This document shows, in pieces, positions 1 through 64,000 of a stretch of 64,000 bases of DNA; positions within the stretch are counted from its first letter, which is position 1; the number at the start of each line of letters is the position of its first letter. Source of the stretch: Macrostomum lignano. Lineage: Eukaryota. The notes under the pieces were generated by a model. It was not told where the DNA came from and made no database searches. It saw only the letters and a program-made list of their open reading frames with translations. The stretch spans positions 124,001-188,000 of the forward strand of contig NIVC01000598.1 of NCBI GenBank assembly GCA_002269645.1. The letters run 5' to 3'. A program made the position numbers and the translations under genes.

Positions 1-718
1 GAAACGACGGTGAAAGAAACACAGGCCGTCGTCCTGGCGGTGCTGCTGGGGCCGTCTCTGTCTGGCGCCCTTGCTGGCCGCAAAGACTGCCGGCTGGGCT
101 TGCTGGGCCGGCTCTACCGCCGGCTGCTGGACGGAGGCCGCCACCAGCTGCGGCCGGCTGGCCCAGAGCTTGTCTGCCTCCTGCGCTGCTGCCCGGGGGT
201 CCGCGAAACTGACGGTTGTCATGGCGATGCGTAAGTTCCGGTGGCAACTGCTGGCGGAACAGCTCCTCGAATAGCAGGCAGGGGCGGTGGTTCCCCAGCA
301 GGGCGAGCAACTCGTCCATCAGCTCGGAAGGCCGCCGGTCGCCGAGGCCGGACATGCTGAGCAGGCGGCTGGCCCGCTGCTGAGGAGTCAAATCGAAAGT
401 GCTGTTGAGGCGCTCCTTTAGCTGAGCGTACTTGTTCGCCTCCGGATGAGCCTCGAGCACATCGAGCAGGCGCTTTGCTGTCTGCTGGTCAAGAGCTGCG
501 ACCAGATGGGCTCTTGGTCTCGTCCTGAGTGATGCCTCTCAGGGTAAACTGAGCTTCAGCCGGATGAACCAGGCTCGAGGCTTGGCCGCCCAAAACGTGG
601 GCAGCTTCAGGGACACAGCAGAGTCGGTTTGTTGGACCATTGCACGAAATGGCTGCGTAGGACTCACCAATGAAGCTCTCAACCGTGCACCAGTCTGGCC
701 GCCACAGTACATACTACA
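1..718 (-). mobile_element. Gypsy-type LTR retrotransposon 5' end: frameshifted gag, PBS-like site and short LTR remnant; continues off the window
   Basis: Minus-strand translation from ATG 640, joining 3 frameshifts (about 560, 505, 232): MVQQTDSAVSLKLPTFWAAKPRAWF-AEAQFTLRGITQDETK-HLVAALDQQTAKRLLDVLE...GLGDRRPSELMDELLALL...LFEELFRQQLPPEL-RIAM...AQEADKLW...DGLCFFHRRF. This is the typical gag of this lineage (LPxFW/WFxxxEAQF start, CxxHxxF knuckle). PBS-like TGGTGAGTCCTACG at 669-656; candidate TG...CA segment at 718-671. Confidence 0.85.
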
Positions 719-1205
719 GTGATCCTGGGGCGAACCCGAGGTCGAGCTGCTGTCCATCATGTGGACTTTATTTGTGTGATTTTAATAGATTTAGCATTTT
801 TAGTCTAAAAATTTAGTACTAGACACCGAGAAAGCGAATATTATATTGATCTACATTTACAACACACCGAAGTTGGAATCATATGCATAATCTATGAAGT
901 TACTGCATGGCCCTGCATTCTACATGTGTACTACATAGTGTACAATCATGATCAGCTCCATATCACTATCGGAGAATCTGTAGCAGGCTCTAGCCAAAGT
1001 GGCACAGAAATAGACGACACTAATCCAATACAATGTAATCTGGCATTAGATATAACTAGCAATCTTCGCCCCCCGATGGGGGACATCTGGATAGAATCTC
1101 TGTTCTCTACAATTAACAAAAAGACAGCCAAAAAATCCTTCACAAAAGCAACAGACAAACTGCTAAAATGAAGTGAATTGCAATAAGAAATCTTCCCAAG
1201 ACCAC

Positions 1206-1732
1206 AAGCATCCCCCAGATAGCAAGCATCCTCCAGATAGCAAGCATTCTCCCAGATAGCAAGCATTTCCCAGATAGCAAGCATCCCCAAGATAGCAAGC
1301 ATCCTCCAGATAGCAAGCATCCCCCAGATAGCAAGCATCCCCCAGATAGCAAGCATCCCCCAGATAGCAAACATCCCCCAGATAGCAAGCATTCCCCAGA
1401 TAGCAAGCATTCCGCAGATAGCAAGCATCCCCCAGATAGCAAGCATCCCCAAGATAGCAAGCATCCCTCAGATAGCAAGCATACCCCAAGATAGCAAGCA
1501 TCCCTCAGATAGCAAGCATACCCCAGATAGCAAGCATCCCCCAGATAGCAAGCATCACTCAGATAGCAAGCATCCCTCAGATAGCAAGCATCCCCCAGAT
1601 AGCAAGCATCCCCCAGATAGCAAGCATTCCCCAGATAGCAAGCATTCCCCAGATAGCAAGCATCCCCCAGAAAGCAAGCATCCTCCAAGTAGCAAGCATC
1701 CCCAAGATAGATAGCATCCCCAAATAGCAACC
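1206..1732. repeat. 18-19 bp minisatellite (CAAGCATCCCCCAGATAG)n
   Basis: Direct tandem repetition. It explains the ORFs at 952-1745. Confidence 0.97.
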
Positions 1733-1840
1733 ATCCACCAGACAATAAGTAGCTAGAGCGACAATTTCCTTAGCTTTATAGTGGCTCCTTTAAATTGGCA
1801 TGGCGCTTTATACCTTTACATTTGAAATTGGATATCTTGA

Positions 1841-4800
1841 ATGTTTGACATGGTGGCTATTTTATGTTTGACATAGTGGCTCTTCTATGTTTGACATGGT
1901 GGCTCTTTTATGTTTGACATAGTGGCTCTTTTATGTTCGACATGGTGGCTCTTCTATGTTTGACATGGTGGCTTTTTTAGGTTTGACATGGTGGCTCTTT
2001 TATGTTTGACATGTTGACTTTTTTATGTTCGACACGGTGGCTTTTTAATGTTCGACATGGTGGCTCTTTTAGGTTTGAACCGGTGGCTCTTTAATGTTTG
2101 ACATGGTGGCTCTTTAATGTTCGACATGGTGGCTCTTTTATGTTCGACATGGTGGCTCTTTAATGTTTGACATGGTGGCCCTTTAATGGTTAACATGGCG
2201 GCTCTTTAATTTTCGAAATGGTGGCTCCTTAATTTTCGAAATGGTGGCTGTTTTATGTTTGACATGGTGGCTCTTTAATGTTCGACATGGTGGCTCTTTA
2301 ATGTTTGACATGGTGGCCCTTTAATGGTTAACATGGCGGCTCTTTAATTTTCGAAATGGTGGCTCCTTAATTTTCGAAATGGTGGCTGTTTTATGTTTGA
2401 CATGGTGGCTCTTTAATGTTCGACATGGTGGCTCTTTAATGTTTGACATGGTGTCTGTTTTATGTTTGATATGGTGGCTCTTTAATGTTCGACATGGTGG
2501 CTCTTACATGTTTGACATGGTAACTCTTTTATGTTTGATATGGTGGCTCTTTAATGTTCGACATGGTGGCTCTTTAATGTTCGACATGGTGGCTCTTTAA
2601 TGTTCGACATGGTGGCTCTTTAATTTTTAACATGGTGACTCTTTTATGTTCGACATGGTGGCTCTTTTATGTTTGACATAGTGGCTCTTCTATGTTTGAC
2701 ATGGTGGCTCTTTAATGTTTGACATGGTGGCTCTATTATGTTTGACATGGTGGCTCTTCTATGTTTGACATGGTGGCTTTTTTAGGTTTGACATGGTGGC
2801 TCTTTTATGTTTGACATGTTGGCTTTTTAATGTTCGACATGGTGGCTTTTTAATGTTCGACATGGTGGCTCCTTTAGGTTTGAAATGGTGGCTCTTTAAT
2901 ATTTGACAAGGTGGCTCTTTAATGTTCGACATGGTGGCTCTTTTAGGTTTGAACCGGTGGCTCTTTAATGTTTGACATGGTGTCTGTTTTATGTTTGACA
3001 TGGTGGCTCTTTAATGTTCGACATGGTGGCTCTTTAATGTTCGACATGGTGGCTCTTTAATTTTTAACATGGTGACTCTTTTATGTTCGACATGGTGGCT
3101 CCTTAAGGTTTGAAATATTGGCTCTTTAATGTTTAACATGGTGGCTTTTCTATGTTCGACATGGTGGCTTTTCTATGTTCGACATGGTGGCTCTTGTATG
3201 TTCGACATGGTGGCTCTTTTAATGGTCGACATGGTGGCTCTTTAATGTTCTTCATGTTGGCTCTTTTATGTTTGACATGGTGGCTTTTTTATGTTTGACA
3301 TGGTGGCTCTTTTATGTTCTACATAGCTGCTCTTTTATGTTCGACATTGTGGCTCTTGTATGTTCGACAGGGTCGCTCTTTTAGGTTTGAAATGGTGGCT
3401 CTTTAATATTTGACAAGGTGGCCCTTTAATGTTTAACATGGCGGCTCTTAAATTTTCGAAATGGTGGCTGTTTTATATTTGACATGGTGGCTCTTTAATG
3501 TTCGACATGGTGGCTCTTTAATGTTCTTAATGGTGTCTGTTTTATGTTTGACATGGTTGCTCTTTTATGTTCGACATGGTGGCTCTTTAATTTTTAACAT
3601 GGTAACTCTTTTATGTTTGATATGGTGGCTCTTTTATGTTCGACATGGTGGCTCTTGTATGTTCGACATGGTGGCTTCTTTAGGTTTGAAATGGTGGCTC
3701 TTTAATATTTGACAAGGTGGCTCTTTAATGTTCGACATGGTGGCTCTTTTAGGTTTGAAATGGTGGGTCTTTAATGCTTGACAATGTGGCTCTTTAATGT
3801 TTGACATGGTGGCTCTTTAATGTTCGACATGGTGGCTCTTTAATGTTTGACATGGTAACTCTTTTATGTTTGATATGGTGGCTCTTTTATGTTCGACATG
3901 GTGGCTCTTTAATGTTTGACATGGTGGCTCTTTAATGTTTGACATGGTAACTCTTTTATGTTTGATATGGTGGCTCTTTTATGTTCGACATGGTGGCTCT
4001 TGTATGTTCGACATGGTGGCTTCTTTAGGTTTGAAATGGTGGCTCTTTAATATTTGACAAGGTGGCTCTTTAATGTTTGACATGGTGGCTCTTTAATGTT
4101 TGACATGGTGGCTCTTTTAGGTTTGAAATGGTGGCTTTTTAATGTTTGACAATGTGGCTCTTTAATGTTTGACATGGTGGCTTTTTAATGTTCGACATGG
4201 TGGCTCTTTTAGGTTTGAACCGGTGGCTCTTTAATGTTTGACATGGTGGCTCTTTAATGTTTGACATGGTGTCTGTTTTATGTTTGACATGGTGGCTCTT
4301 TAATGTTCGACATGGTGGCTCTTTAATGTTTGAAATGGTGGCTCTTTAATGTTCGACATGGTGGCTCTTTAATTTTTAACATGGTGACTCTTTTATGTTC
4401 GACATGGTGGCTCCTTTAGGTTTGAAATATTGGCTCTTTAATGTTTAACATGGTGGCTTTTCTATGTTCGACATGGTGGCTTTTCTATGTTCGACATGGT
4501 GGCTCTTGTATGTTCGACATGGTGGCTCTTTTATGTTCGACATGGTGGCTCTTGTATGTTCGACAGGGTCGCTCTTTTAGGTTTGAAATGGTGGCTCTTT
4601 AATATTTGACAAGGTGGCCCTTTAATGTTTAACATAGCGGCTCTTAAATTTTCGAAATGGTGGCTCCTTAATTTTCGAAATGGTGGCTGTTTTAGGTTTG
4701 ACATGGTGGCTCTTTAATGTTCTTAATGGTGTCTGTTTTATGTTTGACATGGTGGCTCTTTAATTTTTAACATGGTGGCTCTTTTAGGTTTGAAACGGTG

Positions 4801-7800
4801 GCTCTTTAATGTTTGACATGGTGGCTTTTCTATGTTCGACATGGTGGCTCTTGTATGTTCGACATGGTGGCTTCTTTAGGTTTGAAATGGTGGCTCTTTA
4901 ATATTTGACAAGGTGGCTCTTTAATGTTCGACATGGTGGCTCTTTAATGTTTGACATGGTGGCTCTTTTAGGTTTGAAATGGTGGGTCTTTAATGCTTGA
5001 CAATGTGGCTCTTTAATGTTTGACATGGTGGCTCTTTAATGTTCGACATGGTGGCTCTTTAATGTTTGACATGGTAACTCTTTTATGTTTAATATGGTGG
5101 CTCTTTTATGTTCGACATGGTGGCTCTTTAATGTTTGACATGGTGGCTATTGAATGTTTGACATGGTAACTATTTTAGGTTTGAAATGGTGGGTCTTTAA
5201 TGCTTGACAATGTGGCTCTTTAATGTTTGACATGGTGGCTATTGAATGTTCGACATGGTTGCTCTTTAATGTTCGACATGGTGGCTCTTTAATGTTTGAC
5301 ATGGTAACTCTTTTATGTTTGATATGGTGGCTCTTTTATGTTCGACATGGTGGCTCTTTAATTTTCGACATGGTGGCTCCTTTAGGTTTGAAATGGTGGC
5401 TCTTTAATGTTTGACATGGTGGCTCTTCTATGTTCGACATGGTGGCTCTTTAATGTTCGACATGGTGGCTCTTTAATTTTTAACATGGTAACTCTTTTAT
5501 GTTCGACATGGTGGCTCCTTAAGGTTTGAAATATTGGCTCTTTAATGTTTAACATGGTGGCTTTTCTATGTTCGACATGGTGGCTTTTCTATGTTCGACA
5601 TGGTGGCTCTTGTATGTTCGACATGGTGGCTCTTTTAATGGTCGACATGGTGGCTCTTTAATGTTCTTCATGTTGGCTCTTTTATGTTTGACATGGTGGC
5701 TTTTTTATGTTTGACATGGTGGCTCTTTTATGTTCTACATAGCTGCTCTTTTATGTTCGACATTGTGGCTCTTGTATGTTCGACAGGGTCGCTCTTTTAG
5801 GTTTGAAATGGTGGCTCTTTAATATTTGACAAGGTGGCCCTTTAATGTTTAACATGGCGGCTCTTAAATTTTCGAAATGGTGGCTGTTTTATATTTGACA
5901 TGGTGGCTCTTTAATGTTCGACATGGTGGCTCTTTAATGTTCTTAATGGTGTCTGTTTTATGTTTGACATGGTTGCTCTTTTATGTTCGACATGGTGGCT
6001 CTTTAATTTTTAACATGGTAACTCTTTTATGTTTGATATGGTGGCTCTTTTATGTTCGACATGGTGGCTCTTGTATGTTCGACATGGTGGCTTCTTTAGG
6101 TTTGAAATGGTGGCTCTTTAATATTTGACAAGGTGGCTCTTTAATGTTCGACATGGTGGCTCTTTTAGGTTTGAAATGGTGGGTCTTTAATGCTTGACAA
6201 TGTGGCTCTTTAATGTTTGACATGGTGGCTCTTTAATGTTCGACATGGTGGCTCTTTAATGTTTGACATGGTAACTCTTTTATGTTTGATATGGTGGCTC
6301 TTTTATGTTCGACATGGTGGCTCTTTAATGTTTGACATGGTGGCTCTTTAATGTTTGACATGGTAACTCTTTTATGTTTGATATGGTGGCTCTTTTATGT
6401 TCGACATGGTGGCTCTTGTATGTTCGACATGGTGGCTTCTTTAGGTTTGAAATGGTGGCTCTTTAATATTTGACAAGGTGGCTCTTTAATGTTTGACATG
6501 GTGGCTTTTTAATGTTCGACATGGTGGCTCTTTTAGGTTTGAACCGGTGGCTCTTTAATGTTTGACATGGTGGCTCTTTAATGTTTGACATGGTGTCTGT
6601 TTTATGTTTGACATGGTGGCTCTTTAATGTTCGACATGGTGGCTCTTTTAGGTTTGAACCGGTGGCTCTTTAATGTTTGACATGGTGGCTCTTTAATGTT
6701 TGAAATGGTGGCTCTTTAATGTTCGACATGGTGGCTCTTTAATTTTTAACATGGTGACTCTTTTATGTTCGACATGGTGGCTCCTTTAGGTTTGAAATAT
6801 TGGCTCTTTAATGTTTAACATGGTGGCTTTTCTATGTTCGACATGGTGGCTTTTCTATGTTCGACATGGTGGCTCTTGTATGTTCGACATGGTGGCTCTT
6901 TTATGTTCGACATGGTGGCTCTTGTATGTTCGACAGGGTCGCTCTTTTAGGTTTGAAATGGTGGCTCTTTAATATTTGACAAGGTGGCCCTTTAATGTTT
7001 AACATAGCGGCTCTTAAATTTTCGAAATGGTGGCTCCTTAATTTTCGAAATGGTGGCTGTTTTAGGTTTGACATGGTGGCTCTTTAATGTTCTTAATGGT
7101 GTCTGTTTTATGTTTGACATGGTGGCTCTTTAATTTTTAACATGGTGGCTCTTTTAGGTTTGAAACGGTGGCTCTTTAATGTTTGACATGGTGGCTTTTC
7201 TATGTTCGACATGGTGGCTCTTGTATGTTCGACATGGTGGCTTCTTTAGGTTTGAAATGGTGGCTCTTTAATATTTGACAAGGTGGCTCTTTAATGTTCG
7301 ACATGGTGGCTCTTTAATGTTTGACATGGTGGCTCTTTTAGGTTTGAAATGGTGGGTCTTTAATGCTTGACAATGTGGCTCTTTAATGTTTGACATGGTG
7401 GCTCTTTAATGTTCGACATGGTGGCTCTTTAATGTTTGACATGGTAACTCTTTTATGTTTAATATGGTGGCTCTTTTATGTTCGACATGGTGGCTCTTTA
7501 ATGTTTGACATGGTGGCTATTGAATGTTTGACATGGTAACTATTTTAGGTTTGAAATGGTGGGTCTTTAATGCTTGACAATGTGGCTCTTTAATGTTTGA
7601 CATGGTGGCTATTGAATGTTCGACATGGTTGCTCTTTAATGTTCGACATGGTGGCTCTTTAATGTTTGACATGGTAACTCTTTTATGTTTGATATGGTGG
7701 CTCTTTTATGTTCGACATGGTGGCTCTTTAATTTTCGACATGGTGGCTCCTTTAGGTTTGAAATGGTGGCTCTTTAATGTTTGACATGGTGGCTCTTCTA

Positions 7801-7961
7801 TGTTCGACATGGTGGCTCTTTAATGTTCGACATGGTGGCTCTTTAATTTTTAACATGGTAACTCTTTTATGTTCGATATGGTGGCTCTTTTATGTTCGAC
7901 ATGGTGGTTCTTTAATGTTCGACATGGTGGCTCCTTTAGGTTTGACATGGTGGCTCTTCTA
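1841..7961. repeat. About 6.1 kb array of a 23-bp satellite (ATGTTYGACATGGTGGCTCTTTW)n with an about 2.4 kb higher-order duplication
   Basis: The monomer is visible throughout. Identical variant strings recur at offsets 2416 (3101/5517, 3461/5877) and 2370 (5223/7593). Confidence 0.98.
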
Positions 7962-8029
7962 TTGCGCTTTTTTTATGTTTAGCAGTTTTTTTGTTTTTAA
8001 GGTGTTTTAATAAAAAAATTATTTTGCGC

Positions 8030-8098
8030 TTCTAAGATTCGAACCCAGGTCGCTACATTAGCATTCCAGTCTGTTCGCATCAGGGCTATCTCTTTTCA
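8030..8098 (-). other. tRNA-derived (SINE-head-like) fragment at the edge of the satellite
   Basis: The minus strand reads GATAGCCCTGATGCG...GACCTGGGTTCGAATC, containing a B-box (GGTTCGAATC). No complete cloverleaf. Confidence 0.4.
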
Positions 8099-8329
8099 AT
8101 TGGAGAACATGAATTGTGGCCCTTATAATTCAATTCTTACAGCAAGTCAATTGGAGTAAAAAGTTATGACATAATCAATTTCTCAGTCAGCCAGTATCAG
8201 TCTCACTTCGAGTTAGCAATATGGTTACGCAATTTCAATCAAGTCGTGTGTGCATTTCTTCGGCACTGTTTTCAACTTGTTGTGATGCAATCTTTATCAG
8301 AATTGAAATTCAGTCAGTCAGTTTTTTCT

Positions 8330-8580
8330 CTAGCATTCTTACAATGCATTTCAAGTCGAAAATTTGGCTTGACCTTTGCAAAAAAGCGTGTTTTTCGAAT
8401 ATTTAATCCCTTTAACATTGAGCAATTTCTTAGCCAAGATGCATGTACTGTGCCAGGAAAATTTCTGATCGAATGATGCAAGTTTGAAGAAAATCGGTTG
8501 AGCCGTTTTTTCTGAAATCAATCGCATACCCATATACATACATACATACAGACAACTCATTTTTAGTATATAGGATGATA
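8330..8580 (+). mobile_element. Possible non-autonomous Helitron-like element end
   Basis: GCAAGTTTGAAGAAAATCGGTTGAGCCGTTTT...(CATA)n CAGACAACTCATTTTTAGTATATAGGAT resembles the microsatellite-bearing ends of invertebrate non-autonomous Helitron-like repeats. Recognised by pattern only. Confidence 0.35.
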
Positions 8581-8934
8581 CTTGATACGCAATATACATG
8601 TACCTGTTCGCGAAAAAAATTTGCAATGTCGGATGAACTAAAATGAAGTAAAACAATATTATGGTAAATTATAGATAAAGTACATTGATAATGTATTTAA
8701 AAAGTACGAAAAAAGTTTAAAAACCATGAGTTTTACTTAAATTTTTGTTTAATTTATGATTAGAGTTGAACGCAGGTCCGAAATAAAATTCGAAATTTAT
8801 TTTTTATTATCGTGGGGCCCCTTGCAGACTTCTGCCAGTCGTTATTAATCTAAGTCGTATGAAGTTTTACCCGCCACAGCAATACTGAGTTATCTGGATT
8901 ACGAGCGCAAAACCTATTTCTGTCGAGGGTGGAA

Positions 8935-16573
<7,639 letters not shown>

Positions 16574-18394
16574 GGACTCAGGCGTGCGCTGAAGAGCGGC
16601 ATCCTAATTGCATAGCAACGGGAAAATTTATTGCTTTGCTTTTGTTCGGGCTCTGCTGACAAACTATAAATCTTATTTTAGTTTTATTAGGCTTAAAAAA
16701 TTCCCGTTGCTACGCAATCTGGGTCACAAAAGAAAGACTGACTGGGAAGTTGATTTTGGGAATTTTCAACTTCTTCCCCTGACATCGGTAAACTGCCTAA
16801 AGTCAAAGTTTTAAAACAATAACTTGAAGCAGAAATTCACTGATTAACCAAGCTGGTTCTGAAGTTCTTAGGATTAAAGTTTCACGAGATGATGCTTTGC
16901 TATTGTTTCTACTTTTCGATTGAGTGTCAGTAGTCTGTTAGGAGTTTGCCGCTTAAAAATAGTCCTATATGCAAGCTATACTGCAGATAGCGCGACTTTG
17001 CTGCTGCAGAGTCGGGCAGATTCCGAGCGATTGGGAGCTGAATGCTGAGCATTATTTAAACTCGTTAGCGTTTTCTGCGTGCGCTGATTCCGCTTTATAA
17101 CTTTGTTTAATTTTAGTGAGTTTGAAAGCAGCGAACAGTTGCATAATCTCTTAGCTCACCCGCGTCTCCTAGTCATCACTAGTTATATTTTCCTATATTC
17201 AACATTTCTGTTTATCTTTTATTAGTTACTATAAATCTCGCGTTATTTCCTGTTGTTGATGACTACTTTTCTCTTGCAGCATTAATTATAAATTATTCTA
17301 TTTTGCTAGACTTTGTCGATTTTCCAGTTTAACTATGGCTTATACTCGTGTCACCATTGGGAACATATTCTCTGATTTGATTATGGGTTTTTTTAGCAAA
17401 TTTGTCGAGAATTTTTCACCTTGGCTTTTCTGTCCGCATATTTATCAACTACTGGACTGCTCCAGCTCCAACTGTGTTCAGGCTGCCTGCTGTGATCCCA
17501 TAGCTATTTTTATTGAGTTTATTAGTCACACTGGAATGCTGCACCAAACTCTACATGAAAATGTTATATCATTTTATATTTGTTTCCTGTTCCAACATGT
17601 TTTTTTCGAGCTATTTCAGTTTGAATTTGCGCTTTTATTAGAACACAATTCTCTGCCTCCTGCGACGGGTACACAGGTACGATTCTTGCAATTACTAAGC
17701 GTTTAATCCCTGTCACTTGATATTATTTACCCTTTAGGCACACAGTTTGCTATATTAGTCTGCTTTCACAAAAACACTGTTCCCTCTCCCATAGCTGGCA
17801 AAGTTCTCTTTAAGTTGCCTCCGACGACAATGAGATCTTTTGTTCCGACTGAAAGCATCAATCCACACTTTGAATACTTTGCTCACACCGACCGTGTACA
17901 TATGAATGCTGATTTACTCTTTTATTCGATTCATTATTTATTATGCTTTAAAATATCATTTTAGCAGCTCTTCGATAGTTGTTTCCATATTTAATACGAA
18001 TATATCAATATTTAAGTTCATTTAACAACTGTTGTCGCAGTACAGAAACATCGGATGCGCTTCCTTCTGACTCGGCTCTCACTGTCTTGAAACCGATTTT
18101 CCATATGCTGCAGTTGTTGAGCACCATTTTAGGTTTTCGAGTTGGTACTCGTACGTACAAACTCAATAATGTTGAGTATCTAGAGAAAAGAACCTGCAAC
18201 CTGCGCTGACGGCAATTCTGACCGTTTTGCTGGCTCCTGAGCACATTCAAGCCCGCCAATACTGTACAGAGGCACGCACTCATACACATGTACACTCGGT
18301 GTCTTGTTGTTGGCCCTGATAAGTGTGAATCTCAAGACAGCCCCCGATCAATTTTATGTAGAAGCCTCAAATTAATGTGGCCGCGCATGCACAA

Positions 18395-18440
18395 AATCGA
18401 ACCAGGGGTCAGACGCGTTTACCGCTGAGCTTGCTCTGCC
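18395..18440 (-). other. Truncated tRNA-like (A-box/B-box) fragment
   Basis: The minus strand reads GGCAGAGCAAGCTCAGCGGTAAACGCGTCTGACCCCTGGTTCGATT, with an A-box-like AGCTCAGCGGT and a B-box GGTTCGATT. Too short for a tRNA. Confidence 0.35.
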
Positions 18441-19049
18441 CCTCCTCTGCATTTTCTTGCCAACTGTACTTACAGTCTCTGGAGAACTCAAAGCGCTGAA
18501 TGAAGTTTCGCTACAGACAAATTTGTTCGAGAAAAATCCTCTTTAGAGACATTCAATATCTCGAGAGAATACGTATCGATATGGCAAATACCCGTTCCTT
18601 ACCGCGGCGTCCTGGCTCATTTCCAAGCGTAGTGTCATTCTACATGTACTTCCGCTGTTCATGATTGCGCATAAGCCTAACACTGACTTTAACATCCTTA
18701 AAATAAATGAGACCCTCTCAAACTCGATTCTAAAATAGTTAAGAATGAGACGAAATAATAAAGGTGGTTTATAGCACTTAGCAAAAAATCGTGTATTTGC
18801 GTGACAAATTTTCCTGTTTCCAAATTTTAACAAAAGTCGAAAGATGAATAATAATATGAATATTTCCCACGCACGTACATGTATACGTATTCTAAAAAAT
18901 GCGAGAAGCCTTGAAAGTAAGACTTTTCTATACACCTGTTTTGAAATGTTTGGTCAAACTCCTTTCCCGTGTATACGAGTACATTTTAGGGAGCGCAAAA
19001 ACTTAAAAGTAGAAATGATTTTTTTTACGGTCATGCATGTACAATCAAG

Positions 19050-19865
19050 CAAAGATGAAACAAATGTACAATCAAGCAAAGATTAAACAAATTTCAATCA
19101 AGCACAGATTAAACAAATTTACAATCAAGCACAGATTAAACAAATTTACAATCAAGCACAGATTAAACAAATTTACAATCTAGCAACAGATTAAACAAAT
19201 GTACAATCAAGCACAGATTAAACAAATTTACAATCAAGCACAGATTAAACAAATTTCAATCAAGCACAGATTAAACAAATTTACAATCAAGCACAGATTA
19301 AACAAATTTCAATCAAGCACAGATTAAACAAATGTACAATCAAGCAAAGATTAAACAAATTTCAATCAAGCACAGATTAAACAAATTTACAATCAAGCAC
19401 AGATTAAACAAATTTACAATCTAGCAACAGATTAAACAAATGTACAATCAAGCACAGATTAAACAAATTTACAATCAAGCACAGATTAAACAAATTTACA
19501 ATCAAGCACAGATTAAACAAATTTACAATCAAGCACAGATTAAACAAATTTACAATCAAGCACAGATTAAACAAATTTCAATCAAGCACAGATTAAACAA
19601 ATTTACAATCAAGCACAGATTAAACAAATTTACAATCAAGAACAGATTAAACAAATTTACAATCAAGCACAGATTAAACAAATTTACAATCAAGCACAGA
19701 TTAAACAAATTTACAATCAAGCACACAGATTAAACAAATTTACAATCAAGAACAGATTAAACAAATTTACAATCAAGAACAGATTAAACAAATTTACAAT
19801 CAAGCACACAGATTAAACAAATTTACAATCAAGCACCGATTAAACAAATTTACAATTAAGTACAC
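19050..19865. repeat. 27-bp minisatellite (AATCAAGCACAGATTAAACAAATTTAC)n
   Basis: Direct tandem repetition. Confidence 0.97.
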
Positions 19866-20504
19866 AAATTTAAAGCTAAATAACTTTAGTTTGAAAAAAA
19901 GTTAAATTGAAAGCTAAAAAGGGTTTGGTTAGTCACCGCCGTCAAAATTGATGCCGATTGCAGAATCATCAAAGTCTCGTCATGGCGGTGCGGTGGTTGG
20001 CTCGGGCAGTGGGCAGCAGTCATGCAGAGTCTGTTGGTGCCGCTGCTGTCGGCATGCTACAGCCGGCTGGTAGTTGACCCAGACGGCAACGATGCATGCC
20101 GCGGTCCGACGTGGGTCTTTATTTTGGCATCACCAACTGGATGGTTTGTCGAGCAGCTTCAGTGCTGGCTGATGTCGACCGATTGACAGGCACTACGTAC
20201 ATAGTTCGAACCGCACCGCTGCGCCTTCCTACTGAGAAGTTTTGCGGTCTCGCGTACCGGTACAGCTAAGGTTCGGCATATTTGTGTTCGGCTCTGGGAA
20301 AGGTTTGCAGTCAACTTTTCGCACACACGAATAATTAGACCTTATTTACAATTCTATTTACACTGTTGTCCATTACCTATACTACTCAGGTTCCACTCAC
20401 AGTTACTCGTCTACCTTCACTGAAACATCTCAATGCAGCTATTTTTCCCTAATTTAACTGAAATATATTACGCTCGAAGCACTTTTGCAAACTCGTATCG
20501 GAAC

Positions 20505-21485
20505 TTAATTAGTAAATTGCATCGGAATGCAAATACCTGTGTTTAGAATCATGGTTCCGTTGCTAAAGTTCATGCTCTCACAAAAGTTCATGAAAAAATC
20601 CATTCCCAAGATGTCATCGCACTCATGACTGCATAGCAAGAAGTCTGTCTCAACTTCTACCTCTTCGAACTCTATTGTCACCGAAACTTCTCCTTCAATT
20701 TGAACATCCGATCCATCGAAAGTGATCACTCTTCTATCGGATGGTCGAATTTCTTGGTCCCTGCATACTTCTCTCCAGGTGCTTCTACTTAGGAAGTTAT
20801 TACCAGCTCCGGTGTCTAACAGAAAGCGAACGTTCTGTGTACGAATTCTTCCATCGATTACCGCTTCTCTAGATTTCGTCTTCGTATCAGCACTTGTACT
20901 TGGCTCTTCATTTGCACTTTCATGCAGCTTAATGCTCTCTCCTGCTGGGCTTGGAGTACTTTTCTCTTCCTCCTCACTACGTACTTCAGAATAGCAATTG
21001 GATGCGCGCATAGTATCTACATCCGGCAGTGTAGGAGCATTTGCGTGATTTCTGTTTGGTCTTCTGAACTGATTATAGTCTTCAAATGGCTTGTACATGC
21101 ACGCATACTGTTTGCTACATTGGTACGCATTTGTTACAGAATCAAAGGCCAGAGTTTCACTTCTTGATTTGCTAAATCGGCGCGGCCTCGTTACACGGCC
21201 CTCGCTTAGCTGCCTTGGATTGTTCTGCTTAGCACTCCTGCAGTGCCTCGCGATGTGACCAATCTTCCCGCAGTTGTAGCAAGTCAGCGGCTGACGTCGC
21301 GGCTGACCCGAGTTCGGGTGCTGCAGCTTGGCAAACATCTGCTGTCGTGACTGCAATACTCCGTTGGCATACTGTGGCGGAATGGGCTGCTGCTGCTGCT
21401 GCTGGAACCCTCGAGGATACTGTCTAACAGCTGGTGCAGACGAATACACGTAGTTCTTTGGAAATTGCGAGTGACTATTCTGCAT
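20505..21485 (-). CDS. Truncated retrotransposon gag (CCHC knuckle)-aspartic protease ORF, 326 aa
   Basis: CYNCGKIGHIARHC zinc knuckle and VRFLLDTGAGNNF...DDILGMDF retropepsin motifs. No capsid region upstream and no RT or integrase downstream. Confidence 0.88.
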   Translation of the reverse strand: MQNSHSQFPKNYVYSSAPAVRQYPRGFQQQQQQPIPPQYANGVLQSRQQMFAKLQHPNSGQPRRQPLTCYNCGKIGHIARHCRSAKQNNPRQLSEGRVTRPRRFSKSRSETLAFDSVTNAYQCSKQYACMYKPFEDYNQFRRPNRNHANAPTLPDVDTMRASNCYSEVRSEEEEKSTPSPAGESIKLHESANEEPSTSADTKTKSREAVIDGRIRTQNVRFLLDTGAGNNFLSRSTWREVCRDQEIRPSDRRVITFDGSDVQIEGEVSVTIEFEEVEVETDFLLCSHECDDILGMDFFMNFCESMNFSNGTMILNTGICIPMQFTN

Positions 21486-22099
21486 TTTCTCTTAGCTTAG
21501 TTCTGGCAGGCTTTCTTCTGCTCTTCGATTTCAAATCTCTGCTTTGAAATTGTACTAGGGGTACGACTGTGTTTCGTAAATAATCCCACCGCTGCCACCA
21601 AGTTGTTGCAGATGATGTTTACTAATTTTTTTGTTTTGGATTTATCTCGCTAGGGGTTTTGGTTTAATTCTAGAATTTATCTTAAATTGGACACCAAATT
21701 TGTTACAGACTATATACTGATATTAAATTGCCTGAGAAGATTGGGGGGGGGGGGGGGTCTTGGGCTTTCGTGTATGCACGGATTGCCCTGGTAGCGCGCA
21801 GTGCCCGAGCGGCAGAACACTGTTTTGGCTGGTTGGGGGTGAATCAGTCCTAAAGTGGCGCCCTCCAATGGATCGAGGTGGCCCGGTGATTTCTCTTTCC
21901 TCTTACGGATTGGCTTGTGTCAATTACGACTTCTTATTGGCTGTTTCAGTTCGAATGCTTCTATTGGGGCATTTCACCCTCTGCTCTTGGCAAATTGAGC
22001 CTTGACTCTTTGCTGTAACGTTAGTGGCTCTTAGACTAGTCGTCTTGTGCTCTTGGTATTTTCTACCTGTCCAATGAGCATTCGCTCTTAGTTCTAACA
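20505..22099 (-). mobile_element. Defective Gypsy-type LTR element: putative 5' LTR 22099-21604, tRNA-Leu PBS 21600-21582, gag-PR fragment
   Basis: Plus-strand AATCCCACCGCTGCCACCA (21582-21600) equals the 3' end of animal tRNA-Leu(AAG/TAG) plus CCA. It lies 3 nt from TGTTGCA, the LTR end. The LTR start at 22099 (TGTTAG) is inferred from the TGTT..AACA terminal inverted repeat. No second LTR was found. Confidence 0.75.
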
Positions 22100-22344
22100 A
22101 ATGAGGAAAGACTTAAGCAACTCCGCTTATTCGTTCTTTATCAGAAAATGGGACAGTTGAACCAAAATTATCGGTTGGCCTCTGGGGCGCAAAAACGGCT
22201 TGTATTTATACTAGTTCAAGCGAGGGGGAAGAGCGCATTTAAACAAACTACGTGAATTTTCGTTCCTAGATTTCTTGTGGGAATTTAAAATAGTCGCCTC
22301 TCTCAAAATGATTCTTTCCAATATTGTTGATATTCAACCAGTCT

Positions 22345-22480
22345 CTGGAAATTATACTCCTGTTTCCTGGGAATTATACTCTAGTTTCCTGAGCATTACT
22401 CTACAGTTTTCTGAGGATTACACTCCAGCTTTCTGGGTAATATATACTTCAGCTTTCTGAGGATTATACTCCAATTTCTC
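22345..22480. repeat. Short degenerate tandem repeat of about 22-24 bp (GAATTATACTCCAGTTTCCTG-like)
   Basis: About 5-6 imperfect copies visible. Confidence 0.6.
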
Positions 22481-22832
22481 TCAATTAGCAATTCTTCTGC
22501 TTTCTTAGATCGAAAATGTGTAGTTTTCTTCCTATATATTGCTTAAAGCTCAAAGGCAGAACGCAGATAGCTTTTTGCTTCCTTTGCGTAGATTGCTTCC
22601 ACAAAAACTCGTGTATTTATAGTATTTTTCCTTTCCGTTTTTAACAAAAGTTGGAACATTTTATATATGTACGTATTAAAACAATTTTTTGAAAGTTTAA
22701 AATTACGATTTTCATAGAATCGGTTATGTACTCCTATAAATTATGTCAGCTCGTATATGGTTATACATATATAATATCAAATCACATCAGAAATCATATA
22801 AATATTTATGTTTAAAACTTGTATAGTATGGA

Positions 22833-23153
22833 TTGGAAGTCAGCAAACTTTTTTATATCAAGGGCCAGATAAGGAATCCAGCTCATGGCTGCGGGCTAGC
22901 CTAGGTGAAAGAGGAAAGAAGAGGGAATAGAAGATGGGAGATGAGGCTAGAGGAGGGGCGAGAGATAGGATGAGAGAAGAGGGGATAGAAAGAAGAGAAG
23001 AGAGGAGAGGGAGAGAGGAGAAAAGAGAAAGGGAGCTGAAAAGTGACGAAACTTGAGTGGTATTGTGAAGTTTCAATGGACCTGAGGGCTGGATGGAGGC
23101 TTCTTTGGCCACATGTGGCCTGTGAGCCAGACTCAGAGTTTGCTGATCCCCAG
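22833..23153. mobile_element. CpG-decayed hAT/Charlie-like MITE with a GA-rich interior
   Basis: Ends GTCAGCAAACTTTTTTATATCAAGGGCCAGATA and GGCCACATGTGGCCTGTGAGCCAGACTCAGAGTTTGCTGATCCCCAG resemble MER58-type CAGGGGTCGGCAAAC termini with CG converted to TG or CA. No clean TSD. Confidence 0.55.
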
Positions 23154-23425
23154 TATGAGACTAGAGATAATAGAGACTTAGAGACTAGATAGGCCTAGTC
23201 TTAATAGTCTTAAAAAAGACTCTATATACTTAGATTTTAAGTATATAGAGACTATATACTTAAAATATATAGTCTCGTCTCTATGCTAATGGCAATGCTA
23301 GCTAGTTATATTATTATTATGTATAATTTATAAATAAAAGCAATATATTAATTTTACATATTTATATTATTATTGAAATTATATAAGTAAAAACATTAGA
23401 TTGCCTATTTGTCTTAACTTGTTAT

Positions 23426-24192
23426 TGTAGTAGTGCTTCAATACTGTACGAATTTTGAGCAATAAAGGTATGTTTTCTTAGAAACTAAACTCGTGCGAAA
23501 TACTAGATAAATATTTTGTTTTACCGTACCGAATATTTTTGTTTTACTGCGCAAAATAAATTGGGGAATTATTTTTTGTTTTAATCGTATGGGGGGGAAA
23601 CCACTATATATAGGAGCGATTTTATGGCAAATAAAACAACTGTCTTTTACTCGTGAGCAAATAATTGCGAACAGAATAAGCAGTTCAATCTAAACCATTT
23701 CAAAGTCTTTGAGCTAAATAGCGACTTATTTATTTGCAAAACCTGTGAAACGATTCTAAGAAATTTGCTAAGAGAAGGGAATTGGGACTAATTCTTGGAG
23801 ATATACCAAGAGAGGCGCCGTGACCCTCTAGTCTCGGTGAACGCCCGATTAGGACTATACACTAATACATATACCAGTACTAGACCGCTCAGGCCATAAG
23901 CTACTAGAACGCTACCAGAAAGCAAGCCATAAGCTACCAGAAACGCTACTAAGAACGCTACCAGAAACGCTACTAAGAACGCTACCCAGAAATATTTAAA
24001 TGAAATTCTAAGAAATAGTTAGGGAGTAAAAGCAAGTACAATCAGGATAACTGTAGTTGGCAAATCGGTGGGATCAAAATTGATAAAGTAAGAGGTGAAA
24101 GGCCTGTAACAACTTTGGTGGCAGCTCGTAGGATATTTAATAAACACTAATAGTTAGAAGTTTAGAAAGACAGAGCCAAAAGGCCTGTCACA
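23426..24192 (+). repeat. 5' LTR
   Basis: Direct repeat of 30979-31747, followed by the PBS. Confidence 0.95.
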
Positions 24193-24293
24193 GCTGGTGG
24201 CAGCGATAAGGATTAGAGAAACGGCGCGAACTCTCAAAACTAGATTCAGAAGAATTCCGAAGAATAATTTGAAAAGTTTTTCATAGAGAGAAG

Positions 24294-24872
24294 ATGAATC
24301 AGAATCAGGCTAATGATGCCATCGCCATGCTGGCAGAGGAACTGAGGAAACATCTCAAGTTAGGATCGAAGGAGGCTGAAGTGCAAGTAGAAAAGTTCAC
24401 ACCTGGTCAGAACATTAGGCAGTGGATGAACACGTTTGAGCAGCAGTGCAGAATCCAAGGGATTACAGGCGAGAAACAGAAGGAAGCTCTCTTTGCTAAT
24501 CTAAACATCCCAGAGGGACTGAAACGCCGAATCAGTCACAGAAAAGAGCAGAGTCAGTATCAGGAAATTAGGCGACGAATAATCGAAGAATTTGAGCCGA
24601 AGCAGCAGAACCGAAAAGAGGGAATTGATGCATTAGTAGAGTGTCTAATGACCTTGACCTTCGTGCTAACGAACATTAGCCTAGAACCAAAGACAGGGCA
24701 GCAGCAGCAGTCAGTGCTAAGACCGCGCCGCCTGAACAGATTCAGTGGAATCAGGCCAGAGCCGACACCTGGTCACTGCTTCTTCTGCAACCAGCCAGGA
24801 CCCATTAGGCCTCAAGCAGGACACCAGTGCCGAATCAACTTCAATCGGTACGCCCAGCAGAAGCCGCCATAA
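24294..24872 (+). CDS. Shortened gag-like protein (192 aa) of the LTR element
   Basis: Located just after the PBS. KFTPGQNIRQWMNTFEQQCRIQG resembles the capsid N-terminus of Gypsy gag. CFFCNQPG...HQC is a degenerate knuckle. Confidence 0.7.
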   Translation: MNQNQANDAIAMLAEELRKHLKLGSKEAEVQVEKFTPGQNIRQWMNTFEQQCRIQGITGEKQKEALFANLNIPEGLKRRISHRKEQSQYQEIRRRIIEEFEPKQQNRKEGIDALVECLMTLTFVLTNISLEPKTGQQQQSVLRPRRLNRFSGIRPEPTPGHCFFCNQPGPIRPQAGHQCRINFNRYAQQKPP

Positions 24873-25901
24873 TCAGAAAGTGAGCGAACTCAAGCGAATC
24901 AGCAAATTAAAAGTGTCTGTAAAGCAAATCTGTAAATATGTTTCAAATATATATGCATAAATATAAAAACGAATAAAAAAATTCAGAAAAACCCAAAAAC
25001 ATTTGATTAAGAGGTATTTTGTTGGCATGTTGCAAGGCAATAAGCTGTCTAAAAGAAATAAAATAATTAAATTTTAGGAAGGTGACCCTTAAAAGGGCCG
25101 TTTGACCTTAAAAGGGCCGTTTTACTAAGAAACTTATTTAGGAAAGCCAGGGAACTGCAATTTCGGACTGAAAACATTGAAGGAAGATTATTTTACTCAG
25201 AGAAGTTGACGAGAAGTTGATGCTGAGAGAATTGTGCAGAATTGTGCGAAGAGAATTGTCGAAAAGATTGGATTGCAGAGATTGGCATGACGCGCGGACA
25301 GCTACGCATGCTGACCAATTGCGGATTGGCCAAAGGCAGAAAGAAGAGGCCGATGACGCTTTCAGAAGAGCCAAAAAAGGTTCAGAGAGTCAGGCCATGC
25401 AGGAAAGGAAGGGCAGTAAGGCCTAAAGAGCAGATTAATACAGAATTTCTATGATTCTACTGACGAGGCCAAACTGAGATAGCGGAAGGGGATTCGAGAT
25501 TTGAGAATTTGTTAAGAGTTGTAGGACCCGTGACAGTAGAGCTGTAGCTGGCATGAGTTCAGCAGAGAAGCTTTCGAGAGGTCAGGGTCGAGTTGAGATA
25601 TTGAGTCGAGAAGTTGTTGAGTTGAGATGAGATGAAATGAAGATGAGATTTCGAAGAGAAGCTGTGAGAATTTGCAAAATTGTTCGAAGAAAAACAGTAA
25701 TAATCTGACTCCAGTGCCGAAATCCGAAATTGATTTACCAGAGGAAATTAATAATAATTTAAAACCAGCACCAGTGTCAACTAAGAAGAAAGAACAGCCG
25801 AAGCCGAAGAAAAGAATTTGCCATAGACAAAAAGAAGTTAGAATTCCAGAAGTTCAAATTTTAGAGGAGGAAAGCTCAGACGAAGAAAACAGAATTCAAT
25901 G

Positions 25902-28900
25902 CACAGCACCCATGGAACATCTTTTAGGGAGAAAAAAAGTACGAAGCAATCCATTCAACTTTTCTTGTTCCATAGACACCTGTAGATGAAAAAAATGAAA
26001 AACAGAAAAAAATTTGCGATAGCTTCATGTTTTATTGCACTTTTTGAATTTTCATGTACTTTTAATTGGCAAAACAGGAAGACATTCCATAAAAACTGCC
26101 ATTTCAGCTTACAGGTCATTAGCAAAATAAATTCAGCTACCTTTTTATCCCATACAGCCAAATAAATAACTAAAGACTTGTTTACATTGAAGCTAGTATC
26201 TCTGCGAGTCACACACTGTTCAAATTAAAGTACCACTAGTCTTGCACAAAGTCTAAATTGATTTGAGTATTCAATGATCTACAGAGTAACTAAACCTTTA
26301 TTTCTGGCTCATATAATCGATAGCATTTGATTGGCCAAATCGTTGTACACGCAGCTAAGCTGAATGAAATCAACCAATCGATTGCTTAACTTTAGGCGGC
26401 CAGTTTTTAACTTAACCGATGTACATCCACCAGACATTTACAATGCTGCACTCGTCTGAAAATTTCATGCCCGCAAGCAGGCCAACTATAAGGTTCAATG
26501 AAAATGTACAATCATGCACTACAAACTCAGTAAACATCTCACAGTGATAGGAAAATCCACTCTATCCTAGCATAAAACAACGCCAACAAACTTCAAATAA
26601 AGTTATATTCTATCATCAGTTTTATAGCACTTTTGATAGCTCTGCAATGCCATCAACGGCTTTAACTCATTCGGAGAATCGATTGAAAGTATGCCTGATC
26701 TGCTTTAAAAAAGGAGCATCTCATGAACCTATTCGTGACGCAAATCTACAACGCATCAATCGAAATTTTATCGAAGATATTGACATCACTGATGAAAGTC
26801 TTCCAGCATCTTTGTGCGCTCGGTGTCGCAAACTTCTTCTTGATGTCGACAGTGGTAGAAAGCCAGTGGATGCTCTGCCCCAACCATATGACTTCTCAAA
26901 AGTGAAGCAGACAGCAGTCACACGACAGAATCCCCTGTGCCATTGTGATCTGTGTGAAGTCCCCCGGATGACTCCGATTGGTCAGGGGCTTGGCTCTGCC
27001 AAAGTTCCGGCTCACCCGATTGGCCGGCCGAAGAAATCCAACGACCAGCTGCCTGTAGCTTTGCCAGCTAAAATCTGCCGACGCTGCCTTTGCATCCTCC
27101 GGCGAGGAGTCAGTCACTGCTGTACCATCACTCAACGCCGGGAAAACCTGTGCACAGAGTACTCTGTGGACCAGCGAGGGGCTGAGATGCACGCAGCCAA
27201 AGTAATCAAAAGAAAAGCTGTCGATGCGCACGGTGCTGCTCCAATTCAACTGGCAACTCGTGGGCGTAATCTAACACTCAGTCTCCTAGCCCCATCACAA
27301 GCTAAAAACTCGGCTGCTTTTTACGATTCGCCGATCTCAGCATCTGAAATGAGCTGCTTTCAGCAGGCGCTGAGTCTAAGCAGACGGCAAACGAGGACTG
27401 CAGCGCAATTCTTCCGTAAGTGGAAAGGGCGGAAGTCAATTGAAGCAGGCCTGGAGTCGAAGTTGCAGCAGCTGGACAGCAGCCTCAGCGAGTATTTTTC
27501 GGTGACCGATGCAGAGTTTGAGATCAGCGGCGGTCAGAAGAAGCGCTGCTCCGTCGTATTCTGCAGGGACCCAGCAGGTCTCATTGATTACATGCTGCAA
27601 CACCGGAGGGCGCCTTTTGGTTCTGAGTTCGTTGCAAAAGTTGGAATGGACAGTGGTGGTGATTTTCTGAAAATCTGTCTCAGCCTCATAGTTGACACAT
27701 CAACTGATGCAAGTGACTTCGAGACTCAGGCTGCCGATGTCTGCTCAAGCCACTTTGCCGAAGGAGGTGTCAAGAGACTCATGCTACTAGGAATTGTTCA
27801 AGGAGTGAAAGAAACGTATGCCAACCTTAAGACCATGCTGGATCTTTTGAATATGAAAGGCGTCCGATATTACTGCTCGATGGACATGAAGATGGCCAAC
27901 ATCTTCCTTGGGCTTCAGGCATGCAGCAGCTTGCATCCGTGTCCTTGGTGCGAGTGCAGGCGGAACCTTTTTGGTGATGCGCATCGTGACATCCAGCTGC
28001 GGACGCTCGGTGCCATTCGAAGAAATACAGCCCAGTATCAGCAGGCAGCTCGGCAGCATCGGGGCAGTTTGCAGCTTGGAGCTGCCAACTTCAAGAATTG
28101 TGTGCATGATCCACTAACAGATCTGCCTGACGACACCGAGGTTCTAACGATCGTGCCTCCAATGGAACTGCACCTGATGCTGGGAATTACCAACCGGCTG
28201 CTGGAAGAACTGGACACGCGACTCCAAGCGACAAATGACTGTTCGGTGCGCATTGATGACTGGCTTGCTCGACTGGGAGTTCAGCGACAGCCTCAGCATG
28301 GCAGGCAGATAAACGGCAATGACTGCGCAAAGGTGCTGGAGTCAGTAGATCAGTTGGAGCAGATGGTCCGAGACTGCGATGCTTGCCTGGGAATGCCCGT
28401 TGTGTTTGCTCTGCGGTGCTTTCGAGAGGTAAAGAGAACCTGCTTCAGCCTTGAACTGCGCGATGGCTTCGAGACCGCCGTGGCTCACTTTGCTCAGGCT
28501 TACGCGGATCTCGGTATTAGCACCACGCCGAAGGTGCACGCGCTGATTGACCACGTGGTGCCTTTCCTCTCAAGCGCTGACAACAGGGAAGCCCGACGTG
28601 GACTAGGCTTTTGGTCTGAGCAAGCTGGCGAAGCTGTGCATCGCGATTTCAACAGCCTGTGGTGCCGCAGCTACAAAGTTAGTCCTACAAATTCTCAGTA
28701 TGCACAACAGCTGCTGAAGTGCACTGTTGCGTACTGCTCGCGGCATTTGTGACCTGCTTTAATAGTAAGAACATTTTCTTTTTCTAAGTCTTTTTTTTGT
28801 TTGCAATAGCAGATAGAAAAAATGTGTCTTTAAGCTATCTATAATATTTGTTTATGGTAAAAACTTATTTAAAAAACACTATTTAAAGTAGCCTAATGCA

Positions 28901-29183
28901 CTGCATATAATTTTTTTATCGGCCTGATAGTTTAAGTTAAGCAGGTAGCTGAATTTAATACGCTGATGACCTGCAAGCTGAAATGGCAGTTTTTATGGAA
29001 TGTCTTCCTGTTTTGCCAATTAAAAGTACATGAAAATTCAAAAAGTGCAATAAAACATGAAGCTATCGCAAATTTTTTTCTGTTTTTCATTTTTTTCATC
29101 TACAGGTGTCTATGGAACAAGAAAAGTTGAATGGATTGCTTCGTACTTTTTTTCTCCCTAAAAGATGTTCCATGGGTGCTGTG
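25902..29183 (+). mobile_element. Intact Chapaev-type (CMC, RAG1/Transib-related) DNA transposon, 3282 bp
   Basis: Perfect 209-bp TIRs (25902-26110 and 28975-29183) starting CACAGCACCC, with about 30 bp of imperfect extension. 4-bp TSD AATG (25898-25901 and 29184-29187). Single intact transposase ORF. Confidence 0.92.
26647..28752 (+). CDS. Chapaev transposase, 701 aa (N-terminal Chapa-like Zn finger plus RAG1-like DDE core)
   Basis: N-terminus H-x7-C-x2-C...P-x3-C-x2-C (HSENRLKVCLIC...PASLCARC). Core motifs: VGMDSGG (D1), SMDMKMANIFLGLQACSSLHPCPWC (D2 and CxxC), ELHLMLGI, TPKVHALIDHV, GFWSEQAGEAVH (E). These parallel RAG1 LHCDIG, YFHKTLAHV and GAWASEGNESGN. Confidence 0.9.
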   Translation: MPSTALTHSENRLKVCLICFKKGASHEPIRDANLQRINRNFIEDIDITDESLPASLCARCRKLLLDVDSGRKPVDALPQPYDFSKVKQTAVTRQNPLCHCDLCEVPRMTPIGQGLGSAKVPAHPIGRPKKSNDQLPVALPAKICRRCLCILRRGVSHCCTITQRRENLCTEYSVDQRGAEMHAAKVIKRKAVDAHGAAPIQLATRGRNLTLSLLAPSQAKNSAAFYDSPISASEMSCFQQALSLSRRQTRTAAQFFRKWKGRKSIEAGLESKLQQLDSSLSEYFSVTDAEFEISGGQKKRCSVVFCRDPAGLIDYMLQHRRAPFGSEFVAKVGMDSGGDFLKICLSLIVDTSTDASDFETQAADVCSSHFAEGGVKRLMLLGIVQGVKETYANLKTMLDLLNMKGVRYYCSMDMKMANIFLGLQACSSLHPCPWCECRRNLFGDAHRDIQLRTLGAIRRNTAQYQQAARQHRGSLQLGAANFKNCVHDPLTDLPDDTEVLTIVPPMELHLMLGITNRLLEELDTRLQATNDCSVRIDDWLARLGVQRQPQHGRQINGNDCAKVLESVDQLEQMVRDCDACLGMPVVFALRCFREVKRTCFSLELRDGFETAVAHFAQAYADLGISTTPKVHALIDHVVPFLSSADNREARRGLGFWSEQAGEAVHRDFNSLWCRSYKVSPTNSQYAQQLLKCTVAYCSRHL

Positions 29184-29687
29184 AATGGAGAGTATTCGCA
29201 GATCCGAATTCGCAGAGTGAAAACGAAGGAAATGAAGAATTGAACAGTGAGAATACAGAGAGAGCGACTGACTCAGATGAGCCATCAGAAGAAGAAGAAG
29301 GAGCATTAGAGTTAGAGAAGGAACGAGTTCAGCCAGAGAATAGGTATAACTTTAGGATGACTCAGCGAAGGAGAGAAAGAGAAGGCGCGACAGGATTTGT
29401 GCCCCGAAGGCGCTACGCGAAATATTTAGCACCTTAAACCATGACGTAAGCAATTTCCCATAAGAAACAGTGTTAAACAGTTAAATTTCCGTATTAGAAT
29501 TACTTATCTGCTTATAAAATTTGACATGCTGTACATAGAGCGAATCTGTAAATACCATATTAATCTAAAAAATGCGATCTTTAATTTGATACTTTACTCA
29601 AGAAAATCTATCAAAAAATAAAAAAGTTATAAAAATAAATAGAAAATCCATAAAAATTTAGTTGTCAAATCTGTCAAATCTGGCATG

Positions 29688-29754
29688 CCCCGCCCCACGC
29701 GCGAGGGGAGTGCTTCGAAGAGGTCCAGTTTTTCGGCCCGCCAGCCTATAAATA
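29688..29754 (+). promoter_or_regulatory. Candidate internal Pol II promoter (GC box and TATA) for the extra ORF
   Basis: CCCCGCCCC at 29688-29696 and TATAAATA at 29747-29754, about 90 bp upstream of ATG 29836. Motif evidence only. Confidence 0.5.
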
Positions 29755-29835
29755 CGAGCACCCCGCAGGCCCCACAGATCCCATAGCTCACTGCTAGCTT
29801 CCTTTCTATTCTAAGAGTCATTCGAAGAGAACCAT

Positions 29836-30741
29836 ATGGATAACTCAGTCGCCATTCTGCAAGAGTTGATCGGTGACCTGTCCGAAGAGATTGAGCCTCA
29901 GCCGGAGCCTAATGTTGACGAGAACGAGGCGCCGCTACGTTGTCCAACAAGACCAAAGGCGCCTGGTGTAAGCAACAAAAGGCCGAGGGCATCGCCACAA
30001 GCATCATCGCCGTGCCGCCAATTAAACGTGGATGGCCCAGAGCAAAAGCGAGCCGCCTTGCTGACAACACAGGCAGCGGCGCCCATTCGTTCGTACGTTA
30101 TCAAGGCCACGCCAGGCTCGTCAACAGCAGGAAGAACGCAGCAGCTAGTGTCGCCGCCATCTGCCCCGCCATCGAAGAAGCCTCCAGCACCGCGGCGGAA
30201 GAAGCCCGAGGCCGCGCCAACAACGGCTCAACAGCCGCCGAGTCTGCCGGCAGCTCCGCAGCCAGTTTCACTGCCGAACCAGCAGCCAGCTCAACAGTCA
30301 CCGAGTCTGCAGGCAGTTCCGCAGCTAGCTCCACAGCCAGCTCTGCAGCCGAGTCAACAACCAGCTTCGCAGCCGCCGACACCGCAGCAAGACTATCATC
30401 GAATTGTCCGAAAGCTTGTAGAGACTCGTGGATCTGAGGTCGAGAAATTGCGCTTCCATATTGAGCAGTACTCGCTGAAGGTCGCGTACCATCGATCTGA
30501 CATGCGGCAGCGATATCCTCAAGGGTCTCAGATCTGGCAGCACCTGAAGTTCCTTAGGGAACAGTTTAGCCACCAAGAAGCGGTTGCGATTCTGCAAGAT
30601 GTCGCCCATCGTATCCAAAGGGCCAGGCAAGTCAACCCGCCACCTTCGCTAGCTGTACTAGACGAGGAGTACAACTGGTTCTTCTCTCAAATCGGCTGGC
30701 CTTATTACCGTGATCTACCTGAACCATGCAAATTTATTTGA
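29836..30741 (+). CDS. Unknown 301-aa accessory ORF of the LTR element (Pro/Gln-rich linker, basic patches, about 115-aa helical C-terminal domain)
   Basis: Intact ATG-to-stop ORF between the pol remnant and the PPT. No signal peptide or TM segment, so not env-like. No family recognised. Confidence 0.7.
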   Translation: MDNSVAILQELIGDLSEEIEPQPEPNVDENEAPLRCPTRPKAPGVSNKRPRASPQASSPCRQLNVDGPEQKRAALLTTQAAAPIRSYVIKATPGSSTAGRTQQLVSPPSAPPSKKPPAPRRKKPEAAPTTAQQPPSLPAAPQPVSLPNQQPAQQSPSLQAVPQLAPQPALQPSQQPASQPPTPQQDYHRIVRKLVETRGSEVEKLRFHIEQYSLKVAYHRSDMRQRYPQGSQIWQHLKFLREQFSHQEAVAILQDVAHRIQRARQVNPPPSLAVLDEEYNWFFSQIGWPYYRDLPEPCKFI

Positions 30742-30978
30742 GTTGAACTATCAGAATTGAACTAACTATTGCGTTTACTATCTCACCTGTGCTTTACTTT
30801 TGCCTTTAATAGTTTTAACAATGCTTCCACGATTTTTGCACAACCATTTTATGCACTAGTATGTTGACTTAGCACTCATATATATTTTTTTTGCACTTAG
30901 TTGCGCACTTTTCACCTATATTGATATCAATTTTTCACTGTAATTGTTCGTTCAAACTTGATATTAAGAGGAGGAAGT

Positions 30979-31747
30979 TGTAGTAGTGCTTCAATACTGT
31001 ACGAATTTTGAGCAATAAAGGTATGTTTTCTTAGAAACTAAACTCGTGCGAAATACTAGATAAATATTTTGTTTTACCGTACCGAATATTTTTGTTTTAC
31101 TGCGCAAAATAAATTGGGGAATTATTTTTTGTTTTAATCGTATGGGGGGGGGAAACCACTATATATAGGAGCGATTTTATGGCAAATAAAACAACTGTCT
31201 TTTACTCGTGAGCAAATAATTGCGAACAGAATAAGCAGTTCAATCTAAACCATTTCAAAGTCTTTGAGCTAAATAGCGACTTATTTATTTGCAAAACCTG
31301 TGAAACGATTCTAAGAAATTTGCTAAGAGAAGGGAATTGGGACTAATTCTTGGAGATATACCAAGAGAGGCGCCGTGACCCTCTAGTCTCGGTGAACGCC
31401 CGATTAGGACTATACACTAATACATATACCAGTACTAGACCGCTCAGGCCATAAGCTACTAGAACGCTACCAGAAAGCAAGCCATAAGCTACCAGAAACG
31501 CTACTAAGAACGCTACCAGAAACGCTACTAAGAACGCTACCCAGAAATATTTAAATGAAATTCTAAGAAATAGTTAGGGAGTAAAAGCAAGTACAATCAG
31601 GATAACTGTAGTTGGCAAATCGGTGGGATCAAAATTGATAAAGTAAGAGGTGAAAGGCCTGTAACAACTTTGGTGGCAGCTCGTAGGATATTTAATAAAC
31701 ACTAATAGTTAGAAGTTTAGAAAGACAGAGCCAAAAGGCCTGTCACA
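30979..31747 (+). repeat. 3' LTR
   Basis: Direct repeat of 23426-24192, preceded by the PPT and followed by the TSD. Confidence 0.95.
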
Positions 31748-33837
31748 TTATCTATTTGCTTATTATTAGAACTTTAGACTTTAGTCTCTATAATAACTTA
31801 AGTACTAATTAGTTGACATTTTAATTGCCTAATAGGGAATACTAATAGGGGGTTTACTAGGCCAAAATTTTACATTGCTAAAAGCAGTTTCCTTAACAAG
31901 GCCAAATATTCACTAGGCCAAAATTTCATTATACCAAAAAATATTTTTACTGGCATCTTTCACTAGGCCAAAATAGCTAGCATGTTATTTCATAAGGCCA
32001 AAATTTCACTGGGCCTAAATTTGGGCTGAGCAAGTAATTTACTATGCTATATATGCATTGAATTTGTACAAATATACATATGGAATTATCAACCAACTTG
32101 GTATATATAGCCAGTATAAATTATAATAGACCAAGGCAAATGGTAAGTTGCAAAGCTAACAACCAAAAACTAGACATAAATATCAATGAACTAAGAAAAT
32201 GGATAAGGAAGCAAAATTAAAGCAAATATTTAACAAATAAAATATCAATAGCATCTAAAGGGACCAAGTGGCCAGTGTTGCCATACCTGCATAAATTGTA
32301 CACAGCTGCACAAAATTTCAAAATCTGTACAAATGTGCAAAAATGAGGAAATCCCCCTTTTCTATGCAAGTGGGATAGTCAATCATTTTTTTCGAATTAC
32401 CTTTTTATGTTTTATGTAAGATTTATACTATTTATACACAGTGGTCAATAGAGTATGTACTATAGAAATGAAGAGACTGATAGTCTGCCAAACTATTTGG
32501 AGCTAAGGCTCAAGCAAGACAATAACCAAAAAATTTATAAAAAGGGTTAGTAAGCCCTCACAATAATATATTTATTTGTAGTCACAATTAGCTAGTGTGG
32601 AGGGGTATGCAAAATGGGCCTAGGCTAGACCAGCATATATAGCAAACTGAATAAAGCATGTACATTAAATCAAGCAATGCAGGGAAAATCAATAAGTTAA
32701 TAGTCTACTCCCAAACAGGATACATTATAAAACTACTTAAATTACTACCTTGACACTATATATAATTATTTGTACTAGATGTAAATGTGTTATAGATGTG
32801 TATTTCCCTTTTTTGGGCCTCTATAAGTGATTAGGGGCCTAGCTACATAGTAGCAATACTATAGAAGAAAGTTTGCCATGTTATAGATGCATTAATATAT
32901 ACAATAGGTCTATTTCAATAGAGGCATGCAATGGTATAGTGGCATATAATTTGAAGAACTGTCTTAGCTGCTATTTTTGGATAGGAATAGCTCATAGAGC
33001 ATTCTGTCATTGATTTCAAATGTTTTGCATTTAATTTATGCATTGGGTTGATGGATTTTTAGCCCAACCTTGCATAATTGAAGGACTTGTCAAAAGTGCA
33101 AGACATCTATTAATTTTGCAAAGAAGGCTTTTTCATTGCATAAAAAACAGAATATGCTTTACCAACTTATAAATAAAAAGGGCAGTCTTGGCTGCACAAA
33201 GATTTACTATAGCTTGAGTGGTAACACTGCAAGTGGCTAGATGTAGAAGCTTTGTGGGTCATCTCTGGCCTGTAGTCTAAAGCTTGCTAATATAGTATCT
33301 AGTGAGTTTTTTATTGGCATACATTTGTATACAAATAAATAAATTTCAAATTTCTTTCTGTCATTATATTCTGTTATGAGCTATTCTATGGCTTGCTCAT
33401 TCAAGGCAGTACTTGAATAATGCCTTATACCTTAAGGCTGTCAATGTTATCAATAAGCCTTTTATGCAATTTGGCCTAGTTTCTCTTCAATTATTTCTTT
33501 CTCTAGGGTTGGCTGAACATCCCCCTATTGCTAACTTCAATTCTAAGTATTAAAAAACAAATTTTCAATTTGTATTTTATGTGAATATAACATCAAAAGA
33601 TATTGTAAATAATGGGTAACACAATTTCATAGAATAATGTTTCTCAATTCTTACCATTGATCAAATAATGTTGTGGCACTAAGTAAACTTAAAAACTATT
33701 TTGTCTTGTGTGCAATCACAAATTACCTTTCAATACTGATTATTATTTTTTCTATATGCTTCCAGAATTCTTTAATTTTTATTTAATTTTCTAAATTGCA
33801 TTCATGCTAAGCTGCTCAAATTGCTGACAAAGCAGTG

Positions 33838-35999
33838 ATGATGATGAATGGCCACAGCCCCATGCCCAGCTGGCAGCAGCTGCTGGCTACTCTGGATGCC
33901 AGTTTTGACAGCGCCAAGTCTGCTGTCCTGACCCAAGTTGACCCCACTGGTGCAAGCCCAGTACTTGGCCACCTGTCCCGGGTGCTGGACTACAATGTGC
34001 CGCATGGCAAGAAAACCCGCGGTGTCACCGTGCTGCTCGCCTGGGCTGCCTTTGCCAAAGACCGCGCCATCGCTGATGCTGAGACCGCCTGTCCGGCTGC
34101 CTGGGCCGTGGAGCTGCTGCAGGCCTCCTTCCTGGTGCACGACGACATCATGGACGGCAGTCAGACTCGGCGCGGCCGGCCCTGCTGGTTCCGCAATGAC
34201 GGTGTGGGGCTCATGGCAGTCAACGATGGCATCTTCCTCGACCAGGTGGGCCTTCTGGACCTTCTGAGCCTCCCAAATCCTCAGTTGCTGGGCCACCGCT
34301 AGCCTCCCAGATCCTCAGTTGCTGGGCCACCGCTACCCTCCCAGATCCTCAGTTGCTGGGTAACCGCTACCCTCCCAGACCCCTATCTCGTCTATCTCCC
34401 TCCTGTTCAGACAAGGCCCATGTCCAAGCCTCTAAATCAGTAGCATAAGTGCTCGTATAATACATTATCTAGCTCTATATGAGCGCACTGCACCATCTCA
34501 AAGCCATCGCGCATCCCGAATCCTCTCACAGGCGCTGTACGCTCTCCTGTCCTCGGCGTACAGCGAGCATCCGCAGTACAGTCGGCTGATGGACCTCTTC
34601 CACTCAGTGACCCTGACCACCTGCATTGGCCAGGCCTTGGACATGAGCCTCGGCGTGTCTGGCCTCACCTGGTCAGCTTATAGAGAGATGGTCTGCCGCA
34701 AGACCGCTCACTATTCCTTTCACCTGCCCGTGGCGGCGGCGCTGCTGTTGCGCAATCGGCCAGAACTGGTTGGCGTTGCCAAGCCGTTGCTGCTGCGCAT
34801 CGGGGAGTACTTTCAGGTAGAAATTTCAGATGTGAAATCCTTCGTTTTCTGTAACTCTTAGTTGATTTTTTGGTGTAGGGCCAGAAGGGGCGTTCGCCAC
34901 CAGCGCTGCAAGTTAAGCTGTGTTGGTCGCGGTTAGTACGCAAATGCAGCTAAATAGGCTCTCGACGGGAAATCATTTTCCTAGCAAAATCTGCAATTCA
35001 GTTATAAAACTGGTCTGCAGAGGTTTCAGTGGCACTAAACACTAAATCCAAAAACCTAGGCGGTACAGTTTGCCAATAAAGCCACCGCAAGACCATCGAT
35101 CAGCAGTCGATCATCGAGTCCGCTCTTCGCCTGGTCTTGCCGACGGCAAGCAGCGTGGTGCTCGCTACGAGGCCCATATTTTCAAGGGCCCGTATCAGAC
35201 GTGGGCCGAGGCACAAAAGCACGAGCAAGTTGTATGTGCCCGCCAGCTGTTTTCCCACCTTGCTTCTGTTTTTCGTGTGCCATTTGACACAGTTAAGTGA
35301 CAGTTACGAGCTATTTCCCATCACGACTCCTTCAAGGCAGCCACTGTGACTGAGTTGAGCTGAGCTGCGACCCTTAACAGTGGCAGACTGCGAGTACTGC
35401 GCCAGCTGCACACAGTCCTCGGGTGCGCTGCGCTGTTGCAGCGTTTCAGTCGTATTTTCATCAATTATTCTATTTTGCTTTCCTTACGATAACTAGATTG
35501 GGCTCTTGAACTTGATGAGCGAGTTAGCAGTATTAGGTTGAGATTCTGGATCCTATATTGGCTGCTTCAATATGCGAAATCCAAACCAAACACCTCCCTG
35601 AAGGCCCAGGACGACTACTTGGACTTCTATGGCGATCCGGCCGAGACTGGCAAGATCGGCACCGACATCCAGGAAGCCAAGTGCTCCTGGCTGGCGCTCA
35701 CCGCGCTGGACCGCCTGCGCGCCGCCGCCTCCGCCAAGCCCGACGGCGACAATTCGCCATCGCCTAGCGAGGCCTCCTCGCTGCTGGCCCGCTTTCAGGA
35801 CTGCTACGGACAGTCCGAGCCGGACCGGGTGGCCGCAGTTGGCGACATCTATCGGCGCCTCCGGCTAGACGCCGCCTACGCAGAATTCGAGGCGGCCGAA
35901 TTCGCCAGCATCGGCGCCAGCGTGGAGCAGCTGGACAGCCCGGAGCTGCGGCTGGTCTGCCGCACCCTGCTGCAGCTGATCCACGGCCGGCGGAAGTGA
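33838..35999 (+). CDS. FDPS: Farnesyl diphosphate synthase-family trans-prenyltransferase, about 362 aa, 3 exons
   Basis: Exons 33838-34245, 34532-34816 and 35604-35999; all introns GT-AG, phase 0. Motifs: GKKTRG, ELLQASFLVHDDIMDGSQTRRGRPCW (FARM), GQALD, KTAHYSF, GEYFQ|AQDDYLDFYGDPAETGKIGTDIQEAKCSW (SARM), C-terminal GRRK. Confidence 0.93.
34268..34385. repeat. Short intronic repeat, about 3 copies of CCTCCCAGATCCTCAGTTGCTGGGCCACCGCT
   Basis: Same unit as the 48540-48810 array. Confidence 0.85.
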
Positions 36000-37357
36000 C
36001 ACTAAGGAAATCTCAGCCAAATCTGCTTATTTCCTCTTTATTTTCCTTCCGCTCTACTTTCAGTAGTACATGTAGGTAAAGAAATCAGTGGCTTTATTTT
36101 GCTAAAGCTCGAAAAGTTTTTTAAAGAATGTCATTTTACCAACTTTCTGTAGAAACGCGTAGTTTATGAAGACTGAATTTTACAGTGTTCCACATTGCGA
36201 GCACGTGGCTTCTTAAGCCAAGCAGTTATGCGTTGTATTATGAGAATCATGAGAAGTGGAGACAAGACAAATGAGGAGAGAAGAGAAGAGAGAGGACATT
36301 AGAGAGCAGTCAGAAAAGACACAAACATTGAGCGGGCCGGATTGCTATTATTGTAAAGTTTCAAAGGACCCCAGGGTCGGATAGAGAGGCCTAAGAATTG
36401 ACAACTCGTTCTTGTTTGATTGCACAGTGAGTTTTTGTATTTCTTTCAAAACTTTTTAGAATAATTAAAAATTGCTTGTTAGTAAAAATTCCCAAACAAG
36501 TATGACGCTTTTCTTTACGATCCAGTTGGATCTGTCGGTATTCAATTTTCGTATTCCTCAGCATGCAGTGGGAATGGATTTCGGTGTGTAATGTTTTTAA
36601 TTGGATTGATTTCGTTACTTTTTTAATAGCATTGCAGCTGAACTGCATCAGGGCTGCTGCTGGTTTTGGTAGTTCGGACGCTTGTAGCGTCATCGTTTTG
36701 TTCAAGAAACTGCTGTACTTCCTCTGTAGCCTTCTGACAATGTTTTACCGCATTACATTGCCTCATGCTAAGCATTACACAGTCATAGAACACCTACTGC
36801 ATTCTGGGTTTTGTTTTTTTATGGCTGATGTACCTGTGAGCCATTTTAAAGTGGAAAATCTGAAATAATAGTGATCCATTTCACACTTAGAGGCTGTACT
36901 TTAACCGAAAGATTTATTAATCTTGAGCTTAAAATTTTCCGCCTTCGATGTTTTTTGGGAATGTGAGGGATAGTTAACAATTCTATTCATTAGATGTTGA
37001 CTGATGGCGCTCTGAATTTGTTAAATCACATGAAACTGTACATGTTTATTGCTTATCATGCGAGTCGTGCAGAGCGAGAATAAAAAGGTATTGAAGGAAG
37101 AATGGATGCAACTAATAGGTTGTGAGTTTATAGTCTTGGTTTACCAGGTGCCGGGGTACTAGTAATTTGCGCATACAGCACTCAGAAAACACGAATTTCA
37201 GGAAATTAGAAAAATGTCAAAATTGTTTAAACACACTAATTTTTAGCAAAAATATTCGCCCCTGCCAGGCGTGCCCGCTAAAAATTACTCTTACTTGCCA
37301 GCTATAAAGACAGCTAAGTTAATTCTGACATGACACTTCTTTTATGGTTGACAGACA

Positions 37358-37964
37358 CATAGGCGTAGGAACGGGGGGGGCAGTGGGGCCATGCCCCCCA
37401 CTTTTTAAAATGGAGGGGGGCCAGTAATGGTATCTGGCCCCTCCACATTTTAAATGTAAAATGTAGACTTCTTGCTTATTTTTGGTTTTTGCTGCTTTGC
37501 ATGAATGCGTTTTGCTGCAGGGCGACAAAACATAGCGCCTGCAGCGCCAAAATGAGTGCCTGCGGTGCCAAAATGAGTGCCTGCGGTGCCAAAATGAGTG
37601 CCTGCGGTGCCAAAATGAGTGCCTGCGGTGCCAAAATGAGTGCCTGCGGTGCCAAAATGAGTGCCTGCGGTGCCACAATGAGTGCCTGCGGTGCTAAAAT
37701 GAGTGCCTGCGGCGCTAAAATGAGTGCTTGCGGCGCTAAAATAAGTGCCTGCAGCGCTTAAATGAGTACCTGCGGCGCCAAAATGAGTGCCTGCGGCGCC
37801 AAAATGAGTGCTGACAAGATGGATTGAAAATAATCGGTAACATTTTCCATTTAAAAAATCTAACTCGACGGGGGCGTGTGCGCGCCCTGTGCTTCCCCCC
37901 CCCCCCCCCCCCTAAATCCGTCACTGAACCTGCCCCCAGTTTTTGAAACGTTCCTACGCCTATG
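37358..37964. mobile_element. hAT-type MITE (607 bp) carrying a 21-bp tandem repeat
   Basis: 16-bp TIR CATAGGCGTAGGAACG / CGTTCCTACGCCTATG. Flanking 8-mers GACAGACA and GACAAACA (TSD with 1 mismatch). Internal (GTGCCTGCGGTGCCAAAATGA)n at about 37535-37812. Confidence 0.8.
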
Positions 37965-37981
37965 GACAAACATCATGAATA

Positions 37982-38533
37982 TACCTTTTTACGTTCTATT
38001 TGATAAAAACTGCAACCAATTTGGCCACGGCTCAGCCTGACCATAGACATAGAATTTTCCATAGACAGCCACCGCCAGCGGCAACCAATTTGGTAAAAAC
38101 TGCGAGCTATTTTGCCAGCTTGAAGATAGCAGCTGCTCTGATGGCGAATCGTGGGCCGTACCAAAAGATAAGTCAGCTGGATCGAGAGCGAATCGTGAGA
38201 GCGTACAGGAGTGGCGACGACTGGGGAGAGCTTGGCAGCTTGGCATCACGCCTCTCAAGTGCCTGCGCTGGATCAACCATTCCCAGACGTACTTCAATCG
38301 GTGCTTGAATGCTGAGGACATAATGTTCTGACTTCGTGCATGTATTGTTAACATTCTTTATCGTTATTGTTATGCTATTGAGCTGCTATCTTCAAGCCGG
38401 CAAAACAGCTCGCAGTTTCCACCAAATTGGTTGCCGCCAGCGGTGGCTGTCTATGGAAAATTGCTGCGGCTGCGTCAGGCTGAGCCGTGGCCAAATTGGT
38501 TGCAGTTTTTATCAATTAGAACGTAAAAAGGAA
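37982..38533 (+). mobile_element. Internally deleted Tc1/IS630-like transposon
   Basis: Imperfect TIRs of about 165 bp flanked by TA. The interior fuses a transposase N-terminus (MANRGPYQKISQLDRERIVRAYRSGDDW) to a C-terminus (GITPLKCLRWINHSQTYFNRCLNAEDIMF*). Confidence 0.78.
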
Positions 38534-40229
38534 TATTTTGGAAAACGTGTAACGCTTGTATGCACATGTGCCTTGGATAGTGGTTTCTTGGAAAATTTAC
38601 GAATAAAACAAAAATTCTTTGAATTTGTATTCTAGGGATTAACTCGGTTGTCAAAAGGTTAAAAGTTCGTTTTTTTTATTCACACGGTCAGTGTTTCTTA
38701 GTTCCAAAAAAATTTTTCTAAGTACTATTAAAATTCATTCTTTTCTTAAAGTACTGAATTTTTCACAAATACATTGTACTTATACTAATAGCCTCCTCTT
38801 GAATTATTATTAAATCATAAATTGAATTATACTAACCAAACAGGCTTTTTGCCTGAGCCAAACTTAGTACGACTACTACTTTTTGAGTGATGATGTATTT
38901 GCATTTAAATTTATAATTTTGGATTTGTCCATTGTACAATTTGATTTTTACCTTAAAAATGCGCAATGTTAAAATGTGTATGTAAATAAAATATTATAAA
39001 TGCAATAAAAATTAGAAAATCTACATGCTTTTTAAACTAAAGTAAAATCAGTAGAGAGAGACCAAGACCTAAAATAGACTATGCCCATGCCCATCTAGCT
39101 CATACTTTTGCCTTGCTTAGGCCTATTTTTTATCATAATCAATGCTTACTCTAAAAAGCCATGGTATTTAATATTAATGTTAATGTTATAAATGGCATGC
39201 ACTAAAATGTGGAAGCAGATGCAAAAGCAAATGCAGTGGAATGTTAATCTAAATTGCAGAACACTAGTAGTAGTACTAGTGGACAAAAATTGTTAAAATT
39301 GCAAAAAATTGGATATAAAATTGCATAAAAATTAATGTAATTCTTACAAGGAATTGGAAGGCAATAAATTAAAATTGTGCCAATTTTTGCTCAATTAATT
39401 GTAATTTTTACAATTCTAATTGTACAAAATTGTAATTTTGGTATTTTAAAAAAATTATATATACTGAACTGATATAGCAATTTGTTTACAATTCTATTGC
39501 AATAGGATTATCTAATTTAGCTTCAATTAAGTTATTCTTAAAGGTTGAAAAAGAAATAAAAAATAAAGTAGTAAGTCATCTAAAATTATAACAAATCAAA
39601 CTGTATAAACTTTTTATTTATTGTATACCAAAACAAAACCAATAATTTGTTAATAACTAGTTTGTTCTATAGAACTAGAATTTAAAAGGTATAGTGTTAT
39701 ATTTAATTAATAAAAAATAAAGTTCACAAATAGAAAATGTTAGGCCTATAGAACAACAATTTATTTTTTCTAAATAATAGAAATGTATATTTAGTAGAGC
39801 AAAATTGAACATTTCTAGAAAATAATATTTCTAATATAACTAAATATCTAATACATCTAAAAAATATTGAAATATAAGCTCTGGCTCTCTACCTCTTTCC
39901 TTATTAAAGACCAAGCAACACCTAGATTTCTTTACAAGATAGAAAATCTTCTTCCAAACTAGTATTATCCAAATCAACTCTGTATGACTTTTTTCACTTA
40001 GCTATTTTACTGCCCTTTAGCAAAGTGTAATTTTGCAATGCAATAATGATATTTGGCTTCTATTTTGTTCTACAATCCATGCCAAAATAGCCTTTGCATG
40101 CAGCCAAAATATAGTTGCTAGATATAGGACAGGTACAACAAATTGTTGGAATTTGTTGGAATTGTTGCCTTTTAGAATAAAGTAGACCATTGTTTACATT
40201 CCTTTATTCCTTGATTGCCTGCCATATTT

Positions 40230-41050
40230 TCTAGTTAGATAAGTAGATATGCAAGCCTAACTGGGTACTCGCAAAGCAACTGGTGAAACTCAGGGTATAA
40301 TGATAATGAATACTTTCCCAAGCCAGCAAAAGTGCATTTGATTTCCTGTAAATAGAAACATTATAAATAATACAAAACAAGTTCTATGCTATCAATTGGG
40401 AGTTCTTACTAAGACTACATGCTTGAGAACTGTGTTAAAACTCTTGGCCTAATTGATTGTCAATCCAGAGAAGGAGTTATAAAGTCTAAACTTTTTGATA
40501 ATTATCTAATGATCTTGTTCACAACAAGAGCTTGCCAATTCTTTAGATAATTTAGTCTTTGAAATTTTCTTCCTATTTCTCAGACTTAGCAAATAGCTTT
40601 GTATTATACTCTTTAACATAGGAGAGTCTCCATATTTGCAATAGCATATCAATGATTGAGGCTTCCAAGGCTTCCAAATTGTTGCTTTTAAGCCTAAATT
40701 TAATGTCTTTTAGAGCATGGGTTTGGCAGAGCAGATGCTGCTTCTGTGACCCAGATTTAGCAATTGTATTGACAATGGCTCTTTCAGAATCTATGGTAAA
40801 GATGCCATTGCAATTGGCTATAGATGGTACATGCTTCAAAGGTACCTGGAAAAAAACTGTAAGACACTCTTTTAGATTAGAAAAGTTGTTATAGATTAGA
40901 AAAGTGGCAGGTATGACAGGAGCAACACTATCAGACAACTCTAGTAGTAGATGACAAAATGTTTGCATTGAAACAAAAAATGCCAAGTTTGAAGGTGGTA
41001 TTGTATGCCAGCTAATTGTGCTTTTGAAGACCCTGAGAGTCTAGGATCTT
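40230..41050 (-). pseudogene. Decayed MULE/Mutator transposase remnant
   Basis: PATFLIY...FTIDSERAIVNTIAKSGSQKQHLLCQTHALKDIKFRL is the MULE-domain D-x-E...HLLC-x2-H pattern. Downstream TIN*AKSFNTVLK is a decayed TNNxAESxN motif, followed by ELPIDS and EIKCTFAGLGKYSL with stops and frameshifts. Confidence 0.72.
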
Positions 41051-42529
41051 ATTTAGACTTAAAAGCATCTCTGGGGCTACAACAGTGACAGATGTTTGGA
41101 ATTAGTGTCATTGAGGGAATGCTATGGGAGTCAAGAGCCAATTTATACAAATTACAAATTGCATCATTACTTAATCAGACAGATTTTAATACTTTTGATT
41201 AGACATTGTACACTTGCTTCTAGTTCCTAGGGTTTAGCACACGCTGATACCTAGGCTCATCCAGTTTAGCAGATAGTCTAGCCTTGTATACATGGCTTAT
41301 ATTTGCATTTTGCAAATTAGTGCAAATAGCCTCCTCCATTTTGTGTAAACTTAGACACATTCAGACATAGGCAGTGCTTCTATGCGAGTTTCCATGTGGT
41401 ACTGATTTGATAGTTGACTTATCATCAATATATATAAGAAGCTTATAGGGGAGCAGTGATGGGTTTGTATCTGCCCCATCTGGAAGTTGGTACACAGTCC
41501 AACAAAATGTGCTTTCACCATTGGAAGGCACATGTATTTATATCAAACATGTATCAGAGCTACCACACATTATTATACTCTACATATATTCAGATATATA
41601 AGTATATTGTACACATAAATGTAACAGTACAGAAATAGAAGACTAGAACTCCTAGACAATTTTAATGTGACAAGTCATGACAAGCAATTTTTAGGATTTG
41701 TTTTTATCACATCTATCACAGATATGATATTTCAAGCCACAGTGAGGACAAGAAGTGCTTGTGATCATATAGGACCATGAGGAAACTTTTAATCACAGTT
41801 AGTTAGTCTCTATTAGTTATTTGAAGAATTGAGAACTTACTAGTAGTAGACTAGGCCTCCAAAATATAATAATGGCAGGTTCCAAATTATTTTAATTAAG
41901 AAGCAGTTTTCTCAAAAAAGTATACTTTGGCTTGAGGTTATACAAAATGGTTTCCTTGTTTTTTGGTGTCTGCTCTTTGGTACCTAGCATTTTTATAGGC
42001 CTACCCTAGTTTGCTTTTCATTTTAATATCCTAGTTTTTAAGCCTGAAGAAAATATAATCTAATAAAAATAGCAAAAATTCTTTAGAACATTGTTTCTTT
42101 ACTTACTAAAAGCATTATTCATTTTATTAAAAAGGCATTTTTTATTTAGAAAATCTTAATTCATTAAATTATTTTATCTTATGACTATATAAAGCATATA
42201 TGCTAAACTTTTATTGCTTTAGTTAGGTAAAAATAAAATCTATCAATAATGCTATGTGAAGTTTCAATCAAAATGATGAATACAATATATCTACTTAGTA
42301 TTGACTAACAATTAGTGTCCCCTAGTGAAAAGGCAAAACAAATGATAGTATACCTTTATATTTATTGATTCCTTTCATTGGCCTTGACATCTTAGCAATT
42401 CCCCCATACACCTTGATGTCTTAGTCGTTTTCCTTAAGTCACAACACTTCATTTTCCCCAAGCTTTGACATCTTAACAATTCTTGAATGAATCTTCCATA
42501 TTTAATATGACATTCTATATTTCACATTG

Positions 42530-42745
42530 ATGCTCCTATTATATTTGACATGATGCTTCTATTGTTTTTGATATAATGCTTCTATTATGTTTGCCATTAT
42601 GCTTCTATTATGTTTGATATATATAATGCTTCTTTTTGACATGACACTTAGCTATTATGGTTTACATGACAATTCTTTTGTGTTTGACATGGCACTTTTT
42701 TATATGACACTCTATATTTGAAATGATGCTTCTTTTATGTCTGGC
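42530..42745. repeat. Highly diverged short array resembling the 23-bp satellite
   Basis: Units such as ATATTTGACATGATGCTTCTATT, ATGTTTGCCATTATGCTTCTATT and GTGTTTGACATGGCACTTTTTT, compared with consensus ATGTTTGACATGGTGGCTCTTTT. Confidence 0.6.
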
Positions 42746-43377
42746 CCTTGTAGCAGTATAAATTAGAAGTTGTTTTATAAGAAATACTTCTAATTTGTCA
42801 CAATCCCAATCATAACCATAATGAAAGGATTAGAACATTCATACCAAACGAAAATGTTATATCAAAACTTGTAGTTTCTATTGTATACATTATACATTAA
42901 ATTATATTTTCCTATTGAAAGCTAGAACATGGCCTCCCTCATTAAAAAGTGGGAAGATACATGGTCTTTGCTCTCTACTATTCTATTGGCATATGATATT
43001 AGAAAGTATCCTTTTTAAAATTTATATTTAGTGTCATGTTTATGTAAAAAAACACCTTTATCTAGCTCCATATGGTCAGAAATTATAATAGGTATTAAAG
43101 CTCCAACACATACAATAGTTTTTTGCTTGATTCAATGATTTATGCCATTTGGGCTCTGTATTTTATTCTGTTGCTTGGAATTAATATTCAAAGTGTATAC
43201 TAACAGTAGGCTGGAATGAATCATTAATGCATTCATTTAATTCATTTTTTGGATTTTTCTCCAATTGCATCTAACCTTTGCAGTTGAATCTACCAGTCTG
43301 CAATATCGACTGTATGGGGGACCATTGAGCTGCCATCATTAGTTTAGAGCCTCTTTTTAAGACTCAGAAGGTCCTCA

Positions 43378-46300
43378 ATGGCCACGCCATTTCTTGCCAA
43401 CTCAAAGTTGCCCAGTGATGATGCAGATGCAATGGCTGCTGCTGATGGGTGAGTCTGTTTAATTGATTTACTTATATTGTTTTTATTTATTGTATAATCT
43501 TCATTTAGGGTTATTTGAAAAATTTTTGTACCTTTTATTCACGACGTAAATTTCGGCGACACAAAAAGCATTTACTGTTCTTACATTACTTGATAGTAGC
43601 ATCTTGTGCATTTTAGTTTCGGAAAACAGTTTGTAGAGATTTATTTTGCTTTCCAACTATGTTTTAGAGTTAGCAGACACATTAAGACACTAAGACAGAT
43701 ATTGTACTATGACAGACACTAAGACGGATATTTACTATGACAGACACTAAGACAGACACTAAGACAGATACTAAGACAGACACTAAGACAGATACTAAGA
43801 CAGACACTAAGACAGATACTAAGACAGACACTAAGACAGATACTAAGACAGACACTAAGACAGATACTAAGACAGATACTAAGACAGATATTTTACTATG
43901 ACAGATACTAAGACAGATATTTTACTATGACAGATACTAAGACAGATATTTTACTATGACAGATACTAAGACAGATATTTTACTATGACAGATACTAAGA
44001 CAGATATTTTACTATGACAGATACTAAGACAGATACTAAGACAGATATTTTACTATGACAGATACTAAGACAGATATTTTACTATGACAGATACTAAGAC
44101 AGATATTTTACTATGACAGATACTAAGACAGATATTTTACTATGACAGATACTAAGACAGATACTAAGACAGATATTTTACTATGACAGATACTAAGACA
44201 GATATTTTACTATGACAGATACTAAGACAAATATTTTACTATGACAGATACTAAGACAGATATTTTACTAAGACAGATACTAAGACAGATATTTTACTAT
44301 GACAGATACTAAGACAGATATTTTACTATGACAGATACTAAGACAGATACTAAGACAGATATTTTACTATGACAGATACTAAGACAGATATTTTACTATG
44401 ACAGATACTAAGACAGATATTTTACTATGACAGATACTAAGACAGATACTAAGACAGATATTTTACTATGACAGATACTAAGACAGATATTTTACTATGA
44501 CAGACACTAAGACAGATACTAAGACAAACACTAAGACAGACACTAAGACTGACACTAAGACAGATATTGTACTAAGACAGACACTAAGACAAACACTAAG
44601 ACAGACACTAAGACAGATATTGTACTATGACACACACTAAGACAAACACTAAGACAGGCACTAAGACAGACACTAAGACAAACACTAAGACAGGCACTAA
44701 GACAGACACTAAGACAAACACTAAGACAGACACTAAGACAGACACTAAGACAGACACTAAGACAGGCACTAAGACAGACACTAAGACAAACACTAAGACA
44801 GACACTAAGACAAACACTAAGACAGACACTAAGACAGGCACTAAGACAGACACTAAGACAAACACTAAGACAGACACTAAGACAGACACTAAGACAGATA
44901 TTGTACTATGACACGCACTAAGACAGACACTAAGGCATCTCCTGGGGCTAGTGTGTGGTGCATTTCGGGGGGGGGGGAACCTTTTAACCCAAGATTGGCA
45001 TGACTGACTTCGAATTCCCTCTCGTCACTTACCTGTAGTTTGTTCAAGTGAGGCAACACTGTCCAGCACAGGCAGGCAGATATCTGGTATTGCCTCGTTT
45101 CCCTCAAGACTTTGATGGACCAGTTTCAGCTGGACCCCTGCCTATGAGTCATTCCCTGCCGAACCCCGCTGTGAGGGCAGCCCGCTTGCTAATTGAAGTC
45201 GGTTGCGCCTCCCTTGGCTGTGTCTGGCAGCGGAGATGCGCAAGCTGCTCGACCTTGATTGCCCCAGTGAGCGGCGCGGCGTCCTCTGATGGCCCCTGGC
45301 TGCGTATTAGTTCCCTTTTTTCAACCCCTCCCAATGTCGCTGGCAGCAGAATCAGTGACTCAACAGCGCAGTAGCAAAATGCTGCATTTTCAGTAAATTG
45401 CGTTACACTTTTTAAAGGAGTTTAGCTAGGCGAGAGCGCGGCATTTAGCTGGAATATGTGGCCTGCTTATTGGGGGTATAAACAGAATTAGAGGCTTCTT
45501 CAAGTGCCAGCAATTTCTGCAACTTTTTATAAAGTATCTTTTATCTCTGCCCTTAGATTGACCGATCCTTCCCGATCGGACGCGAGATCTCGGTTTTACT
45601 GGGCTGAATCCAGCAATGCCTGCGTCTGCTATGCATAAAATAAGAGGGGCAGGCTAGCTTCTGCTTATCGGCTGGGGGGGGGGGGTAAGTACAAAGATAT
45701 GGCTGCATCTGGCTAACATGATGCTGACTGGATCCAGCGCCCTGGCGGGGAGAGAGGGAGATCTTAGTCATGGATATCTGGTATCTTAGTGGCAATCTGG
45801 TTCCAGGACTGCACATGCTGGGGATAATGAGCAGATACGAGTCTGTGAAACTTCTGTTATCTACGCATTTTGCATAATTTTGCATAATTTAGTATTGGGC
45901 ATGGAGTAGATACCTGTACCTGAATGATGAATGTGCGAAAATCGGTGAGTAAGTTCGCAGAGCCGGGACTAAGAAAGATATGACTTAAATCATTGCACAG
46001 TTATTTAGGATTGTGGCATGGCAATGATGGCATACCGGAATGCAGTATGTGGATTAATGCCAATGAGCCATTCTGCAGTTGTGCATGCAAAGCCAGTTAT
46101 TCTCAACATCCCACTAGACGGACTGGGCCGTCTATTTTCCTGGTTGAAAATCCCCCTGCCAATGTCTTGTAGTTAACTGAATATCGCCCAGAATCCGGGA
46201 CACATTATCTCTAATTTGTGTCATAACCTGTCATGACACATCTCTAATTTGTGTCATAACATGTCATGACACATCTCTAATTTGTGTCATAGCCTGTCAT

Positions 46301-49300
46301 GACAGCTTTAATTTGTGTCATAGCCTGTCATGACAGCTTTAATTTGTGTCATAGCCTGTCATGACAGCTTTAATTTGTGTCATGCCTGTCATGACAGCTT
46401 TAATTTGTGTCATGCCTGTCATGACAGCTTTAATTTGTGTCATGCCTGTCATGACAGCTTTAATTTGTGTCAGCCTGTCATGCCACATCAGCTCTAATTT
46501 GTGTCAGCCTGTCATGCCACATCAGCTCTAATTTGTGTCAGCCTATCATGCCACATCGGCTCTAATTTGTGTCATGCGTGTCATGACACATCAACTCTAC
46601 TCTAATTTGTGTCATAACCTGTCATGACAGCTCTAATTTGTGTCATAACCTGTCATGACAGCTTTAATTTGTGTCATCGCCTGTCATGACAGCTTTAATT
46701 TGTTGCATGCCTGTCATTACAGCTTTAATTTGTGGCATGCCTGTCATGACAGCTTTAATTTGTGGCATGCCTGTCATGACAGCTTTAATTTGTGTCATAG
46801 CCTGTCATGACAGCTCTAATTTGTGTCATGCGTGTCATGACAGCTTTAATTTGTGTCATAGCCTGTCATGACAGCTCTAATTTGTGTCATGCGTGTCATG
46901 ACAGCTTTAATTTGTGTCATAGCCTGTCATGACAGCTAATTTGTGTCATGCGTGTCATGACACATCAACTCTACTCTAATTTGTGTCATAACCTGTCACT
47001 GTTATGACACCAGATCTAATTTGTGTCATAGCCTGTAATGACACATCAGCTCTAATTTGTGTCATAACCTGTCATGACACATGAGCTGTAATTTATGTCA
47101 GCCTGTCATCTCAGCAGTGTTAAGTTTTAATGTAAAGATGTTGGCATTTAATTTGATTTTCAACTTTTTCGCTGAAAGTTCCAACTGGCATCCCGGTTTT
47201 CAATTTCAATTTGGCAGTCTGAGTTTGGACCAAGGTGGCCAAATAGCACAGATCCTGATGCTTGAAAAACCAGTCCGAGGTCTTGCTATTGGATTCGGAA
47301 AGTTCGCGGCCCCATTCGCTCGTGCTGGTTGATGACTGATTGGGGGGGGGGGTCTCGGGTCAGGAAATTGACCTGCCAATGGGCCCCTGAAACTCTCCGT
47401 TCACCTTAATCCGGTCACACCTCGGTTCGACCAATCAATCAGCTTTCCATAGCCTCGTCATCCGCCCCACTCCTCTACCCGTTTCGAGGATAAAACGCCA
47501 ATAAATTTGCGTGCTGTCTGTGGGAAAATTATCCCCATATTGGGAGAATTTTGTCTGCCTATCTGAGTCCTTTGCTGCACTTACGACATTGCACGTCTCT
47601 GAGGGATTTGAGAGAGAGAATAACACTGTCACCTGAGCTTCTGGGTGATTGACAGCTGAGTTGTGAGTACTGCATTGCAATTCGATTATTTTATGATTTG
47701 CATTGATTTCCATCCCCTTCTGATCTGGTCTGGGCCACCGCCTTCATCCTCAGTCTCTGAGACTCCATTTTTACAGGCAACTCGAATTTGACTATTGATT
47801 AAAGTCTTACAATCCCAAGCATCACATCAATCAATATTTCTAAAATTATTACAGGCAGCCGATTTGGTATCTGGTGTCTAAATTCAGGATGCCAAAATTG
47901 AATTTGATGTGTCATGACAAATGCTATGACTCAAAAAACCCAGCTTCCAGATCCTCAGTAGCTGAGCCAGCCTCCCAGATACTCAGTAGCTGAGCCAACC
48001 TCCCAGATCCTCAGTAGCTAATCCAGCCTCCCAAATCCTCAGTAGCTAATCCAGCCTCCCAAATCCTCAGTAGCTAATCCAGCCTCCAAAATCCTCAGTA
48101 GCTAATCCAGCCTCCCAAATCCTCAGTAGCTAATCCAGCCTCCCAAATCCTCAGTAGCTAATCCAGCCTCCCAGATCCTCAGTAGCTAATCCAGCCTCCC
48201 AGATCCTCAGTAGCTAATCCAGCCTCCCAAATCCTCAGTAGCTAATCCAGCCTCCCAAATCCTCAGTAGCTAATCCAGCCTCCCAGATCCTCAGTAGCTA
48301 ATCCAGCCTCCCAGATCCTCAGTAGCTAATCCAGCCTCCCAGATCCTCAGTAGCTAATCCAGCCTCCCAAATCCTCAGTAGCTAATCCAGCCTCCCAGAT
48401 CCTCAGTAGCTAATCCAGCCTCCCAGATCCTCAGTAGCTAATCCAGCCTCCCAAATCCTCAGTAGCTAATCCAGCCTCCCAAATCCTCAGTAGCTAATCC
48501 AGCCTCCCAAATCCTCAGTAGCTAATCCAGCCTCCCAGATCCTCAGTTGCTGGGCCACCGCCACCCTCTCAGATCCTCAGTTGCAGGGCCACCGCCACCC
48601 TTCCAGATCCTCAGTTGCTGGGCCACCGCCACCCTTCCAGATCCTCAGTTGCTGGGCCACCGCCACCCTTCCAGACCCTCAGTAGCTGGGCCACCGCCAC
48701 CCTTCCAGATCCTCAGTTGCTGGGCCACCGCCACCCTTCCAGATCCTCAGTTGCAGGGCCACCGCCACCCTCCCAGACCCTCAGTTGCTGGGCCACCGCC
48801 ACTCTCCCAGCTCCTTCAGTTTGAGTTGAGCTGTTATTGAGTTCAATCTATCCGAATCTTATGTGTGCCTGAAATCCGCGTGTGATGTGTTGAGAAATCC
48901 CGTGACAGATTTTTCCCAAGCCCTACAGTATATCCTTGATGAGTCAGTCCCCCACGTGGTCAACGCACCACTGGACGCGGGGCTTATGTGGACCACTGAA
49001 ATGTAATTAACATGCCCCGCCACCGATTTCACCGCAGGCCAAACGCCATCCAACAGTCACTTGACGCCCTCGACCAGCTGCTCAGCCAGGCCGGCCAGCA
49101 GCTCAATTCGCTCAGCTCCAACGACCAGGCAGCGGCTCAGCAGCAGCGGCACTCGCAGCGCTCCAGCGTAGGCGCCCAGTCGCTCACTTCTTCAGGCGGC
49201 GGCGGGGCGAGCTTCGGCGACGATCGGTGCGGCGCCTCGCCTGGGCCGAGTCTCGGATCGCTTGGGTGAGTGGGCCGGCTGTGGGACCGAGCCCCCGGAT

Positions 49301-52300
49301 CCTCAGATGTGATCAAAACCCTCCCAGATCCTCAGGTGTGATCCGTCACCCTCCTAGATCATCAGGTGTGATCCATCACCCTCCCAGATCCTCAGATGTG
49401 ATCCGCCACCCTCCTAGATCTCCAGGTGTGAACCGTCACCCTCCCAGATCCTCAGATGTGATCCGCCACCCTCCTAGATCTCCAGGTGTGATCCGTCACC
49501 CTCCCAGATCCTCAGATGTGATCCGTCACCCTCCCAGATCCTCAGATGTGATCCGCCACCCTCCCAGATCCTCAGATGTGATCCGCCACCCTCCCAGATC
49601 CTCAGATGTGATCCGTCACCCTCCCAGATCCTCAGATGTGATCCGCCACCCTCCCAGATCCTCAGGTGTGATTAAAACCCTCCCAGATCCTCAGGTATGA
49701 TCAAAACCCTCCCAGATCCTCAGGTATGATCAAAACCCTCCCAGATCCTCAGGTGTGATCAAAACCCTCCCAGATCCTCAGGTGTGATCAAAACCCTCCC
49801 AGATCCTCAGGTTTGATCAAAACCCTCCCAGATCCTCAGGTGTGATCAAAACCCTCCCAGATCCTCAGGTGTGATCAAAACCCTCCCAGATCCTCAGGTG
49901 TGATCAAAACCCTCCCAGATCCTCAGGTGTGATCAAAACCCTCCCAGATCCTCAGGTGTGATCAAAACCCTCCCAGATCCTCAGGTGTGATCAAAACCCT
50001 CCCAGATCCTCAGGTGTGATCAAAACCCTCCCAGATCCTCAGGTATGATCAAAACCCTCCCAGATCCTCAGGTGTGATCAAAACCCTCCGAGATCCTCAG
50101 GTATGATCAAAACCCTCCCAGATCCTCAGGTGTGATCAAAACCCTCCCAGATCCTCAGGTGTGATCAAAACCCTCCCAGATCCTCAGGTGTGATCAAAAC
50201 CCTCCCAGATCCTCAGGTGTGATCAAAACCCTCCCAGATCCTCAGGTTTGATCAAAACCCTCCCAGATCCTCAGGTATGATCAAAACCCTCCCAGATCCT
50301 CAGGTGTGATCAAAACCCTCCCAGATCCTCAGGTATGATCAAAACCCTCCCAGATCCTCAGGTGTGATCAAAACCCTCCCAGATCCTCAGGTGTGATCAA
50401 AACCCTCCCAGATCCTCAGGTGTGATCAAAACCCTCCCAGATCCTCAGGTGTGATCAAAACCCTCCCAGATCCTCAGGTGTGATCAAAACCCTCCCAGAT
50501 CCTCAGGTGTGATCAAAACCCTCCCAGATCCTCAGGTGTGATCAAAACCCTCTCAGATCCTCAGGTGTGATCAAAACCCTCCCAGATCCTCAGGTATGAT
50601 CAAAACCCTCCCAGATCCTCAGGTGTGATCAAAACCCTCCCAGATCCTCAGGTGTGATCAAAACCCTCCCAGATCCTCAGGTTTGATCAAAACCCTCCCA
50701 GATCCTCAGGTATGATCAAAACCCTCCCAGATCCTCAGGTGTGATCAAAACCCTCCCAGATCCTCAGGTATGATCAAAACCCTCCCAGATCCTCAGGTGT
50801 GATCAAAACCCTCTCAGATCCTCAGGTGTGATCAAAACCCTCCCAGATCCTCAGGTATGATCAAAACCCTCCCAGATCCTCAGGTATGATCAAAACCCTC
50901 TCAGATCCTCAGGTGTGATCAAAACCCTCCCAGATCCTCAGGTGTGATCAAAACCCTCCCAGATCCTCAGGTGTGATCAAAACCCTCTCAGATCCTCAGG
51001 TGTGATCAAAACCCTCCCAGATCCTCAGGTATGATCAAAACCCTCCCAGATCCTCAGGTATGATCAAAACCCTCCCAGATCCTCAGATGCGATCCGCCAC
51101 CAGGCTGGACCGCTATCTCGCATTTCTGGATTGGCCAACACCAGTTCCACCCCTTTCCCCATAAATTGATCCCATTTGGCAGGAGCGAAGAGGTCCGCAA
51201 ATCCCTGGAAGAGTTGGACGCATTTCTGCGCGAATACGACGAAGAAGAAGACGATTGCGAAGGCGATCGCCAAGCTGTTGATTTGAACGCCGCTTCAGCG
51301 TGCTGCAACCGCGGCAGCAGCGCCATGCAGATGGCTGCCTACTGCGCCGCCGGGCCCAGCCCCGATGCCCGACTGTCCGCGCCCGGCTGCGAGCTGATGG
51401 TGGATTGCGTAGATTTTGGTTAGTGGCTGAGCCTGAACAAAATAACAAGACTCGCTATATGCTACTAGCTAGTGACAGTAGGAATGCGAAGATTTAACTT
51501 TAACCGAACAAAGTGTTTAACGGATCCCTTTATTAGAGCAAATTTGAAAGCCTGTGTTAAGCGCGTAGATTATTTTCTACAAAATTGTAATGTGGGTAAA
51601 CAGCGGGTGTAACTATTCTCTTAATTATTTCGACTCCACTCATATAGTTTCCAATTGTGCTGCAATTTCTTCTCGACTTGCAGGGCATTTTTCGAATTTT
51701 ACTACTTAAAGAAGTAGTGTTGCTTGAAAATTATAGATATATATTTACTATATCCGAGTTAAGTATTTTCCTGAACCACTTCAAGACTACCTGTCGCCAC
51801 CACCCGAGTTCGACACTCCGGCGGTGCCCAACTCGGCGGAGGCCCCGGAGTCCGCGGCTCTCAGCACCACCCCCACCAATGCCAGCCTGCCGCCGATGCC
51901 GCAGCAGTCCGCCGTGCCTCCCTCCTGCAGCAGCTTCGGCCGGCGCTGCGACGCGGAGCCGCAGCGTAGCCAGCAGCAGCAGCAACCGCCTCAGCAGCCA
52001 AACAAGCCGAGCGTGCCAAAGCGCAACCCCGGCACCTGTCTCAGCACCCGCACTGGTCAGCAGCTTTCTCCGTCATCGCCACCGTTGCCGCCGCCGTCCT
52101 CTGAGGATGTGCAGCTTCCGTCTCCGCCAACGCCGCAGCCGCAGGCGGCGGCTGCCGCTGCCGAAGCTGAAATCGAGACTGACGTGCCGTCCGTTTCGGA
52201 GATTCTCAACCGCTTCAATCGCGCCCCGTCTCAGGCGCCGCCACAGCCGCCGCCTGTATTTACTTCAAAGGCGCCGCCTCTAAGACAGACTTCAAAAGCG

Positions 52301-55300
52301 CCGCCACCGCCGCAGCCGATTGCACAAACTTCAAAAGCGCCGCCGCAACCGGTTCCACAGACTTCAAAGGCGCCGCCATCGCTCCAGCCGGTCCCACAAG
52401 CTGCAAAGGCACCGCCACCTCCGCAGCCTGTGCCACCGACTTCAAAGGCGCCGCCACCGTCCCAGCCGGTCCCACAGGCTTCAAAGGTGCCGCCACCGCC
52501 ACAGCCGGTCCCACAAATTTCAAGGGCGCCGGCGCAACCGGTGCCACCGACTTCAAAGGCGCCGCCCCCGCCCCAGCCGGTCCCACAAACTTCAAAGGCG
52601 CCGGCGCGACCGGTGCCACCGACTTCAAAGGCGCCGCCCCAGCCGGTCCCACAAACTTCAAAGGCGCCGGCGCAACCGGTGCCACCGACTTCAAAGACGC
52701 CGCCACCGCCCCAGCCGGTCCCACAAACTTCAAAGGCGCCGCCACCAACAATGGATGCCGGCCATCTGCCAGGCTCTCCCGCTGCTGCTGCTGCTATATC
52801 GACTTTTGGAACGCCATCGCGACTGCAAATGCAGCAGCAGCAGCACCCGCCTGGAGCTCCGCCACCGCCCCCAATGGTGCCACCAGCGCAAGCTCGGCCT
52901 GTTCAGCCGTTGTCGCGGCCAGCTCACGCCTCCCCGGTTGCCTCGCCCAGCAAGCCGCTAGTGGCTGTAAAGAAAGGTGACTGACTATCTTCGCTGGCTC
53001 TGTTGGTTTTGTTGTTCTGTTTCATTCTGTTTGCAAATTGGCATTGCTTTGAAGTTTGTTAATACTCTTACCGAGTGTGCGCTCTTTACATAGAATTGGC
53101 TCGACGCGATGCAACGGGGCGTGGCTGTCAATCAATTACTCGTACAGTTCGGCAGCTCAAAGCCGATGCGCCATCCTCTATTGTTAGCTCTCACTTTGAT
53201 GTGCTATTTCTTTCAGTGCATCTCTTAGCTTAGTGGGAAAATTTCAAAGTGAAAGTATAGAAGCATTACTTGTTATGTAGACGCGTCACGTTAGATAGGA
53301 GCATCATCTAGATGGGATCATTACTTGTTAGATACGAGCATCACCTGTTAGATAGGAGCATTGCATGTTAGGAGCATCACCTGTTAGATAGGAGCATCAC
53401 CTGTTAGATAGGAGCATTGCATGTTAGGAGCATCACCTGTTAGATAGGAGCATCACCTGTTAGATAGGAGCATCACCTGTTAGATAGAAGCATCACCAGT
53501 TAGATAGGAGCATCACCTGTTAGATAAGAGCATCACCTGTTAGATAGGAGCATTACCTGTTAGATAGGAGCATCACCTGTTAGATAAGAGCATCACCTGT
53601 TAGATAGGAGCATTACCTGTTAGATAGGAGCATCACCTGTTAGGAGCATCACCTGTTAGATAGGAGCATCACCTGTTAGATAAGAGCATCACCTGTTAGA
53701 TAGGAGCATTACCTGTTAGATAGGAGCATCACCTGTTAGGAGCATCACCTGTTAGATAGGAGCATTACCTGTTAGATAGAAGCATTGCATGTTAGATAGG
53801 AGCATCACCTGTTAGATAGGAGCATTACCTGTTAGATAAGAGCATCACCTGTTAGATAGGAGCATCACCTGTTAGATAAGAGCATCACCTGTTAGATAGG
53901 AGCATTACCTGTTAGATAGAAGCATTGCATGTTAGATAGGAGCATCACCTGTTAGATAGGAGCATTACCTGTTAGATAGGAGCATCACCTGTTAGATAGG
54001 AGCATCACCTGTTAGATAAGAGCATCACCTGTTAGATAGGATCATTACCTGTTAGATAGGAGCATCACCTGTTAGATAGGAGCATTACCTGTTAGATAGG
54101 AGCATCACCTGTTAGGAGCATCACCTGTTAGATAGGAGCATCACCTGTTAGATAAGAGCATCACCTGTTAGATAGGAGCATCACCTGTTAGATAAGAGCA
54201 TCACCTGTTAGATAGGAGCATTACCTGTTAGATAGGAGCATCACCTGTTAGGAGTTCACCTGTTAGGAGCATCACCTGTTAGATAGGAGCATTACCTGTT
54301 AGATAGAAGCATTACATGTTAGATAGGAGCATCACCTGTTAGATAGGAGCATTACCTGTTAGATAGGAGCATCACCTGTTAGATAGGAGCATTACCTGTT
54401 AGATAGGAGCATCACCTGTTAGATAGGAGCATCACCTGTTAGATAGAAGCATCACCAGTTAGATAAGAGCATTACCTGTTACTGTTAGATAGGAGCATTA
54501 CCTGTTAGATAGGAGCATCATCTAGATAGGAGCATCACCTGTTAGATAGGAGCATCACCTGTTGTGTGTTTTAGGTCACCAGCAGGCTGCATCACCCAGT
54601 TGCTAAAATTAGCCACAAGATGCAATTCCTTTAAACTATAATTCGAATTGCCTGCATCACCACAGGAAGCACCGTTGAAACTCGATCTGTCAGTGTCGGT
54701 TGTCACTATAGAAATTCTTGTTTGCTCAGGTGGGTCTGTTGGCAACAGAATTCACTCGTCTTTTGTGTCAGCTGTTTTCTCCCCTGCTTACCGTCATGCT
54801 TTTGCTTAGTAGAATATCTGCTCTGCGCTGAGGAAAACCAGTTAATGAGGATTAATCCCGCTGTTTTCCCCCCGTCCGCACAGTTGCCCGCTCCAGCTCC
54901 AATTGCGAGTCCGGCCCAGCCTCCCAGCAGCAGCCAAAGCAGCAGTCCGCCGCCCTCATCGCCCAGCTGCAGCAGGGCGTCAGCCTGCGCAAGTCCTCAC
55001 AAAAGCAACAGCAGCAGGAGTCGACGGCGGATGAGTTCGATGCCAGCCAGCTGCCGCCACCTCCGCCTGCGCTGCTCCTGCGGCCCGTGGCTGCCGACAC
55101 CTCACCGCAGCCACCGCCGGCCCCTCCGTCGCCGCCACCGCCGAAGGAAGTCGTCGAACAGGCGGCGGCCTTGGACGATGTTGCCGACCCGTCCGCGGTG
55201 CCGGGCTACTCGGCCATCCCCGACAGCGCGCCGGACTGGCGCCGGGCGGTGCTGGAGCGCCGGAACCGGGAGGCGCTGGAGGCGCACGCGGCCGCAGAGG

Positions 55301-55503
55301 CTGCCCGACTTGCCGAGGCCGCCAAGCTGTCCGGCGTGCCGGACTGGAAGCGCAGCCTGCTGGAGCAGCGGCAGGCCCGCCAGCGCGAGGAGCTGCAGCC
55401 GGAGGCCGAGCGGCTCCGACGGGAGGCGGAGGAGGCCGAGCGCCTGGCCGGCATGCCCGACTGGAAGCGCAGCATCCTGCTGAAGAAGAAGGGCCTGGCC
55501 TGA
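43378..55503 (+). CDS. Proline-rich actin-cytoskeleton adaptor (LD-like motifs, WH2-like motif, three espin/phostensin-like PxW[KR]R repeats), about 781 aa, 5 exons
   Basis: Exons 43378-43448, 49038-49265, 51183-51418, 51786-52976 and 54884-55503; GT-AG, phases 2/2/1/1 close, total 2346 nt. Motifs: SLDALDQLL, SLEELDAFL, LPPPPP, AALIAQLQQGVSLRKS (WH2-like), APDWRRAVLERR, VPDWKRSLLEQR, EEAERLAGMPDWKRSILLKKK. Exon 1 assignment is less certain. Confidence 0.75.
43675..44932. repeat. Compound 12-bp/17-bp minisatellite (ACTAAGACAGAY; ATTTTACTATGACAGAT)
   Basis: Tandem array in intron 1 of the adaptor gene. Confidence 0.95.
46210..47110. repeat. 30-31 bp minisatellite (TAATTTGTGTCATAGCCTGTCATGACAGCTT)n
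   Basis: Direct tandem repetition. Confidence 0.95.
47945..48545. repeat. 28-bp minisatellite (CCTCCCAGATCCTCAGTAGCTAATCCAG)n
   Basis: Direct tandem repetition. Confidence 0.96.
48540..48810. repeat. 34-bp minisatellite (CCTTCCAGATCCTCAGTTGCTGGGCCACCGCCAC)n
   Basis: Abuts the 28-bp array and shares its core. Confidence 0.93.
49290..51100. repeat. 29-bp minisatellite (CCTCCCAGATCCTCAGGTGTGATCAAAAC)n filling intron 2
   Basis: Direct tandem repetition between the donor at 49266 and the acceptor at 51182. Confidence 0.97.
53290..54562. repeat. 20-bp minisatellite (CTGTTAGATAGGAGCATCAC)n in intron 4
   Basis: Direct tandem repetition. Confidence 0.96.
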
Positions 55504-55724
55504 CGCCGTTCATTCGGATTTGAGAGCAGTATTATCATGATCCCCAGCTTTCGAGTCTCACGTGTATTCGAGTCCCAGATTCTCTATTCGAATTCTCATC
55601 TTGATCCCCAAATCTATTCTTAAGAAAACTCGCACGCCCTAACATGCTCCTAGATCCCCTAGAACTCTAGTCATCAATCCTCTATTGAGGTACATATGAA
55701 AACATCTAAATCCTCTATTCTAAT

Positions 55725-56108
55725 CCCAGATCCCTATTCCAGCATCGAATCCCAAATCCCCTATTCCAGCATCGAATCCCAAATCCCCTATTCCAGCATC
55801 GAATCTTAAATCCCATTTTCCACCATCGAATCCCAAATCCCCTATTCCAGCATCGAATCCCAGATCCCGATTCCAGCATCGAATCCCAGATCCCGATTCC
55901 ACCATCGAATCCCAAATCCCCTATTCCAGCATCGAATCCCAGATCCCGATTCCAGCATCGAATCCCAGATCCCCTATTCCAGCATCGAATCCCAGATCCC
56001 TATTTCCACCATCGAATCCTAAATCCCCTATCCCACCATCGAATCCCAAATCCCCTATTCCACCATCGAATCCCAAATCCCCTATTCCACCATCGAATCC
56101 CAAATCCC
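55725..56108. repeat. 26-27 bp minisatellite (ATCGAATCCCAAATCCCCTATTCCAGC)n
   Basis: Direct tandem repetition just 3' of the stop codon. Confidence 0.94.
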
Positions 56109-56446
56109 AGGCTCATTCTTGATTCGCACTGTCAGGGTTTTCCTGTTTGTCCTGGACCTTCGGTTTATGTTTTAAATCTGTATATAAGCTTGTACATCGG
56201 GGAATGCCCCGAAATGGGTGGCAATACTCGGGCCGTCAGCAGCTCGCTGGCCCAATCTGCACAACTGCGCAATTCTGTCTCTTCCACGCTTTCAAGTTTT
56301 AGACAATTCTTTGCAAAGAAGTTTCCTGAACCGATGGTCATTATAAAGAAAAGTAGTTCACCTTTTATGATCATATTTTTACTCATTTTCCGATGTCATT
56401 GTAGTAACTGCCAGCTTGTACAATAAATTTAGTGCAGTTGTGCCGC

Positions 56447-57560
56447 CTGTTAGACAGGAGTTCCGTCTGTTAGACAGGAGTGCCGCCTGTTAGACAGGAG
56501 TTCCGTCTGTTAGACAGGAGTGCCGTCTGTTAGACAGGAGTTCCGTCTGTTAGACAGGAGTGCCGCCTGTTAGACAGGAGTGCCGCCTGTTAGACAGGAG
56601 TTCCGTCTGTTAGACAGGAGTGCCGTCTGTTAGACAGGAGTTCCGTCTGTTAGACAGGAGTGCCGCCTGTTAGACAGGAGTGCCGCCTGTTAGACAGGAG
56701 TTCCGTCTGTTAGACAGGAGTGCCGTCTGTTAGACAGGAGTTCCGTCTGTTAGACAGGAGTGCCGCCTGTTAGACAGGAGTGCCGCCTGTTAGACAGGAG
56801 TTCCGTCTGTTAGACAGGAGTGCCGTCTGTTAGACAGGAGTTCCGTCTGTTAGACAGGAGTGCCGCCTGTTAGACAGGAGTGCCGCCTGTTAGACAGGAG
56901 TTCCGTCTGTTAGACAGGAGTGCCGTCTGTTAGACAGGAGTTCCGTCTGTTAGACAGGAGTTCCGTCTGTTAGACAGGAGTGCCGTCTGTTAGACAGGAG
57001 TTCCGTCTGTTAGACAGGAGTGCCGCCTGTTAGACAGGAGTTCCGTCTGTTAGACAGGAGTTCCGTCTGTTAGACAGGAGTTCCGTCTGTTAGACAGGAG
57101 TGCCGCCTGTTAGACAGGAGTGCCGCCTGTTAGACAGGAGTTCCGTCTGTTAGACAGGAGTTCCGTCTGTTAGACAGGAGTGCCGCCTGTTAGACAGGAG
57201 TGCCGCCTGTTAGACAGGAGTGCCGCCTGTTAGACAGGAGTTCCGTCTGTTAGACAGGAGTGCCGTCTGTTAGACAGGAGTTCCGTCTGTTAGACAGGAG
57301 TGCCGCCTGTTAGACAGGAGTTCCGTCTGTTAGACAGGAGTGCCGCCTGTTAGACAGGAGTTCCGTCTGTTAGACAGGAGTGCCGCCTGTTAGACAGGAG
57401 TGCCGCCTGTTAGACAGGAGTTCCGTCTGTTAGACAGCAGTGCTGCCTGTTAGACAGGAGTTCCGTCTGTTAGACAGGAGTGCCGCCTGTTAGACAGGAG
57501 TGCCGCCTGTTAGACAGGAGTTCCGTCTGTTAGACAGCAGTGCTGCCTGTTAGACAGGAG
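56447..57560. repeat. 20-bp minisatellite (CTGTTAGACAGGAGT[G/T]CCG[C/T])n
   Basis: Direct tandem repetition with three interspersed variants. Confidence 0.97.
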
Positions 57561-58132
57561 ACTCCTGGCACAATACTTAAAACGCAGCCTTGCCGCTCTC
57601 TTATCCGCAATACTTTTTACTTGAATCAGCAGCCACTTTTATCCGAATTGGTTTTATTTAGTCAAAGCGATATTCGGTTCGAACTGGCGGATGGTCATTC
57701 GCTGTCAAACTGGCTTTTTCTGTTGCCGCTATCCATTTCTTTTGCATTATTGGTATAGTAATTTGTTTCAAATGTTACTTATTTGCAATCACTTTTTTCT
57801 GCAACAAGTCTACTGCATTCGCCGCTTATTTTTGTTTTGCTGCTTCTATTATAATAAAACCTTGAAATGCTCTGCCCTCTGCTCCTGCAGTGCTCCTTCC
57901 ATGCATGGAGCGGACCAAACACTGCGCTTATTTTTGCTTTGTTTTCATTAGTAAGGGAGATTGTCCTTTTACAAAAGCTTCAGCACGCTGCATAATTAGC
58001 CGTTAACTGTTATTATAAACTTTTTAACTACACTATTAAACCGCTGTTGGAGTTTCTTTTGCGAATACTTGCTGACCTTTTAAAGGAAATTTTGCTTTTT
58101 TTCTTTGGATTTTTCTTTTTTCTACGAATTAG

Positions 58133-60158
58133 CATCGGGAATGGCACATTTGTCCTGATCGATGCTCAGTGGCATCGGGAATGGCACATTTGTCCTGATC
58201 GATGCTCAGTGGCATCGGGAATGGCACATTTGTCCTGATCGATGCTCAGTGGCATCGGGAATGGCACAGTTGTCCTGATCGATGCTCAGTGGCATCGGGA
58301 ATGGCACATTTGTCCTGATCGATGCTCAGTGGCATCGGGAATGGCACATTTGTCCTGATCGATGCTCAGTGGCATCGGGAATGGCACAGTTGTCCTGATC
58401 GATGCTCAGTGGCATCGGGAATGGCACATTTGTCCTGATCGATGCTCAGTGGCATCGGGAATGGCACATTTGTCCTGATCGATGCTCAGTGGCATCGGGA
58501 ATGGCACAGTTGTCCTGATCGATGCTCAGTGGCATCGGGAATGGCACAGTTGTCCTGATCGATGCTCAGTGGCATCGGGAATGGCACAGTTTTCCTGTCC
58601 TGATCGATGCTCAGTGGCATCGGGAATGGCACAGTTTTCCTGTCCTGATCGATGCTCAGTGGCATCGGGAATGGCACAGTTGTCCTGATCGATGCTCAGT
58701 GGCATCGGGAATGGCACAGTTGTCCTTAGCGATCCTCAGTGGCATCGGGAATGGCACAGTTGTCCTGTCCTGATCGATGCTCAGTGGCATCGGGAATGGC
58801 ACAGTTGTCCTGATCGATGCTCAGTGGCATCGGGAATGGCACAGTTGTCCTGATCGATGCTCAGTGGCATCGGAAATGGCACAGTTGTCCTGATCGATGC
58901 TCAGTGGCATCGGGAATGGCACAGTTGTCCTGATCGATGCTCAGTTGCATCGGGAATGGCACAGTTGTCCTGATCGATGCTCAGTGGCATCGGGAATGGC
59001 ACAGTTGTCCTGTCCTGATCGATGCTCAGTGGCATCGGAAATGGCACTCTTGTCCTGATCGATGCTCAGTGGCATCGGGAATGGCACAGTTGTCCTGATC
59101 GATGCTCAGTGGCATCGGGAATGGCACAGTTGTCCTGATCGATGCTCAGTGGCATCGGGAATGGCACAGTTTTCCTGTCCTGATCGATGCTCAGTGGCAT
59201 CGGAAATGGCACTCTTGTCCTGATCGATGCTCAGTTGCATTGGGAATGGCACAATTGTCCTGATCGATGCTCAGTGGCATCGGGAATGGCACAGTTGTCC
59301 TGATCGATGCTCAGTGGCATCGGGAATGGCACAGTTGTCCTGTCCTGATCGATGCTCAGTGGCATCGGGAATGGCACAGTTGTCCTGATCGATGCTCAGT
59401 GGCATCGGGAATGGCACAGTTGTCCTGATCGATGCTCAGTGGCATCGGGAATGGCACAGTTGTCCTGATCGATGCTCAGTGGCATCGGGAATGGCACAGT
59501 TGTCCTGATCGATGCTCAGTGGCATCGGGAATGGCACAGTTGTCCTGATCGATGCTCAGTGGCATCGGGAATGGCACAGTTTTCCTGTCCTGATCGATGC
59601 TCAGTGGCATCGGAAATGGCACTCTTGTCCTGATCGATGCTCAGTTGCATCGGGAATGGCACAGTTGTCCTGATCGATGCTCAGTGGCATCGGGAATGGC
59701 ACATTTGTCCTGATCGATGCTCAGTGGCATCGGGAATGGCACAGTTGTCCTGATCGATGCTCAGTGGCATCGGGAATGGCACAGTTGTCCTGATCGATGC
59801 TCAGTGGCATCGGGAATGGCACAGTTTTCCTGTCCTGATCGATGCTCAGTGGCATCGGGAATGGCACAGTTTTCCTGTCCTGATCGATGCTCAGTGGCAT
59901 CGGAAATGGCACTCTTGTCCTGATCGATGCTCAGTTGCATCGGGAATGGCACAATTGTCCTGATCGATGCTCAGTGGCATCGGGAATGGCACAGTTGTCC
60001 TGTCCTGATCGATGCTCAGTGGCATCGGAAATGGCACAGTTGTCCTGATCGATGCTCAGTGGCATCGGGAATGGCACAGTTGTCCTGATCGATGCTCAGT
60101 GGCATCGGAAATGGCACAGTTGTCCTTAGCGATGCTCAGTGGCATCGGGAATGGCACA
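58133..60158. repeat. 40-bp (45-bp variant) minisatellite (GTGGCATCGGGAATGGCACAGTTGTCCTGATCGATGCTCA)n
   Basis: Direct tandem repetition. Identical variant blocks recur at offset 1235 (58482/59717). Confidence 0.97.
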
Positions 60159-60159
60159 G

Positions 60160-60370
60160 TTCTTCCGCTGTAATGAGAGAATGGCGCAGTTCTACCGCTG
60201 TAATGAGACAGAATGGCACGATCTACCGCTGTAACGATAAAGAATGGCACAGTTCTACCGCTGTAATGAGACAGAATGGCGCAGTTCTACTGCTGTAATG
60301 AGACAGAATGGCACAGATCTACCGCTGTAATGAGACAGAATGGCACAGTGTTACCGCTGTAATGGCACAG
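60160..60370. repeat. About 32-bp minisatellite (AGAATGGCACAGTTCTACCGCTGTAATGAGAC)n
   Basis: Abuts the 40-bp array and shares AATGGCACAGTT. Confidence 0.85.
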
Positions 60371-61189
60371 TGGTCCAGAGACAGAAAAGAGCCACGGTTT
60401 TATTGCTTGAAATGCGTCCAAAAAGAAGTTAAAAATGCCTTCGATCCTTCTCATTGTTAAGCCGTGGGATTTTCGGACTAAACCAGAGACAGCCGATCGA
60501 AAATCCCCGGTTGTTTATTGGTCTCCCGTCTTGTTTGGATCGGGTTTCCTCATGGGCTCGGCCCGTGCTATCCCTCCCAGCCTCATTCTGCATCTCCCCC
60601 GCTGATGCACTTTCAGTTACCGCCTTGTTGCCGAAGTCCCTCATTAGACAGAGATCCGAATTCATGCCCCAGTGTCTCCCAGCCCGGCCAGCTTCCGCGT
60701 TTCTCGCCATCATCTCGCCGTCTGCGCGCACTCCTCTAATCTCTGCTTGCCTGCGCTACTCCAATTGGAATATCTGAGAATTCTGCTTGTGCAAGTGCAA
60801 CCTGTTTGAAGTACCAAGGTAGCGGTCTGGTCCACCTGAGGTCAGTGTATCCTGAAGTACATTACTGAGAATAAAGGCCAGTAGCCCTCACCTGAAGCGC
60901 CCTTCTATTTGGCCTTGCAGCGATCGCACTTTAAGCGCAATTTTTTCAATTTCATTCTCAAAAATTGTTTTGCTTTGGCTGTGGCTTTCCTGTCTGCTTT
61001 TCCTATGTAGATTTTCTGTAGATTTTGTTGCGGAGCTCCTACTGGTTTTTCACCCTTCCGCTGCTGTCTCAACTGCAGGCTTGCGGCAGGTTTGCATTTT
61101 CTGGGCCCTTGAATCCGAGTTATTCATTCTTGCTTGCTGAGAGCAGAGGCTATGGAGTATCTGGGTGATAAGCGTGTTGGCAGAGTAGG

Positions 61190-61945
61190 AGATCAGAGCA
61201 CGAGATGGAGAGGCGAGAGAGTAGCAGATCAGAGCACGAGATGGAGAGAGTCAAGCGGGAGAGTAGGAGATCAGAGCACGAGATGGAGAGAGTCAAGCGG
61301 GAGAGTAGGAGATCAGAGCACGAGATGGAGAGAGTCAAGCGGGAGAGTAGATCACAGCACGAGATGGAGAGAGTCAAGCGGGAGAGTAGGAGATCACAGC
61401 ACGAGATGGAGAGAGTCAAGCGGGAGAGTAGATCACAGTAAGAGATGGAGAGAGTCAAGCGGGAGAGTAGGAGATCAGAGCACGAGATGGAGAGAGTCAA
61501 GCGGGAGAGTAGGAGATCACAGCACGAGATGGAGAGAGTCAAGCGGGAGAGTAGGAGATCAGAGCACGAGATGGAGAGAGTCAAGCGGGAGAGTAGATCA
61601 CAGTAAGAGATGGAGAGAGTCAAGCGGGAGAGTAGGAGATCAGAGCACGAGATGGAGAGAGTCAAGCGGGAGAGTAGGAGATCACAGCACGAGATGGAGA
61701 GAGTCAAGCGGGAGAGTAGGAGATCAGAGCACGAGATGGAGAGAGTCAAGCGGGAGAGTAGGAGATCAGAGCACGAGATGGAGAGAGTCAAGCGGGAGAG
61801 TAGGAGATCACAGCACGAGATGGAGAGAGTCAAGCGGGAGAGTAGGAGATCACAGCACGAGATGGAGAGAGTCAGGTAGGGAGAGTAGGAGATCACAGCA
61901 CGAGATGGAGAGAGTCAATCGGGAGAGTAGGAGATCAGAACAGAA
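61190..61945. repeat. 42-bp (39-bp variant) purine-rich minisatellite (GAGTAGGAGATCAGAGCACGAGATGGAGAGAGTCAAGCGGGA)n
   Basis: Direct tandem repetition. It explains the ORF at 61134-61967. Confidence 0.95.
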
Positions 61946-62414
61946 GACCGTGGAGAGACAGCCGTAGAGTAGAGTGCGACATCTGCTTCTTTCTATTAAT
62001 AATTAGCAGGACCAGCTGCTCACTTGAGCTGCTCGGTGGATCGCACGCAATCGATAGTGACTACCAGCTGCCGGCAGCGGCGTGTGCGGCATTAATCAGC
62101 AGCTATTGGGTGCAGGATGTCTTCCCTTGTCTGGGATTTTTCCATTTTCCATTTTTCAACAGTGTCTGTCAATAGCGGCTGCGACTCAGAAGAAGTTGCT
62201 AAATTATTCAAATTATCTGTTCCCCCAAGAAAGCTGTCTCAAGAGTCTCTGCCTCATCTTTTCGGCCGTGGAAGAAGGGGGAACAGCGGTGGGAGATGGC
62301 GCACAGAGAGACCCAGCATCGGCGAAAGGAATGAATGATCCTAGTACTCATTGCTGGTTAATAGTGCGCACCTCAAATAGGGCTGCCTTAGCCCTCTCGA
62401 TTGCGACAGAATAT

Positions 62415-62670
62415 GAGAGGAGAGGGTAGATGAGAGAGTGTAGATGAGATAGAAGAGAGTGTAGATGAGAGAGGAGAGGGTAGATGAGGGAGAGTAGATG
62501 AGGGAGAGTAGATGAGAGAGGAGAGGGTAAAGGAGAGAGGAGAGAGTAGATCAGAGAGGAGAGGATAGAGGAGAGGGTAGATGAGAAAGAAGTGAGAAGA
62601 GGAGAGAGGCGAGAGTAGATCAGAGAGGAGAGAGTAGATCAGAGAGGAGAGAGTAGATCAGAGAAATGAG
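62415..62670. repeat. GA-rich low-complexity repeat (GAGAGTAGAT-like)
   Basis: Polypurine tract with recurring TAGAT/GATCAG. Confidence 0.8.
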
Positions 62671-63158
62671 GTGGATGTGAGAGAGCTGAGATTAGAAGAG
62701 ACGTAAACATTGGATCGAATGCCTGAAACTATGCAACAAAAAACTGCTAAGTACCGCATTTGGCAAGCGATTAACACCTTGTGTTGCCAAGGTGTCCAGG
62801 TGTACGTGTGTGTGTGTGTGTGTGTGTGTGAGTGAGTGTGCTCCAGATTGACTGACAGATGTGCCTGGGCCTGACAGCAGGCGCTCGCAACTCATTAACT
62901 GAGGCACTCGGCATGCGTCACGCTCGGCCCAGTGAGGCATTTTCAGTCGGAGCTTAAAATCGACAATATCGGCAAAGAAAGTCTGCAGAACTTGTAAACA
63001 AGTCTTTGTAGTCTAAATATCCAATGTGACTCCTGTGCTCACAAAGCTCGCAGATTTGATCAGCTCGTAACGTGTTGAAAAAGCAAAATTTTCCTATTGA
63101 AACGTTGCTGGGTTTGAGGCGCGATTTCCCGGAAATCTGTTTGACAAGCTCAGCTCTC

Positions 63159-63172
63159 GTTGCCATGGCAAC
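63159..63172. promoter_or_regulatory. Perfect palindromic RFX X-box (GTTGCCATGGCAAC)
   Basis: Exact match to the canonical RFX-binding consensus. Confidence 0.6.
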
Positions 63173-63439
63173 AGGATGAAGCCTATCGATCCCGGGCTTT
63201 GTTAAGCGAAGGGGCAAAAAACAGAAGTGTTTCTCCAATTCCCGCTCACCCACAGCCACAAGGTGAGCAGCGGCAGCTCCCCGGAGAGCCCTCGACCTGC
63301 TCAAAACCTGTTTGCCTTTCACAGCCTCCCCCCCGCTCTTTCAGCCCACGGGAAGCGTCTGTCATCGTTGATTACCTCATTTTTCCTGCACAGCCAGCCG
63401 CGAAATTCCCTATGAATGTGCCATCCAAGGGCGCCAAGT

Positions 63440-63775
<336 letters not shown>

Positions 63776-64000
63776 CTGGAAATCTCAGTTAATTGAGCTG
63801 CTGCCAGTTCGGCCCCAGAGCTGCAGCTGCCAGCCGGGGGGCGGCATTGATTTCAGCGGTACAAAGCGGGGCCACCGGTGCAGTACGCGCGCGCTCTGGC
63901 ATGAGGAGCGGAGGTAAAGGCGGGAGAGAGGGCAGAACAATGGCCGGGCTTTGTTTAGCCAAAGGAAGTTGCTGAGGCGGGCGGCCGCGGCCCGCGTTTC

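Follow-up and report, generated by a model that had tools for sequence, protein, structure and literature searches.

Why would a retroelement without pol carry an intact gene of its own? The question is raised by an element that spans positions 23426..31747 (+ strand, as are all features given here) of a 64,000-nt stretch of Macrostomum lignano DNA (contig NIVC01000598.1), referred to below as the window. An earlier note on this DNA had argued that the element lost pol yet retained an ORF, so that the ORF should benefit the element. We find that the element inserted recently and belongs to an old pol-less Ty3/Gypsy lineage with its own short Gag, and that the ORF, here called ORF3, is a clade-wide Gypsy gene, present well beyond this one pol-less copy. 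The overall reading that we favor, tentatively and at a little less than an even chance, is that of a pol-less lineage member whose clade-wide, constrained and partner-shared ORF3 likely encodes a nuclear activator of element transcription.

The 5' LTR (767 bp, 23426..24192) and the 3' LTR (769 bp, 30979..31747) have TG...CA ends, differ solely by two G within a G run, and are bounded by a TTAT TSD at 23422..23425 and 31748..31751. The first ~112 bp of the 5' LTR are specific to the ORF3 type of this element, and the remainder is common to group-1 partners. The primer-binding site (24195..24205) is an 11-base match to tRNA-Leu. In the perfect site of the clade, 18 bases are complementary to host tRNA-Leu, and this element keeps the initial 11 of them; the variant tail that follows is also present in pol-bearing copies. 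A type-specific 3' UTR with the PPT (30742..30977, PPT at 30966-30977) precedes the 3' LTR. No match to PR, RT or an integrase core was obtained anywhere in the element, and the RT/RNase H/integrase core is absent. Two remnants of the 3' end of pol were found at 25696..25901 (shared with pol-bearing partners, 96-99% identical to L032, L034 and L042) and 29184..29437, to the left and right of a nested DNA transposon; sister copies without the nested insertion are about 5.0 kb long. The near-identical LTRs, TTAT duplication, primer site, PPT and missing core described in the earlier note were all recovered, and its view that the insertion is recent and the element non-autonomous is supported.

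Membership in Ty3/Gypsy was judged via the partners, since the pol genes of L032 and L054 show the order PR-RT-RNase H-integrase in Pfam searches; the element itself has the TG...CA LTRs, short TSD, tRNA primer site and PPT of the group. A search for a named Gypsy sub-clade (Mag, CsRN1, Gmr1/Osvaldo, Mdg3) returned generic names only, and no motif match to the HSE family was found in the part of its supplement examined. Taken together, the element shows the pattern of a non-autonomous coding LTR element: no pol core, retained cis signals, recent insertion, constrained ORFs and recombination with autonomous families.

The lineage is defined by its gag. The short gag (192 aa, 24294..24872) shares its first ~19 codons with the partner gag and then continues with a lineage-specific capsid-like part and a Cys/His motif altered to CxxC-x11-HxC; it had been overlooked in the earlier note. 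The rest of the short gag and ~820 bp of non-coding sequence make up a core private to the pol-less lineage (24352..25695), which was matched in none of the seven pol-bearing copies tested. In the Gag tree, which carries a long-branch warning, a branch with 100/99 support separates the 18 pol-less rows from the rest, and on this sequence evidence the short Gag has one origin. Its dN/dS was 0.09-0.16 in 9 of 15 pairs, the other six being saturated. LTR pairs are at least 99.5% identical in 28 of the 36 pol-less copies.

A genome search with the ORF3 C-terminal domain gave 140 matches. The 81 ORF3 loci that were classed comprised 37 short-gag pol-less copies, 26 gag-pol copies, three deletion derivatives and 15 unclassed loci. 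When 20 further elements were chosen solely by their gag, 16 of them also had ORF3. The ORF3 tree requires 10 label changes between the pol-less and pol-bearing classes, and an AU test rejected a pol-less clade on it (p 1.6e-5). RT-RNase H DNA is 98-99% identical between backbones whose ORF3 domains share 44-81%, and identical ORF3 domains were found in both pol-less and pol-bearing copies; since divergent ORF3s sit on near-identical backbones and variants are common to both classes, we conclude that recombination exchanges the 3' module. ORF3 type and the 5' end of U3 mostly travel together. The exceptions are L032, which combines the ORF3 type of this element with the 3' UTR and U3 of another type between identical LTRs, L099, which is similar, and several copies with chimeric ORF3s. 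Old ORF3 variants outlive the backbones carrying them.

Pairwise comparisons indicate purifying selection on ORF3 as well as on the short Gag. The dN/dS of the ORF3 domain was 0.04-0.24 in eight pairs, with 10 more saturated at synonymous sites, and pN/pS over the whole of ORF3 did not exceed 0.34 in 14 of 19 close pairs, pol-less/pol-less pairs included. In two of the latter, L051/L052 and L066/L105, it was 0.28 and 0.34 (p below 0.001), and at the loci examined these types were represented by pol-less copies alone, although pol-bearing partners may have gone unsampled. The functional ORF that the earlier note proposed to check by dN/dS is thus upheld. The argument from its retention is not, because ORF3 is standard in the clade, its variants are exchanged, it is intact as often with pol as without (20 of 32 pol-less and 8 of 15 pol-bearing copies, p 0.75), and copies with a gutted ORF3 spread. 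The last point comes from a pol-less sub-lineage that occupies two independent young sites, from which it follows that ORF3 is not needed in cis. Frameshift counts are unreliable as a measure of decay, as the only lesions in 13 broken ORF3s are short indels in runs, and L072 and L088 share their 3' flank yet differ by one frameshift.

ORF3 of this element (301 aa, 29836..30741) is an open frame with an acidic-hydrophobic N-terminus, an EAPLRxxTRP motif, basic patches, a Pro/Gln linker and a C-terminal domain (30382-30738) that is confidently predicted to fold into five helices. Residues 1-30 carry a net charge of -8 to -10 in all 12 types compared, six basic columns are kept in 23-25 of 26 sequences, and the net charge of the domain is only +1 to +7. 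The C-terminus has a conserved surface-type aromatic motif, and short linear motifs are present. Neither a signal peptide nor a transmembrane anchor, as expected of an env gene or errantivirus, was present: the highest 19-residue hydropathy is 0.77 in this element and 0.59-1.11 across the 12 types, none of which has a hydrophobic segment. The description of an intact, non-env ORF lacking both features therefore stands.

Homologues of ORF3 outside the host were found among neither 2364 nor 7997 candidates. A 1.84-billion library returned six matches, namely three M. lignano hypothetical proteins, one Logan protein and two repetitive sequences that we judged spurious, and the Atlas gave no usable match to a stored homologue. 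Nothing significant was obtained in Pfam (26 members included), the best E against PDB by sequence was 0.46, and Foldseek gave no match at E 0.001 in PDB (single-sequence model) or BFVD. The best VIA-align scores (Z 8.1 and 8.0, rmsd 2.3, 80 aligned, AppA SCHIC) lie within the common helical-bundle range. Nothing pointed to the capture of a known host gene, the origin that the earlier note had named as fatal to its proposal. Weak early hints of a CID/VHS fold were discarded, as it was missing from the top 50 with a better model. Another Gypsy branch of the M. lignano genome carries J-domain ORF3s; a J-domain origin of the present ORF3 was rejected (profile comparison probability 0.1%), with no HPD in the alignment, no DnaJ match in 26 members, and a probability of only 1.5-3.5% for a relation to the C-terminal domain of the J-domain branch. 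No published account of the protein was found in the literature searched, which included term searches of PMC12801592 and of the main text of PMC13524379; an earlier classification paper (reference 16 of PMC12801592), supplements 2-4 of PMC12801592 and Repbase could describe the family.

Upstream of ORF3 lies a predicted internal promoter (29687..29760) with a GC box, a GGTCCAG-T-run motif at -116 and a TATA at -89. Comparison across types showed that the GGTCCAG-T-run motif is kept in 14 of 15 ORF3 types and that a TATA precedes ORF3 in nine of the 15 (0.35 expected), a canonical TATA being missing in the other six. The GC box at 29687-29696 is type-specific, so that of the GC box and TATA pointed out earlier both exist and the TATA recurs, but the GC box is not general. 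RNA support for ORF3 consists of one low-depth run whose contigs show neither start nor level. The string EHEDAVQFF was rejected as an upstream coding motif, its third positions being invariant.

As our best guess, held at rather less than even probability and drawn by analogy, ORF3 would be a nuclear, Tas-like activator expressed from the internal promoter. The pol-less RNA would be primed with tRNA-Leu and then copied and integrated by partner Pol, and template switching in shared particles may replace everything outside the 1.3-kb private core, so that LTR, PPT and ORF3 would stay matched to current partners. Transcribed from its own promoter, ORF3 would enter the nucleus, where its helical domain may bind element DNA or chromatin and its acidic N-terminus may recruit co-activators; it would act chiefly in trans, like foamy-virus Tas. 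This reading is backed by the acidic N-terminus, the basic columns, the promoter motifs, the co-travel of ORF3 and U3 and the Tas precedent. It is weakened because the searches matched no fold or family that binds DNA, no binding site emerged and the domain charge is low, because six of 15 types lack a canonical TATA and RNA support is a single low-depth run, because ORF3 and U3 can uncouple as in L032, L099 and the chimeric ORF3s, and because constraint between very close copies is hard to square with a purely trans product.

The main rival to an activator is an anti-silencing factor, which we consider unlikely: like VANC, ORF3 would act on cognate elements by removing or blocking either CpG methylation or the chromatin that piRNAs guide, its variants diversifying in an arms race with the host. 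The methylation-like scars reported around the insertion are real and of the CpG-decay type, the flanks having a CpG o/e of 0.00-0.02 on the 3' side and 0.27-0.44 on the 5' side against 0.95 in the LTR and ORF3 of the undepleted young element. Four of seven decayed copies tested have an excess of CpG>TpG (0.10-0.33 vs 0.04-0.07, p at most 0.001), and M. lignano retains DNMT1 and DNMT3 with low 5mC (PMC11292947). Old variants on homogeneous backbones and tandem repeats in the LTR, which VANC targets also have (PMC5735166), point the same way. However, the other three decayed copies lack the excess, the core of the LTR repeats is common across ORF3 types and does not track type, and none of the Pfam matches with E up to 1 names a VANC family. 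Youth alone accounts for scar-free young copies, just as plain activation accounts for the acidic N-terminus, and the ORF3 layout, judged from sequence, suits a transcriptional activator no less than a VANC-like role. The same array of many old variants on near-identical backbones is expected under frequency-dependent selection if ORF3 were a repressor that limits copy number or excludes relatives, each variant being an immunity type, and continued spread after ORF3 loss would agree with this. We regard it as very improbable, since acidic-hydrophobic N-termini are more typical of activators and a self-limiting product would less readily account for constraint in actively spreading copies.

A post-transcriptional adaptor that binds proteins via the helical bundle and linear motifs, serving RNA export, particle trafficking or restriction-factor removal, also has a low probability in our estimate. 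The structures nearest to the predicted domain are helical interaction domains of a generic kind (Z at most 8.0), and the aromatic C-terminal motif, the short linear motifs and the J-domain ORF3s of the other Gypsy branch suit such a role; a cis preference for its own RNA would account for selection between close copies. The spread of gutted copies and the very low profile probabilities for a J-domain relation speak against it, and it leaves the co-travel of ORF3 and U3 unexplained. Rather unlikely, and compatible with any proposed function, is that ORF3 works only in pol-bearing elements and in pol-less copies is simply copied together with the PPT and U3, which Pol requires. Identical domains across classes, the equal intact fraction and the gutted sub-lineage favor this, but the constraint in L051/L052 and L066/L105 does not. 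Returning to the activator, a further-reaching version appears improbable to us. In it, the gene and its cognate U3 segment would form a cassette that elements of the clade can exchange, and the product would be a sequence-specific activator or anti-silencer with a new fold. Over a dozen ancient variants that differ in specificity would be maintained by frequency-dependent selection and would move between pol-bearing elements and a pol-less lineage that has a redesigned short Gag and acts as a reservoir of variants.

Partnerships of this kind have precedents. Du et al. (2010, Plant Cell 22:48) reportedly described autonomous and non-autonomous partners in soybean that swap LTRs, the partnership being kept by terminal-region exchange; that host is a plant, and the flatworm exchange also takes in a protein-coding gene of no matched family. 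Arabidopsis has non-autonomous Athila families, pol-less Ty3/Gypsy elements whose gag and 3' ORF are under purifying selection and which recombine with pol-bearing families, as in the flatworm lineage (PMC2410132). Their 3' ORF is env-like, whereas the flatworm ORF3 is predicted to be soluble and has a promoter-like module; unlike Athila, the flatworm also has many old variants held in common, one to one, with partners whose RT backbones are near-identical, and its Gag is a separately evolving short form. Among invertebrates, LTR elements of bdelloid rotifers have diverse third ORFs (env-like, GDSL, DEDDy, coiled-coil or TM), and the non-autonomous TelKA2n keeps ORF3 without the gag C-terminus and most of pol; the flatworm ORF3 matches none of these classes in Pfam (PMC5408684). 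TRP28 ORFs of Retand are likewise lineage-wide, lie between pol and the 3' LTR, occur in non-autonomous copies and are proposed to be regulatory, but they are antisense, plant-only and have a Pfam domain, whereas ORF3 is sense and has no Pfam match (PMC11963269).

For the proposed function, the closest model is foamy-virus Tas/Bel1, an acidic nuclear activator with an internal promoter and little homology between species (PMC517496). It shares with ORF3 the 3' position, acidic class, internal promoter (predicted in the flatworm) and fast divergence. The acidic domain of Tas is C-terminal and that of ORF3 N-terminal, the flatworm element has no env, and searches of Pfam, BFVD and PDB gave no sequence or fold match, which does not exclude homology. 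Oikopleura Tor3b/4b is an animal LTR element whose third gene, also after pol, encodes a transmembrane Env from an internal promoter with mapped start sites; the flatworm promoter is predicted from motifs (PMC4402516). VANC, a trans factor of the plant DNA transposon VANDAL, has fast-diversifying variants and demonstrated demethylation (PMC5735166). Both VANC and ORF3 are element-encoded and diversifying; trans action and anti-silencing are only proposed for ORF3, and no homology was found.

Complex retroviruses and plant DNA transposons encode their own regulators of transcription or anti-silencing; for LTR retrotransposons, to our knowledge, such regulators have only been proposed. The ORF3 family offers a test case in which numerous ORF3/U3 variants, recombinants and null copies already occur naturally, in a host for which transgenesis and LTR reporter assays are published (PMC12801592). 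It is also a case of old gene variants outliving their carrier backbones, and the pol-less partner lineage is invisible to RT-seeded annotation.

The nested DNA transposon (25902..29183), overlooked in the earlier note, accounts for 3282 bp or 40% of the element span and is a later passenger in the retroelement. It has CAC termini, terminal inverted repeats of ~241 bp (CACAG...CTGTG) and an AATG 4-bp duplication, features of Chapaev/Transib, the class to which it likely belongs. Its 701-aa ORF (26647..28752) is transposase-like, with an N-terminus that appears Cys-rich by eye, and gave no match in PDB and only a weak DUF1280 in Pfam (E 0.018). In the 5' LTR, we further noted a TATA near 23604, an 11-12-bp tandem repeat and, near 24100-24135, a second unit resembling an LTR end and primer site.

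The LTR element at 23426-31747 has LTRs of 767 and 769 bp and a TTAT duplication on either side. The near-identity of the LTRs reported in the earlier note holds, the sole difference being two G within a G run, as do the primer site, of which 11 bases match the 18-base site of the clade, and the open frame of the 301-aa ORF (ORF3, 29836-30741). The perfect 18-base site is complementary to host tRNA-Leu genes and occurs 666 times genome-wide, versus 0 for a reversed control. Perfect sites are often paired at a spacing of 35-90 bp, clade primer sites vary beyond base 11, and U5 of the clade LTRs holds at least one earlier unit resembling an LTR end plus primer site (24100-24135 and 31655-31690 in the window, and many loci). 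Two features were absent from the first description: a gag-like ORF of 192 aa (24294-24872) and a nested DNA transposon of 3282 bp (25902-29183) with inverted repeats of about 241 bp, an AATG duplication and an intact 701-aa ORF. The transposon family is young, with 11 left ends genome-wide at 97-100% identity, a matching right end in 10, and 5' flanks that differ at all six loci read. It is likely of the Chapaev/Transib type, a label that Pfam and PDB searches did not confirm (cf. PMC4411706). Contigs from runs guessed to be RNA cover 25902-29183.

ORF3 belongs to the clade as a whole. The last 119 residues of the protein have at least 140 genome matches (150 scored of 215 candidates; matches are not equal to copies). 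Eighty matching loci were fetched and classed together with the window element, at least two pairs being one insertion counted twice; 37 of the 81 were pol-less with a short gag, 26 had a gag of about 335 aa and pol in the Gypsy order PR-RT-RNase H-integrase, three were deletion derivatives and 15 were unclassed. When elements were picked purely by gag similarity, 16 of 20 had a homologue of ORF3 at the corresponding position, and the other four were interrupted or cut ahead of it. One ORF3 type is a GenBank hypothetical protein (P0005, identical to the frame at locus L062). Homologous proteins are labelled Macrostomum lignano, and this flatworm is accordingly taken as the host. Homologues with neither gag nor pol in the fetched stretch (L050, L070, L092, L093, L102, L103 and L150) may be remnants, domesticated copies or elements that extend further; P0008 carries an annotation as a gene of 118 aa.

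Intact ORF3 frames were counted in 21 of 36 pol-less copies and 16 of 25 with pol; both fractions are inflated, since loci were selected by ORF3 match. One further pol-less and two further pol-bearing copies have an ORF3 kept open by compensation, and artefacts of alignment account for two pol-less 'lesions'. Leaving out the 14 reference copies gives 20/32 and 8/15 (p 0.75). The argument that the element lost pol yet retained the ORF, and that the ORF therefore benefits it, is not supported as it stands, since the gene is clade-wide and its intact share is alike in both classes. The copy search and dN/dS comparison that the earlier note had proposed found ORF3 constrained, not near 1: by Nei-Gojobori (pairs not independent), dN/dS of the C-terminal domain was 0.04-0.24 in eight of 19 pairs and 0.31 in one (two changes), with synonymous saturation in 10. 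Across whole ORF3 in close pairs, pN/pS was at most 0.34 in 14 of 19, 0.51 and 0.73 in two (3-5 changes) and undefined in three. For the short Gag, dN/dS was 0.09-0.16 in 9 of 15 pairs and synonymous sites were saturated in six. A gutted ORF3, with its promoter motif and start gone and the domain almost entirely lost, is common to locus L139 (100% LTR identity) and to a tandem array of three copies that lies on a different contig between different flanks, which counts against a need for ORF3 in cis. Whether ORF3 in pol-less copies is a mere hitch-hiker is a separate question, and we consider this somewhat unlikely.

The two classes have probably exchanged sequence around a distinct centre. In a gag tree (residues 19-110, 32 rows; L061 and L062 excluded; L046, L048 and L066 not in a single open frame), 18 pol-less rows fell on one side of a 100/99 branch, to which a long-branch warning attaches. 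On the ORF3-domain tree (40 rows, L047 left out; three rows that lack a short gag also carried the pol-less label) the label switched 10 times. Three sets of identical ORF3 domains occur in both classes, and a pol-less clade on ORF3 was rejected by the AU test (p 1.6e-5; 21 rows, 9 pol-less versus 10 pol-bearing). In all six pol-less/pol-bearing pairs the LTR, leader, gag start, pol 3' end and ORF3 were in common and the central core differed. The window core (24352-25695) had a match in none of seven pol-bearing copies, and its non-coding part had 29 genome matches, 18 at 99-100%. Most simply read, the pol-less lineage would be old, and template switching would have renewed its flanks from partners. 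At 24294-24872 in the window and at about 40 loci, this lineage encodes a monophyletic Gag of 192-206 aa that evolves under purifying selection. Over residues 1-170 it shares 35% identity with partner Gag, and an altered Cys/His motif closes the protein; the two Gags may co-assemble, favouring the RNA of the pol-less elements.

Divergent ORF3s sit on homogeneous backbones. Loci L032, L042, L046 and L049 are 98-99% identical in RT-RNase H DNA and 49-81% in the ORF3 domain; for L058, L065 and L067 the values are 99% and 44-65%. A type-specific 3' UTR and U3 start usually accompany the ORF3 type, a link that can be broken (L032 has the window's ORF3 type with another type's UTR and U3), and some copies carry chimeric ORF3s. 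The window's U3 start has at least 40 matches among 91 candidates, mostly single LTR-end matches, and its full 3' UTR occurs at just two places in the genome, both pol-less. Ahead of the U3 TATA (window 23426-23620), raw counts over 15 LTR types give TTGTTT(T/A)A(A/C) in all 15, TTCYNRGAA-like words in nine and CGCGAAA-like words in eight. These words resemble STAT, E2F and CHR/Fox sites, which, if real, would suit proliferating neoblasts.

All 12 ORF3 types checked share an N-terminal acidic-hydrophobic segment (net -8 to -10 over 30 residues), an EAPLRxxTRP-like motif, basic patches, and a low-complexity linker of variable length; none has a hydrophobic segment, in agreement with the reported lack of a TM segment. 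The compact C-terminal domain also described there was recovered as five predicted helices (pLDDT 87, pTM 0.84; model from 26 sequences), in which D, PQ, L and W are invariant and six basic columns are conserved. Pfam, PDB, BFVD and protein sequence searches returned no family, structure or non-Macrostomum homologue. Another Gypsy branch (L183-L187; RT about 43% identical) has J-domain ORF3s ending in their own helical domain of about 110 aa, whose profile-similarity probability to the ORF3 domain is just 1.5-3.5%. Upstream of ORF3, 14 of 15 types have a GGTCCAG-T-run motif between -106 and -137, and nine of 15 have a TATA between -72 and -111 (0.35 expected from shuffles). Sequencing run X10 holds RNA, since it shows a GT-AG intron in the host polyprenyl-synthetase gene (FPP-synthase-like; 33803-35999, on the element's strand, 2 kb downstream). 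Its two short contigs of the window's ORF3 type, at a depth of about 3.6 and with DNA carry-over possible, are weak evidence of ORF3 transcription. Nineteen loose 5' letters in X10 at 33803 resemble the spliced leader.

Given how the protein is laid out, the promoter module ahead of it and the tendency of ORF3 type and U3 to travel together, we tentatively favour, at a little under even chances, a nuclear activator: ORF3 would be expressed from the predicted internal promoter and would act in the nucleus, in trans. Foamy-virus Tas is our working model (PMC517496, in part), with the functional steps of ORF3 predicted only. The earlier note had suggested, as one speculative role, an anti-silencing factor like VANC, given methylation-like scars near the insertion. 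The scars are real: in the flanking DNA, CpG observed/expected is 0.00-0.02 (3') and 0.27-0.44 (5'), versus 0.95 within the LTR and ORF3. Excess CpG>TpG was seen in four of seven diverged copies tested (from 14 aligned) and was absent in three, and M. lignano is reported to have DNMT1, DNMT3 and a low level of 5mC (PMC11292947, PMC10658182). Clade elements were therefore likely methylated at times, which says nothing on ORF3 countering methylation, and we regard the anti-silencing role as unlikely. A post-transcriptional adaptor is about equally improbable, and an immunity-type repressor more so still.

Pol-less Gypsy families of Athila are reported to retain selected ORFs and to recombine with partners (PMC2410132), and similar cases are described for rotifer TelKA2n (PMC5408684), Retand (PMC11963269) and pararetroviruses (PMC5491270). 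Tor has a third gene driven by an internal promoter (PMC4402516, in part). The Macrostomum survey PMC12801592 takes RT as its starting point, and the terms non-autonomous, additional ORF and ORF3 are absent from its available portion. Three things seem new: the ORF3 protein family, the occurrence of many old variants of it on homogeneous backbones, and a short Gag that evolves separately.

A fragment of an older same-clade relative lies 1.3 kb upstream of the element (20487-22108, minus strand), with a zinc knuckle, protease and LTR piece 72-80% identical to partners. A 23-bp satellite is present in about 260 copies at 1700-8000, and head-to-tail tandem arrays with shared LTRs occur on genome contigs G000:C2404, C241 and C1833.
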